A stretch of 63,865 bases of DNA, counting the filler, from Hausera hauseri (taxonomy: Eukaryota), in NCBI GenBank assembly GCA_046269625.1. It is 11 parts of 11 records of this genome, joined end to end, with 100 filler letters (N's around TTAATTAATTAA, not from the genome) between each part and the next. Parts side by side here need not be neighbours in the genome. Positions count along the whole stretch, not along the records: positions 33,392 to 38,411 come from JBJURY010359487.1; 10 more parts are not named here. One strand, given 5' to 3'. Within the stretch, counting starts at the first letter, position 1; each line of letters begins with the position of its first letter. The notes under the pieces are model-generated. The model was not told where the DNA came from, did not search any database, and worked only from the letters and a program-made list of their open reading frames with translations. Of the stretch, positions 1-63,865 are shown piece by piece. A program made the translations under genes and the position numbers.

Positions 1-349
1 GTATATTTGTATCCTTTTTTCTATCCCATGATTCATCCGTGAACCACATCAATTTTGTCTTCGCTGGAGGGGAGGTGTCTGGTGTCATGTGCGCCTTTCC
101 TCCTACTGTTATGTTAATCAATCTTTTTTGAAAGAGTCTTGAGTTCTTACTAAAGTAATGTGGTATATAAGAGCAAGTAACCTATAAATTGATACTATTT
201 ACCTATATAGTCGTCCTATATATTGAAATTATTTTACTGCATATTGCATGAGCTGAAAGGGATACGTATAAATAAATGTACTTATCAGGATACGAACAAG
301 TTAAACTCGAATCCAGAACAATTTCATAAAAGTATTGAATATTTCAAAA

Positions 350-3300
350 CCATACTCCAAACTCCGAAGCGACTTAGATGGAAACTTCTTCATATGCTAC
401 ACATTCACCTGGAAATTTACAGTAGCCAATATACGCACACCTATATTGGGTTCAGACTTTCTGTCCCACTGTAATTTACTTGCACACTTCAAACGATGTT
501 CCTTAAGGAGCAAAAATAATTTTAATCTAATTAGCAGCATTTCGGTGACCACCCGAGCGATCGCTTTGAGCAAGTCGATACTGAATCAAACGACGTCCGA
601 TTTAAGTTATTATTATAATCATTCATTATACAGAAATTTTTACTACGGTGACAAATACGATACAGCCAACTGCGTGGCACCTATTACTGATAGCACAACT
701 GCCAACACCATCTTCAACACGAATATCCTGCACCAAATATTACCCAATCAAAACACCTAGTCTACAACTCATACCTCAACTGCATCCAGTCACGGTGCAT
801 CGATACCATCGAATAAGTTTTCATTGTTGCCTACTGATCTACAGCAATACATTTCGTCTTCCTGCATGCGTCTGCTGCAAAAGAACAAATCATTTGTTCC
901 ATCTCAATCCACTATTCATCACATAGTAACAGCACATCAAAGACCAATACGTCAAAAGGTCCTCCCGCTATTGCCTCGCCGCAGACAGGCAGTGCAGGCT
1001 GAGTTTCTCGAAGTGGAAATATCAGGAATAATCAGAAGATCCAAATCGCCGTGGTCTTCACCACTGCATGTAGGTCCAAAAAAGATGATACCTTTCGCCC
1101 ATGCAGTGATTACGGCCAACTCTACATCATAACAACAATGGATACCTACCCTCTACATTACTCAACGATATCATTCACAGGCTCCATGGTTCCACCATTT
1201 TCTCCTGCATTGATTTGCACAAAGCATACCACCAAATTCCGATGGCCCAACAGACATTCCGAAAACGGCTGTCATTACACCTTTCGGCCTTTTCGAATAC
1301 CTTTTCATGCCTTTTGGACTCCGTAGCGCTTCTCAGACCTTCCAAGGGCATATTGATACAGTTTTCTCATGTTTAGACTTTTCTTATCCCTATACTGATG
1401 ATATCCTAATTGCGTCATCTTCCTCGAAACAACACTCCGAACACATACGTCTAATCTTCCAGCGCTTGCACCAAAACAATTTACAAATTAATTTTTCCAA
1501 CATAAAGTCAACTTTCTAGAAAATGTTATGAGCTCCTCGGACATTTACCTCAGTCAGACCGCACCACACAGCTCAAAAACATACAGCTACCACGTACATC
1601 AACGGTGATGCGTTCTTTCCTCGGAACCTTGCAATTTATTCATAAATATGTTCCACACTGTTCCACTCTAACTGCTTCATTTGCACCACTAAGCTCTGGA
1701 AAGAAAAAAACAGCCTATTCAATGGATCGCCAAACTAGTCAACGCTTTCGATCACCTCAAAGATAATCTAAAAACCGTAGAAATTCTGGCCTATCCCAAC
1801 TCCCATGAAGAATTCTTCTTATCCACGGACGCATCCACAACATCTCCAGGTGCTGTACCCCATCAAGTCAAAAGTGGATCCCCTGAGCCATTAGAATTCT
1901 TCTCTCGAAAATTCACAGCACAAGAGCAAAGATATTCCACCTTTGACAGAAAGTTACTTGCAATGGTCCTTGCCGTAAAACATTTTAAGCATCTGCTAAC
2001 CGCACGAACCCTTACAATACAAACAGACTACAAGCCCTTGCTTCAAATTCTCGCCATGAAATCGTCTTCTCCACGTCAGGAGAGGCAAATATCGTATTTT
2101 GTCCACATTTAATTTTGAAATTAAGCACCTAAATGTAGTCGACAATTTAGTCCCTATCGGTCAGCTTCATTGATTTTACACAAATTTTTTCTCAATCCAA
2201 ACTTTAACAAAACCAGCCACCTTCTGACATCCTTAAATCTTCTAAATCTTGCAAAACGATCGACGGTGCGGCCTTTGACACCTCAAAACCTAATAATCCC
2301 AAAATTGTTCTTTTTGAGTCGCTTTAAAAAGGAGCGTTCCACAGCGTACATTCGTTGCAACATCCTGGTGCCAAGGCCACTTTTCGCCTCGTACAGCGCC
2401 AAGTAGTATGGCCGTCGATGCGCTCTGACGTGAAGGCATGGGTTAGGCAGTGTGTGGCATGCCAAAATTACAAAGTTACTAAGCACCTAAAGCCACCACT
2501 ATTCCATTTTCCCTGCACGTCTCGCTTCGAATCTGTCCACATTGACATTGTAGGCCCATTACCCTTAGACAACGGTCATCAGTTTATCCTCACAATGATG
2601 GACCGTTCCTCGCGGTGTCCCGAAGCCGTCCCGCTTTGGAGTACTAACACAGAAACCATTGCAGACATTTTCGTCCGCACTTGGATCAGCAGGTTTGGAT
2701 GACTTCGCCATATCATTTCGGACCAAGGTCCACAATTCGAATCCAAGCTGTTTACAGCTCTTGTCAATCGATTGGGAATTAACCACATTCACACGTCACC
2801 ATATAATCCCCAATCAAATGGCCTACTTGAACGCTTTCACCGAACGATAAAAACGTCTCTCAAAATCCTTGCTGAGTTTAATCGCAGTTGGACTACACTC
2901 CTTCCGTATATCCTGCTTGGCTGGAGGAACACACAAACTACTTCTGCAGACTGTTTACCTGCAAAAACATTATTTGGCAATTCCATCAGATCATTATTCG
3001 AGCTGACTAAGCTGGGCAATACTCTTACAGACGAAACCATACAAGCGGCACAGAGACACTTCGTTGAAATTAGCAAAGACTCATTTTTCAGATTGTTACA
3101 CGGAAATAAATCCTACATGCCCCAAGATTTATATACTGCCAAGTTTGTTTGGTTGAAAAATCAGACACTGTGCGGTTTTCAACCTCAGTATGTTGGCCCC
3201 TAAAAAGTAATTCGCTTACACTTTTACAACATCATCATTCTCAAAGACGACAAAGAAGTAACAGTTTACATCAACAACGCTAAACCGGCTTTCTTCATTG
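350..3300 (+). mobile_element. Degenerate Ty3/gypsy (Mag-like) pol remnant: PR C-terminus, RT, RNase H, integrase
   Basis: Motifs PILGSDFL, SKSPWSSPLHV, MPFGLRSASQTFQ, YTDDILIAS, LSTDAS, TDYKPL, HPGAKAT...CVAC, VHIDIVGPLP and PYNPQSNGLLERFHRT; many frameshifts and stops. Confidence 0.95.
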
Positions 3301-4219
3301 ACAACATGTCTCCCATCTAAACCACTTTTCCACCAACATTTTCGCACGACGCGCAGCAATCCAACAATTCACCTTCCATCTCTGCTCAATGTTTTAATCC
3401 ACTTTCTCCTACGTTTTCTCCCAAAACGTCCACTTCAATTTCTTCTCACAAATCAGCCGCTTTCTCCCCATCTGATTTTGCACCTTCAAGCCTTTCAATA
3501 CCTCTTTCATCCCCTGATAACAACCTGCTTTCTCCTTTTACAGTACTTCCTTCACCAAACACCACTTCGACTTCATCAATCTCTCCATCTGCTCATTTCA
3601 TCATTCAAGCCTCTTACACACCACCTTCCAAACATTTTCCTTCGCTTTTCCATCTTCTTTCTCTCTTCCGTTTTATACCTTTTCGCAAACATCTCCCTCT
3701 CTCTTCTTTTCTTCTTTCCCACCTTCCTCATCTTTGGTGCCTTCTTTCACCCTCTTTCTTAGCACTTCGTCTTTTACCCCTTTCATTTTCGCCTGGCAAC
3801 TTCCTCGATTTTCTTCAATCTCTACCTCTTTTTCTTTCTCCACCACCACCTCTGTTTTATCTTCCACGTCCACTCTTGCGCTTCATACAATTCCAACTTC
3901 TACTCCAATATTTGTCTGTCCTCCTTCATCCGCCATTACACCTCTTTTCAATCCTTTGTCTTTCAATACTCTCTTGAACACCTCAACCGTCATTCTCCCA
4001 CAACCTTTCTTTCTTCTTCACCTTATTCTTCGCTTTATTCTAACCCATCTTTGCACGACTCAACACTCACAACAAAATCCGACAATTTTTTCCCAACTTT
4101 AAACTCTGCAAGCAAACACATCGCATAAAGATAAAACACGCAGAGTCACATTTAGCAAGTATAGCAAGGAAAAATCAGCAGAAGGCACCCAACGTCTTGT
4201 CCACACTAAGACCAACTGA
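3300..4219 (+). other. Pyrimidine-rich region encoding a Ser/Thr/Pro-rich C-terminal tail of integrase (degenerate)
   Basis: Follows the integrase end motif (VYINNAKPAF) and ends in KTRRVTFSKYS...LVHTKT. Similar tails follow the same motif at about 22790 and 34310. Confidence 0.6.
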
Positions 4220-4290
4220 TACAGACACTTTTTCGTTTAGTGATTTTTTCTTTCCGTCTGTTTTGATCTTCGTAATTTTCATTTTGCCAC

Positions 4291-4406
4291 GGGGGAGGGG
4301 TGATATGGTGCCCATAGAGGCCGGTGCCCTTTGGCCCATTTGGTCGGGCACAGCCGGGCGTCCGCTACCGCCACGTCGGGCCCATAAACGGACCTCGATC
4401 TTCCGC
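4291..4406 (+). mobile_element. Polypurine tract plus start of the 3' LTR
   Basis: GGGGGAGGGGTGA (4291-4303) is followed by TATGGTGCCC...; the next ~100 bp closely match 53472-53561, which starts with TG. Confidence 0.8.
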
Positions 4407-6443
4407 TTGTTTCACTTCACTCACTCGTCATTGTTTCCTCTACCTCCGAATGCAATATGCAGAAGTCTAGACAAGTATGAAGAGATTTTCAATGAAAGTT
4501 ATTTTAGTGCATTAAATATTAGTACGGAATTCAAAACAAGTGCTAGCTGGAATCTATCCGAATTCGATGTCCAATCAATTTCCAAGACTTCATGTCCAAT
4601 TCCTGTGAACTCAGTTGACGTTAATAGAAACAATTCATTAGATAAATCATTAATTAAAGGACCTTTATCTGTTGAATCTTTTGAGTCTAATAATGATGCA
4701 TCTAGCAAATAGCCAAAAATACGGAATGAACGTGTTACTGCCACTGATTCCTTATTAATTAAAACTCTTTCACATGAAGACCACCTTGTTGAAGTTTTTG
4801 TAAACAAATCAGCTTGAATCTAATAGTGTACTAATTTATCTGGATCTGAGTGTTTAAAGCTCGTCCATGAATGAGCCGTTTGCGAAATCAGTTAAATCAA
4901 AAATAAATTGATTATATCGAAACAGCAATTCTACAAAAGAACTAATTGAACCTTCAACGAGTGAAACTTCGGAAAATCGAGTAAATCCATCTAATGTAAA
5001 ACGGTTTCGGATGAAGCTCAAATAAAGCATAATTCATTAACAAGAAAGTTGAACAGGTTAGCATCATTAAACGAAAAGAATATTCTGTCTGATATTAAAC
5101 CTCAATTTAATCTTTATCTCCGATTTATGCAGATATTTTTTGAATATTCGGTAAACACTCAACAATTCAAATAGTGTCTCATTCACATCTGATGGCCATT
5201 CGATAAATACTCCTTTGGCACAAAGCAGGTGTTTAAATAACACTTTAGCACCCACCAAAACTTCCAAATGCAATCCAAAGAAGTATACAAATTCAAATAT
5301 GTCGGTACAAAGTATGGAGATTTCTAATACTTCATCACCACAAGTCTGTCCAATAAATAAATCGTCTGATAATCATTCTCATGGACTGACGTCAAGTAAC
5401 GCCTGCAAAACCTGTAAATTGTCAATGGAGAATTGTGCCTGTACCATACGGATTTGTTATTTTCATTTAGCTGTAAAAACAATGAAAGTTTCCAGGAATG
5501 AAATCTATTCTACCCAATAACCGGATTCGCCGACCTTATATATATATAGATATTTTTTGCGATGTTTTTATTTAAAAAAAATAAAAATAATTTCTTTTGT
5601 TGACAATTGACTTTAAAAAATTGAATTTCTCAGCCATATTACGTTTTGCCAAAAATCTTACTATTCAGTTACAATCGAAAGTTTCTAGCTTCAATTTCGA
5701 TTTTATTTGTCAAGTACAACGATTTGTTCTATTCTAACGGTTTGAATTTGGAATTATCATTAGCCAAAACACGTCGTTATTTTTGCGAGGATCTTACAAC
5801 TGTAATCAGCGGTCAGGAATGAATGAGAGAAAATGCGGTGAATGAGAGCTGTGATTAAGCAACAGCTAACCTACACCTGTTACATATCAGTTAACAAATC
5901 ACCAGCGGTAAAGGATGAATCTGTAGTTATTGAATTGCCTTTTTTGATCAAATTAGCAAGACATAATGTGAAAAATATGGTTGCTAGCATTAGTTGGTAG
6001 AAACTATTAGTTGACAGATCCGAGAATTTATAGAAATTTTGATGAGATTTGAGAACTAAACAATTGATGCGAATTAATAGTTAATTCTTCCAACACAAAA
6101 TTAAGAGCATTTATAACAAGTTTCACAGCGTCATCCAATTTTAATTCAGTTGAATCAAAAACGCCTAGTGGTAAAATAAACGTTAAAAGTTTAAACAATT
6201 GTGGTATATGAATTTGTTTCACACCGACAATATTACATACTAAATGTTATTGACGGATGTCAAAGCAGTAAAAAAGAAACTCTAACGTCTGTAATCGGTA
6301 ACATTACCTGATATTATCTGACATATTTTGTATACTTGATATTATAGGCCATGGTTCGAAATTAATTCTTATCACGATTTACTCAAAAATTCGTACTTAT
6401 GATAAATTGACTTAGTGAACTTCAATAAAATGCAAAACAAATA

Positions 6444-6543
6444 NNNNNNNNNNNNNNNNNNNNNNNNNNNNNNNNNNNNNNNNNNNNTTAATTAATTAAN
6501 NNNNNNNNNNNNNNNNNNNNNNNNNNNNNNNNNNNNNNNNNNN
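6444..6543. other. Artificial contig linker (N44-TTAATTAATTAA-N44, stops in all six frames); 10 copies in the window
   Basis: Identical linkers at 6444-6543, 11321-11420, 17459-17558, 22653-22752, 28229-28328, 33292-33391, 38412-38511, 47935-48034, 52240-52339 and 59246-59345. Confidence 0.98.
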
Positions 6544-6599
6544 TGTACTTGGAAAATCATTTATGCACTGATTCCATCTATAGCCAGTTGCTTTTTGAT

Positions 6600-8545
6600 T
6601 TAAAAAGGCGCTGAATGGAAACAGAAAAGAAACAAGAATGAGAAGACGGTAATAATGATAAGGATAAACCTCCAGCAAAGATGATAAACGTGAGAAGACT
6701 TAAACCAGTAGAAAATACTAAAAAGACATGGAGTCTGATTACTACCCGAAGTAAGAAGCAAAGAACCTTACTATCAGATATTTCACAAATGAGAAGGTGG
6801 AACGAGTACCCATTGTAACAGCAACGCTTTATGTCTCCTGACGAATGTATAAATATACATTGCTCGAGTGACTTAGACAACTATGATCCTAAGCATGTAA
6901 AGCTGATGTTTTGTCCATCCGCCCCAAAGGCGGCATTGATAACTAGTATAGGTGGAGGTAAAATAATACCAAGAACAGTAATTTGGATAGATGAATACCC
7001 CATCACCGCAATAATAGATACAGGGGCATCTGTCTCAATGATTTCGCGTAAACAGTTGCCCGAACAATTAAAGAAAAAGCTACAGAAACCTATGGAAGAC
7101 ATCACGAATGTCGGAGCATTTGGAACTAAAGTACAAGTGAAGGATTTGATCAAATGTGAGACAAAAGTTCTTAACCAAAAGTTTGAACAAGAATTTAGAA
7201 TAATAGACGAACTGGTGGCTGAAGCTATACTGGGGTGTGATGCACTAGCAAAATTAACGAACATGTGTATACACTTGGAGACCTAACAAATCCAACCACA
7301 TCAGAAAACAAAGAGTGAGAAAAAGGACACTGTATCCATTAATGAAGATGTGCGAATACCAGCTAGAACAGAGATTATACTCAAAGCTTTGGTAGAAGGC
7401 CGAGATGAAGGAAATGTATACATCGAACCAAAGGTAAACTTTATGGATAAGAATGAATTATGGATTGCTCATGTGATAGACAATATTCGAAAACAACAAG
7501 TAATTGTTTGAATAGCCAATACCTCAAATAAACCTAAGCTATTGAGAAAAGATATAAGAATTGCCTATATATATAGTAAAAGATATAGGCAATAATGAAA
7601 CGGAAGCCATTATCTCTACTGTACAGAAGTTGTCGGAATTCATGGAAAAACAACGACATAAATTACGAAAAAAAAGTGGAATACGATTAAAAAATGAACC
7701 AATAAATAAATTGAAAAGCCATCTCAACAAAAATAAGAAAATAACAAAATTCGTTAAGACCCCTATTAACTGGAACGATTATGATTTGTTTGGCAGGGAT
7801 AGGACATTGACAGATGTGGAGAAAGAAGGTATAATAAAAATATGACACTAATGTAAAAAGGTATTTTCAGTAGATGAATATGATATGGGAATAATACCAG
7901 TAATCAAACATGGAATTAAATTAAAGGAAGGAATGAAGACTCCCATTAAAAAGAGACCGTATAGGCTTAATTATGGTAAAAGAGAAAGGGCAAAAGAAAT
8001 AATAGCTGAGATGAAACAACATGATATAATTCGACCAAGTAATTAGCCATTGGCAGCTCCAATTGTAATGGTACAAAAGAAAGATGGGTCAATTAGAATG
8101 TGTGTGGATTACCGTGCCTTGAACGAAGTAACTATAGACAACACTTATCCGTTATCCAGAATCGATGAAATATTGGATAAATTGAAGGATAAAACGTTCT
8201 TTACTACGTTAGATTTACAAAAAGGATTCTGGCAAATAGAAGTTTAAGAAGAGGATAAACAAAAGACGGCTTTTGTAACTGCTTATGGACATTATGAATT
8301 CAACAGGATGGCATTCGGGATAAAAAATGTTCCAGCAACATTTCAACGGCCATGGATATAATTACAATGGATGCTCCACATATAATATGTTACGTATACG
8401 ATGTAATAATTGCATCAACCGATTATAAGCAGCATAACTAGTATATTAAATATATTTTGGAGAGGTGTGCATTACTTGGAATAAAAATTGGTCTCAAAAA
8501 TGCTGTTTTGCTCGAACCGAAGTAGACTTTTTGTGTCATAAATCA
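6600..8545 (+). mobile_element. Degenerate Ty3/gypsy pol remnant (A-rich family): aspartic protease and N-terminal RT
   Basis: [82 protein letters not shown]. Confidence 0.93.
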
Positions 8546-8882
8546 ATATTTCGAATTAAGCAAAATGTGCATTTAAAGCCTAATAAAGCGGAAATCGATA
8601 AATCCATAAGCGGGACGGGATAGGAAGTCATGTATGTTGAACTGGAATATAATGTTAGATATTCGAATTCGAGTGTACAAGTCGAATAATTAGCTATTTG
8701 AACTCGATTATTCGGTCAAACATGCATTATTCGAAGAATCTAATGACGTCATTCGATTCTCCATGGTCGAAGACCTTAAATTTGGCACCGCCGTGTATTT
8801 AATTCAATTGATGCATTAAAACAAAAGTGCATTAAAACCATAACGACTTTCGTGCCAAAGGAAAATCAAAGTTGCAGTTCAA

Positions 8883-11320
8883 ATGTGTATAGCACATGTG
8901 TAATACACAACTCTCAAGATTGCCACAATACCGTGAGGATCTATTATGGGCACAGATTCAATAGGATCATTTATTATATCTGCCCTGGATGTAAGGTTGT
9001 ATGTGATGGAGAATACATACAGTTTTATGATGATCACAAACATCATTTGACTGACTTTACATCAAAGTCAAAGATGGTCATCTTTAATGAACATAAGCCA
9101 GTTGCACAGCCTGCAATACAGCCAGATGCAGGACTAAAACGCGCATCAGGCGCATCAGACGCAGCGGCTCCAACAAAGAGTCAAAGACAGCGGCCAGTTG
9201 ATGCTGCAGCATTAAAGAGGAAATTCTGCAAGCATGTCATTGATGCAACTGGTCAAACAACCATCAAGGAGTTCGTGAAGTACACAGGAAGAAACAGAAG
9301 GAATTCTCCAGGACAACATAGCTGAGCTCAAGGCCATTAAGGCTAATATGAAACTTGAGGCCACATATGTCAATGTTGATGGCGAAGAGTCCAAAAGGGT
9401 CTTCAAGACCAAAAATTAGACCCATTTTTGAAGCCACCAATATAGTAGAATGGCTGCATGAAGAGCATGCAAAGCTGATTCGTGAAGCCGATGAGATCCA
9501 GGATAAGAAGATCGGATGGACTCTGGCAACCATCAAGAGATTGCTTGTGTATGTGCACAAATTCCCTCCCATGCGGGGTAGTTCATATATTCAACTCCTT
9601 GTTTGGATCGCTAATAAAAAAAACGTCAATTTCCATAATAATGACAACATGTGTTTCATGTATGCTATTTTATCAAAACTTGTGCCTGATCAACATGATG
9701 CTTCACGAGTTTGGCAATATAAGGATGTGCAGCACAACTATGACTCCCAATGTATTACATTCCCTCCATCCTTATATGAAATTAAAAAGTTCAGCCGAAT
9801 CAACAACATATCAACCAACATCTTTGGATTGGATGAGGAGGACAAATTCTATCCCCTTCAGATATATTATAATGAATTGGAAGATCGAAGGGATTTGCTC
9901 CTACTAGACGATGGATAAAAGAAACATTATGTTTGGATCAAGAATTTTGAGCGTCTAGTCCGATCCCAAATTACGAATCATCATGGACAAATAGAAATAT
10001 GTAAGCGATGCCTGTCTCATTTCAGTGGCGATTCAGCAGTGGACAAGCTTGCAGAGCACAAGATTTACTGCAACAACAATTATTGTGTAAGGCCAGAATT
10101 TCCCAAGGAGGACTACATTGAATTCAAGGAGTTCGAGAAGAAGATCAAGGTCCCAATAGTTATCTATTGCAACTTTGAAGCTATTCTCTGGCCAGTTCAC
10201 TGCTGAACTCTCATTATATTGCATATATGCCAAAGTACTGGACATTGAACCATATCTATTCAGAGGTCCAGGTGCAGCAGCACATTTCATGAAACGACTT
10301 GAAGACATGGCTCATAAGCTTGAAAAAATGCTGAAACAACATAAGTGCGTCATGTGCATGTCTTGGATGAAAAAAGAAGTATGGAGCAAGGCAACATCGT
10401 GCTGCCTGTGCGACAAGTCATTCACCAAGGAAAATTGGAAAGTCAAGGATCACTGCCACTTTACAGGTGCATATCGTTGCGCAGCATGTAACAACTGCAA
10501 TTTTCGCTGCAAAACATGCACATATGTGCCTGTAGTATTCCATAATCTCAGCGGCTATGACAACCACTTCAAAGTCCAAGAATTAGGCAACATTGATTGT
10601 AATATAGATATAATCCCCAGCAGTGAGGAGAAATATATCACTTTCACTAAGTATGTTGGTAAAATCAGATTTCGATTTAATCGATAATTTACGATTAATG
10701 TCGTCTTCATTGGACAGTTTAGTGAAGAACCTGCCTGTTGAAGAACTCAAGGAAACGAAGCGATTCTTTCCGGATACCTCTGACCTGGGTAAAAGGAAAG
10801 GAGTGTTTCCCTATGATTATATAACATCATGGTAAACACTAAATAAGTCCTCATTACCAAGGATGGCTTTTACAGCCAGTTGTCGGACTGCAATATGAAT
10901 AATCAGGACTACCAACATGCTCAGGACGTCTGGCAGGCATTCCAGTGCAGAACATTAGGGGAATATAGTGATATATATTTCCAAACAGATGTGATGCTGC
11001 TGACAGATGTCTTTGAAAGTTTCAGGGATGTCACAATGAAGAGCCGTACTTTGGATCCAGCTCATTTCTTCACGGCTCCAGGGATGAGCTGGGCAGCAAT
11101 GCTGCGCTATACAGATATCAGCCTACAAATCATTAAGGACTACGACATGATCCTTATGATCGAAAGAGGCATTAGAGGAGGAATATGCCAAGTCATTCAC
11201 CAGTATAGTGAGGCCAACAACAAATATATAACTGAATACGACACAACAAAGGAGTCATCATATATTTCTTACCTGGATGCCAACAACTTGTATGGATGGG
11301 CAATGAGCGCCCCATTGCCA
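8883..11320 (+). mobile_element. Polinton/Maverick (adintovirus-type) protein-primed DNA polymerase B, frameshifted, truncated at the contig end
   Basis: GSSYIQL, NNDNMCFMYAIL, endonuclease-VII-like CxxC...DHCHFTG...ACNNCN, VVFHNLSGYD, KGVFPYDY, DVMLLTDVFE, GIRGG and motif A YLDANNLYGWAM. Confidence 0.92.
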
Positions 11321-12290
11321 NNNNNNNNNNNNNNNNNNNNNNNNNNNNNNNNNNNNNNNNNNNNTTAATTAATTAANNNNNNNNNNNNNNNNNNNNNNNN
11401 NNNNNNNNNNNNNNNNNNNNTGTCTGGGTTAATGCTAAAGCTAACAGGCTAAGCTGAGGTTCTTCTTCCATGAAGCAGCTCTGTTGTCCTCCATCCACAT
11501 TTTCAGCTGCAGACTGAGTCATTTCTACATTCTCCTCTCTGTCAACACTCTCTGGTTTCATTTAAAAGAGCCGATCGTCAGATATTGTCCAAGATTAACC
11601 TTCATAGCTGCTAGCATCCTTCCACCAATGACCTACCCACGTCATCATTTACCCAGAATACTTTGCATGTAAATAAAATTGCCGCATTCGTGTAATAAAT
11701 TTTTAAACTTTTATTTTAAAAATTATAAAAACTAAACACCTTACAGTAATTTTACAGTCTGCATTTTACAGATGAATTAAATGTTTTTCAAATAAAGTCT
11801 AATGTTACAACTAATCAGGGATCCTTTTAAATTTTAAAGTAAAGAAGTAAAAGTATCATTTTTAGCTTTAAAATATAACAAAATAAAAGTAAAAGTAGCT
11901 ACATAAAAAAGTAACTACAAATCCTCAAAAAACACTTAAGTAGTGTAACAAAGTAAATGTACTTAGTTACTATAGAGCTGTGGTATTGACAAAGAAAGTT
12001 GTAGTTTGTGTAAATAATTTCTCCATGAACTACTGTGGAAACTACCAGCAGGACTTTCAGCTGAAAGGAAACTTCTATTGTTCCTCACAAATCTGCAGAT
12101 GATGGCAGGAAGTGATGTGTTGTGAGTTTGCTGTTGCTTCAGTATCAACATGTTTTGTAAAGCCCACAGATGTATCCTAACTTGTTCTAGGACCCCCATT
12201 ATAGGTGGTCTTTAAGTAATGTGATGTCAAGAAGACGTGTTGCATTTCCATGACAGTGGTTCTGATGGCTCACAAATCAGCTCCACTCAC

Positions 12291-14978
12291 CTGCAGATGT
12301 TTCATGGCGCCGTCTTGGATGTATTTAATGGCGACCTGGTAGACGTAAAAAGAATAGTTTAGACTTTTTGTAAAAATGTTTATTAGTTCAATAAAGGACG
12401 TGTTTGTGTAAACAGACAAATATGATACCAGAAATAAGAAAATTAAACCAACCGGCAACGAATCACTGATCCGTTTCCCTGCGTAGACGAAGCCAAAGCC
12501 TCCTGCTCCGATCGTCTGGAGCTGTTGGTATTTGGCCTCAAAATCAGCTACAAGTAAAAATAGATAACAGGCAGAATAAATCAGTATGAATCACTTTATT
12601 TCATCTCAGTCTTTATTATGAGTTTTATTGTTTGCTTTTGTTTTTATTTAAGTGAAAGTACTTGAAAAAGACCATCTCAAAGTTTAAAAGATTCTGGCTA
12701 AAAGTAGAAAAACATTGGTTAAAGGTTTTAAAAGGCTAACTAGAAGCTAAACGTATCAAAATCCTGTCTAAAAAAGCCTAATTATAAATAAATGCTATGA
12801 ATAACAAAAACAGGAAAAGCAAAGGCCTAGATAAAAGTTAGATTTTTAAAAGGCAGTTAAAGGCTAAAATTAAACAGAAGATCTGCTAAAAGTTTGTATT
12901 AGGCTAACTAAAAGCTAAAAAGAGAAAACTGCTGACAAAATATCTACAATTTTAGAGCAAAACACTAGCTTAAAATTAATATTAACAAAAGGCTAAATTA
13001 AGGAATAAATAAGTCAACTTCAGCCAACAGAAAAATAAAAAGCTGTTTAGAAGCTAAAAAACTGCACAGTGCTGCAAAATGCTGGCTAAAAGTTAAAACT
13101 AGAATAAATCAGGTAAAATAAATCTCAGAGAACAAGAATGGAAGAGATCTCATTTGTATGGGTAGTGTTGTATTATATTATATTATATTATATTATATTA
13201 TATTATATTATATTATATTATATTATATTATATTATATTATATAACCTTAAGCAATAGCGGGTGGATAAAATATATATGTATTTTTTTATTTTCTTTTTA
13301 AGACCAAAGTATTTATTCGTGCTGAATTAGCAGTGACAAAATGAAACAGTGTGTCAGCTCACCTCTGCTGGAGTGCTGATCAGGGGCTGAGGAGCTGCAG
13401 GAACTCTGCTCTGGCTCAGCGACTCGTGGTCTTTTAACAGAGGCCTCTCCTCCACCACTGGCCTTCCGTTTCCTGCCGCTGGGCTCAGAACTGGAGCTGA
13501 TGACAATAACGCTCCTGTCCCTGCTGCTCCTTCTGGGGGCCCTTGGAATAGGGCCACTTAGCAGGACGACACCAGAGCTGCTGGAGCTGATGGTAATTAC
13601 TGCCTGCGAGCTGCTGGAGTCGTCTGCGCTGCTCTGGTTATCTATAATTATAAAAAGTCCAGTTAGACAATGTTATTTATCACATATTGTTCTTACTGCA
13701 CTTTCAGTAAGTAAGACTTTCACCGCTTATGTAAGAAAACAATCTATCAGACTAAAGACAACCTTTATTGACTTGCTTGTATTATACAATAAATACATGA
13801 ACATCATCAGAGAAGAAATCATTTCTCTAAAGCCTCTGAAGGATTCCCATTCTAAAGATATAAATTAATCAAAACCAGAAATATTTCTGGTAAAAAACAA
13901 GTTTGTACTGAAAAACATGCTAATGACATTACATTTTGTGAATATAAACACTTCTACAAAACATTCACCAGGTATGTTCCTGATTTTTATACACAAAATA
14001 CAAGCTTGTTCATTGCCAGTGACTGATGTTAATTTGTGTTCTAAACAGTTTCCTAGGAGATGGAACATTTCAAAAAAAGTTTGCCAAAAGTTAGCTAAAT
14101 GCTAATGCAAGTTCCTAGCTTAAAACATCAAAAGGCTAAATGTATTCAAAAGTAACAAAATGCTAACTAAAATCATACAAAAGTTTACCAATCACAGACA
14201 AAACTTTGCTAACAGCAAAAAAATCATATTAAAAGTAGCAGAAAACTAGAAAAAATATGGAAAATTTGAAAAATGCCACGTTAGCTAAATGCTAATGCTA
14301 GCTGCTAGCTTAAAACATCAAAAGGCTAAATATATTTAAAGTAATAAAGTTTTAGCTAAAAGCAGACAAAAGTTTAGTAAAGCATGTAAAAGTAGCATAA
14401 AACTGGTAAAAGTGAAGGAACATTTGAGAAGTGCCAGAGTTAGCCTTAAGTTAGCTAAATGCTAATGGTAGTTCCTACGTTAAAACTTCACAAGGCTAAA
14501 TGTATTTAAAATTAACAAATTGCTAACTAAAATCATACAACACTTTACCAAACACAGACAAAACTTTGTTAAAAGCAAAAAATCATTTTAAAAGTTGCAA
14601 AAAACTAGAAAAAACATGGAAAATTTGAAAAATGCCAGTTTAGCTAAATGCTAATGCTAGCTGCTAGCTTAAAACATCAAAAGGCTAAATGTATTTATAA
14701 GTAACAAAATGCTTACTAAAATCATAAAAACTTTACCAAACACAGAGAAAACTTTGCTAAAACAAAAAATAATATTAAAAGAAGCAGAAAACTAGAAAAA
14801 AGATGGAAAATTTGAAAAATGCCACGTTAGCTAAATGCTAATGCTAGCTGCTAGCTTAATACAAGAAGAGGTAAACTTTATTTAAAAACAAACAATGTTA
14901 TAAGCTGAATGTTTGGTTCTGACCCAGTGGATTTCCAGAGAGCAGAGGTGGATGACTGGCTCTACTGGTAGAGGTCAT
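12291..14978 (-). CDS. pim: Teleost-type Pim-related Ser/Thr kinase, 5' part (exons 14924-14978, 13363-13641, 12453-12547, 12291-12335)
   Basis: Phase-compatible GT-AG exons give ...SSRADFEAKYQQLQTIGAGGFGFVYAGKRISDSLP|VAIKYIQDGAMKHLQ. The Gly loop, VAIK lysine and exon borders match PIM kinases. Confidence 0.88.
13170..13243. repeat. (TATTA)n microsatellite
   Basis: About 14 tandem TATTA units inside the pim intron. Confidence 0.97.
14085..14860. repeat. Tandem repeat with ~170-190 bp units (about 4.2 copies)
   Basis: TTAGCTAAATGCTAATG...CTTAAAACATCAAAAGGCTAAAT recurs near 14090, 14280, 14450, 14640 and 14826. Confidence 0.9.
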
Positions 14979-17900
14979 CGTGTCGTTTTTAATCAAGGTT
15001 GGGAGAATCGCAAAATCGCTGTATCACTTTCAAAGAACTTGAAAGAATGACTTGTCAACATGTCAAATGTCACATGACTCTTTTAGAATGTTAGGCACTT
15101 GACGACAACAACCTGAATGTTCTATTTCAAACACTCAAGATTCCATGAAGCACAGACTCAAGTTTTATTAATTTGAAGATGATTTTATAATTAAAGTTTA
15201 AAACACTGACTATTCAGAGAGCAGATGTTTATTTTTGGTGGGACCATCATCTGAGAACCCAAACATGATCAAATCTAGCTGGTATTTATTAAAGATGTGG
15301 GGGACTTTAATCCTGTGATGCACTCAATAAGTTCAAGGCAAACTTTGAGGATCCTAGTCCCCTCCTCAGCATCAGACTGGTACCACCACCTGGTGACACG
15401 CCTCTCTCTGTAACAGACATGAGGAGGACCCTCCAGGTATCAACCCCTGTAAGGCTGCAGGCCCTCACAACATCCCAGGCCAGGTACTGAGGGACTGTGC
15501 TCATCGGCTGTCTGAGGTGTTGGCAGACATCTTCAACACCTCAGTGTCACTATAAACTCTTTTTAGGCCATCTATAAGGGGGGCCTTAATGTAAAGTAAA
15601 AACAAAATAAGCTTTCACAGTAAATTATCCTCACCAGTTTTTCATACATTTTACTGTACACAGATAAATTATTCTTAAACACACAACATGTGAGAAAATC
15701 CAGCCATCATTTCTCAGTTGAAATACTTTTTGCAGGATTGTTTAAATTTTATTAAGAAGAGAAGAAGAATTCTGTAAACTTGATTCATTCTATTTGACAC
15801 ATTAGTGCCACTAGTGTTTGAACATGGAACTGCATCTTCACTCCCAGGTAAAGGACAGGTGAGTGACAGACTGGGGCCCTTCAGGGGCCAATCAGATTGC
15901 AGCTGGGCCCAATGCCCTTGTGGCCCCGCCTCTAAACCGCCTCTGAAATTACCATGGATTTCAGGGGTTAAAATGACAATAAATTAATTTTTAAACCCCG
16001 TGGGTTTTATGAGGGGGTCCCTGGACATTTTTCACCCTTGTAAGGGGTCTCCAGACCTAAATGTTTGAGAACCCCTCCACTTGACCTATAGAATACTCAC
16101 ACAAAGTGATTTATTACGTAAAAGAATGTTTAAAAACCTGTTAAAATGCAGTAGAATACAGAAAATGGCATCTTCTTCATTCAAAGCTTTCGGGGGGAGG
16201 ACCCCCACACCCCCCACCAGTTATTTTGTACGCTGTCTTCTCCTACATTAAATAACAGTGATTAGTGATAGTGATTACTGTTACAGTTTCATTTAAAATG
16301 ATTTTGTTCTAAAAGTTAGGCTACACTGTGTTTGTTAGACTGTGGATAGAAAGGACAAAGTTAGTCTACTTATGCTCACTTTATTTATTTGTATATTAAA
16401 TTGGACTGTTTCTTTACCTGTAAATCAAAAGGTGATTTGTTCTGTAAGCACCGCTCCACTGGGCTGTTTCTCATGTGTAATGGGTCAAATGCAGAGCACA
16501 GATTTCATCATTGCATGAAAACATGCATTGATGACAAATAAAGTACATTAACTATGATAGACTCACTTCCTGAATGATGAAGTGAAACAGCAAAACTCTG
16601 ACCCATAATGCCAGGTAACATTCAGGTCAAAAAACATGCTGCAATTTCTGAGTATGATTTTCAGCTGATGCTCAGGTTAAAGACCAGCTTTCACCATTTA
16701 CCTTGTTAATAAACTGGTTTTAGATTGTTTTATTAATCCAATCAATTTAGTAAAATGTTCTTCAAATGATTAGAAAATGCATAGTTTGCAGTAGATTTTT
16801 TAAAAATCTCCTGGGGTCGGGGATATGCCCCCAGACCCCCCTATGACTGGTCCACTCCACAGCTGTTTGTTAACATTAATGTGTCTTATTGATGTTGACA
16901 GGATTCATGTAGGCTTGAGGCATTCTCTTTTAAATTTAATATATAGTTGTTAACTGCTTTAGTTTGTCAAAACTGTCTTATTTCATAGGTGAAATACGTA
17001 AATAATCATTGAGATTTAGAAAACTGCATCAATGAATCTTCTTCCCTAAATGTTAGACAATCGGTCGACAAAGAGAAGCTACGTTGTGCTAACAGCTGTT
17101 AGCCACTGCAGTTCTTCATCCATCATGTTGAAAGTAACTTGAATATTTATCAGGGACTTTAGTCCTTGAATAAAACTATTAACACAGAATTATTTGTCTG
17201 ACCAAGACTACAGTCAAGGTGTGTCTGTGTTTATGTCTGACATCTATGTCCTTTCTCCTCTTCAAAGGAAAGTTATTTTCACATCAAAATCTGCAATTTT
17301 CCATTTTATACAGAGTCGTTTTAACAGTTTGTGTTGAGTTTAATAAATGAGCCACAAAATGAATCATTGAGATTTAGAAAACTGGATCAATGAATATCTT
17401 CCTTTGGCTCTTAGCCCTGCTGGGGGCTAAGACCCCCTAAATGTCAGATGCTAGACTCNNNNNNNNNNNNNNNNNNNNNNNNNNNNNNNNNNNNNNNNNN
17501 NNTTAATTAATTAANNNNNNNNNNNNNNNNNNNNNNNNNNNNNNNNNNNNNNNNNNNNAATAATTGTGATGGCAAATTAATAGAAGAAGGAAACGAAGCA
17601 AGTAATGATAAATGAATAATGAATAAAGTTGAGAGGATTTTGAATGCGAACGATTCATCAGTCGCTGATTTACAAATATGAATTTATCCAGAGTCCAAAG
17701 AATCAATTACGTCATCTCACATTTTTTTAGTATTCCCAAAAATGTTGTGCATATAATTACTGTTTGTAAAGTATTCAGTGTACAATGGGCGAGAGCATGG
17801 ACAATTTGATTAGAGTTAATGATTCAGTTTTTTTATTTCTTGTTTTTTATCAAAATGTAAATAATGATTAATTGATTGTTTTTTTTGAAAAGGCAATACA

Positions 17901-20340
17901 ATTCTTTTAATCAGGACTTTTTGACTTCTAATTTTATCTGTGATTTTTATCTGACTCGTTGAATGTATTTATTTGTCAGTGAAGCAAATTGGTGTCAGAA
18001 GAAACAAAAACATCTACCATTAGAAAACGATACCGATTTATGGAATTGCAAATTAAAGAAAAAGTTTTTGATTCAATTGTTACTTGGACTAAGTACATTT
18101 TATCAGTTAGATAATCGTTTGTTTCGGATTTATTGTTCTGCATACGACCTAATGTATTAACCGAAAAGGATATTGACAGTTCTGGAAATAAAAAGAATTC
18201 TAAATCTATTGAAGAAAATGAAATTATAAAATATTCTTTCAACGTATACAAAAATCCAAAACATCAAGACGATCTAGACCAAATACTTGAACGATTGAAT
18301 CAAGTTAATATGGATACGTCCATTCCTCATGCAACGTCTGTAAAAAATCTTATCTCGATCGGGTTTTGAATTTTAAGAAAGATGCAATAAATGTTACTCC
18401 CGACATAATAAATTTACACGACGAATCCAATTCCTCTACATCCGGACGAATGTCCGCTGTCGATCCAGTTATAAACATTGAGGTGGCTTCAACCTATTCT
18501 AAAATTAATCAGAAATCAAAAGCAATAGGTGTGCAATATAAAAACAGCAATGACGTTCTTCGTGAATCATCGACGATTTACATGTCTCGTTGTAAGAAAA
18601 GTAAAATGCCTACATTTGAAAAATCGTTACAGACTGGTAGCAGTCAGACTGATTCTCCAGGAAATGACAATTTCAATTAGTATCAACAATCGAAACAACC
18701 GGATATTACACTGAATGAACTCTTACTATCAAAGTCCGAGCATGCGATTGGTGATAAGGAAGTCGAAAACCAAAATCCTGGAAAAATTATAATTAATACA
18801 AATTTCCCGCGTGTTACAGTAGAGCGAAATACAATCCATATATCTAATTACATCAAGTTAGTATCATCCAAAAATCCTACCCCAAGCATTGCGGTTACTC
18901 AATTATGGACATCTAATCCTCCAACTTTAAAGGAAAAGCAGGTACTAAATCCATTCTTAACACTAATTGATGGTGAAATTATAATAAAAGGAAATTCAAA
19001 ATTAACATATATGTTAAACACCTTCATTCAGGGTACATGGTCATCAATGTATTACATTAATTTTATATTTGCATAAATCATACCCTAAAAAATGATAAGC
19101 ACAAAATTTAATGTCCACGGTACTACCTTCAATCTAACAATTTATAAATTTTATACTGAAGGTACTTTGATCATCCATATATTTAAAAACAATGATGTCT
19201 ATCTAAAGTTCATTAGACAACCTTGCATGAAATATCCATCGTTTTTACAAAAAAATACAACTCATTTAATCAAATATCCACATACAAATTCATTTCTCTC
19301 TACCATTTATAAATTATTTACTGGAAATTGCCGCAAATCATATATCGAAATAAATTTTGTATGTTCATTGGAGTTACATTATGGTTATTTTATTAAAGCC
19401 CAAAAATTTATTATCGTAACTGAAAAGAGAGTGTATTTACGTGGATATTACACTTTTCTATATTGTTAATTGCAACACCCTAATAGTTCGATTCCAACAA
19501 CACTGTACACTTGGACTGTAATTTCACCTAATTACATTTAAACGAATGGCTCAATTCTTCATATTGACAAATCAACTAAGGGTGCCGCTTATCCGTTTGT
19601 CTGCAGAGTACATATACAGGGTGTTACATTCGATCATAATTACAACTTTACAGTATTGGATAAAAATAGCATATTCATCGAACCTCACATAACATTGAAT
19701 AGAACTGTGTTTGTGACAAATGATGATGTGGATGTTTTCTGCCGTTTATATCCTGTTGCAATTAAATTATTTATTACCGATGCAATTCCGGATATATTTA
19801 TTAGAAACCCACCTAATTTCCGAACTCGATATACACAAATATTGATCCACCTAACATCTTATACACCATCATGTGACATTCAGTTTTACTGCACGAAAAT
19901 AATCACCAACGAGAACATAATAAAGTACTTCAATATATCCATAATAGATGTAAAAATCTGACGATTTCTTTTATACCTCACATTTATATATTTTATTTAT
20001 ATGATCCGCACATCTATCTGTCAAAAACATTACAAAAACATTTTGATAAATGTCCAGCAATATACGTCAGAAAACATGTTCAGGACATTAATGAATTATT
20101 CTCTGTTGCTTTTATTCAACTGACTGACGTCTATTTAGAATTCAGACAAAAATTTCTATATAATACTCATCTACAAAAGTAACATTTCTCCAGGCAGAAC
20201 TACCAACTCGTATGAAAATATCAATTAATCAGTTCCTCGCTTCTTTAATTGATTTAAATTATAATTCAAAAAATTTGGCAGTAAATAAAGCTACAATCGT
20301 TTCCGATATGGTAAAGAGTATCGTGCATGACAATTCATAA

Positions 20341-21696
20341 AATATTATCTTTTCATCATTTATAAATGATTTTGTTGAGGGACCGAGCGTGCTCGCCCCC
20401 GTTGCGCCGCGTCCCCTTTCTTTTTTCATTTTTTCTAATCATAAACATATACACACATTAATAGTTACACACAAACAAACATCTCATATTCTTTATACTG
20501 AATTGTACTCTTATTTCGGTTTTACTGATTTTTACCTTATGCACAACGGTCTTATTCTGCAACCTTACGATTCTCTTCCATCCTTTGAACACGAGAAATA
20601 TTCCATCACTCTCACTGTCCATTTTCGCATCCGTGGTGGATCAGACCTTGATCCTTCTACCGAACACTTAAAAAAAACTAGATCAGGCCGTCGTCCTGTC
20701 GATCCTACATCAAACGTATGTCCCAATCTCCCATGCACGGATTTCTTTTTAGACCAGACGAATTCTAGTCATACCTGGCTGCAGTTACACTTGCAATGAC
20801 TAAAAGCCAATCACATTACAGATCCCTTTCTGCGGGCTAACAGTTTACTGGTTTTACTCCCAGACAACATCAAACAGCAGATAAGTAACTTGGCTGACAT
20901 ACTCTCCTCTTCAAGCCCGTATGATATGCTGTACGAATCGGTTCTACATATCACCGATCCTTCAATCGACAGCATAATCCAGAAGTACTTTAACGAATAC
21001 GCCATTGGAAATCAAAAACCGTCAGATTTCCTTAAAACGGCCATCTCACAACTGAGCTCTTTAGGCGTGACTCTGACGAACAATGCTGATCTTCTTCGTC
21101 GGTACTTTCTCTCATCTCTGCCAACCTCCATCCGAGCGTTGCTTACTGTAGTAGATGACTCTACTGCCATCGAAAAGCTCGTTTTATTGTCAGACAAAAG
21201 CTTCGATATTCTGCAGTCTAATAACTCGCAGCCTGTAGCCGCAGCAACTGCTCACATACTGCTAGACAACACGTTATTTGCACAACAACTAAACATGATG
21301 CAGAAACAATTCGATACCCTACAACAAGCAATTTCTGCAATCACTGCCCAACTCAGCGACTTATCTGTGCCCCGAGGGAGCGAAAATCGCATTTCCTGCG
21401 ATCGCAGTTTGTCTAGGCACTCTTTTCGTTCTAAACCCAGAGAGGGTAAAATGGCATGTTTCTATCACAACAAATTCGACAGAGATGCACGAAAATGTGT
21501 TTTAGGTTGTCGATTCTACGATGCACGATATTCCGTAGACAATCCAACCTGCATCTATCACTCAAAGTACCAGTCCAAGGCTATGTCATGCGTGCCAGGA
21601 TGTAAATATTATAAAAGAAATTCTTCTCCATCTTCTTCGCCTCCGCGCACTCACCATTCCTCCTCTTTCTACCAACAAGTTTCAAAAAACCAATAA
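20341..21696 (+). CDS. Ty3/gypsy Gag with an N-terminal ubiquitin-like domain (20416-20640) and two C-terminal CxxH..C..C fingers; one premature TGA at 20797
   Basis: ORFs 20389-20799 and 20890-21696 share a frame. The Ubl ends FRIRGG. Gag motifs GNQKPSDFL and LLRRYFLSSLP; fingers CFYHNKF..C..GC and CIYHSKY..C..GC. Confidence 0.85.
21684..21690 (+). promoter_or_regulatory. Putative -1 ribosomal frameshift heptamer A_AAA_AAC at the gag/pol junction
   Basis: TCA AAA AAC CAA TAA ends gag and pol is in the -1 frame. The same heptamer (TCA AAA AAC TAA) occurs at 26245-26251 in the related element. Confidence 0.75.
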
Positions 21697-22652
21697 TGCC
21701 ACCAGATGCCACGGCACATTCTGGTACAGGCAATATCGTTCAAACTACTGGCCGTTTTAACACCGCATCTGCAGTCTTTCTGTTGAAAGCTGATCTATTA
21801 TTTGGAGAGACATCACACATAAACTTCCTTATTGATTCAGGAACTGCATTTTCACTTCTTCCTTTGTCTTTCGCTCCTACATCTAACATAGTTTTCTCTC
21901 CTCCACTTTTCACTGCCTGCAGTCAACCTTTAAACATTGTAAGTACCACAAAGCTGTCCTTCTCATTTGGCAACCTACTAGGGAAATTTTCCTGGAATTT
22001 TCACATAGCCAATATCAGATCGCCCATGATAGGCTCCGATTTCTTGGCTGCACACGATTTGTTAGTCTACTGCAAGCATAAATGCCTCCTGCGCAGAGAC
22101 TTCACTGCCAATTCTAACAAATACTTACCAAAAGACCGGTCGGAAACTTTGTCTTCTTCAGATCGTTCAAATGTCAATGTCACATCTTGCTCATCAGTTG
22201 ACAACAACGTGTTTAACATTTCATCTATATTTTCAATCTTGTCAAGTGGGAACAAATCAATTTTGAAACATTCGGCTGAACCAAATGTCGTTAATGAAGC
22301 ATCTAGTCTTTATACATCGATTACAGCAACTGACTCGTATAATGATATGCCATTGTCATTCTCATCGTTAGATTCTGACCTTAAATCCTACATTAAGATT
22401 TCTTGTTCCCGCACTCTTAAGAAGGAAATCAATTTCAAACCGCATTCTGCAACATATCACCGCATAGTCACCGAACACCAAAGACCTATAAGACAAAAGG
22501 TCAAATTACTGTCACTTCGCAGACGGAAAGCCGTTGAATCAGATTTCAACAAACTCGAAAAGGCGGGCATTATTGGACGATCCAAATCACCATGGGCTTC
22601 GCCTTTGCATGTTGTGACGAAGAAAGATGGCACATACAGACCATGCGGTGAT
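21696..22652 (+). CDS. Ty3/gypsy pol, 5' part (protease and start of RT), open to the contig end
   Basis: FLIDSGTAFSLLP, PMIGSDFL, SKSPWASPLHVVTKKDGTYRPCGD. Confidence 0.93.
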
Positions 22653-22752
22653 NNNNNNNNNNNNNNNNNNNNNNNNNNNNNNNNNNNNNNNNNNNNTTAA
22701 TTAATTAANNNNNNNNNNNNNNNNNNNNNNNNNNNNNNNNNNNNNNNNNNNN

Positions 22753-22990
22753 ATGGTAAAGAATTGGCAGTCCATATAAATAATGTGAAACCTGCTTTCT
22801 TTGTCGATGACACATCCCTTACCGACACTTCGGCAGATTTTCTTACTCCTACATTGCCTTCTGTTCCAGCGTCCGTCTCGACTCCTACACCACTTTCTCC
22901 CACCCCTGTTTCTGTTCCCACATCCATTTCATCTCCTATTCCTACATCTAATTTTACCACACTTTATAGTATCACACAAGAAAGAGTGAT
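22753..22990 (+). mobile_element. Integrase C-terminus and S/T/P-rich tail of a Ty3/gypsy element
   Basis: VHINNVKPAFFVDD followed by a PTP/SPT-rich tail, as at 3280 and 34270. Confidence 0.75.
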
Positions 22991-23889
22991 ACTATAAAAA
23001 ATGCAATCAACGCGAAACAACACCAAATCTGTGTCAAAAACATCGAAACCCGGTGAACCAACCTCTAGAAAAAATGCGAAGGCCATCCGAACCAACGTCA
23101 TAATCCATCACATCCAATTAATGCAACGGTCAATGAAAAAAGAATACAACATATTCTGGAGTAACGAATCCCCAAAGTACCCACGCTGGAGAAAACGTGC
23201 AAGCACCCCACGATAGGCCACACGATAAGCAAGTGGTAAGCAGCGAGCTACATCTCGCCGGTCGAAAACGGCCAAAATCAAGTAATAGAAATTCCGATGT
23301 CCACAGGAGACGACGCTACGTCCGTTGCTGCAGCGTAGCCGCTTCGTGCCGCACCTCAGCCGAATACCCAAATACGAGAAGTTTTCGCTACCGGTAAATC
23401 ATCTCGAAAGGTTCTATGCTGACGGAGAGAAAGAAAAGCTCTTCGATCCTTCAGCATACACCCCGATATTTATCCGGTTAATGGTTGCGGTCGATTGTTT
23501 GTTTGAGTCACTGGTTTCATCAGAGAGCCAGCTGATCCTCGCCATTAAAGCCGACGGAACACGATGATTAAGGGTGTTAAGTTCGATTTCAGACGACGTA
23601 CCATTCCCGGCCCGCCTACTCCGGTTCGAGTCAATACCACGGAAATCTGAACAGTCGAATTTCAGTTCGGATGACGCGCCGACTCGTCCACTCTTCAACT
23701 GAAGATTCATATGCCTCGGCGGTCAAATTAAGTGAATTAAATAAAAAATTATTCATGATATGTGCTTGTTTCCCTCACACTTTTTTTAGTCGTTTTATTC
23801 CAATGTTTTGAACCAAAGCTTAAATATCCAAGCAAGATTTCACGCGCCAACACAGTCAAATCGGCACACATTTCCGATAAAATAACAAT

Positions 23890-26800
23890 ACCTCAAGAAA
23901 TTCAATTTTTCATACACGGATTACGCTTCACAAATGCGTATCGTTTCTCGACACACAAAAACAAAGATGCGTTAAGGCAATGCTACAACAGCTCGCCACT
24001 TCATATCAGGACGACATTTTTTCATACAACGCAAACATTTTGTGTCCATGGAATAGTCCCATTTAGGATTATTTTCCTACAAACAATGCGAAACTACTAG
24101 CAATCCCCAAACTAAAAGGTGGCGCTGACGCTAATGCGTCCGACAAAATGCCGAAAGTGCTTTAGCGGCACCAGCCAAACCACCCAAATTAGCGTGCCCA
24201 ATCTTCTTCATAGGTTGTAGAGGAACGCCATTTAAGTAGTTCAATGTGTTTGAAACATGGGCTACTCAATGCAACATCACCGACCAACTAAACAAGGCTT
24301 TAACATTAATACAATACCTGCTGCCAACAATGCTCGCAGCAATAACGGATTTGGACACGTTACTGTCAGATGAGAAGCAGCTTGACAAAATCAAAGCAGC
24401 CATATCCAAAGCATATCTGCCATCCCAGCACGACAAATTCAACCTGGTCTTCACCAAGCGGCAGACAAGGAACATGAAACCCTCTGTGTTATTAATTGTA
24501 CGTGAGGAAATGAATATTTCTGTCTTTTATTGTCTATCCGACATACCAAAAAAGAAATACAAATTCCAAAAATGTAAATACAACAACGCTTTTATAAAAA
24601 ACTTATTTTAATTTCAAATTCTACAAAATTGATATTCTATAATTTTTTATTTTACAATTATTTTGTTGTCACACATTATACGTTGATAATTAAAGTTGCA
24701 TTTCAAACTATTAGCTAAACTACAAGATAGTGAATCCGTTTATGAGTCAATCGGTTGTCTTCATCTCGGTCTTTTCTCTTGTTGTGTTTCTTCTGTGACA
24801 TTTTAGTGAGATAAATATTTGATAATTCATATGAGTCATTGCATTCTGAAGGGTTAATTGCTTGAGACATTGATGAAGAAATATTATTTGAGGTATTATG
24901 GTGGGGATTCTGATAATGATCAAGTTCTCTGTTTTGCGATTTTGGAATTAATGATTGAAGTTCTGTGAGGTCGGCGTTTGAGGAATTATTTGAGCAACGC
25001 TCAACCAGATCAACGGACAAACAATTCTTATGATCAAACAAAAGAGACAGAATAGTTTGCAAACACAAATTTCACGAACACAATTTTCGTAAGATTGACT
25101 GTGAAACATTTGGAACCATGTTGCGAAATAGGCGTTTTATGCTTTTGAAATTAACCTGATTATAGCTGATGAGTTTATATTGGATCTGCCGGAAATATCC
25201 TAGAAGATGTTTCATAGAATTATGTGACATTAAGGTGGTTGTCGATTAGGTTAGAGAGAGACTATCACACCGTAATTGCCAATTTTCAAATGAGATCTTA
25301 TTCTTTTTGATTAACAATTTGAGGGACGTGCCGGATGTTTCGAGCATTTGATTTAGTTGGCTTGGTTCCGGTTTCCTTTAGATAAATTTAAGTGACGGCT
25401 AAGACTTATATGCTTAACGGATATTATGCCTATTGTTATTGTTTAATTGGCACATTTTCCTGGATCTTGTCAGCCAAATGTTCAAGGGAATGGAGTAGGT
25501 ATTGTACGGTGATCATTACCAAATACCGACGTTGATGACTAAAGGTCTCCAATTATTCTGAAAAACGTTGGCGAATCAGGAATCAACCATTCCGGAAGAT
25601 AATTCCACGTTTGTGTTAAAATGTGTAAAGTTCAAATCCGTAATGACTGCCGAATTTGGTACAGTTAAAATATGGTGGCGCCCAAGCCCGCGGCACCACA
25701 CTCTGCTCTGCTCCAAAAGTTACGCTCAGACTTTATCACTGTTGAGTTGGACCTTCAGAACAACTAGAAAATACTACGACGCTACTTTCTCAGTAGTTTG
25801 TCAAACGAAATATAAGCGGCACTTGTACTATTACCATCCGATACCACATTGAACGATATGGCACAAAAGCCGATAAAATATATGAGTGCACTAAAGGTAC
25901 CCTAGAATCCGCACTAACGGAAAATATCAACGCCGTCACCGCGGTCCAGCAAAATTAGCTGGACACAATTATCTCTGCCATGTAGGAACTTGTAACGCAC
26001 AAGAATCTGCCAGTTAGGGACAAACCGTCATCTCGGCACCAATCTCCCAAAAGAAAGAAAAGCAAATTTTCAAAAAGTTGCCATTTTCACACACGATTTA
26101 GTGAGTCCACCTATAAATGTTATCATGGTTTCCAATTCGACAAACCATCCGCAAATATAAAATGCAAGACAACTGCACTTATTACAATCACTTCGGTCCA
26201 GATGCAAACACCTGTCAACCAGGCTGCAAATTTTACAAACCGTCAAAAAACTAAATGGAACCAGACGACCAACGGAACGTCGACTGGAAACCCCATTATC
26301 ACAACTGTCGTATAAAAATAGAAAACGTATTGTCAACAGTATTTTCATTCTCAAGGCGGAGGTACTATTTTCTGACATGTCGAAACCACTAGATTTTCTA
26401 ACTGGCTCTGATACAGCTTTATATTTAATACCTAGCGCATACCCTAGACCTACGTTGGTCGCGCATGCATTGCTCAAAGGCTGCCAATGGCAGGCAAATA
26501 GCGACCACACGTACATTGTACTTACAATTTCATCTACAAGGCCGGCCATACTCTTGGTCATTCATATTGGCCGACATCATGCAAACAATCATTGGTTCTG
26601 ACTTTCTAGATCACTACGATCTCACAGTTGATTGCCAAAATTAACAACTCGCCAGCGGGAGCAATCCATTACCTCTATCCGCATTCACCCTAAACATAAA
26701 CGCGGTCACGGGCATAAAAATTGCAAATTCCGTTGACATCGCACCATTTCTCCAAGCGCAAGACCCTAAATTGTTGAAACGCTCAACACAGAAAGAGGTA

Positions 26801-27430
26801 AAAACATCACACTTTTATGTTACATCATGCTATCGTCCGATTCGACAATTCCAAAGGGAGCTTGACCCTGTTAAGGGAGCAGCCGCGGAAGCAGAATTCC
26901 GACACCTTGGAGAAGCAGGCATTATACGCCGCTCTACATCGCCATGGGCATCACCGTTGCACATGGTTCTCAAAAAAGACGGTCCATGCAGGCCTTTTGG
27001 TGACTACAAAATGCTAAATAACGTCGCTGTCCACGATTTTTACCAAACGCCGTTGTTAACCGACATATTGCATCGCCTACACGGTGCCACAATATTCAGC
27101 ACAATCGATCTGGAAAGGGAATACCACCAGATCCCAATCGTTACCAAAGACATTCCAAAACGGCCATAATAACGCCTTTTGCTTTGTTCGAGTATCTATG
27201 CATGCTATTCGGTTTACGGAATGCAAGTCAAACATTTCAACGCCACATCGACTAAGTCCTCATCGACATGCCTTATGCCATCCAATATATAGATGACATA
27301 TTGATTGCATCACCTGATGAAGCGACTCACAAAATAAACCTCGACTACGTTTTTGACCGATTGAATGAAAACAACCTACAAGTGAAAATAAACAAATATT
27401 CATCTTTCAAAACAGAAGCCGTACTTCACG
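23890..27430 (+). mobile_element. Second degenerate Ubl-Gag/pol Ty3/gypsy element, with gag interrupted by a 1214-bp insertion
   Basis: Ubl remnant ends IPKLKGG (24123). Gag WATQCNITD...MKPS|ALLQKL...LRRYFLSSL, two CxxH fingers, A_AAA_AAC, IIGSDFL, STSPWASPLHMV, YIDDILIAS. Confidence 0.88.
24487..25700 (-). mobile_element. Solo-LTR-like insertion (TG...CA) with a 5-bp TSD (CTCTG)
   Basis: CTCTG at 24482-24486 and 25701-25705; removing the insert restores the gag frame MKPSALLQKL. Its minus-strand start matches the post-PPT sequence at 34683 (23/30 nt). Confidence 0.82.
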
Positions 27431-27655
27431 GACTTCGGTTAACACCATATAATCACTGTGAGGAGGAATTGAAACATATATTAAGGCTTAAATTTAATTC
27501 AAAGGTAATACAGTAAACAGTCAACAGAAAGTCAGGAAATTCAGAAAAGAAGGAAAATAAGGCTCATTTCCCGAATGAAGGAGATAAATGTTACATAAAC
27601 TTTTGTAATAAATATCTTATGGATAAATCAATCACCCGGTGATGTTGACGTCGGA

Positions 27656-28228
27656 ATGGTAGAGACGCGATCTACTAACATGGCGATCAATGCTTCAAGA
27701 GACTTCTTCGAGAAGAAATTGATGCCCAAAGAATTCCAGAAAGGTGACAACGTGCAAACCTTTATTGGAAAATGCCAGAGATACTCTGACTTTATAAAGA
27801 TGTCGGAGTCGGATCGGGAAACGGCGGTCCTGTGCCTATTGGCGGACGAAGCATAGGAAAAATACCATCTGGTGAGCCAGAAGGTGAAAGGGTACCAAAA
27901 CCAGTAGAGAAGGGCCTTTGCAAAACCCACAACGCTGTGCCGAGATCTGCGGGACGCATTAGACTACAGAATGAATGGGGCAGAACCGGACGTTTACTTC
28001 AACAAAATCGAATAGCTGGTGAAGGGCATCCTTAGCCACAAAATAACAGCGAAAGCTCTAACAGAGGAATTGATGATCCACTGTTGCGATATTCCGGAAA
28101 TGAGAAAGGAAATCTACCACAGTGACGAAAAAACGTCAAACAAATCAAAGAGAAATACGGAAAGTCCACGAAGTGGCAACAAAGACGGAAGAAATAAACA
28201 CAGTCAGAGAATACACTAGAGAGGGTCG
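27656..28228 (+). mobile_element. Degenerate gag-like ORF of a different LTR element, nested after the truncated RT
   Basis: MVETRS...PKEFQKGDNVQTFIGKCQRY...; helical Gag-like sequence with in-frame stops, starting shortly after the preceding RT breaks off near 27430-27458. Confidence 0.55.
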
Positions 28229-29099
28229 NNNNNNNNNNNNNNNNNNNNNNNNNNNNNNNNNNNNNNNNNNNNTTAATTAATTAANNNNNNNNNNNNNNNN
28301 NNNNNNNNNNNNNNNNNNNNNNNNNNNNAAAGGGCTCCAGCACGCTGACAGACCTGTTCTCTTCCCACAACCCAGAAAGAAGAAATAAAAATGTGCATAA
28401 CTTATTATCAACTGACTACATGGAAACGAGTCGGGGCAGCTGACTGAACTTCTTAAACACCACGGCTCACTCGAAAGTTTAAACGGTCAGGTCCCGTCTC
28501 GGTGTTCCAGTCTTTACAGTACTTTCCGTGAAACGTCCGGGTAACTCCACCTCTGTTTTTACCGTCATCTCAGGGCCTCCAGCCAGCGGTCTGAGCCGGT
28601 GAGACCAGCTCCGTGTCGGACTTCTGCAGCGGAGGTCATGTTCTGCAACACACTCGCTTCTCTTTAGTTTTTTTTTGGTCTATTTCACCATTTCTATCCA
28701 TCGCCTTCATCCATCAAACTCATTAATGGGGATAGTTTTCTTAGTCTTAGAAGTTCATTTCAAATTTTACTTTTGGTCTTATGGGTCGTTGTTGTTCGTT
28801 TTTATCATCAGTTATGTACGTAGGTTTGTATTTATAGGGTGTCAAGTCAATATTTTGTTTCATCTGTTGTAATTGATGTATAGGGTAAAGTCCTGTATGT
28901 ACTACGTATCGGGAGGGCTGAGAGATTCACTAATGGTTGCTCGTTATATAATTGCCAATGATATTTATTCACAGGGTCTAGATGAGGTAAGTCTGTACTT
29001 TTGCTTTCGTGACTTCAATGCCAGTTGTTTAATACTAGTTATTCGATTATGCTTTGCCTTTACTTTTATTTGATCATATTCGATATTGTTATCATTAGG

Positions 29100-30958
29100 T
29101 ATACTATACGGGGAATCTTTTCCGTCTTTCCTTTGTAGAATCTTCCTTTTCCATCGTGCGTCCTGGTTTGCTAGAAAACAATTTGCTACTGCAGGTATGA
29201 CAGCTATTAGAATTTTTCATCAGCATCCTACTGCTGCATGTATTCCATAGGCCTTACTTAGTGCTGTAAATACTGTACGTATAGCACTAATGATAAAATA
29301 TATGGCTAGAAAACCGGACGCTGCTTGGCCAAAATATAAAAATTTTCTTTACATCTTTTCCATTAGGTTTTCCCATTGCGGTGATTCTTCACCATCCCAC
29401 ATTACTCTCCTGGTCAATTCTATTATAACTCTGTCTCTGTTGAGGAAACAACAGCATTAGTCGGTAATCTTCTACATTTTGTTGTGTGTAGATTCCTCCT
29501 TGTGATATTCCTGTTAACGGTTCGAACTTTTGATTCCTGTGCAAATTAATCAAACTTAGTGTCTCCTTATTGGACACGGGTTCTCTTTTTGGTATTCTAA
29601 TCCATTTTTCGTTGTCAATCTTAAACATTGGCGACGTATTGAAGGTACAATTGTATAGTGGAGTAGGCTTCCATTAATATCTAATAGTATTCTAATCACG
29701 GGCATACAATATCTTGCTTCTGCATGATAAATTACAGGCAACTCCATTGTACATTTGTCTACTGGCCTAATTGATACTTCTACCTTCTTACATTCTATTG
29801 TTATCAGTACTTCGCCCATCACTCTTCTGATAATCCCATCGTCAAAGGGCATTACTGGCGCTACCATGTCCAGATTCGTTATTACCAATGTTATTTTGTT
29901 ACGCATTATTTCGTAGTTCAGCTTGCATTCATTCATTATTATCTCTCGATATAAGCCTCTTATCTCTTTCCTTGCATAATTGGTTAGAAAATCAATCTTA
30001 TTATCAAAATATTGTGCTAACTTTATATATTTCTTATCCATTTTAGTTTTTGCTCCAGGTATTTCTTTTGACGATAAGAAAAAACCTTATAGTTGGTTCT
30101 CGATATTTCTTCACTGCATTTATTTACTACTCCAGTGATTTTGAATCGCATCATGTCTTCTGTATTTTCTGAATATACAATTGTAACCACTTCCGTCATC
30201 TTGACTTCCTTTGTTCTTTCTTTATATGTCGCTATCTCTTTATTCGCCGTTTTTTCCACTGTCTTGTTAAACTTTCCTTCTTTAATAACGTCAGTTGGCA
30301 TTTACTGGCAGAGGTTTCCCATGTCATCATCGGCTCTCCAGTATCGTATTCACCGTTATCATACTCACATTCACCCATAGTCGTCATCACTTTCGTTTGA
30401 GTCAAATAGTCCTTCATATACTTTCAACTGGATCTGATAATCTTCTATGGTTACCGTTTTAGGTGCGATGGTACCTCCAACGTCGTAATCCACTCCTTTA
30501 CAAGTGCCTTCCATCATTTTGTCTATCCTTCCTGCCCTAAAAATTCTGGTGTATTTTATTCTATTTCAAACTGCCGGTATATGCGCGTTTTGAATAGTTA
30601 TTATGCCAGTTTTAAAAGCATCCTGGCATTCTGCTCGTGATATTATTATCGGTACGAAAGGTGTTGTGGGCTTAATTATGGCCAAATTTCCAGAGTAAGA
30701 GGCACAATTAAAAAGGAAGAATGATTTCTTTACATAACATTCTCTAATTTTCGCTTTTATGAATTCCGATTCTTGATATACCCAGTAGGTAAGACCACTT
30801 GTCGTTGTTAGCTGTTCCGAGTCGGCTTCTGGACATTTTTCTAAATCAACTAGAGAATACTTTTGTCCTTCGCTAGGTTTAGAGCAATCATAAGCTACTA
30901 TACCCACAGCTTTTGGCATTAATAATGACGTTATTAGGAGAATCTGAAGAATCTCCAT
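29100..30958 (-). pseudogene. Chuvirus (Jingchuvirales)-like class III fusion glycoprotein in env position, degenerate
   Basis: Signal peptide MEILQILLITSLLMPKAVG then IVAYDC...YSLVDLEKC; GEVLITIECKKVEV...CTMELPV; GGIYTQQNVEDYRLMLLFP; TM region FLYFGQAASGFLAIYFII...AYGIHAAVG. Confidence 0.8.
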
Positions 30959-32122
30959 TATTGACATACATGTTATGCCTGGTCTACAGCTGTTTGGCTG
31001 CATCGCCGTTGGCGTATCTATTAATCTTCCTCGTTCCCCTGACCTCACTATATTTTTCATTAGGCTGGTCAGCCATGCTCCTCTACATTGAACTCAATTT
31101 CCTAACGTGTCTTTCAAAATCTTTACGGCTGTCTTTATATTTCGCTCAATTTCTTCTAGATTTTGAGTCTGGTGATTAATTACTATTATTTTGTAGAGGA
31201 GATAGGATATATCCGTTTGAGCTTTCTCTCGCGTGATTCCAGTTACAAACATTTTCTCTAAAATATTTAATTAATGCAATTCATTTATTCTTTCTTCATC
31301 TAGATTCTCATAAAACTGCCTACTTATTCGCAGCATACAATTACGTAATTTTGTGAATAATTCGTCTGGGATTATTACCTGCATATCAATTGAGGCAAAT
31401 GATGTATGTAACTTAGCCAGTAGAGTTCTTAGTAATGGGTCTATATTCCTCTATTCGGGAGTACCATTTGTTCCTACTAACAATAAGCGACATACCATTT
31501 CTTAGTTTATGTCTTTCTTATTACGAATGTCACTTATCTTCGTTCCTTTTGGCTTACCTCTTCTCTTAGCTTCTGTCTGGACTGTAATGTTTTGAGTATC
31601 GCCTGCGGAATTTTCTTCTGTTCCCTGTGGTTCTATTTCCCTTAAGATATTATCCACTTTTGCCTGTGCTCTCGCCTCTGGATATATTTCGGTTATAGCT
31701 ATCGGGTTGTAGTTCTCGTTTCTACATCCAATTGTCAATAATTTCTCATAGCTATGTAGTGCCCTTCCATAATAATCTAATCCCTAAGGACTTCCTTAAT
31801 AAAATGGTTCCAACTCCTCTATCTATTCTCGTAGAGTTTGTATGTCATATGTTTTGTTCATCCTGATGACCCTCATATCTTGGTTTCCTTCTCTTACCGT
31901 TATCCTGTTAGTTTCATTTCTTCCTTTCTCATCTTCGGCAGTTTTGGCTAAAACTGTCCTTGCTATTTCTTTTACAGGACTAGTATCTTGGGCTAGTAAG
32001 ACCAATTGTGGTAAAATTTCATTCATCCTTTCTGCTGTTACTTTGTTAGTAATTACTTTCAACATCGCATCAGTCATTTTATCTACATCGATTATACTAT
32101 TGGGATCGACAATCATTACTGC

Positions 32123-33291
32123 TTAAATAATACCGTCTTCTTCCCGATCTACACCTGGATTCTTTATTACTTGATCTAATATAGCTTCATCAAATATTGG
32201 TATAGCTTGAGCTTCGTCCTTGTCAAATGAGGGTGTACTGAGGTTACTCTTCTTTCTTCCTGTTTTCTTTTCCTTTCCTACCTCTTCCCTCTCTGTTGAT
32301 GTTTCTCTTGATTCAACATCTATGTCGATTATTTTATTATTACCTTTCTTTCTTTCTTTATAAGATACTTGTTTCTCCGGTTGATCTCCTATCATATAAA
32401 TATTATTTTCTTTCAGTCTGTGCTGATGTCTTCTATAATCTTTCAATTCTATTTCTAATTGCTTCTTCATGCGTTGGGATAGTGTATCATTTATATAATT
32501 AACACTTTCTTTCTTTTTATCCTTTTTCTTAACTTCGTGTTCACTAACACTATCGTCCATTTCGTATTCTTTATCGGATGATTTATTTGACGTGGCTGAT
32601 GTGTGATCTTTCTTATGTTGTTTATTTTTATTACTTGATTTCGAGGAGTCTCCTCTACGTTATCTGCATGATTTCGCTATATGTCCGTATTTATTACAAT
32701 TAAAATATTTCAGTCGTTCTTCGGAATCTATGTTCGGTAATGCCCTTCTATTTTTTTTTATTTCCTCTTATAACTTGTCTTTTCTCCATCGTTTCGTAAA
32801 TTAAATTTTACTTTCTTTTCTGCGTCTGACTCGGCTTCTGTGGCTGACGTTTGTAAATGGCTTCTATTTCTTTCATAACGTTTGGTACTTTTGAGTATTA
32901 TTGTTTCTTCTTTTATCATAACCATTATTGCTGCTTTTAGACTTATTCCACCTATATAATTCCTCATCTCGTTCGGCTTTTCGCGCCTTTCTTATTGCTT
33001 CTTGAAACGTAAGTGGATTTGCTTGTAAAATTATCGTCCTTAGCCTTTCTTCTAATCCATATTGGAATTGGGCTAACAATGCGTCAGGATATGCTCTCGC
33101 TGCAAGTTTTTCCAATGCACTGACAAAGTCCTGGACTGTTTCATCTTTACGTTGCTTTCTTATGAACTCCTCGATTCTCCCCTTTCCAGAGGGATCTATT
33201 AAAAACTTCTGAGACAGTCTTTCTTTAATTCCCTTCCTGTCCTTCTTGTCCTCATCTGACATTTGGAAATATATCACGAGAGCAGTCCCTT
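32123..33291 (-). mobile_element. Degenerate Ty3/gypsy-type gag upstream of the env-like gene
   Basis: RKQRKDETVQDFVSALEKLAARAYP...QFQYGL...PLTFQEAIRKA; degenerate CCHC knuckle YFNCNKYGHIAKSC at about 32665-32706. Confidence 0.8.
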
Positions 33292-33391
33292 NNNNNNNNN
33301 NNNNNNNNNNNNNNNNNNNNNNNNNNNNNNNNNNNTTAATTAATTAANNNNNNNNNNNNNNNNNNNNNNNNNNNNNNNNNNNNNNNNNNNN

Positions 33392-34682
33392 CATTCCGCC
33401 TTCTCAAACGTCACGTAACATGGCCATCAATGAGGTCTGATGTACAGAGTTGGGTTAGGCAATGCGTACCTTGCCAAAAATTCAAAGTTGCTAAATATCT
33501 TAAACCGCCATTATTCCATTTTCCATGTACATCCCGTTTTGAGTCAGTTCACATAGATATCGTCGGCCCATTACCTTCTGATAACGGCCACCAATTCATT
33601 TTAACAATGATGGACCGCGCGTCTCGTTGGCCTGAAGCCGTCCCTTTGCGCTCCATCAACACAGACTCGATTGCCGACGCATTCATAAGGATTTGGATTA
33701 GCCGTTTCGGTTCACCTCGCCATATAATTACAGACCAAGGTTCCCAATTTGAATCGAACCTATTCAAATCTCTAGTTAATCGACTGGGCATAAATCACAT
33801 ACACACAACTCCATATCATCCCCAGTCGAACGGCTTATTGGAACGCTTTCATCGCACTCTGAAGATCTCGTTAAAAATTCTCTCCGAAACTCATAAGAAT
33901 TGAACAACCATTTTCCCTTTTGTTTTACTCGGTTGGCGCAACACGCCGTCTACTACTACCGGTTGCGAACCCCCTGAAGCACTTTTCGGTACCACAATTC
34001 GCGCACTTTTTGAACTCACCGATTTGGGCAACACACCAACTGACGAAACAATTAAGTCTGAACAAAGTCACTTCGTTCAATTAAGCCAAGATTCTTTCTG
34101 CAAAATAGTACATGGTGACAAATCATACTTACTGACTCGCTATTTAATGCAAAGTTCGTGTGGATAAAAAATTCTTCACCTTTCGGATTTTTAGCACACT
34201 ATTTAAGAACATTGAAAGTTCTCAATATTCTCACATTTACAATACTCAAAAACGATAAAGAACAAAATGTGCACATATCTAACGTAAAACCTGCATTTTT
34301 CGTTAATGACACACCGGATCCAACAACTACCTCTACATATACCTTCATTGACTCCTTCAATCCTTCTTCTGTTCTACCTCCACGACAACCTGCTACTCCG
34401 GAACACGCATAAATACAAAAAACTACGTTAAACGACATACCGACTAGTTCTCAAGCTACTGACACGTCAAATCAAAATTTAAGTTCCTCCCAACCAACTC
34501 AGCAAACAATTGAACAACACGGTAAAAAACAACAGTCCCTTTCAGAAAATACAGCAGATAACAAAATATCGACAAAATTCAAAGTCTTGTCCATACAAAG
34601 ACTCTACAGTTCGCCTACACATCTCTGTTTTGTTTCCTTACATTTTTTACATTAACAGTGTCATTTTCGTAACGGGGAGTAG
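33392..34682 (+). mobile_element. Ty3/gypsy integrase remnant (same family as contig 1) ending in a PPT
   Basis: Close protein match to 2355-3300 (VHIDIVGPLP, ITDQGSQFES, PYHPQSNGLLERFHRT); GGGGAGTAG at 34674-34682. Confidence 0.93.
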
Positions 34683-34712
34683 TGTATTGTCGCGGACTCG
34701 GGCGTCACCACA
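34683..34712 (+). mobile_element. 5' terminus of the 3' LTR (30-nt hairpin-like unit)
   Basis: TGTATTGTCGCGGACTCGGGCGTCACCACA directly after the PPT; homologous to the end of the solo-LTR-like insertion. Confidence 0.7.
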
Positions 34713-34842
34713 ATCCACAATATTACGAAGTTATCAAAGAACCCATCGATTTACGGAAAATTGCTCGGCGAATAAAATTATCGGTATATTTGACGATTAA
34801 TGATGTTGAAAGGGATTTCCTACTCATGATAAAAAATGCCAC
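34710..34842 (+). pseudogene. Bromodomain fragment (polybromo-like)
   Basis: PQYYEVIKEPIDLRKIARRIKLSVYLTINDVERDFLLMIKNA fits the ZA loop/helix A/helix B consensus and stops right after KNA. Confidence 0.8.
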
Positions 34843-36189
34843 CGAAACCATTATGCAAACCCATGACCGAAAGTGCAACATAAACGTTTTTTCCAAGATG
34901 GCCGAAGAGAACATACTGATAAAATTGCTTTTACTCCATCACTTTCATATGCCGAAAAATTGCTTTTAAGGAAGCATCGTAACAATCAACTTGTAGCAGA
35001 AGATATGAAGTTTATTTTCAGCCGGCTTGCAAATAGTAATAGTAAAGCAATGGAAGACCAAAAATTGATGGACACATTTATTGATGCAGATAAGTCATTA
35101 CAGTACAATTCAACAGTGGCTGCTGTTGACATGTGCCACCTAAATATTTCAGCAATTTCAGATCTTTCGTTACAAATGTCTGATATGTCAAATTTATCTG
35201 AAAATAATAATAACTCAACTTCTGACTTTAACACTGAAGATATTACTGAGCCATTTGCGACACCAAATGGGCACCATCATATACAGGAGGATACGACAAA
35301 AGCCTCAGTAAAAGATGTTCAACAAACAAATGTGGATAAAGATAATATAGTCCGTAAATTAGAAATCCATGATGATATTCACACCAATGAAAGAAAGCAG
35401 CATAAGGAAGAAAACCGTATTAAGTCTCTAAACTCTGGACGAATGTTTAACGATCGTCCTCATTCTAGTCGTCGAATGTCTGCCAGAAGTAGTAGAGGCG
35501 GAAAAATAACTACACAACCTTCAACACTTCTGAATATTTTGGCAGATTTTAGCACATCTTCCATATTAATTTCAGTCAAAAAATTCATCCAATTTTATAT
35601 CTAATGAAAAGCCAAGATCAACAAGTACTAATTCGTCAATATCATAAAAATGAGGTATAATTTTTACAAATTACCTCCAAATTCATGGAAGCCTACTCAA
35701 GCATGGGCTGATAGTTCAATTTTGTCAAACGATGAAATGATCTCTGGAAATTATGATTTCAGAATGGAATATGTAAATAATTGATTGCTATTGAATGTAA
35801 AATTTGAATAAAGTTTCCCGTTTATTAAATCTGGTTATTTCTTCAATGGAATTTATTATATACAAATTTCTTGCTAATGTTAAGAATAAAGGAATGGTGT
35901 CAGAATATCAACTATCAAAAATGCAGACTGATCGGATTATATTTCATCAGTACGATAAAAGTGATAATTTGGAATATTTTATAAATTGGAAATCGGTGGA
36001 TTATCGATCTTTGATTCCGGAATCGGCAGAAAGTGCTTTTCAACCACTGTCCGAACGAGCTATAGCAACCTACAAGGACGGTCTTCGTTACCGAACGTTT
36101 CCTGATACAGAAAATCCATTTTTCGACAAAGTCCGATATTCGAACCGATCACGTTAGACTATTTATTTGGTTCTCCGGATTACAATTTA

Positions 36190-38016
36190 TTTTTACCCGA
36201 CATCATCGGATGTAGTGGATTTGTAAAATCAGACGTAAAAAATTTTTTATTCCAAAAATTATCAGCACAACTGACGTATTCCGATGGAACGTTAAATTAT
36301 GTTACCGACGTCTCAGCAAACGGTACACTTTCATTTCCAATGTACAACAACGGTAATTTTATTTTCGGCCATGTTTTTCCAAGTAATTATTCGGTTCATT
36401 TTAAATCGGAAACGCACGATGGAAAGGAAATTGAATTGCTTGATACTGTTTACGACTTGAGGGTGTTTAATGATAACATCATTATTAAGGATTCTTTTAT
36501 AATTCGAGGCTATCCGGTATTTGGTGACGTAAAATTTCAATCAGATCGCGTTCAAGATGTTTACACATATTTATTTGCCAGACATTAAAAGAAAGAAATT
36601 TGACTATGACAAATATCGATGTTTACAATCGGAAAGTGTCGACATTTCTGTTTATAGTTATGATTACATTTGTAAAACGGTAATAAATCTAAATGGCGAA
36701 TTCATGTTTCCACTGTTACCCGGTGAAAAATATTTCATTTTGTCTGTTTATTCAACAAATCTGTCATCATTCGACATTGAATCGACGAAACATGAATTCG
36801 AAATCACGAGCAATTCCACTGATCTCAGATCGGTATTTACCGTTACAGGATATTCCGTTTATGGAAAGCCAATTACAAACGAGTCAATTCCAATGCGGAA
36901 ATTTACATCAATGGAAATCTCGTGACGAAAACATCCAACCCTGGAATGTTTGACATTTGCGGTATGAAGAAAGGTAATCACGAATTTCTCGTTGTTGTTG
37001 ATCGGTACATTTTTAACACACTGACAATGTCTTTTGATCCGAGAGATCCAGATTTAGGATCATTCTATCCTGACAAAATTGCCATTTGTGAATCAGTCAT
37101 TATTCATTCTGCACAGTCCAACATAAAATTATTTGGTGATGAATTTAACGGACTAAAATTGTCCATTGCCATTGTCAACAGTAGCAAACCATTTAGTCTG
37201 ACAGCTTTAAAGTTAAAATCAAGTAAGAAAATAAAATTCGATAATAAAAATACCATTTTGGATCAATTCTGTTTCTATACAGAACAAGGCCATAGTTTAA
37301 TTCGATCATTGGCGGATTCGTCATTCGGCAATTTTAATTTGGCCCCAAGTAAAATGCCGATAAGTAAAAATGACGATAGCTCAAAAATGTTCATTGATTC
37401 ATTACAAATCCACAGAAGATTATCGAAAATCTGTTTACCGAATGTCGGTAAATATGAACTGAAAATCGAGACGTGTCAACTAGTTGATAATGATATTCAA
37501 TTTGTCGATACGATCGAATTGTGTCCGTATCAATTTGATTATAATAATGGCGAATGTCATTTGAAAATTAATAATAAACAATTTCATGTGCGAGTCGATT
37601 TGACATTCGTCGGTAATTCGTCAGTGAGTGATATGGAGAAATCGGATATCTGAGGATTGGTACGAATTGGTGAATTGGATCCTGTGGAAATTAATGTTGA
37701 ATGGATGACGAATTTGACAGGTCAATTCCAATTCTGGATATTTCCGAATATTCCGGCAGAAATTTCGTTGAAGTCGTCGATATTTTTATTTACACCAAAT
37801 AAATTACCATTTGATGTTGCTGTGGATACGATAAAATGTATATCGGTTGGTGGTAAATTTGTATTGGAGAAGGGGTCATTTATTGAAGGATATATTGAAC
37901 AACGTGTGGAAAATGTTACTATCGACGTTTGTAGGAAGTCTCATTTTAATGATTATATTTGTATCGTTATGAAATTGCACCAAGAACAATTGGAATACGT
38001 TCTTCAAGGCAAATAG
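36190..38016 (+). pseudogene. NOMO: Divergent Nodal modulator (NOMO)-like copy, frameshifted and internally deleted
   Basis: DIIGCSGFVKSDV...GTLNYVTD...FPMYNNGNF resembles NOMO1 VVGCGGFVKSDV...GTLKYQTD...IPLYDKGDF; NGEFMFPLLPG...VFTVTGYSVYGK resembles DGSFSFYSLPSG...VFHVMGFSVTGR (recalled sequence). Confidence 0.8.
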
Positions 38017-38039
38017 TCTATTAATACTCTTTCCAGCCA

Positions 38040-38345
38040 CTATTAAATCACTGCTCCCAAATCTTTACGAAATCTTCCAAATCGCAGATCCATACGAAAC
38101 ACTATTTAACGCCGTTCTTAAACTCACTGAGCCTTCTCTGAATAACATTATCCAAAAATATTTCAATGATAATTTGACAGGAAACCAGAAACCCTCAGAA
38201 ATTTTACAAACATCTTTAACCCAATTAAACAAGTTAGGGGTAAACCAGACAAACAATACCGACTTATTGCGTATATATTTCCTTCAATAATTACCGAAAG
38301 AAATACGCGCTTTACTAACCGTAGTCGAAGATACCGCTGTTAGAA
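38040..38345 (+). mobile_element. Gag fragment of the Ubl-Gag family
   Basis: DPYETLFNAVLKLTEPSLNNIIQKYFND...GNQKPSE...NNTDLLRIYFL aligns with 20890-21160. Confidence 0.85.
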
Positions 38346-38714
38346 AAGACCATAAAAATTTCAAATTTTTTCGAGGAAATACATTTTTGGTAAGTTGAGC
38401 TAGCCAAAAAANNNNNNNNNNNNNNNNNNNNNNNNNNNNNNNNNNNNNNNNNNNNTTAATTAATTAANNNNNNNNNNNNNNNNNNNNNNNNNNNNNNNNN
38501 NNNNNNNNNNNCCTATGTGTTTTCCTGTTTCCCCAAGGCCGTATCCGAAGTCAGTTCTGTTATCCGAAATGATCACTTCTGTGGCAGATTATTATTATTA
38601 TTATTTTTTTTTTGCCAACTCAAGTTTAATCTTCCGCGGCTTGAAACCGGCAAAAGTGTCTAGTGGTGATCCTAGCGGTGTTATATTTATAACCCACACA
38701 CTAATATATGAAAA

Positions 38715-38855
38715 GGGCTGTAGTCGTAAGAAGGACTCTGGAGTATTTGTGTTGAGCATTCCTGCTGTCCCAGTGAAGTCTAGTAGTATGGACCGGGGTC
38801 CTCCAGGCTTTAGTGCACTGCTTTGCCTCCTAGTAGTGATCCACATCTCAACATG
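38715..38855 (-). repeat. Interspersed repeat, also at about 46768-46870 (+) and 62030-62200 (-)
   Basis: Shared blocks GGACAGCAGGAATGCTCAACACAA, CCTCCAGGCTT and GGGCTCAT...GCTGATGCT. Confidence 0.65.
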
Positions 38856-40022
38856 ACGATACTTCCAACGTTGGTCAGAATTGCTTCTGTTTCCAGAGTG
38901 CACTACGAGGAAGTGTTGAAAGGTCTTGGCCAGTATGTTGGTTCCTGGCCCTGACTAACATCGTGAAGCGATCTCAAGTCTCAGCGTCCCATCTGATCAT
39001 TAGAAGTTGTCCCCTTCTGACGCGTGCCTATAAAAATTACATTTTGCATTCATTTGAGCATTTACAACGTGTTAGATCATAAACAGTGTTTTCTTGTTGT
39101 TACTAGAGGATGGCGTACAACACCCCGAGAGAGGTTTCCTAGTCGTGCCAGAATCTGTAACTGCGCCTGGAAGAAGCTTCTCAACTCAATGGCGCAACAT
39201 GGATCGCGGACTTGCCGCCTGTTGAAGCACGGGGACTTTTCTATAACCCAGGTAAACGGGTAAATGGTTAAACTGCTGTCCATCATTATCGTGTTCTTAC
39301 ATGTCTGTAAACACACATCATGATTATAATGCCGGCTTGTCAATTTCCTTAAAAAAGAATCATACTAATTTTGTTTTGTTTTATCTTACCTGTTTCACAT
39401 AGCACCTTTTTTATTTTCACATTATAAGGGTCTCAGTGGTCTTAACAAAGGGCGGATGTCTTATTACAGCCAAGATCCTCCAGAATACAGGAAAGTGAAA
39501 CACGTGGATATAAACTTTTATACGAAGATGTTGACTCTTTCACTAAACTAAACATTACTGCAAAAGGCATCGCTTGTCGTATATGTCAGTTGGGTGAATT
39601 CCCTGTTTTACCTTTTCGAGGGCATAACTTATCGTGTCATTTGGGTGTATTTCACATTTTTCCTTTTCGATGTCATAACTTATCACGTCAGTTGGATATT
39701 TTCTGTATGTTTCCTTTTCAAGTGCACGATCTATCTTATATCAGTTAGATATTTTTTTTTCCTTTTCAAGAGCATCACATGCCATGCCAATTTGATGTTT
39801 TCCGAAGGCCACACTTAATCTGACATCTCACATAGACGTTATTTATAATTTTCTTGTGCTTCTTTTTACTGTTGCTTTCCTCGTGTGTTTTCCTTTAGAG
39901 TTCATGAAACCAAATATTTGTTGCCTCCGTAAATTTCGATGTCTGCTCGCGTTGTCCATACCCATATCCATATAAAAGTGACGGTAAAGAAAAAAAATGT
40001 GAAAGTTTCCAATTCATGTTTA

Positions 40023-41056
40023 GAGGTGTATAGGGAAAGATTGAGTTAGTTCTAAAGTTTTTCCCCTTGCCTAAAGTCACATTTTTACGTTATGTTTCTA
40101 TAAAACTAGGCTGTAATTACTTTCCCACAGAAATCCTCTGGTACGCATTTTTGAGGCCTCAGGAGCCATTTAGATTTTTTAAAAATAATCAAGCTCGCCA
40201 TGCTGGCATTAAACCCACGACGACCTCATCACCAACTTCTAATTTACTGTGACTCCAAATGAGGTAAAAAATTCAAGGACAACTTTTTAGGAATTTACTA
40301 TTCCGTTTACTCTAAATTATTACATATGTGTTTTATTTGTTGGCTTAAAAAGAAAATCTATTTCTTGCCTCTGTAATGTTTCTTTTTATTATGTTATCCG
40401 TTGCCGTTGGCTGATTCTCATGCTATATTCTGTGATTTAGCTGGAAAGGATAAGAATAGATCTGTGAAACGTAAGCCCTACGATACTGTCACTTCAGGTG
40501 TTTAATGGAGGGTTCGACACCCGATTGTGAATTGATGACTGTGGTATAAAAAAAACAGTTCAGAAAAGAATTCAGCCGAAAGTGAGATGAGATTGTGAAA
40601 ATCATTTAGATTTAGCTGTTTGTGAATTTTTTTGTTAGCTTCAGACAGAAGGTCGAAGTCGAGAGGTCGGATCGATTTTGAGATTGTCGGAGTTGGTTAA
40701 AAAATATTCCGTTAACAAATTTTGGGAAGTGCTCTATTTTTTAAAATGAATTGTTCTTTTTTATTTTTGAAAACTTGCGCTTGGGACGCCTGCCCCTAGC
40801 CTTGTCTATTTGCTAATGAACTTACCTTACATGTTGTGTGCTTGCAGTCAATACAATACATGTATAATTAGAATATGTATAAGGTATTTAGGTGCCGCGG
40901 CAAAACAGCTCCAGGGGCCCAGACAGCCTCACAAATTAGTACCGGAGAAATTCTCTGGGAAAGTAAAGGCTGCCTGGCATTATGCTTACAACATAACGCA
41001 AGTGCCGGTGTCAGGGAAAAATGTAGGCGCTAACTCTACATTCCCCTACACACCTG
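40023..41056. mobile_element. Putative Tc1/mariner-type MITE with degenerate ~45-bp TIRs and TA flanks
   Basis: TA|GAGGTGTATAGGGAAAGATTGAGTTAG...CTAACTCTACATTCCCCTACACACCTG|TA. Confidence 0.55.
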
Positions 41057-41799
41057 TATGTAGTCCTGAAATTGACCCAATTATAATGTATTTTTCTAGT
41101 ATATAGATGTATAAACAGAAAAGATGGAGCCAGTGTTGGAAATGGTGGAAAGAAAGGAGACGGGGGTCAAGGATTTTGCACTAACTCAGCCTTGGCCACA
41201 GATGTGATACGATATAAGACACGAATCGATGCATTTAACATGAATGGGAAGGTGTAACACCAATAATACATTGTAAACTTTTTAAAATAAAATTTCAGCT
41301 CCCCAGACAGGCAAGAGATTAGGAGCAGGCAAAGAAAACATGGACACATCACTGACATAGCTGTCATCATCACCAAGATTTCATATCAACAGTCTTTTAA
41401 AGTCATCACTCTGTGGCGAGAGGACACGTTGTAGACTGCATTGGTGGAGATGTAAAAACACGATAATGCGGTGTTTTGTCATGGTTATTTTTTCAACACC
41501 TTTTTATTTCATCAGCCCATGCCTTGTAATTTTCCACAGTATTCTTAGTGATTAAACTGTACATGATTGTTCATTCTTGTTGTTGAGTTTATTCTTGTCA
41601 GTAAATTTATGTCAAGACTGATATGCCTCTTGTACAGAAAGTTTGTGCCCAGATCTGTGACTGTAGATCTTGTTATACTGTTTATTTCCTATTATTTTTC
41701 CATCTACTACAGCTGTTTCTCCAGTTTTATTAGGCAATTTATAAATGGACTTTAATTCTGAAAACGGACTTCCCCTTTGCAAGTTTGATATTTGTATTT

Positions 41800-42395
41800 G
41801 AGTTAGTCATCTAACTGCGTGCGTATAAATATGAACTTACATGTTTTACGGACATTCTGTAACAAGCAGTGCAGTTGCTACCAGTTTTTTTGGCTTCCTC
41901 AGTTCATGAACTCTGTGTAATTTACTTATGTCACATTCCTTGTGTGTTATAGATGACTTCAGATTGTGTATTTCTGTCTTAAAATGGTTGCTAAACTGTT
42001 CTGCTGTAATAGAGCATTTATTTGGTATTGTCTGTTTTTGTTTTATGTGTCAGTGTATTTATGGCTTTCCACATACTCTTGCTGTTTCTTTTATCGTGCA
42101 CCATCTTTGTAAAGTGCAGTTTCTTTTCCTGATGTATAAGATATTGTACCTTATTTCGCAACGTTCTGCACCATGTGAAGTCCTTCTGTTTGTGAGCCTT
42201 ATCTCTTTCCCTCATGGCTTCGAGTACCTCACTTGTGATCCATGGCGACTTTTGGGCATTTTTAACAAGCACTTGTTTTTGTGGAACGTGTTTGTCAAAA
42301 ATTGATTTAAAAGTTTGAATCCAGTAAGTTAAGGCCTCATCAGGATCTGGGAGCTGGTATACAAACGAGATAGGAGTACTTTGAAAGTCATTTAA
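41800..42395 (-). mobile_element. CR1/L2-group LINE ORF2 fragment (endonuclease-RT linker)
   Basis: SPWITSEVLEAMRERDKAHK...YLIHQEKKLHF...NSKSMWKAINTL is typical of this linker. Confidence 0.75.
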
Positions 42396-42619
42396 GAATT
42401 ATGGTAGGCTTAACTTTTTGAAGCTTCACGGTAGCATGCGTCATAAGTTAGTGTGGGACACGGTAACTGGCATGGTAAGATAGTGTGGGACACCGTAGCA
42501 TGCGTGTCTTGTCTTGTGATAAAACCCAGAAGAATTGAAAATGTTCGAACCGTTTACCACATAGGCTGTTCCTAAGATGTGACAAGAAAAAAATTTCGGA
42601 AACTTATTTCTGAATATAA

Positions 42620-44040
42620 AAGTTGCCGACATAAAAATTTGTTAACATGAAAACAATTTTGCCTATAAAAAGTCGATGTCATGAAAAATTACCTACATGA
42701 AAAGTTGATGACATGAAAATCTGCCAAAACGAAAAATAATCAACATGAAAAATTGCTGAAAAAAAGTTTCCAACATGAAAAGTTGTCGACACAAAAAGTT
42801 TCCATTATAAAATGTTATCGACATGAAAAGTTGTCATGAAAAATTACCAACATGAAAAGTTGTTGTCATGAAAAATTGTCAACATGAAAAGTTGATGTCA
42901 TGAAAAGTTGCCAATATGAAAAGTTGTCGACATGAAAAGATGCCAAAGTGAAATGTCGACCTGAACAGATGCCAATATGAAAAAATGACCGACATGGAAA
43001 GTTGCCGACATAAAAAATTGGTAACATGAAAAGTTGATGTCACGAAAAATTATCATCACGAAACGTCAGCAAGAAAAATTGCAACAAGTAAAATTGTCGA
43101 AATGAAACAAATGCTAACATGAGAAGTAGCTGACATGACAAGTTACAAAAATAAAAAAATTGCCAACATGAAAAGTTTCAAATATGAAATGTTGTCGACA
43201 TGAACATTTGTCGACATGAAAAAATGGACGATGTGAAAAGTTGTCGATATTAAATATGACAGATATAATAAGTTATCGACATGAAAAATATGGCTGACAC
43301 AAAAAAATTGATAACTGACATGACAAAAAATGGCTGACATGTAAAGTTATCCACATGGAAAGAAAAATGGCCGACATGACCAAAAAATATGGCCGTAATA
43401 AAAAGCTTTCGATGTTAAAAAACGACCCAAATGACAAAAAAAAATCAGACATTACAAATGGCTGACATGAATAATTGTCAACATGGAAATAAAGTGCCAT
43501 CATGAAAAAAATGTCCGACATAAAAACATGACCAACATGACAAAAAATGGCGGACATGAAGTTATCGACATAAAGAAAAGACGATATAAAAATGGCCGTC
43601 ATGACAAAAAATGGCTGACAAAAAGTTATCGACATGAAACAATGGCCGACATGATAAAAAGAAAAAAAATGGCCAACATGGCAAAACATGTCTGACGTAA
43701 AAAGTTATCGATATGAAAGAAAAATAGCCGAAATGACAAATAGAAACAAAATGGCCGATATAAATTTCTGAAATGAAAAGTTATCGACATAAAAGAAAAT
43801 TGACATATGAAAATATGGCCGACAAGACAAAAGAAATGTCTAATATGAAGTTATCGATATGAAAAAGTGGCCGACACAACAAAAAACTTGGCCGATATGC
43901 CCAATAGAATGGTCGACCTGACAAGTTATCGACATTAAAAAATGGTGGACATGAAAAAATGGAGGACATGATACAAATTGTCCGACATGACCAAAAAATG
44001 GCCGACATGAAAAGTTATGACCTGAAAAATGGTTGACATA
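42620..44040. repeat. Degenerate ~20-bp minisatellite (AAAAGTTGTCGACATG / AAAATGGCCGACATG)
   Basis: Dozens of diverged GACATGAAAA-core units in one orientation. Confidence 0.9.
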
Positions 44041-44049
44041 AAAATAATG

Positions 44050-44470
44050 ATGCTTATAAAAACCTGAAGACTAACACCTAATAACGTTGCTATTTTCCCC
44101 TTCCTTATGCATCAGGTACATGATGATGCCTAATATCCGTAGCAAAACTACTAGTTTCCCCTTTATTATACGACCAACAGGGTACTATATGATGCCTAAT
44201 ATCCCTAACAATCCCTCTCCCTTATACGACAGGACACGTGATGATGCTGACTAATGCCCTAACAACAGGCAATATGATGATGATGATTAACCTGACAATA
44301 CTGATAACTGCCCCTTCCTTATACGACAAAGCAAATGCTGCTGATGACTAACCTAACACCACAGCTATCTCCCTTCCTTATACAGGCAAGCACCTGATGA
44401 TGACTAATATCCCTAACAACACTGATAACTTCCCCCGTCCTTATATGACAGGTACATAATGATACCCAAA
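44050..44470. repeat. Degenerate ~60-bp tandem repeat
   Basis: CCCCTTCCTTATACGAC...ATGATGATGCCTAATATCCCTAACAAC recurs about 6 times. Confidence 0.75.
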
Positions 44471-45444
44471 GACATATACAACAACCACACCTCACCACAC
44501 AACACCCACTGTCTGAACTAACAGAGCAAAAAAAAAAAAAAAATCAATAACCCTCGTAATTGTCACACTGAACTCGCATGCAACAGCTGGCGTCCATGAA
44601 GTGTGTGTAAAAAATGTCTTTACAAAACAGGAGTCCAAATATTCTTCGAAAAAATGGGCGAGTGCTGCCGCCAAAATCTGGGGGAGGGGGGGGGAGGCAG
44701 CCCATGCTAACATCCCCATGCTTTTCCATCCCATTCAATCCTCCAGTATAGCAACCACCGAGGGGCAAACAGCTGATGACACCTCAACATCACGATGATG
44801 CTCCTCCTCAATGATACTCCTCCGGACTCCCTCTATAATCTACTGTTTTCTAACACTACAGTCCTGCAAAACATAAGAAACCCATCTCTGAGGATACGGT
44901 GATGACTGCTAAATTCTATATCTACAACTCTACCAAGACATCAGTGCGAAGAAGAAGAAAAACCAACCTAGACATGGGGGTGTTGGAAGATCTTGGTTAC
45001 TAATGACTGTGGATCAGAGACAATTACTTACACAAAAATTGAATTACATCATTAAAAAAATAGTGAGGTTGCATAAAAGTCATAACCTTAAAAGACGACA
45101 TCTGTCCGTACCCAACCCAAGTATTTCCTTATATTCGTTTGCACCACCCTGCTCCATCGTATTTTGCTATATGGGCTATATTAACATTTCCATTGGTTCC
45201 CTTGCTCCCCCACACCCGCCCAATAATTTTTAATTAACAACACAAAAATTGTAATTACATCATCAAACATTTTTTAAATGCTGACGTTGCATAAAAACAC
45301 CTTACTATCCTCATCAATGATGAGTATTGTCTCCCCTTAATATTTTGCTATATGGGTTATATTAGCTCCTCACTGTTAATTAACTTCTATATGAGCCATT
45401 GCTCCTCACCTTGAAATACTACCTGTTTTGTAATTAGTATACTA

Positions 45445-46000
45445 CTGAGGGGGCGGGAGCACTTATCGAAACCAGCAACTGATAAAACTAGCAATACTGT
45501 CATGTCAGCATACAAACCGAAAAACAGTAATAACTACAATTCCGAAGTCAGAGCAATTATTGTGGCAGCTGAGAAACTCTCAAGATCTAAGTTTCGCTCT
45601 CATCCTGTAGTATTTCTCACAGATGCAAAATCGACCTTAGAAGCCCTTGAAAGTAGAAAAATGACAGAGCTACAAGACACACTGGCCAAAATTAGCAGTC
45701 ATCAACGAAAAACTATACAATGGATCCCATCCCACTGTGAAATTCCAGGAAATGAGAAAGCTGATACTCTGGCCAAAGGCGGTACTCTAATGAATGGAGA
45801 GGTGGAGCAACCAAACATCCCAATAACGTATGATAAAGATACACAAGAAATCACCTTCAGAATTGCCAGGTGCCTATCATATGTTGGATAGAAATGAACA
45901 AGTCACAATATTTCGCCATAGAACAGGACACAACTGACTCCGGAGATACATGTACACACAAAAAGAAGAATATGCATTGGCGGAACGCCTATGTTCACAG
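45445..46000 (+). mobile_element. I/Nimb-group LINE 3' fragment with RNase H
   Basis: SNNYNSEVRAI, VVFLTDAKSTLEAL, IQWIPSHCEIPGNEKADTLAK, followed by RTGHNRLRRYM. Confidence 0.85.
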
Positions 46001-46548
46001 TGTTACCAATGCTTACAAATTGAAAAAAAAAATGGAATATTATATTTATTGGAAAATTTAAAAAACGAAATTTAAAAATCGTGTAAGCAACGAGAATCTT
46101 ACAACCAGTAGCTCTTCATTGTAAAAAGGAAAAAAAGCAATGCTGTTACAACTTTCTGCATCGCCCCCAAACCCAACGTTAGCACGCTAACATGACCCTA
46201 GGGGGAACGGCTGGGTATTATTGTGCTGATCGGTTACATTCGTGACGTATATCTTTTGAAGTTTACAGCAGATGGTCCATTCTAATGTTAGCAACTAGAG
46301 AATTGCTGACGGGTCACCAAGTTCAGACAAATGGGTGTGTGCTTAGCATTCTTGTCGCGTTTTAAAATTATTTTGAGGGGAAAGTGTTGTTTCTATACGG
46401 CTCCATAGTCCATAAGAGTTACGCTGTCATTATTTTCTTCAAGAATTTTAGACCAGACGAGTACAGAGGTAAACTATTTCTTAATTTGGGTAATATAATT
46501 AAATAATTTCAAATCCTGGTGAAAGCATTGGGAATTTGTTATTCCGTT

Positions 46549-46612
46549 TGCCTCGAGTGCTAGAGGTACGGAGTTCGAATCCCGGTCGAATCACTTGGGA
46601 TATTTTCTCCTG
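46549..46612 (+). mobile_element. tRNA-derived SINE fragment (second copy at about 47208-47290)
   Basis: B-box GTTCGAATCCC / GTTCAAATCC followed by a shared CACTTGGGAT..TTTTCTCC; no full cloverleaf. Confidence 0.6.
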
Positions 46613-48065
46613 GATCTTCTCAACCCTGGTTAAATAAAGATCTTATCTATCTTATCTTATCCAGTAAAAACTTTCCTTAATGCCTTAATCTATGGGTAAG
46701 CAGTAGTGAGTAGTGACATTGGACAAATAATATAATGTGCTAACACTTCGAAAAATTCCACGCTCCACCACTGGACAGAAGGAATGCTCAACACAACTAC
46801 TCATGAGTCAGTCTTATGACTACAGTCCTTATCAGGGCTCATCCAGAAGAGCTGATGCTCGGCGATGAGATCAAACAAGAACAACAACATTGAACGAAAG
46901 AAGTAACAACCGATCCCAGAGGGTAGTTTTGAACGTTGCTCATATTCAGTGTTAGCTCCCCTGATTCTCAAAGTATTACCTAATCATATACTAATGGTCA
47001 ATAAAAAGACATGTCTGAAAACATCAACAGGAAGCTGGCAACTGGGAGTCATGACTCGTACCCGGTCCCGTTAATCGTTAAGAACGGAGGTCCAAGATAC
47101 TTGTCCAAAGAGGGTATGCTATTGAAGGTCAGATGCTGCTACCTCGCTCCCTCCTGATGCTAGAAAGTTATTGTAACGGTTTCGGCCTTTATTAAACAGG
47201 GCTAAGTGGTCTCGAGGTAAGTCGACTTTTTTGAGTCCTAGAGGTTCAGGGTTCAAATCCTGGCGGAAGCACTTGGGATTTTTCTCCCGGATTTTCTAGT
47301 AAAAAAATTACTTTGATCTCCAGGTAGTGAGACCGGACGTCCGTGTACATTGTCATGCACGTTAAAAATGTCTTGGCAGTTGGAAATCGAAAAAAAGTCG
47401 GAGCGAACAAAATTACAGCAAAAATCTGCCCAAGCTACAGGCTCCTCACTGGTGCAGGGGGTACATGCACTGAGCTGAGATCCCCCAAAATAGAGGAGAA
47501 AAGAACGTTTATGGATTCTATCCGCATGTTGTTGACCCTTGACCCTTACTAAACTAAACCACTTGTGCATGTATCAGTAAACCAGAACGTGAATGGTGTA
47601 TCCGTGAATGCAGCTGTATGGTGTCACCACAGCACAATATCTCAGCAGCTGTAACTCGCATCTGACACAGAAACATAAAGAGTATTCTCCCGTTAAGACG
47701 GCAAGTACAGCACAGCCACATCCAGTACATCTCAAAAGTAAACGGCAGCCACAATGTCCCTTCAATAACGCATTAGTAGGTGAGGGTTTGTTCGCGTGGG
47801 GTCTCTCATCAATTTCCCTGTTTGGAAACTATTGTTGTTGACGAACCACTTAAGCCGCGAGTGTTAACTCTTTGCATCCGCATCATTCGATTCTCAAGAC
47901 ACTGGGGCCGTGATTATGGAATTTACCTGCTCCTNNNNNNNNNNNNNNNNNNNNNNNNNNNNNNNNNNNNNNNNNNNNTTAATTAATTAANNNNNNNNNN
48001 NNNNNNNNNNNNNNNNNNNNNNNNNNNNNNNNNNTACGTGTAATTTTAATATTGGTATAAGAATA

Positions 48066-48541
48066 ATGATAATGAATGATGTAAAGATTATCTTAACAGA
48101 CGAAAATGCCTCTGTACCGAGACGTGTTACAGCAAATAGTTCAGGCTACGATATGTTTTCCAATGCCAATACGACAATTGGATTCGATTGGCGATTCCAC
48201 CCGGTTAATACGGCTAACTTTTATCGAAAAGCGGACTGGCAAAGCTCGGGTTGACGGTTGTGGGTGGTGTCATTGATTCAGATTTTTGTGGTGAAATTAA
48301 GGTGTTGCTGGAAAACCAATTCGAGGAACCGTATGCTTTTTCGAAAGGCAGTGCAATCGCACAAATTGTTTTTCTTCGGTGTGAAGAAGCGGAATTCAGC
48401 GTAATGTCACCGGAACAATGGAGATTGTTTTGTGTCAGTGAAGCAACAACAACACGAAATGAACGCAAAGAATTTGGCTTTGGTGATATGGACAAAACCA
48501 CCATATGTTTAGTGATTTGTGATGATAAAAATAATAGTTAG
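48066..48541 (+). pseudogene. dut: Trimeric dUTPase (frameshifted)
   Basis: SSGYDMFS (motif 1), KSGLA (2), GGVIDSDFCGEIKVLL (3), AIAQIVF (4), ERKEFGFG (degenerate 5). Confidence 0.9.
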
Positions 48542-48578
48542 TTGTTTTGTTTGTTATATACAAAAATTATGTTAAGTA

Positions 48579-49070
48579 ATGGCGACAACATTTATAGATA
48601 TTGAAGCTTCCCAAGATGATAATTCCCGGTACCTGATAAAGGAATTATACGTTATGGACGTCGGTAACATTTTCAAACCGCTTGTTTACGTATTCAAGCT
48701 CGGCGTTATGTGGAATGACCTGACGGAAAAAGCGAAATTTACAAACGGATTTCTTTTTCGACATCTTAATGGACTTTATTGGTGTGAAGGCGATTCAATT
48801 TTCTGTGTGACGTGTATTATGGGAGAGATTTGTTACCGTTATGACATTGAAAATACAATATTTTACATTAACGATCAAATTGACGGACAAAAGTTTACAC
48901 AACTCCATTCACAGTTTCCCGAGTTGCGAATGACGACGTATTCAACATCGAACAGCTGGCTGGCGATGGTACCTGACAATATTAGATGTCCGTGTCGTGA
49001 TCATGGACCGCATTATGCGTACAAAAATGTCTTCGGCTTTGTATTGACTATATTTGATGCAAATAAATAA
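48579..49070 (+). CDS. Polinton-associated DEDD/DnaQ-like protein
   Basis: Intact 163-aa ORF with FIDIE...YLIKEL...W..L......N..L...LNGLYWCEG and a C-terminal CPCRDH, resembling small DnaQ-fold ORFs found next to pPolB. Confidence 0.55.
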   Translation: MATTFIDIEASQDDNSRYLIKELYVMDVGNIFKPLVYVFKLGVMWNDLTEKAKFTNGFLFRHLNGLYWCEGDSIFCVTCIMGEICYRYDIENTIFYINDQIDGQKFTQLHSQFPELRMTTYSTSNSWLAMVPDNIRCPCRDHGPHYAYKNVFGFVLTIFDANK

Positions 49071-49396
49071 ATGTGTTCCTGTTTCCTTTTTTTCTTTCCG
49101 TAAATAAGGTACGTCGTATTGGTCAGTTGAATAATTCAAAAACTATAAATGCGGGTAAGTTATAGTAATAATAATAATCATCATGGAAATAGTTAATTAA
49201 TTGAAACAATTGCAAAATTTTGATGGATTATCAATTTCGGACTTGATACGATGGTGGCAAGTACTTTATAGTAATCTGGTTGCGAGAGCAGCGGGTGATT
49301 TTGGATTTAAAGAAGATTTAGCGTCAATAGCATTGATGACAGCAAAGCATTGTAGCTCCATAGAAAATCTAATCATTGTGTTAAATTAAATGTACA

Positions 49397-52020
49397 TTAC
49401 CGATTTACATCCAGAAAGTCATTCAGCTCATCTGGTACCACGAGATCGACTGCCATCAGGTATCCGACTGAGCCTGCCATGTCTTCTCGTGGTAGGTTGA
49501 CAATTATGTCGTCCAGATCTTGTCTGTCGACTACCCATTCAAATGAAACGTACGGCAAGTGTTGCGAAATCGCCCAGCCGTACAAGTTATTAATATCAAT
49601 ATACAGCAGCGATGTGGTATCGGTAGCACTGACCTGATGCTTGTTGACAAATGTCATGTCGCCGCGAATACCCAAATCAAAGGGTCGGTACATTTCTGGA
49701 TCTTGCAGCAGCTCAGTGTCTCGATCCAGTGAAATTAGAGCTGACGCCAAACTCATTGACGGTATTGAATAAAAGTTGAGTGGCTCCAACCTATCTTCCA
49801 CTAGTGCTTTGGTTTGAAATGCTTGAAAAACGTTGGCTAATAAGTACACATCCAGTTTAAGATACTGGAGTATAATTCAACATGTTTCTACAGACCGGTT
49901 CTGTCCAAGATTCTTGTCCTCTCCGATATTCATCTTCTGCGGTACCTGAGCATCGCGGCGGTAATTTCTCTGCTGTCCGGAGTCGCTCATATGATGTTGC
50001 AAAATCATATGGAAATATGCCTTTGCTGCGTGCAATATGTGCAGGGAACTGAGTCAGTGCTATCGGTACACCTGGCAAGGCATTTACCAGCTTTGCCAAT
50101 GATTCATTGAGAAATTGCAATGAATCAAGGAAGCGTATCTGGAATTGGTTTACGCGTGCCGACAGCGGTAGGTTGGGATTATGGACAGTTTCCAGTGCGG
50201 AAAGCCGATAATAGCCCATTGGAGAATATGATGAAAGTCAACCCCGGAAATTATAAAAGAACATCGGCATGAATTGCACGCTGCTCCAAAGTATCGACCG
50301 GTGAAATGGTCGTGATCCGGTACGAGCCGTTCCTGTGCATCAAACGGTATTATTTTGTTGCACAGATAGCATTCATGGGTGACAGCGAAAAGCAACGGTT
50401 GATATTCGTCTGCCCAAATCAATGGCTTATTGCAATTGCTGCGATATCACGGCGCGATTTCCGTTTCCACTATGATTTCCAACTACTGCAGGAAATCACA
50501 TACACAGTTCCAACCATGGAAAACGTAACACTACGGTTTTTTGGCAGCTTTTATTGGTACTAGCAACGTACCGACGGCAATTGGAACGTGCTTTTGATCG
50601 TATACATTGTGCCGAGGTAGAATTGCTTCGATATCGGCATACACCACATATTCCGGACTGTCTATTTTAGACCAATCACTAAATCTGAGCTCCTTTTTGA
50701 CGGGCATGACGTACATTTTTGTCTTTGATGCGTTTTGCCTGCATAGCGTGACAACTTTCTCGCACGTTGTTTCCTATCTGAATCTATGCAGACATACAGG
50801 ACACCATTTGCATTGTATTCGCTTTTTGATGAATTGGTCATGCTCCATGTTCAACAGTCTATCCAGATTTGTCACTGCAACGTAATGAAAATTTTCGGCC
50901 TGCTCCAACAGCAACAAATTTACCGAGCGTCCATTCGGGATCCGATTGCGATAAATTATGTCCACATGAGGGTTCTTATAAATTTCTTCGTCTTCCGATA
51001 TTCCAACTGCTGTGTTGTACCGGGAAACGTTGATTGACAGCGTCAGATTAAGCCGTTCAAAAGCCGGAATGGTTTTCAGTTTCATCGGCATCCAGCATTC
51101 ATGAAATTGCAATTCGGAAAAATACTGCCGATACTGATTTGGACGATTTGCATGATATCTGTTCACTTCGTTGTACTTCAATACAGCCAGAATGCTGTAC
51201 AGAAAAAAGTATGCGCCGTCAGTATTTTGTCCATTCACTACCTCCAGGACTGCTTTAGAGATGCAGGTATGGGTATGAATTACCGTCCAGACAAATATAC
51301 TGTGTCACTCGACTTTATTATGATAAAGCCGAGTGTGACAATTTGTATAATTCTCCATCCACTACCCTTTTCGGTATAGTTGGCGATTTTCTCATCCAAC
51401 TTTTCGCCTACATCGGCAATAAAATTTTTGGAATACAGTACGGCTCGATGTGACTGATACCATTGTTTCCTGTCACCTTCAACATTTTCAAATTCTGCAA
51501 GTGCATAATATTTTACTTTGCAATTGTTGAGTTTGAATTTCTCCACCTCTAATTACAACCGGCTGCGCACACTGGACGGAACATGCCTCAGCTGTAGTTT
51601 TGTTGTTCCCAATATGTTTACTTTCACGTCCACGAACGATTTGTTTAGATCGTACTTTACAGTAATGGAAGGTTCCTGCTGTTGTATTTGCTCCTGTTGC
51701 TGCTTCTGTTCGGTACTGTTTCGGATGTATACGTCAAGACTTGTGGATGCTTGACGTTTCCTGCTTGTTGAGGGGATACTGGTTTTTCTTGTCGCCATCA
51801 CTATTTGCTTTTTGGACTGTTGAAACTTGTTCAAGTGGTCCTTGTGAGTGTTGTAGAATTGTTCGTAGTTGATTTCATCAACTATAGAACAATTTGGACA
51901 AACGTAGACCCGTTTACCGTACGCGGTTCTGGCGCCATAGTACTGCTCCATTACACTGGCAGCCATCAACGTCATGCACTCTACTACTACAGTATCGCGG
52001 GTATGTGAGTCAATGCACAA
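49397..52020 (-). mobile_element. Second Polinton/adintovirus-type pPolB, fragmented, C-terminus missing
   Basis: GSGWRI, FFLYSILA, HYVAVTNLDRLL, YVVYADIEAIL, DHDHFTGRYFGAACNSC, FLDSLQFL, KGIFPYDF, YIDINNLYGWAISQHLP. Confidence 0.92.
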
Positions 52021-53471
52021 CCATCATTTTTGCACGCGTAAACGGACCAAGATGATGCTTGTGATTCGCATAAAAGTTGGGGTATGGACAAGGGGCCGAA
52101 ATACTACCGCACTTTGGGCACAAATATGAGTCCGTGCCAACGGAGTAATATTTAGCCGTCTGCTGATGGCACTGCTGCTGCTCCACATGTATGCACGAGA
52201 CAATACATGGGTTAATTAGTACACTTCTGAATGGAAAGCNNNNNNNNNNNNNNNNNNNNNNNNNNNNNNNNNNNNNNNNNNNNTTAATTAATTAANNNNN
52301 NNNNNNNNNNNNNNNNNNNNNNNNNNNNNNNNNNNNNNNCATGAACGATCATTCAAGGAGCACAGATAAAAATGAACAACGAGCTGCGCAAGAATTTTGA
52401 TATTTGACTTTAAATACAATCCTAAACCATATAGTTATAAGTGCCGAACCAAATGTGAAAAATAATTTCAATTTCCTGCTTACAAATAAAACTGTTTTAA
52501 AATGCTGCAGTTGGCTGATGGAAAATGGACCCTGGTTAATATCACTGTTTTCTTAGATTGGTGATTTTGATAATTTTGACTGCGATACATTGTCCGTGAT
52601 TGATTTGATCTTGTGGTAAGATAATTTGAGCATTATCAAATTAATTGTGATTTTGTAATGATTAAAATTTTTATCACTTTGATTTGATTGCTATGGAAAT
52701 TGAGTGTCATTAGTTTTGACAAATTTGAAAATGTCCGGACTTATTTTTCTTTCGTTTTTACATGGATCCAAATGAATCAGCTTTGTTAGAATGTCCGATT
52801 CTAGAATGTTTTATACTCATTGTAGCAGGGATTTTTTCGAGTCGGGAAAACGAACCACGGAAAGCAACACAACCGAGTCGAAGCTGCCGCACCCAATTAT
52901 GTCCGGCCGAATTAGGCCAAAGTGCCTGAACGCACGAAATGCATCTTAGTCGATATTAACCGTAACGCAATTTGAATAAATTCGGTATAAAACTTCATTA
53001 AACTATGTCGTGAGTTATGAATTAGTGTTAGTGTAATTTTGCTATTTTTAAATTTGATGTGATGGTTCATCCATACAAATATGCAAATTGGATGCTTTTT
53101 TTGGGCATCATTGAATTTTCGATTCTTCACGCATAATTTGGATTTCCAGTAATCAGGGAAATTTGAATCAATTAGGTGAGTTTTATGTTTTGGGGAAAAT
53201 TAATTAGTTGTTGTTAAAGTTTGTCCAGATTAACGAGAACTTTCTAAATCTAATATTTGATTTTCTTTGTTCTTGTAACTGTTGATAATTTGAAAATTTC
53301 CGTGTACTTCAAAAATGTTATTAAATAGTATTTGTTATTTACAATTATTTAATTATTATTTTCGCTGCCCTGGTCCACAACAACGTGTAGTACATCATGC
53401 AGTAATGGTGGTGATTCCCATCAAGGGATTTAACAATGAACAAAAACAAAAAGACATTTAAACAAATGCAA

Positions 53472-53561
53472 TGTGGTGCCCACAGCGGCCGGTGCCATTT
53501 GGTCCATTTGGTCGGGCACGGCCGGGTGTCCGCTGCCGCAGCGTCGGGCCCGATCTTCCGC
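53472..53561 (+). mobile_element. LTR 5' terminus of the contig-1 gypsy family
   Basis: TGTGGTGCCCACAGCGGCCGGTGCC... aligns with 4304-4406. Confidence 0.8.
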
Positions 53562-55559
53562 CTCGAAATTTCACGGTTCCTATCCTACTCAAAACAATTC
53601 CTTATACCAAAACAAAGAATCCAAATCACCCAATTCAGATCTTTTATAATGTGAAACAATCATCAAGAATAACTAAAACAGAGAACAACTCATGCTTCAG
53701 ACAGTCGCTATTTGTTTCAGATTTCCAGCAAAACATTCGACGCAATCATAAACATCTTCACACTAAAGGGAAACCTTCAACTATTTTGAATCCATCTATT
53801 GATCAGACTCAAAACAATTCCTTCTACAGCACCCTCCAAATGTGAAAAACGAATCTGTCAGCATTACTGAATAAGATAAAGACAAATCTCAAAATCGAGA
53901 AGATAAAACTCTTTCGAATACAAAGGATTCCACGGTAGATTTCGTCGATCAACTCACAATTGATTCACCAACTATAAAAACCGGAACATCCAAGTCTCAG
54001 CAAAAGATCGAAGAAAATTCCGATCCCGTGATTGCACCTTTTTCCAGGCAGTAATGTTTGGAATCGTGCTTTCATGCGAATGAAGAATTTAGCAAAACAT
54101 GTTAAAGTTAATGTTTCCATCAATATGAAGTACTTAAGAGATCCGAGTCAGAATTATAAGCTGCAAACAAAAAATTACGGAAATCTCAGATTCAAGCAGG
54201 ACAAAATGTGACGGCTTTTGAGAACATGCTTTATATGTATCAAGAGGAAACTGAAAGGTAAATTAAAGAATTGCGAATGCAGTGGTATGATATCGGAATG
54301 CGTTTGAAGTATGGTGTGAATCTTTTTATTGTTTCGAGTAGAAGTCCGTCTAAGTCTCTTGCCAATGGAACTAATCCGAAACCAAACGAAGAACCTTGTG
54401 AGGATTTCATATCAACCAATTTAAAATGGTCGTGGTTCGAATCAACATTTTCTTGATGGGTATCAATCTCTTTTTGTCAGTTTTCTTAACTTTTCTAATG
54501 ATTATGGTGTTTTTATCGTAAAATGAAGAAAAATATCACTGATGAAATTGAAAAGACAAATCTCATACAACGTTAAAACCATCCATTTACAAGAACTTCA
54601 CACCGCAGCGTTCATCAACAAAAAAATTAACAATCGTGACTTCGGCCGATATATTTAGTCTACAAAACCACCACGCGGTGTGCACATTCCAACATTAGAA
54701 TCAGATTATTTTTCAGACGATAACCGCCGATCATGCCAGTATGAAATTTGCTGAGGCAATTAACATACAATAACGACACACATACACACTAAATGCTTCA
54801 TTTGATCTTTGTAGTTCACCGTGTAAGATTTTGTTTAAATTTTGTAGTGTAAAGAAAAAAAAAATTAAAAAAATACGTTTGAAATTTGAATATTTTCATA
54901 GTTGGCCATTGTGAAATTTGTTTTCATCATTTTAAAAAATTTTGTTCCGAATTTTCGATTTGAATGTAGTTTCGCAATCTCAAAGGATTTGTGGTTTCTT
55001 ACTTTCAATTAAATCAAGAGAATTTGTTGTACTATAAGCATACTGTTGCTGTATTTCGGATATTAAGATAGTAACATGGTTTCGTCTATCGGGGTCCAAA
55101 AGTCATCATTGCAGAACTGTTGCCTTTTATACGAGATGCCTGATGATATTCTACACTATGTACTACCCATGTTTCTGGATTTGCTCAATGAATGTTGTCT
55201 AGAAACCTCATCCTCACATCTGATAATCCGGATCAGTTATCAAGTTACGACTGTTGCACCGGTAACTTTGGAATCCGAGTCAGAACTAGAAGAGATTAAT
55301 GAGGGTAATCCGAATTGGGAGATAATAGTTGAGGAGAAATTGAACGATCAATTATCTAATAATAAGGACCAGCACCGGCACATGATATTGATGCCCATAT
55401 CCTTATTGATGGCGAGTTTTTCACCCCGCCAACTGTGTATCGTGGATTGAAACGCTTTCCAACAGGACGGCGAACAAATGTGAAGAAGCTGTAGGACTGT
55501 TTAATGAAGCATCATCACTAAACAGACTGGTAGACAAATCTGCTACACTCCAGGTTTTA

Positions 55560-55972
55560 TAGCGTTATGCAAATGCCACGCGGTCCTTGATGTTTTTGGC
55601 TGACAGGTGAGGAGTAAATGACGGTTAGTGAGCTCGCAGGCCAAAATCATGCTGGAGACGGTGCAGGATTGTTTTTGGATTAATAAGTTGTGGCAACTGA
55701 GCGGCGATGAATGACGACGATGCAGTTTGACTTTTGACTACCACGTGCTTGATGGCACGATCAGTAGCTGGCATAGTAACTTTTGGTCTTCTTCCTCTTT
55801 TACTAGCCAGAAATGAGCCAGTTGCATGATATAGAGACAGGCATTTCTGTACCACACTTTGAGAGATTCCAAGTTGCTCTGCCAATTGTTGTTGTGTAGG
55901 ACCCTTCTTGACGTAAAGCAACAATCTGGTTAACAATATCAGGAAGAGTATCACAAGCTCTCCCCATGTGTG
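55560..55972 (-). mobile_element. Tc1-like transposase, N-terminal paired HTH part, degenerate
   Basis: QQQLAEQLGISQSVVQK...RGRRPKVT...TDRAI...TILHRL...PHLSAKNIKDRVAFA. Confidence 0.85.
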
Positions 55973-56149
55973 ATATGAAAGAGTGGATTGAAGAATAAAA
56001 ACATGTATTCCCCAACAACCAGTATTTATAATGGCTGCTATGCATTGCAACTGTCCCACTCATCTTCAATCTCATTGGTTCATGCGTCTTCTTAAGCTGA
56101 GTTGCATTCTGCAGTCACGTTGCTTCAGTCTTGGCTAGGTTCTGGGGTC

Positions 56150-56458
56150 ACACGACACACACATCTCTGAGTGATATGGAAGAGAAAATGAAGCAAGTGT
56201 GGCAAACGGAAGTGACTGCCGAGTATTGTGCATCACTGATAAAATCGATTCCAGAACGCCTGGTAGCTGTGATTCGTGCCAGCAGTGGGCCAACAAAATA
56301 TTGAGCATGATTTCTGTGTTAATGAAACTCCTAGGACATGTCTGATGTTACTGTGTGATTTTCATGCATAAAGTTAGTTTGATTTAATAAAAAGTAGATT
56401 TGGTTTGAAAAAAACGTGTTTTTTCATTATTGTTCCAATCTAATTGCCAGCATGGTAT
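56150..56458 (+). mobile_element. Tc1-like transposase C-terminus and 3' flank
   Basis: MEEKMKQVWQTEVTAEYCASLIKSIPERLVAVIRASSGPTKY* matches the Tc1 ending; a possible TIR ends at about 56456 before TA. Confidence 0.8.
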
Positions 56459-56691
56459 ATGACTGTACTTTTTCTCAGTTTGAATTTGAAATTTTGCACA
56501 TTGTAATATACCCAGTTGTAGAGAAATTCAAACAAAGGTAACTATTATATAGTATAATAATTTATAGAATATAACAAGTTGTTTGGATAATTTTTCATTA
56601 GACAAACAACTAACAAAAGTCAACATATAAAATATATATCGACAAAATTGTTATCGATACTTCCGGGTGGCTGAATGATGATATAAATAAT

Positions 56692-57792
56692 ATGCCAATG
56701 ACTTCCAAGTTACAACGAATCGCTAGTAATTCCGAGTTTTCGGAAATAAGTGATGGTAAAGACTGTCAGATTGATCACATGTTTTATTTGGATGAGTTTA
56801 TTGAATCCATTGAGTCTTTTCAACGATTGAATCCAGGAGGACGAGCCAAACTGACGGAATTGGACTGTCGTGCCTTGTGTATGATTGCTAAAACTATGTT
56901 CCTTTGCGAAAACTTACTACTCGAAGTCACTGCGCCGATTAAAATTTGTGGAGATATCCATGGACAAATAAATGACCTAACACGAATATTCGAAATGTGC
57001 GGCCATCCTTCGCAACAGAAATATTTATTTCTCGGCGATTATGTCGACAGAGGGACAGCTTCGTTGGACGTGATTTGTCTACTGTTAGCATACAAAATCA
57101 AATATCCTAGAAATATCTACTTGTTACGAGGAAATCACGAATCCCTTTACGTTAATAGAGTTTACGGATTCCGAAATGAAATCATAGAACGTTTCAATTC
57201 AGCAAAAGTGTGGAAAATTTTTAACTTTGTTTTTGCGACTCTTCCGATTGCCGCAATTATCGAAGGGTGCATATTCTGTTGCCATGGTGGTATATCACCG
57301 GAATTCATGAGTTCCAATTTCGATTTGAGAAAAATGATCAACAGCGTTTCGCGACCTTTGGAAATACCTCCAAACGGTTTTGTTTGCGATTTACTCTGGG
57401 CCGATCCCATTGATAGAACAAGTTCCGAAACTCCCTTTGGATGGATTCCGAATTCTCGAGGCTGTTCTTTTTCTTTTGGTATTGATATTGTTGACGAATT
57501 TCTGGATAAGTTTGGATTTGATTTAATCGTACGAGCTCATCAGGTTGTAGCGGATGGTTATGAGTTCTATGCTCAAGGTAATTTGGTTACAGTATTCTCG
57601 GCATCGAATTACTGTGGAACATTCAATAATGCCGCCGGTGTTTTTAACTTGGATCTTCGTTCAAATGCATCAACTTTCAACGAATTCTTTTTAAGTGGAG
57701 GCTTCCACATTATTCCACCAAATCGTAGTTTGGCAAATACATGGATTCACAAAAACAAGAAAAAGGAAGTAAAAAAGTCGCATTCCAAATAA
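56692..57792 (+). CDS. PPP1C: Intronless, divergent PP1-like Ser/Thr protein phosphatase catalytic subunit
   Basis: Intact 366-aa ORF with GDIHG, GDYVDRG, LLRGNHE, HGGISP, DLLWADP, RAHQVVADGYEF and FSASNYCG. Confidence 0.92.
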   Translation: MPMTSKLQRIASNSEFSEISDGKDCQIDHMFYLDEFIESIESFQRLNPGGRAKLTELDCRALCMIAKTMFLCENLLLEVTAPIKICGDIHGQINDLTRIFEMCGHPSQQKYLFLGDYVDRGTASLDVICLLLAYKIKYPRNIYLLRGNHESLYVNRVYGFRNEIIERFNSAKVWKIFNFVFATLPIAAIIEGCIFCCHGGISPEFMSSNFDLRKMINSVSRPLEIPPNGFVCDLLWADPIDRTSSETPFGWIPNSRGCSFSFGIDIVDEFLDKFGFDLIVRAHQVVADGYEFYAQGNLVTVFSASNYCGTFNNAAGVFNLDLRSNASTFNEFFLSGGFHIIPPNRSLANTWIHKNKKKEVKKSHSK

Positions 57793-58549
57793 ATCTTAAA
57801 TTTTACATCATACATATTATGCGATATTTTCTTTTCTTTTTCAAATTCAAATTAATCCGTTTTCATTGATGTTAATTAACATTTGTTATGGGTATTGATA
57901 TTTATGTGTATAAACATGTAAAAAATCACAAAGAAGACAACCCACATAGAAATCAAGGTGGGAAAGTGGCTTCTGCTCGTCCGTTTATTTCGATTAATTG
58001 TCGAACTATGTTAATGTTAAATCCTACTGTGTTTTATATTTCTTTGTTTCTTATAAATTATTTTAATTTTTTGACACGTTTTTTATTAATTTGCTGCCTC
58101 TGTCCTTATTTCCACAAATTTTTTCACTCAGTTTCCATCTACTTCCCAATATTCAATCGGGGTAATGTATTCCAAACTCGACATCTTCTCACATGGCAAT
58201 AGGATGGTTTACAGTTTCATTCCGGGACAGATAAACAGATATTGGTTCAATCGATGGCGAGGCAAAAGGCTCTGAGACACACCTGTCAGTTACACATACG
58301 AACATATGCAAAAGCATAAGCGTATGATGTTTTGAATGTAATAACTTGGAAAACATCACAACAGATCGGTCAGCATCGAACTTCTACACCCTTTCGATAA
58401 TAAGTTGTACGACGCAAACGATGCTGGTCATAATTTCATGAAGCCAACGCTTTTGTTTGTGCTTTTAACCTTGAGCTTTACATTAAAACTGACATGTAAA
58501 TGTTTATTTCTTAATTGTAAAACTGTTTGACCGGAATTTGTTTGTGACT

Positions 58550-58790
58550 ATACTCTGTCATGTCTATCTCAGGTCTGGCATTTGCTGATTTATTCAGTCT
58601 TTTAACTACTTTTTGGACTTCCATCTGTATGAATCCAGGCATGGAATCGGCTGATATTAATTTTATCGCTATGGAAGTTACATTTCTTACAGGTGGACAG
58701 CCACAAGCGACATTTAGCTGCATATCGGCCTTGATAACTGCCATCATTACTGTGGAGAGATGTCTCTGTATTTCATTGCCACTGAAGGTT
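58550..58790 (+). pseudogene. Class A GPCR fragment (TM2-TM3), similar to gastropod chemosensory-type receptors
   Basis: GLAFADLFSLLT...CMNP...FLTGGQPQATFSCISALITAIITVERCLCISLPLKV, with an LAxAD motif and a DRY-equivalent ERC. Confidence 0.75.
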
Positions 58791-59619
58791 TGTCTTTATT
58801 ACGAACTAGAACAGGTGCTTTGTGTTTTAGTTTTCATCTTCACTTAGCTTTGGGACAATAATTATCGCTCTTTGCCCCGAGTCAATGTCTTTGACTAATG
58901 CTAGGATTTGGATTTCCTATTGGGTTTCAGGAATACCGACAGTACGATTGTAACCAGAATCGCCACCCAAAATGTAAAGCATGAACATAGTTAGCAACTC
59001 CGTAATGTTAAAATCCAGAATTATTGAACATTTAAGCAAATTTACCACCGCGTTGTCAATATCCAATTGAGAATAAACGACGAGGAAATGATCACATGAT
59101 CAAATTTCGAAGGTAGGTATTATTCTCACTTAATCTCACGTGTTGACTGAAATAAACTCGAAATCCATGTATGCAAAATACAAATGTCAATTAAAGTAAA
59201 GGAACCCCATTCATGCTTCAAGACGTATAAGGGAACGTTGAGTTANNNNNNNNNNNNNNNNNNNNNNNNNNNNNNNNNNNNNNNNNNNNTTAATTAATTA
59301 ANNNNNNNNNNNNNNNNNNNNNNNNNNNNNNNNNNNNNNNNNNNNGAGAAAAAGGGCAATAATGATTTTGCCTGTCTTTGTGTTAGTGTTTATTAGCAAA
59401 ACATTTAATTCACCAACAATCATCGGATGTACATTGAGATCTCACCAACTGACCTTAAAAAAATCACACAGTTATAATTCAGTTAGTTTTACAGATATTG
59501 ACCTTAAAATTTACCGTGGCAGTAGCTGAAAGTCCTTCTGAGAGACTTTCCAAAAAAAAAAAAAAATCTTATCGCCTCACTCCCACATGTTGAAGGTCAT
59601 CTGCTACTCTTCCTGTCAG

Positions 59620-59827
59620 ATGATTGGCGTCTGTACTGTGTGCGTGGGGAGCATGAGGTGGAGGGCCACCTGCTGGAGGTAGTGTGTCACTGCAGCAGCC
59701 TGCGCTCCAGAGTCTCCATGGTGCTGCTCGGCGTCAGCCAGGCTCGGATCTATCTGTGGCACGGCTGTAAATCCCAAACACAGACGCGCGAGGTGGCACG
59801 CACCGCTGCCAACAAACTCAAAGAACA
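59620..59827 (+). CDS. SVIL: Supervillin internal exon (vertebrate/teleost)
   Basis: AG/GT-bounded 208-nt exon encoding [36 protein letters not shown]...[10 protein letters not shown]...TAANKLKEQ. Confidence 0.88.
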
Positions 59828-61322
59828 GTAAGGGAAAATGTCATCGCTGCGAACAGGGCGTGTTGTGTAAGAGATTTTAATTTTTTTTTTCGACGCAAAA
59901 AAAAAAAAAGAAAATCCATGTTATGGGGGATATCTAACATCGCAAGTTGTATCTGAATAACAGAGTATTATAGAAAACACCGTTTAAACAATGTTTGATG
60001 CACTGGTTAAAATATTATTTAAATATTTTTTAAAGAACATTATAACAACAGTGCTCGGAAAATAATCTCAACAACAATCGGTTAATAATAATTTTGAAGC
60101 AGAAGTATTTTTTTTTTATGGTTCTAACAAACTATTTATTACAATCACAAGTAAATATTAATTGCCGCTGGCTAATGCAGCTGGTTAACGCTCAGCCTAG
60201 ATAGCAGATGATGTATAAATAGGATGCAATTACTGCGTCTGCTTGAACATATATAAATTAACGTTTCTGGGTTGAGCGCTGAGGCATTAGGTAATTCAAA
60301 GCATCCTGCCGTTCATAAACAAACAGATGCTGATCTAACTGGCAGCGATTCAGATTTACATTTGTTCGCGTTTTTGAACGTAGGAGGTCTCTTTCTCGGG
60401 TTGTGTGAAAAGCGGGTCTAGACATGTCTCCTGCATGTAAGCCTCCACTTGCAGGGGGTTTGAGGCTGAGCTCGCCTCTCGATCTGCCAATGAGAATGGT
60501 CTGACTTCCCGGGATTCTTCAAGGCGGATTCAGTTATGCCATTTCCAGGTAGTCATGCACGTGTTAGAGCGAACCCAGAATGGGACGTTGCTAAGTATGG
60601 TCTCCTAGCGGGGCCCTCTATTGGCATCTTCCCGTGTCTCGAACACGTACGTCTACCGCGATAACGGAATGACAGTTACTAATCCAGAGTGTATACTCGG
60701 ATGAAGATTATGTGTTCTTGTCGGAGCCTTCCAAGCATGGGTCAAATTCTTCACAAGAACAATTCTTGGAAGGGGGTTCTCTGTACTGGGTTTTGCCCGT
60801 GTCTCCAACAAGCGCGCATCTCTGCGTAGGAATGAAATCTACCTTGAAGATGAATCATGGCGTTCGGCGTTAATCTCAGATCGACACCGCTGCCTGTGAT
60901 TGACAAAACTGCTTTGAAATGGGAGGGTTTGCGGGAATAAAATTTACTGAATCTACTGACACGAATAACATTTGTTTGAAGAATATTTATAATTCCTTTA
61001 TCACTGTCCCTGTTACACACTGACATGTCTGTTGTAGAGCTGGTTGCATTGATATTTACATGTGAATGTACTAGCTTTATAATTAATTGCCAGTTTTGTT
61101 TCACCTGTGGTCCTGTCATACATTCTACATTTTAGGAGATACAAGCAGCAGACGACACATTATTCAATTCAGCTGGCTTAGTTATTTCACAAACCCCAGT
61201 TTTTCCCTATCAGAGAATGTGTTTAAAATAATTACAACTTTCAAAAATACAACAGTTTTTTTTAATTCTTCTTAATTATAACTGTAAGGGAGGCAACAGT
61301 TTTAGCTTGCCAGTTAGTACGT

Positions 61323-61510
61323 AGTTTATATTATCTGGCTTTCATTGTAATCAAATCATTAGTTTCTGGTTTATGTATCTGGCTTTCATTGTAATCAAAT
61401 CATTAGTTTCTGGTTTATATATCTGGCTTTCATTGTACGTAAAAGATTAGTTTTTTTGTTTATGTGTCTGGTTTTCATTACAGTTAAATGTATTAGTTTC
61501 TGATTTATAA
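61323..61510. repeat. ~45-bp tandem repeat (about 4 copies)
   Basis: TATCTGGCTTTCATTGTAATCAAATCATTAGTTTCTGGTTTAT repeated. Confidence 0.9.
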
Positions 61511-62879
61511 ATGAGGCTTTAATGAAGACATTGTTTTGTGTATATATGCATTATATTAATTCACCGTTTCTTATGACATTAACATTTTTGTTGTAAGATT
61601 TGCAGTCAGTATTGAAACTACTTCACATAATTCCTTACTGACAGTTTTATTAATAGTGTCTCACTCCCATAACCAGACATGCATGCCATTCCATTTTTTG
61701 CAAAAAGGTCCCGCTTTTTCATTTTTAAAACGTATAAATATGCATTGAGCCCCATCCATTCCACATTTTAACCTTTTAACACCCACTGTTTTAAAAATAA
61801 AACTTATGCATTTTCATGTTTTAACTTCAGTAAAAATTCGAAACTGTCGAAACCGGAAGTGTCAGACTGATCGATATCACACAGTAAAGCGCGCGTGAGC
61901 CACGGTGTTTTGAGAAGAAAGCCGATCTCAGTCCTAACAACTTTGCTAATTCTCAACCAAAAAAAAAAAACCAATACAGACTTTATAAAGAAATTTTCTG
62001 ATGAATTTCCATTTACGTTGTTTGATCTCAACATCACTTAGCATCAGCCCTTCTGCATGAGCCCAGAAAAGGGTTGTTGAAGTCCTAAGAAGTACTATGG
62101 AGCTGAGCTGTCCTGCTGTCCTGGTGGTGTCTAGGAGGTGGACCAAGGTCCTCCAGGCTTCAGTGCTTGGCCTCCTAGATGTGATTCACCTCTCAACTGG
62201 GAACCATTTTGAGCCCCCGCCAGTTAGCTGGCTGGTTTCACTACCATTCCATGGGACAATGACGTGGGCAGAGGATCTTGGCTGACTATAGTTCGTCAGC
62301 CCTGGCACTGTGTATTAGGGTCGGTTATGGGTCGCAGCGCAAATGAATTCAAGTTATGCAACATAGTCCGCCGTGTTTGTACAAATTTCGGTTATGGGTT
62401 GCGGCATTGGCATTATAAAAGCATAAACAATGATTGTATATCTAATAGCTGAATGAAGTTTGCCACTTACGTCATTATGTACATCTACAAAAGCTTGTAA
62501 GTTGCATGTTCAAAGATACTTTGTGGCTAAGCAGTTTCATTGTGATCAATCCAAAGGAACAGTCCTTGTTAATGAAACAGTAGTTAAATCTGCAATATCT
62601 CTAGATTCAGGAATGGAATTATGTCACATTCCCCTATCTACCATTAGGCCTGAATGGACATTGCTGCTGTTACCATAGCAACATGACGGCAGCAGTGATT
62701 TAGGTAGCTGCTGGCTGTTTTCTGTTGTCATTAGGATTGTCAAGCTGGAGTCAAACTTTGTCACTTTCAAATCTGCTTTGTAAAAATTCTGCAATAGGAG
62801 AGGATATTTTTCAGTTATTGGATGCTGAACTTTGTGCATATAATCTCTTGGGCAAAGTGCATTTCTTTTGGAGCTAGGA

Positions 62880-63005
62880 GCGGGTGTTCAGTGAAGTCAT
62901 TAATTACCTCATTCATGACAATTCCTCTTTCATCTGCTCATAGTGAGAGAATATTTTCTCTGGTGTGTAAGAACAAGACAGATTTTAGAAGCCAACTTAT
63001 AATGT
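62880..63005 (+). mobile_element. hAT transposase C-terminal dimerisation fragment
   Basis: MTIPLSSAHSERIFSLVCKNKTDFRSQL fits the P.SSA..ER.FS consensus. Confidence 0.75.
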
Positions 63006-63865
63006 GACTATTGAAGCATTACAGCTAGCCACGTTGAGGCTAGGAGATGCCTCTTAAAGAGTCTATTCAAATTATTCAGATGCAGACCTCCAAGACCTAA
63101 ATGTTATCAATGACAGATCTCTTCAGGCTACTTTATCAAGTCAGTTTTTGCCTTACTTCTAAATTGTTGATGTGTGTTTTGTATTTAGGTAAGTAGTTAC
63201 ACCTTTAATTTAATAACAATGTTTGTTGTCATTACGCTGCTTGGCTTCATGAAAATTTGCGACCATGCTTTTGTTCCTCATTATTGTTTCAAATTCCTGA
63301 TTTTGAGTCTGGGCGTTCCTCAAAACAAATAGTCGGGGTATGCATGTCTGCAGAGAGGAACATAAACATTTTTGAATAGATAATCAAGCGTGTGAAAAGG
63401 CACTCGATAGGCAGAAAGAAGCAGATTAGAAGAAAACACACTGGAAAAACACACTCGAAAGTAAACATGTGTCTTAATATTGGCCCATAATTACTTTTTT
63501 TTGTTTTTTTGTTAAATAATATGTACCTATTATCAAATCATTGTTGATGCCCAGTGGTTAGTTACATAAGGAAGCATACATTTGTATGTGTGCTAAAGAT
63601 CAAGTCACGCTCCATTTTTAGAATGTTAGCAGTGCTAACAAAAATGGAAAAAAAAAAATAAATATATGTAATGTTAAATTAAAACATGAAATTTAAAAAT
63701 CTTGTAAGCAATGATAATTTTACGGCAAGCAGCTCTCCGGTGCATAAGGAAGAAAATGTGGCCGTACGGTCAGTTCCGCACGGTAGAACCAGACCAGAGG
63801 TGACCCTCGGTGCCCTGAGGGTTTAATGGCTCCACTTAAATAACCTGTAATTGAGGGTTTAATGG

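Follow-up and report, generated by a model that had tools for sequence, protein, structure and literature searches.

A solo-LTR-like insertion in a decayed gag of Hausera hauseri: a short tip shared with a retrotransposon end and a possibly mRNA-derived interior

We analyzed a window of 63,865 nucleotides, made of 11 contigs joined artificially with N44-TTAATTAATTAA-N44 spacers, from Hausera hauseri, a eukaryote rich in decayed Ty3/Gypsy copies. An element with both LTRs was absent from all 11 contigs. The contig at 22753-28228 contains a Ty3/Gypsy gag gene interrupted by a solo-LTR-like unit (Table 1). Homology to Gag breaks off at the left end of the unit and resumes at its right end: by tblastn, residues 211-310 of the relative P0124 align to 24195-24494, and residues 180-229 of the relative P0123 to 25699-25863. 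A site sharing the tip of the unit, at 34683, is found on a different contig (33392-38411), so that the two are not physically linked.

Table 1. Features of the insertion, of its sister copy at 34683 and of a second pair of tips.
Feature	Position	Strand	Remark
Solo-LTR-like insertion, TG...CA, antisense to the interrupted gag	24487..25700	-	1214 bp
Left 5-bp target-site duplication (TSD), CTCTG	24482..24486	+	empty sites skip 1214+5 bp
Right 5-bp TSD, CTCTG	25701..25705	+	empty sites skip 1214+5 bp
Decayed gag, 5' part, interrupted	24195..24486	+	tblastn with P0124
Interrupted gag, continuation	25706..25863	+	tblastn with P0123
GC-rich (70%) 5' tip; putative U3 end and integrase site	25671..25700	-	23/30 with 34683
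Degenerate tRNA-3'-end-like motif at inner end of tip, PBS-like on + strand	25673..25686	-	
Decayed coding-like interior, about 955 bp, 36% GC; putative host-mRNA fragment	24716..25670	-	
Longest open stretch of the interior, stop to stop	24715..25071	-	118 aa, no Pfam match
AT-rich (22% GC) 3'-UTR-like tail, last 229 bp, ending ...AATAACA	24487..24715	-	AATAAA at 24531-24526
Polypurine tract (PPT) downstream of integrase gene (33394-33900), another contig	34674..34682	+	
Sister 30-bp tip	34683..34712	+	23/30 with tip of the unit
Reverse complement of CsRn1-clade PBS, one extra base	34698-34710	+	tip bases 16-28
5'-truncated bromodomain, starting at the end of the tip	34709..34846	+	Pfam 5e-12
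Same-strand chain after the bromodomain, to mid-gag fragment	34867..38338	+	
GC-rich tip of second subfamily, directly after a PPT; then unrelated sequence	4304..4410	+	
Partner tip without PPT; then coding-like sequence and AT-rich tail	53472..53575	+	

Read evidence came from Logan contigs of X1, the only run listed as a match (47% of words), aligned over 22753-28228 only; no RNA run was listed. X1 may be the window's own sample. The alignment comprised 15 listed joints with 47 further ones, 40 listed difference rows with 816 further ones, and 663 loose ends outside the listing. Among the joints listed, five X1 contigs (four, depth 275; one, depth 16) skipped 1219 bp, i.e. 1214+5, and one further X1 row skipped 1221 bp with 2 letters between. 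The exact 1219-bp skip indicates related gag copies devoid of the unit and of one CTCTG. The left junction was spanned by one X1 contig (510 nt, no difference). We conclude that the insertion and its target-site duplication are real. The original prediction of a 1214-bp TG...CA insertion with a perfect CTCTG duplication was thus confirmed in its coordinates, and its statement that the insertion splits gag agrees with the placement of gag on both sides. The unit contains neither internal element sequence nor a terminal direct repeat, and no terminal inverted repeats (TIRs) were found at its ends (4/7 and 12/30 terminal matches).

The first 30 bases of the unit on the minus strand match 34683-34712 at 23 of 30 positions; the runner-up site in the window reached 19/30, and none of 500 shuffled 30-mers attained the score of 23. 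Because position 34683 directly follows a PPT behind an integrase gene, we take the tip to be the start of an LTR. Past base 30, the unit showed no similarity to four other regions or to sequence elsewhere in the window. Neither gag is preceded by a copy of the tip, and the 3' end of the unit has no counterpart in the window. Of the two fixed ends initially proposed, the 5' end is therefore the only one shown to be fixed. The tip had also been described as a 30-nt hairpin common to both sites: the sequence match holds, whereas the hairpin of the unit is within chance (z -1.23, 21/200 shuffles), that at 34683 does not form (z 0.01), and none of the four tips in the window folds beyond shuffles. 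Scanning metagenome contigs for the tip pattern gave no match, and locus searches with integrase and gag queries confirmed 0/10, 0/7 and 0/302 stretches. Elsewhere in the window, a PPT-like tract at 66-90 (+) is followed by a 9-base tip-like motif, then by AT-rich sequence.

The inner end of the tip resembles the 3' end of a tRNA. In the 34683 copy, the CCA of this motif lies 2 bases short of the end of the shared block, and the unit's copy carries two more changes than that at 34683. At the same stringency, PBS-like motifs occurred 0.3 times per 64 kb in Markov-simulated windows and 3 times in the real window. This possible tRNA likeness was spotted post hoc in the sequence and is treated as a lead. 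No tRNA was found by ARAGORN, and Rfam over 22753-38411 returned one match only, a chance one.

Immediately after the tip, at base 30, the GC content of the unit drops from 70% to 36%; all later 30-nt windows stay at or below 57%. The original prediction described about 1 kb of degenerate coding-like sequence here; the ORF is present, and the coding signal is modest. Stops number 16, 30 and 8 in the three sense frames (P 0.043), the any-frame stop test gives P 0.07, and the codon score is non-significant (P 0.19). In the stop-poor frame, 2 of the 8 stops are missing in the other X1 contigs that cover these positions (2 of the 6 differences listed, P 0.02). The same six listed differences suit another frame about equally, with 4/6 at third positions and 3 silent, so that the stop-loss evidence for the coding frame is weak. 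Comparison of the interior (X at stops) with proteins gave no match: there was no homologue among 1.84 billion representatives, none among 1948 candidates, and none of the unit's 7 open stretches matched Pfam. The AT-rich end block with AATAAA that had been announced is also present, and does not exceed chance: AATAAA sits 45 nt from the 3' end, and occurs in 57% of shuffles of the tail and within the last 60 nt in 18%.

Compared with the very abundant body of the family, the interior is clearly scarce, bar one spike. Summed X1 depth, which is not a copy number, was 12, 1791, 58, 31, 22 and 154 across six interior bins; the adjacent gag bins reached 55,897 and 17,982, and contigs identical to the window had a depth of 6-9. 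The spike of 1791, at 24766-24948, presumably reflects a short repeat; within it, at 24853, one X1 contig terminates. At 25379-25563, between 2 and 7 other X1 contigs have sequence similar to the interior.

The firmest evidence comes from the sister copy. Its bromodomain covers Pfam positions 25-70 of 84, the first 24 profile positions being missing; its closest solved structures are PBRM1 and BRG1. The chain that follows consists, in order, of a 245-aa ORF (Atlas was uninformative, best 0.76), a weak chromo-shadow-like piece, NOMO pieces interrupted by a stop and frameshifts, and, from 37994 on, a fragment of mid-gag; the gag piece beside this copy is 61% identical to P0124. Codon scores for 34713-38000 were set aside as circular, those ORFs being in the training set. 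A recognised host gene is tied to one junction only (34712), and a single truncation or template switch there would alone account for the way the first pair diverges. The proposal that captured transcript pieces fill these LTRs is supported by the interior starting at 34713, a truncated host gene, and not by the unit's own interior.

A second pair of tips behaves likewise. The sequence at 53472 is 88% identical to that at 4303 over 81 bp; about 105 bp are common to both, followed by an abrupt divergence. No convincing right end and TSD were found for 53472, five candidates being judged chance-level by rough estimate. Both related pairs in the window (2/2) therefore share only a GC-rich tip followed by unrelated interiors, as expected of the exchangeable U3 that had been proposed; one event per pair would suffice for the divergence observed. 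Downstream of the 53472 tip, the same contig carries an uninterrupted PP1-type phosphatase ORF of 392 aa (56614-57792, +). Its two best single-domain matches are 61-64% identical, followed by many flatworm paralogues at 50-54%, which hints weakly at a flatworm host.

As for the family, the motif CX2HX9CX3C occurs twice in tandem, at 21457 and 21550, in a related gag of another contig; these two tandem CHCC knuckles (21457-21610, +) are likewise found in P0122-P0124. CsRn1-like elements are reported to have a 4-bp TSD, LTR ends TGT...ATA, and a published PBS motif for tRNA-Trp (PMC2582038). Here the TSD is 5 bp with TG/CA ends, and no tRNA-Trp PBS was found upstream of either gag, both copies decayed, at up to 2 edits. 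We therefore call the family CsRn1-like rather than a member of that group, and the unit likely derives from such a CHCC-Gag (CsRn1-like) Ty3/Gypsy element. What the family has in common with the CsRn1/PwRn1/AgCR clade is the Gag motif (PMC2582038), here as a tandem pair, and, as a weak point, a host that is likely a flatworm. It differs by the 5-bp TSD, the 1214-bp unit, a ubiquitin-like segment before Gag, and the PBS, which is not before gag and whose reverse complement is in the LTR tip.

This ubiquitin-like (Ubl) segment, with a di-glycine end, precedes Gag at 20341-20796 (+) and 24103-24125 (+), and is in frame in P0124. Its sole PDB match is the ubiquitin-like region of SDE2 (E 0.34), and it has none in Pfam. 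Ubl-Gag may possibly be a cleavable fusion; a literature search found no paper on such a fusion. In P0123, mid-Gag is joined in frame to a DUF5777 barrel of bacterial type (residues 47-170, E 2e-30), a joint most probably due to chimeric assembly. At 18300-20290 (+), a long coding region, decayed and confined to one frame (9 stops versus 46 and 48), ends near an AATAAA just upstream of Ubl-gag; it gave a weak Ig-like Atlas lead (0.92, low recognition) and is either host flank or another cargo. At 22997-23850 (+), an integrase tail runs, with no PPT between, into a low-depth coding-like stretch that contains AATAAA and a T-rich tract ending in AG; Ubl-gag follows.

Taken together, the chances appear about even that the unit is a solo LTR in which sequence from the 3' part of a host mRNA took the place of U3 past its first 30 bases. 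This reading draws on the empty sites, the post-PPT match of the tip and the GC drop at base 30. It also draws on the truncated bromodomain at the end of the sister tip, with more broken gene pieces on the same strand and a join to mid-gag behind it, on the divergence of the second pair after about 105 bp, on the scarce interior and its one stop-poor frame, and on an order that fits: coding-like sequence in sense orientation, stop, AT-rich tail, AATAAA and a short end. Retrocopies provide a precedent, being partial and multi-gene, with a fixed switch site in BLASTOPIA (PMC5131818). U3 replacement is weakened by the interior, for which neither homologue nor parent was found, by its codon score, by the any-frame stop test, by X1 differences that suit another frame about as well, by the predicted shared R/U5, which no comparison of the unit with other regions revealed, by the single host-gene junction, by the spike at 24766-24948, and by a TSD of 5 rather than 4 bp.

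Replacement could have occurred by template switching, a plausible variant of known LTR-mediated retroposition. Starting from what is observed, i.e. boundaries, TSD, tip behind a PPT, scarce interior and host-gene start at the end of the sister tip, the steps that we infer would be as follows. Reverse transcriptase would shift the first cDNA onto a co-packaged host mRNA, copy 3' UTR and coding sequence over about 1 kb, and return to the element RNA near base 30 of U3, so that PPT and integrase site are retained. Both of these switches would fall within minus-strand synthesis. The resulting new LTR would integrate, and recombination between LTRs, or integration of a short LTR-only cDNA, would yield the solo unit, which would then decay.

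Other origins have to be weighed against U3 replacement. The unit might be a solo LTR that is merely long and belongs to a small subfamily, with a native U3 and a decayed ORF of the element as interior; the 34683 copy would have lost what follows base 30 to a deletion or to one template switch of the internal type. We hold this to be unlikely: for related clades, 251-521 bp, 381 bp and a training length of 330 bp are reported, against 1214 bp here, the GC drop at base 30 is abrupt in the unit itself, and the pattern is repeated in the second pair. It would nevertheless accommodate an interior with no host-gene match and the similar sequence at 25379-25563 in other X1 contigs; LTRs of related tapeworm families are reported to be only 15-40% similar (PMC12471100), and U3 is described as variable in general (PMC3601003). 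Somewhat less probable still is that the 30-bp tip, TGT...ATA/ACA, is the entire LTR. The 34683 element, lying inside host DNA, would then end at 34712; the unit would be this mini-LTR plus 1.2 kb of 3' flank gained through a read-through transcript, integrated with a CA end by chance. The tip does have LTR-like termini, TGT...ATA being reported for CsRn1-like LTRs (PMC2582038). The lack of a shared 3' end in the window also suits it, as do two gag genes that have no recognisable LTR or PBS and are preceded by coding-like sequence with AATAAA at its end. However, tip copies are absent upstream of either gag, about 105 bp are common to the second pair, and the flank at 34713, a series of broken gene pieces that runs into gag, does not look like a normal locus. 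Moreover, a 30-bp LTR leaves no space for a promoter or a poly(A) signal; we know of no such case, and a literature search revealed none by title or abstract.

A functional role for the tRNA-like end of the tip is very improbable. The RNA would end, or be cut, after ...CACCA and self-prime or circularise on the PBS, and host cDNAs would be joined to the fixed end by template jumping. The near-exact clade PBS complement at 34698-34710 (one insertion; 0.3 expected per 64 kb) and the stop of the motif 2 bases before the end of the shared block speak for it; its post hoc finding, the 3 matches in the real window, the two further changes in the unit's copy and the lack of a matching PBS upstream of either gag speak against it. 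As to a non-autonomous DNA transposon (Ginger2/Tdd-like or Pack-TIR) with TG...CA ends, it is largely refuted and has hardly any chance of being correct. TDD-4 and TDD-5 are reported to make 5-bp TSDs, and Ginger ends to begin with TGT (PMC2836005), but TIRs, required at 40-270 bp, are absent, and the 5' end matches a post-PPT retrotransposon end. The original prediction had named an unrelated DNA transposon as the finding that would overturn it; the unit is instead an insertion of LTR type.

U3 replacement by host mRNA would extend processes already described. LTR-mediated retroposition is established in animals, with partial and multi-gene retrocopies (Tan et al. 2016, PMC5131818). It resembles the present case in joins of partial host mRNA with an LTR element, in multi-gene chimeras and in a recurrent Gypsy switch site; such a join of partial host coding sequence is seen here at 34713, the unit itself having no host match. 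In that study, the Drosophila retrocopies all lie between two intact LTRs, where they replaced internal ORFs in part, whereas here the cargo would lie between the U3 tip and the terminal CA, in a unit with no internal sequence. In the BARE-2 and Veju TRIM chimeras, foreign sequence is reported to have entered the LTR region by abnormal template switching; for BARE-2, the donor was the retrotransposon Wis-2, in a single founding event in plants, and not varied host genes (PMC13317346). Pack-MULE, Pack-CACTA and Pack-TIR elements also have short fixed termini around varied host-gene fragments (PMC13317346, PMC8277862), but those are DNA transposons with TIRs, which are absent here. By title or abstract, a search of mainly open-access literature found no report of host mRNA filling an LTR.

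Host-gene cargo inside an LTR would be an unusual location, as known LTR-driven capture places cargo between the LTRs. Solo-LTR formation normally erases internal cargo. Cargo within the LTR would be copied to both ends at each round and outlast solo-LTR formation. It would also defeat the uniform-LTR assumption of LTR-finding and family-consensus methods, and host genes could become sources or targets of small RNAs; a 30-base tip would test the minimum LTR that an element needs. A family-wide version (Pack-LTR), in which LTRs reduced to a short fixed tip with a tRNA-like CCA at its end would be refilled repeatedly with 3' pieces of host mRNAs and would borrow their poly(A) signals, is possible but rather unlikely. 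If it were true, cargo would be present twice per element and scattered as solo units, making this very abundant family a shuffler of gene fragments. If the unit is just a long native LTR, the locus is an ordinary nested insertion.

Other elements were noted in the window. One, at 28329-33291 (-), is Gypsy-like; it combines a piece resembling the Ty3 capsid with a fusion glycoprotein of Monjiviricetes type (E 7e-21, 2e-12) that has decayed. ORF pieces at 8780-11320 and 48576-52023, judged by eye, presumably resemble Polinton/Maverick-type DNA polymerase B and endonuclease VII. Finally, a diverged satellite array with a 16-bp period lies at 42589-44050.

Follow-up and report, generated by a model that had tools for sequence, protein, structure and literature searches.

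Described retroelements with class III glycoproteins

The gene order GAG-ENV-POL has been described by Chary and Hayashi (eLife 2026, PMC13524379) for flatworm elements, and their paper includes 114 gypsy elements with chuvirus-like glycoproteins. Among the elements described there, Smed_errantivirus_1-6 (Platyhelminthes C1a) combine a Ty3/gypsy gag with a gB-type class III env located before pol; they are intact, possess pol and are present in 1-215 copies, and the identity of the Schmidtea errantivirus envs within the group ranges from 27 to 64%. Neither a Gag-Env fusion nor a domain intervening between gag and env is described for the Schmidtea elements in the sections of the paper considered here. 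Endogenous retroviruses of nematodes (Sacco et al. 2022, doi 10.1099/jgv.0.001739, as cited in PMC13524379) also have a flipped order of env and pol. In mosquitoes, the BEL/Pao element Anakin carries a chuvirus glycoprotein, and its defective copies are common (Dezordi 2020, PMC7642597; 2023, PMC10084718).

The window analysed here is a stretch of 63,865 nucleotides from Hausera hauseri, composed of 11 contigs joined by spacers. The element under study is a minus-strand feature of contig 6 (28329-33291), and all of its parts listed below share this orientation. It is likely to be a dead Ty3/gypsy errantivirus copy that has lost its pol; the parent would have had the GAG-ENV-POL order, with the planarian (Schmidtea) elements as its nearest described kin. 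No second copy was found among the 11 contigs of the window. PP1-like and NOMO-like genes in the window point to a eukaryote and no further, and RNA markers were not found.

The gag-X-env reading frame

A sequence-only reading of this locus had proposed a layout of gag, unassigned ORF remnants and a glycoprotein, with no pol between them. This layout is present on contig 6, but the remnants are not separate ORFs: positions 33289-30060 form one decayed reading frame, which encodes in order a Ty3/Arc-type capsid, a CCHC knuckle, a linker, a domain of ~370 aa (domain X), an internal signal peptide and a class III glycoprotein (PF24664). The coding frame segments contain 20 stops in 1077 codons and 8 stops in 372 codons, 28 in total; with at least one frame change and with pol absent, the ORFs of this copy are not intact. 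The frame is colinear with the intact relative P0003 (310 of 920 residues identical, 34%; E 2e-125), in which gag, linker, X, signal peptide and glycoprotein constitute a single ORF, and 16 of the 20 stops of the contig 6 frame align with sense residues of P0003. Pfam detects the knuckle and the glycoprotein in P0003 and no pol domain within its ORF; since P0003 ends mid-glycoprotein on a contig of 4786 nt, it is uninformative on pol.

The contig edge truncates gag at its 5′ end, at a point some 64 residues from the start of P0003. The remaining C-terminal part of the capsid (32960..33289) is 51% identical to residues 65-182 of P0003 and matches the capsid of Drosophila Arc2 with E 7e-7 in a two-sequence profile, and PF19259 (Ty3_capsid) with E 0.02, below the cut-off. 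The nucleocapsid CCHC zinc knuckle (32663..32704; PF00098, zf-CCHC) has E 0.007 in the contig 6 copy, below the cut-off, and reaches 21.4 bits, above the cut-off, in P0003. No BEL/Pao Pfam family was found on P0003 at E<=1. The earlier description of gag as gypsy-type, and not BEL/Pao, is borne out by these matches, and a Ty3/Arc-type capsid is combined with a CCHC nucleocapsid as in Ty3/gypsy elements. A Lys/Glu-rich linker (32147..32659) follows in frame with gag and X; it has no stop in 153 codons, vs 11 and 23 stops in the other frames, and is 30% identical to P0003.

The glycoprotein begins with a predicted internal signal peptide (30896..30952), which is in frame with gag and X and has a hydropathy peak of 2.0, with a matching peak at residues 784-802 of P0003. 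The ectodomain (29320..30904) is broken by stops and by a frame change near 30086, detected by tblastn. It is assigned to the Monjiviricetes-type, gB-type class III glycoproteins by PF24664 (Monjiviricetes_fusion; E 8e-17 for the N-terminal half and 5e-31 for the C-terminal half), and env and P0003 share 50% identity over residues 807-975. The region 28965..29315 comprises, as judged by hydropathy and homology, two hydrophobic segments (29315-29259 and 29225-29169), a basic cluster and a cytoplasmic tail, and the env frame terminates at 28967. The model of the whole protein has a pLDDT of 34, and of about 25 over env. By sequence features, env is predicted to be a gB-type class III glycoprotein with a signal peptide and a membrane anchor, in agreement with the signal peptide and TM region noted previously.

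Domain X

Domain X (31067..32146, ~360-370 aa) is located in the same frame as gag, with 8 stops in 369 codons; the two alternative frames have 50 and 30 stops. It can be divided into an N-terminal helical part (31925-32146), an alpha/beta part that is weakly ubiquitin-like (31685-31924), a basic motif at about 31547-31567, which we take to be AT-hook-like, and a conserved C-terminal helical part (31067-31504). A search of 1.84e9 proteins with domain X returned a single match, P0003 (E 2e-41), to which the parts of X are 23-43% identical.

The ubiquitin family PF00240 matched the P0003 segment of X with E 0.004 and 17.2 bits, vs a cut-off of 25.4, and did not match the contig 6 copy; the comparison with the RAD23 UBL gave a weak E of 0.12. 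The model of X (pLDDT 44, low confidence) has the order beta-beta-alpha-beta-alpha-beta, and ubiquitin was not among its top fold-search matches. Foldseek with the same model found no match at E<=0.001 in PDB and BFVD. VIA-align gave a best Z of 8.4 with an effective coverage of residues 1-152 only; helical-repeat and integrase-binding-domain/TFIIS-N proteins were matched at Z 7-8, including 6t3i (Z 8.0, rmsd 2.8, 76 residues aligned). These Z values of 7-8 are under the chance level for helical bundles.

The possibility that X derives from a nucleoprotein or a matrix protein of viruses gained no support from the Pfam, PDB and BFVD searches. At the level of search results, the literature on ubiquitin-like domains in such elements held nothing relevant beyond PMC13524379. 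The most likely role of X, put forward tentatively, is that of an accessory nucleic-acid-binding or assembly module that stays with Gag, since the basic AT-hook-like motif and the possible ubiquitin-like part would fit this function.

A related element with protease and reverse transcriptase

The second hydrophobic segment and the basic cluster of the contig 6 env show homology to the beginning of contig 2, where the env tail of a related element is located on the plus strand (6544..6627). In this stretch 14 of 28 amino acids are identical (E 5e-5), with a score of 85 vs 47 for the next best of 231 tiles and none of 2000 shuffles reaching it; the link rests on 28 codons at the contig edge. At the DNA level, 46 of 84 nucleotides are identical (55%), and nhmmer gave E 0.57. 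A protease (PF00077, E 4e-10) and then a reverse transcriptase (PF00078, E 3e-17) lie downstream on the plus strand (6969..8349), and the best PDB match of the RT is the Ty3 RT 4OL8 (E 1e-37, vs 2e-25 for the next family). The frame from the env tail to the protease has 2 stops in 110 codons (P 0.02). RNase H and integrase are absent from contig 2, where the RT of the element runs into a Polinton-like polymerase. The A fraction is 0.405 in contig 2 and 0.413 in contig 6.

A programmed frameshift at the env-pol junction of contig 2 is not supported, the only slippery heptamer being out of phase. Contigs 1 and 7 carry integrases of a family with a lower A content, which were left unassigned to the contig 6 element.

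Contig 2 had been suggested as the source of pol for a non-autonomous contig 6 element. The relationship is real, and contig 2 is a distant sister of the contig 6 element; a helper role is not supported, because of the low nucleotide identity and because a shared LTR is not visible, none having been seen between the two contigs or elsewhere in the window. Contig 2 does show that pol is present in another copy at the family level, a finding of the kind that the sequence-only reading had named as speaking against it. Taken together, the gag-X-env frame of contig 6 and the env tail, PR and RT of contig 2 place env immediately behind gag and ahead of pol, the two halves coming from different copies.

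Searches for further relatives confirmed none of 1319 candidates, and only P0003 itself was recovered among 5724 and again among 3801; the Atlas search gave no usable match, and none of 216 pattern matches in prokaryotic genomes was confirmed as a relative. This is weak evidence, since the searched libraries under-represent animal transposons.

Absence of pol and the probable 3′ end of the element

Pfam found no PR, RT or IN on the long frame of contig 6, and six motif patterns applied to the three sense frames gave no convincing match; together with a frameshift-aware comparison that was likewise without pol, this upholds the earlier statement that pol is lacking. The motif scan also met a single chance zinc-finger pattern inside env. 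At the expected start of pol, an A-rich non-coding stretch (28666..28964) has 7-10 stops per frame and is no more open than shuffles. A protease remnant near 28900, suggested by a resemblance seen by eye, was rejected, because its frameshift-aware score of 34 lies within shuffles (mean 35; reached by 26 of 40), Pfam gave no relevant match in 28666..28964 in six frames at E<=10, and there is no excess of open frame.

The composition changes at 28657, where the A fraction drops from 0.41 to 0.24, a change reached by none of 500 shuffles. Within the support interval of this main change point, a purine 13-mer followed by TG forms a candidate polypurine tract (28653..28665). Contig 6 contains 107 purine-rich 13-mers on this strand (4963 nt), two of them, including this one, directly followed by TG, under a rule that was chosen after the site had been seen. 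The adjoining sequence (28329..28652), which starts with TG and is cut by the contig end, is likely the 3′ LTR; a poly(A)-like hexamer at 28406 is suggestive only. Of the paired LTRs, PBS, polypurine tract and target-site duplication of a Ty3/gypsy element, one candidate polypurine tract and one candidate 3′ LTR are seen here, the 5′ end being cut by the contig edge. The element, which had been thought to end at 28900, probably extends beyond this point as far as the contig end at 28329.

It is unlikely that positions 28329-28652 are instead an unrelated insertion or host DNA, with pol of the same family not deleted, and located beyond the contig end or truncated away. Such an origin would agree with the absence of a second LTR copy from the window and with the frequency of purine-rich 13-mers, and nested breaks are common here, as the RT of contig 2 illustrates; but the coincidence of a purine tract and TG with the change point has a chance of about 1.5% (2 sites x 36 nt / 4963 nt), and some 300 nt of A-rich sequence without coding capacity lie ahead of the boundary, where contig 2 has an open frame. 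A match of 28760-28640 to the pre-protease spacer of contig 2 is weak, and its score of 45 is within the chance maxima of tiles (47) and shuffles (55).

The clean end with its purine tract and LTR candidate, and an env frame that runs all the way to its stop, would also suit a propagated non-autonomous family, in which pol-less gag-X-env elements use the enzymes of a gag-env-pol helper, like a satellite or a second genome segment. The pol-bearing relative in the same window and the lack of pol in the ORF of P0003, the only database relative, point the same way, but P0003 is truncated, the divergence of contig 2 is too large for it to count as a shown helper, and contig 6 provides one copy only, heavily decayed. 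Single copies of LTR elements often carry internal deletions, and a propagated family is improbable. TR-GAG and other pol-less, non-autonomous elements of plants are LTR elements that keep gag without pol, which is similar to contig 6, but they are multicopy and env-less, whereas one env-bearing copy is seen here. Quite improbable, too, is a broader proposal, according to which a flatworm-type errantivirus lineage would have split into a gag-env-pol helper and a propagated pol-less satellite encoding the particle only, as a single Gag-X-Env polyprotein; X would be an accessory domain not described before, carrying a ubiquitin-like module acquired by capture.

Probable placement among known elements

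The succession of gag and env without pol between them is the native order for this element type. The odd layout of contig 6 is therefore mostly ordinary, the envelope gene of such elements lying naturally between gag and pol, and the absence of pol from this interval, considered unusual in the sequence-only reading, corresponds to the order already described in PMC13524379 and seen in contig 2, where env is followed by protease and RT. Since contig 6 lacks a PR-RT-RH-IN pol of its own, which an autonomous Ty3/gypsy element would carry, this copy is classified as a defective derivative. Judged at the level of search results, the literature contains nothing relevant on pol-less gag-env elements beyond PMC13524379.

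By motif counts and a hand count, the closest described envelopes are those of the planarian errantiviruses. Of the 229 class III sequences excerpted in the PMC13524379 supplement, 3 contain the motif VYQES, all of them from Schmidtea errantiviruses, and Schmidtea accounts for 3 of 3 occurrences of TGES, 4 of 4 of GMRF, 3 of 4 of ELRE and 3 of 4 of TNYK. TNYR matched six insect sequences and one Schmidtea sequence, and MMRF matched none; four of the five motifs of the VYQES set had no match and apparently fall outside the excerpts. The 124 insect sequences were compared by motif search only. A hand count, made without a tool alignment, gave 26 identical positions of 65 between the env of contig 6 and that of Smed_errantivirus_6, which falls within the identity range of the Schmidtea group. 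The nematode elements share the flipped order of env and pol with the contig 6 element type, but their env sequences in the excerpts are unlike the contig 6 glycoprotein by eye and matched none of the searched motifs. Anakin is likewise an LTR element with a Monjiviricetes-type class III glycoprotein, but its gag and RT are BEL/Pao, whereas the gag of contig 6 is Arc/Ty3-like and the RT of its sister Ty3-like, and the envelopes are only distantly similar. As judged by motif search and by eye within the excerpts, the motifs of domains I-II and the cysteines are colinear in the env of contig 6 and of Smed_errantivirus_1-6.

It is highly unlikely that a gypsy lineage separate from the known elements acquired a chuvirus glycoprotein independently, together with an adjacent viral gene that became X: PF24664 does cover glycoproteins of the class to which Jingchuvirales belong, and X is about nucleoprotein-sized and mostly helical in its model, but X has no viral protein match in Pfam, PDB or BFVD (the structural part from a weak model), the glycoprotein of P0003 retrieved no chuvirus protein in a weak, word-based search, the closest described envelopes are those of Schmidtea, and the three chuvirus-like mosquito BEL sequences in the excerpts share none of the searched motifs. 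Capture of such glycoproteins by gypsy elements is also not new, given the number of them reported in PMC13524379, and the new capture proposed earlier is not supported.

Proposed origin and significance

For a dead GAG-ENV-POL-type copy, the preferred reading of contig 6, the following history may be proposed. The LTR transcript of the parent element would be translated into one polyprotein, in which the internal signal sequence directs the glycoprotein into the ER, while signal peptidase releases a cytosolic Gag-X. The chain would be brought back to the cytosol by a single membrane anchor, for which the second hydrophobic segment is the best candidate in view of the basic residues behind it, and PR-RT(-RH-IN) would follow the anchor in the same ORF or via a frameshift. 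Particles would form by assembly of Gag on the RNA and, once budded, could fuse with other cells by means of the gB-type trimer. In the contig 6 copy, a deletion with one end after the env tail and the other before the 3′ untranslated region presumably removed pol and would have left the purine tract and the 3′ LTR; such a copy would be mobile only with the enzymes of an intact element, and would later have decayed to its present state.

The main result is negative, in that contig 6 most likely represents no new envelope capture. The GAG-ENV-POL errantiviruses, on which few studies exist, gain a further member, and there is an indication that elements of this kind can make Gag and a gB-type Env as a single polyprotein in which the signal peptide is internal; the retroviruses of nematodes reportedly have one continuous gag-env-pro-pol ORF. 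Domain X, which belongs to no assigned family, is conserved across two distant copies and may be an accessory protein specific to this lineage. Should the pol-less copies prove to be multicopy, they would show that non-autonomous LTR elements of animals, too, can retain both capsid and fusogen.

Reading frame and domains of the contig 6 polyprotein

The minus strand of contig 6 (28329-33291) contains a single dominant frame from 33289 to 30060, with 20 stops in 1077 codons. Gag, a linker, X (the ~370-aa domain preceding the internal signal peptide) and the N-terminal half of the glycoprotein follow each other in this frame, with 5 stops in 210 codons, 0 in 153, 8 in 369 and 7 in 314, respectively, and the alternative frames of the same regions carry 11-50 stops each. 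Near 30086 the glycoprotein shifts to another frame (8 stops in 372 codons). Hydrophobic peaks mark the signal peptide (30952-30896, minus strand) and two segments of the glycoprotein (29315-29259 and 29225-29169, minus strand). A phmmer search of 1.84 billion representatives gave a lone match to X (E 2e-41), the protein P0003 (1130 aa), a singleton encoded on a 4786-nt contig. The P0003 ORF has no interruption and runs colinearly with the contig 6 frame from the capsid, by way of the knuckle, the linker, X and the signal peptide, on into the glycoprotein (310 of 920 residues identical, and 55 of 114 in the capsid); 16 of the 20 stops of the contig 6 frame stand opposite its sense residues. 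Gag, X and env therefore belong to a single predicted protein. The sequence-only reading had correctly observed gag followed by env with no pol domain between; its separate remnants of unknown ORFs are refuted, since that region shares the frame of gag and env and belongs to one ORF in P0003. P0003 has no pol domain either; its sequence ends within the glycoprotein and is silent on any pol downstream.

Combined into a profile, the contig 6 and P0003 sequences hit the capsid of Drosophila Arc2 (E 7e-7), Arc being of Ty3/gypsy origin, and the CCHC knuckle of contig 6 gives a weak Pfam match. Both halves of the glycoprotein match the Pfam family PF24664, Monjiviricetes_fusion (E 8e-17 and 5e-31).

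Domain X is 23-43% identical between contig 6 and P0003, depending on the part, and gave no Pfam family above cut-off, no PDB homolog and no Atlas cluster. Its middle part in P0003 has a weak ubiquitin score (17.2 bits versus a cut-off of 25.4; RAD23 UBL, E 0.12), and the contig 6 copy has no ubiquitin match there. In a two-sequence AlphaFold model (pLDDT 44), the N-part is helical, an alpha/beta part follows it and the C-part has no clear fold; fold searches with this low-confidence model returned no significant match, and ubiquitin was not among their top rows. Both copies share a basic R/K-G-R/K-P-K motif midway along X (31547-31567, minus strand, and P0003 582-589), which resembles an AT-hook. 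Tentatively, X may be an accessory module remaining on Gag after signal-peptidase cleavage, with a role in nucleic-acid binding or particle assembly.

Order of env and pol in contig 2

In contig 2, which starts at 6544, env lies before the protease and RT. Codons 1-28 align with the contig 6 glycoprotein at its second hydrophobic segment and basic cluster (14/28 identical, E 5e-5), with a score of 85 against 47 for the next best among 231 window tiles, the top two tiles both including the match site; none of 2000 shuffles reached 85. Counted from the start of this match, the catalytic motif of the protease follows after 473 nt, and RT comes next (PF00077, E 4e-10; PF00078, E 3e-17), the top PDB match of the latter being Ty3 RT (E 1e-37). 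The protease frame is almost open back to the env tail, only 2 of 110 codons being stops (P 0.02). Counting against this order are the shortness of the env-tail match, a DNA identity of only 46/84 and an nhmmer E of 0.57. By its sequence, contig 2 is thus a diverged sister of the contig 6 element in which env precedes PR and RT, neither the same copy as contig 6 nor a demonstrated helper. Of the partnership proposed earlier, the relatedness and similar A-richness (sense-strand A ~41% in both elements) stood, but the helper role is unsupported.

The 3′ end of contig 6

The env frame of contig 6 ends at 28967. Next come ~300 bases rich in A, whose frames hold 7-10 stops each and are not open beyond the level of shuffles. 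A frameshift-tolerant search of the sequence after env with the contig 2 protease scored 34, which 26 of 40 shuffles matched, and a Pfam search in six frames found nothing relevant there. This copy is without pol and decayed. Within contig 6, base composition shifts most strongly at 28657 (support 28632-28667); A falls there from 0.41 to 0.24, a change reached by none of 500 base shuffles. Inside the support interval, a purine tract (28665-28653) is followed by TG, as are only 2 of the 107 such tracts in contig 6 under a rule set after the site was seen. The tract is probably the polypurine tract of the element, and the sequence downstream probably a 3′ LTR truncated where the contig ends; they are rated no higher because the rule was post hoc and a second LTR is absent here. 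The earlier suggestion of a non-autonomous element is plausible as a reading of this one copy and undemonstrated as a family, and a propagated pol-less Gag-X-Env satellite appears improbable.

Other elements in the window

The 11 separate contigs (4.2-9.4 kb each) are divided by N44-TTAATTAATTAA-N44 spacers, so neighbours across a spacer are unlinked. The RT of contig 2 breaks off into a decayed region of protein-primed-type DNA polymerase B (~8700-11320, plus strand; PF03175, E 5e-4; endonuclease VII, E 0.01, Pfam), which is Polinton-like, and another DNA polymerase B fragment lies at 49397-49876 (minus strand; PF03175, E 6e-5). Contig 1 carries RT and integrase of a different gypsy-like family (305-3203, plus strand), and the integrase of this family in contig 7 (33394-34167, plus strand) is 68% identical to its contig 1 counterpart over 770 nt. 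Contigs 4 and 5 hold more RT remnants; a frame at the end of contig 5 (27554-28228, plus strand) is gag-like by eye, has no Pfam match and is unrelated to contig 6. An intact intronless frame of 392 codons (56614-57792, plus strand) encodes a divergent PP1-like phosphatase, whose exact sequence is absent from the protein collection searched. Pieces of a NOMO-like gene in overlapping frames (36106-37653, plus strand; PF22898, PF23141) represent short introns or a decayed copy. Tandem repeats comprise an array of more than 40 degenerate 16-17 nt units (42600-44040) and a 187-nt repeat (14450-14887).

Comparison with known elements and proposed mechanism

Chary and Hayashi (PMC13524379) describe Ty3/gypsy elements with gB-type env and the order GAG-ENV-POL in Nematoda, Bryozoa and Platyhelminthes. 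In arthropods they count 114 gypsy elements whose glycoproteins are homologs of the chuvirus-like glycoproteins that BEL/Pao elements of mosquitoes carry. Among the 229 class III sequences in their table, VYQES, present in contig 6 and P0003, was found in 3 rows, all Schmidtea errantiviruses, and four other motifs tried alongside it had no match. Rows from one set of six Schmidtea errantiviruses accounted for 3/3 occurrences of TGES, 4/4 of GMRF and 3/4 of ELRE, motifs taken from P0003 and not from the contig 6 copy, and for 3/4 of TNYK; 6 of 7 TNYR rows are from insects, and MMRF is absent from the 229 rows. By hand count against the tabulated sequence, the contig 6 env is identical to Smed_errantivirus_6 at 26 of 65 positions, which falls inside the Schmidtea group's own range of 27-64%, and by eye the mosquito BEL env rows look far more distant from it than the Schmidtea rows. 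Dezordi 2023 (PMC10084718) found gypsy fragments next to chuvirus-derived glycoproteins with no clear capture, and Dezordi 2020 (PMC7642597) defines Anakin, mosquito BEL/Pao elements that carry a chuvirus glycoprotein. The independent chuvirus capture proposed earlier is thus unsupported, since VYQES, TGES, GMRF, ELRE and TNYK point to the Schmidtea rows and chuvirus-like glycoproteins of gypsy elements were already reported.

The contig 6 element is not an intact GAG-ENV-POL errantivirus; judged by its sequence, it is probably a defective copy of an element type already described, the flatworm-type GAG-ENV-POL errantivirus. In intact elements, pol would lie downstream of env. A continuous gag-env-pro-pol ORF was reportedly described by Sacco in 2022. 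From what is generally known of signal sequences, env would enter the ER co-translationally; Gag-X would be released from the polyprotein, one membrane anchor would bring the chain back to the cytosol, and the particles would be enveloped. From what is known of LTR elements, the pol-less form would rely on enzymes supplied in trans. The contig 6 element probably works like the GAG-ENV-POL errantivirus group and derives from it.

Follow-up and report, generated by a model that had tools for sequence, protein, structure and literature searches.

A decayed Ty3/Gypsy retrotransposon in the draft genome of Hausera hauseri passes from integrase through a polypurine tract (PPT) and 30 nt of long terminal repeat (LTR) directly into a partial bromodomain, which opens a 3.3-kb mosaic, all on one strand and apparently intron-less, that runs into gag sequence of the same element family. 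The arrangement of integrase, PPT, LTR head and bromodomain is a real feature of the locus. An initial annotation had described the order integrase, PPT, 30-nt terminus, half-bromodomain and N/S/D-rich frame, and this order was borne out by Pfam, tblastn and inspection of the sequence; the annotation stopped at the N/S/D-rich frame, however, and overlooked the multi-gene mosaic that continues into gag. The best reading of the locus, and on balance a probable one, is capture of mRNAs from several parent genes by reverse-transcriptase template switching, with one of the junctions falling 30 nt into the LTR. The window analysed, a stretch of 63,865 nt including filler, consists of 11 repeat-rich contigs, 4.2-9.4 kb in length, with an N-linker of 100 nt between each and the next, and the focal locus is contig 7 (JBJURY010359487.1; 5,020 nt, positions 33392-38411).

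Contig 7 begins within the integrase, and the 5′ end of the element lies outside the contig. The integrase (33394-34307, plus strand) retains zinc finger, core and C-terminal part (Pfam rve, E=1.9e-14; Integrase_H2C2, E=1.8e-9) but is broken by one frameshift and one stop, with 1 stop counted in 33394-34137. By tblastn it is 75% identical over 248 aa to the intact Pol relatives P0152 and P0153, and at the nucleotide level it is 68% identical to 2397-3161, part of a sister copy in contig 1. The order reverse transcriptase, RNase H, integrase is found in that sister copy and in the closest Pol relatives (78-80% integrase identity); contig 7 holds the integrase only. The end of pol is marked by the motif LVHTKT (34586-34603, plus strand), with which P0152, P0153 and the contig-1 copy also end. 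From this motif to the purine tract at 34674-34682 (plus strand) there are 70 nt, and the contig-1 sister is equally laid out (motif at 4196-4213, tract at 4291-4300). Since the spacing agrees in the two copies, both the PPT and the following TG (34683) are judged authentic. The TG directly follows the tract (34674-34684), as expected for the start of a Ty3/Gypsy 3′ LTR. Read-through of Pol into the head was considered and rejected, as none of 6 motifs was found in the final 300 aa of 120 Pol relatives.

The head of the LTR (34683-34712, plus strand) is a GC-rich imperfect palindrome that starts with TG and ends with CA. The same terminus had been reported at 25700, followed by entirely different sequence. 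A second copy is present there and the interiors behind the two heads are indeed unrelated, but the copy lies on the minus strand (25700-25671) and matches at 23 of 30 positions rather than being identical; a search of the whole window allowing up to three mismatches returned the focal copy alone. With 200 shuffled versions of the 30-mer, no position of the window matched better than 22/30, and a local-alignment test of the same match was milder, with 3 of 200 shuffles equalling the score. After the head, GC content drops at the identical nucleotide in both copies, from 60 to 34% over the next 134 nt at the focal copy and from 70 to 36% at the other. A conserved hairpin in the head was not significant (98/200 and 12/200 shuffles fold equally well). 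The 7 nt that start one copy recur, exactly inverted, at the end of its counterpart. The copies differ at seven positions. In the reading frame shared with the downstream bromodomain, six of these are third codon positions, and five of the six changed codons are synonymous; tested post hoc for a concentration at any codon position, P is about 0.02. A putative role of the head as a coding leader, fused in frame with the cargo, would be in keeping with this pattern. Read in the same frame, the 9 aa of the head weakly resemble the bromodomain ZA loop (148 of 2000 shuffles as good), a likeness that could represent micro-similarity at the join.

The bromodomain piece (34713-34846, plus strand; 134 nt; Pfam E=5.2e-12) starts 30 nt past the PPT. 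It is of family-VIII type, closest to polybromo BD2, and cut at both ends, the matched residues at 34709-34846 covering Pfam model positions 25-70 of 84; the join with the head falls within a codon, at which relatives have Y, F or Q. Matches in the PDB were to polybromo-1 and BRG1. When compared with eight polybromo-type proteins, taken from the best 10 of 150 phmmer matches listed, BD2 was the top domain in six, tied in one and second in one, with identities of 45-57%. Polybromo (BD2) is by identity the probable parent, short of certain because BRG1 gives the best single-domain PDB score (39.8 bits, versus 36.9 for the best isolated polybromo domain). Word-indexed searches returned no parent for either the bromodomain or the NOMO piece described below, and a full phmmer search returned only distant relatives, with at most 59% identity among the matches listed. 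Past 34846 no continuation of the bromodomain was found in any of three frames (mean BLOSUM scores of -16, -27 and -16 against 39 bromodomain continuations), no GT stands directly behind the break, and the window holds no further polybromo piece. To judge from the sequence, the bromodomain is a fragment rather than an interrupted gene. The missing continuation and the lack of other polybromo pieces in the window also weaken the possibility, raised in the initial annotation, that the bromodomain is flanking target DNA. Its description there as intronless is uninformative at 134 nt, and better evidence comes from the 1.8-kb NOMO piece.

Behind the bromodomain lies a host-like, N/S/D-rich open frame of 245 aa (34867-35604, plus strand; frame 34867-35601). 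The stretch 34713-35604 is stop-depleted (0/100 simulations as low), and the 245-aa frame received no assignment from Pfam, PDB or Atlas. That this frame continues polybromo into a later bromodomain was rejected, eight polybromo-type proteins giving no tblastn match and the PDB none at E<=10. Next come a short and weak piece resembling the C-terminus of coatomer alpha (35656-35778, plus strand; 39 aa; Pfam COPI_C, E=0.009), for which all five PDB matches were to coatomer alpha, residues 906-944 (E 0.26-1.2), and a moderately supported, HP1-like piece of chromo or chromo-shadow type (35924-36115, plus strand; Pfam Chromo, E=3.5e-4; CBX1, E=0.043), whose Atlas score of 0.89 is taken as a lead only. 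The longest tile is the 5′ two-thirds of NOMO (nodal modulator; 36202-37953, plus strand), with four NOMO Pfam domains and matches to NOMO2 at E=4.5e-11 and 9.7e-10. It is colinear over 1.8 kb with NOMO2 residues 36-826 and carries frameshifts and a stop. At its two frame changes, 70 nt correspond to ∼18 NOMO2 reference residues and 20 nt to ∼10, and therefore no normal intron fits at either. About 40 nt further on, gag of the same element family sets in mid-gene (37994-38335, plus strand); this fragment is 54% identical to the contig-4 gag over 114 aa (E=2e-44). Both partners of the NOMO-gag join (37953/37994) are thus interrupted mid-gene. Each of the identified tiles (bromodomain, coatomer-like, chromo-type and NOMO) is partial, lies on the sense strand and has element sequence to either side; two are strong (bromodomain, NOMO), one moderate (chromo-type) and one weak (coatomer-like).

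Elsewhere in the window, a PP1-like phosphatase occupies an intron-less open frame of 392 codons (56614-57792, plus strand; Metallophos, E=2.6e-39), which is a retrogene or else points to a host with few introns. To judge from the NOMO, polybromo-type and CHCC-gag sequences, this host is probably an animal whose proteins evolve fast. Because this gene is intron-less the host may be intron-poor, which counts against an RNA-level origin of the mosaic.

The second copy of the head begins a 1,214-nt segment with TG…CA ends (24487-25700, minus strand), identified by a scan for target site duplications (TSDs), which is bounded by a 5-bp TSD and lies within a gag. Of its two gag flanks, one matches residues 15-115 of another gag copy and the other resumes that copy in register at residue 116. 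A TSD-plus-TG match that close is expected with a frequency of ∼0.0035 by chance (20,000 random trials), and an AATAAA occurs ∼45 nt from the end of the segment. On these sequence features the segment is a solo LTR. Since this second copy begins a 1,214-nt element with a TSD, the head opens long LTRs, which weakens the earlier reservation that the LTR might be only 30 bp. The interior of the solo LTR had no host match in Pfam or PDB, and its stop depletion was not significant (27/100 simulations). A suspected resemblance of this interior to TSG101-UEV was dropped for want of support from either database.

The 3′ end and U5 of the focal LTR were sought by homology. Comparison with the solo LTR gave nothing beyond the head, local scores not exceeding those of shuffles and 9 of 50 simulations scoring as high in a global comparison; the other heads and the regions preceding gag likewise gave nothing above shuffles. 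The proposal that recognisable host-gene sequence occupies a U3 position is upheld insofar as host coding sequence begins 30 nt past the PPT, but the end of the LTR was not located by homology, and because of this we infer, rather than observe, that the bromodomain lies inside a replicating U3. A candidate marker of the LTR end, itself equivocal, is a tRNA-Leu-type primer binding site (PBS)-like 11-mer at 35895-35905 (plus strand). The motif occurs twice in the window, with 11 nt at 35895 and 12 nt at 17990 (null mean 0.017, 60 simulations), and both copies precede host-like coding pieces and then same-family gag. The 35895 motif lies 1,212 nt after the TG, versus a solo LTR length of 1,214 nt; a focal LTR of about 1.2 kb, ending near 35890, would fit this position, albeit equivocally. 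The 11-mer also equals the start of the Steamer PBS, which is tRNA-Leu-type according to the available text of PMC8905726. An end near 35890 is only a candidate, because there is no CA directly before the motif, which sits inside the chromo-type frame, because CsRn1 uses tRNA-Trp, and because another LTR-like head lies at ∼20373, so that the contig-4 copy at 17990 may not belong to its element.

The contig-4 region (17990-20400, plus strand) contains, in order, the PBS-like 12-mer, a BACK-domain piece (E=0.018), 2 kb of coding-like DNA, the GC-rich head at ∼20373 and a same-family gag-pol. The 2-kb stretch is strongly stop-depleted (0/100 simulations), and the region is possibly another cargo chain. 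Two heads of a second subfamily (4301-4420 and 53472-53590, plus strand) have ∼118 nt in common (88% over 81 nt), beyond which each is continued by a different, unrelated AT-rich sequence with ORF-like character; of the two, the 4301 head alone follows a PPT. Stop depletion on the sense strand behind these heads is mild (5/100 and 3/100 simulations, respectively), and in the contig-1 stretch behind the 4301 head such depletion is just as marked on the antisense strand (1/100, vs 5/100 for the sense strand). A search for a TSD of the 53472 head gave 4-bp, chance-level candidates only.

All retroelements of the window are old and broken. Apart from those described above, they include gag-like pieces at 27660-28228 (plus strand) and 33050-33290 (minus strand), which we take to be from a different LTR family, and an RNase H domain at 45415-45888 (plus strand; E=6e-7), followed at ∼46377 by a purine tract and a TG, which together mark another retroelement end. 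Remnants at 6819-11320 (plus strand) and 48218-50446, with DNA_pol_B_2, Endonuclease_7, aspartyl protease and dUTPase, are presumably Polinton-like; a reverse transcriptase piece lies among them at 7852-8349. Three broken pieces of the Monjiviricetes fusion glycoprotein family (29392-31093, minus strand; E to 7e-21) represent an endogenous viral or env-like gene. The window further contains an HTH domain of DNA-transposon type (55628-56059, minus strand), a degenerate tandem repeat array with a 16-nt unit (42600-44000), and a stretch at 58650-58800 (plus strand) that in our estimation resembles a chemosensory GPCR helix and for which Pfam gave no match.

Capture by template switching would have proceeded in a CsRn1-like Ty3/Gypsy element, since decayed, whose reverse transcriptase switched among co-packaged host mRNAs. 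Copying from 3′ to 5′, the enzyme would have left gag and then passed through NOMO, the chromo-type gene, coatomer alpha, the gene of the unassigned 245-aa frame and polybromo, rejoining the element's own RNA at the base of the short, GC-rich head, on its 3′ side. The TG end and the PPT alone, needed for integration and plus-strand priming, would have been retained, and the LTR from nt 31 on would have been replaced by the host mosaic. The mosaic would probably form the inside of an LTR of ∼1.2 kb, with further cargo and then gag behind it. Switching could have had a hot-spot at the base of the GC-rich head, created by pausing or by an RNA end there, although the folding of the head is not significant. 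The capture reading is supported by the common orientation and partiality of the tiles, the colinearity of NOMO, the mid-gene join with gag, the GC drop common to both heads and the 1,214-nt LTR that the second head opens. The heads at 4301 and 53472, which part ways after their common stretch and run into mildly stop-depleted sequence, point the same way. Against capture within an LTR stand the failure to find a 3′ end or U5 in common with the solo LTR, the solo LTR interior without a host match, the tRNA-Leu-type motif where CsRn1 has tRNA-Trp, and the equal stop depletion of the antisense strand in contig 1. A broader proposal is a Ty3/Gypsy lineage with cargo-bearing LTRs, in which the head and the TG and CA ends would be kept while the ∼1.2-kb interior would be an exchangeable mosaic of host mRNA pieces, attached at a hot-spot at the base of the head, copied to both ends of the element in each cycle and shed across the genome as solo LTRs; this we regard as possible but doubtful.

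A serious though unlikely rival to the capture reading is a history in which the downstream gag element made an internal, LTR-mediated retrocopy and a later DNA deletion or recombination took away most of the upstream element's LTR and brought the 30-nt stub adjacent to the retrocopy, no cargo-bearing LTR having replicated. Such events would suit elements that are all old and broken, and that are nested and adjacent in the window; the focal LTR end was not found, and ORF-rich, host-like DNA is also present upstream of the probable 5′ LTR head in contig 4. A random deletion, however, is unlikely to have stopped exactly where similarity and GC content end in an independent solo LTR, and the orientation is consistent throughout. 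It is improbable that the element ends in a mini-LTR of 30 nt, complete or internally deleted, and that the bromodomain is flanking target DNA, part of an older field of gene fragments. The TG…CA ends of the 30-mer, the 7-nt inverted repeat between the start and end of the copies and the position of the join inside a codon where relatives have Y/F/Q would be compatible with a mini-LTR, as would the TGT…ACA and TGT…ATA ends given for CsRn1-like LTRs in the available part of PMC2582038. Yet at 30 nt the second copy shows neither PPT nor PBS nor TSD, a TSD being found at 1,214 nt only; in contigs 1 and 10 a comparable self-complementary head forms an inner part of a longer common LTR; and the same text places CsRn1-like LTRs at 146-381 nt. 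An assembly or amplification chimera of the fragmented draft is very improbable despite the short (4-9 kb), repeat-rich contigs, given that the join lies 1.3 kb within its contig, that there are five or more joins with sense orientation in all, and that the tiles are decayed to a degree like that of the element.

Multi-parent capture by template switching has precedents. Partial retrocopies from several parents, flanked by discontinuous LTR elements and with the cargo within internal ORFs, have been described in Drosophila (Tan et al. 2016; PMC5131818, as far as its available text extends), where it is also noted that integrase needs 15-20-nt ends and that one family has a fixed switch site, and where maize Bs1 is cited as LTR-mediated gene capture. 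The Hausera mosaic is similar in that it comprises partial, sense-strand mRNA pieces, possibly from several parents, with a mid-gag junction, possibly a fixed switch site, and discontinuous element sequence on both sides (integrase and PPT upstream, mid-gag downstream). Its NOMO-gag join is of the standard kind in that text. The unusual join is the 5′ one: whereas the Drosophila cargo is described as replacing internal ORFs with the LTRs intact, the junction here lies 30 nt past the PPT and within the LTR.

The element family resembles the CsRn1/PwRn1/AgCR clade, as characterised in the accessible portion of PMC2582038, in its RT-RH-IN order, the PPT followed by TGT, the ACA/ATA ends and the CHCC-type gag of sister copies. 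The gag signature CX2HX9CX3C is exact at 21457 and 21550 and imperfect at 26079 and 26174, and these sister gags are tied to the focal contig by the gag piece at 37994-38335. CsRn1-type elements are reported in that portion to have a tRNA-Trp PBS, a 4-bp TSD and LTRs of 146-381 nt, in contrast to the 1,214-nt solo LTR with its 5-bp TSD; TG…CA ends are obtained only with the 5-bp TSD, 4-bp readings yielding non-CA ends. A search of the window for a tRNA-Trp PBS with up to one mismatch gave a single match, at 27870, which is not before a CHCC gag; the focal 5′ end lies outside the contig. Since the 5-bp TSD and 1.2-kb LTR depart from the reported features, membership of CsRn1 is not claimed despite the CHCC motifs. 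The PBS varies in related clades (PMC12471100, available text). The Steamer likeness is confined to the two candidate PBS motifs, of 11 nt at 35895 and of 12 nt at 17990; Steamer differs in having LTRs of ∼180 nt that start with TGTAACA, according to what is accessible of PMC8905726, and the gag here is of CHCC type.

Rfam returned 0 matches at gathering score in the window, and thus no 5S rRNA- or tRNA-derived sequence. Host small-RNA gene sequence reportedly occurs in LTRs, according to a preprint on Cassandra. The available text of PMC10886601 describes 5S rRNA or tRNA promoters in the LTRs of Cassandra, Helenus and Ajax TRIMs, which are short non-autonomous elements. The focal locus is like these in having host-derived sequence in an LTR, and unlike them, short and non-coding as they are described, in that its pieces are protein-coding and an integrase and pol end precede the PPT. 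Our literature search, in which coverage of subscription papers was limited, found no description of LTRs that contain fragments of protein-coding mRNAs.

LTR elements are already known to capture genes, the cargo lying between the LTRs in the published cases considered, and what would be unusual here is the junction inside the LTR, if the scraps travel with the repeat. Should the join be the product of a one-off deletion, the locus would be a clear multi-parent retrocopy, yet an ordinary one. If instead the cargo belongs to the LTR, it would be duplicated in each cycle and left behind as solo LTRs, allowing host domains to spread and be shuffled faster, and it may be a source of small RNAs against host genes. 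Cargo of this kind would raise the question of how an element whose U3 has been replaced is transcribed, and would explain why such families are missed by programs that search for LTR pairs.
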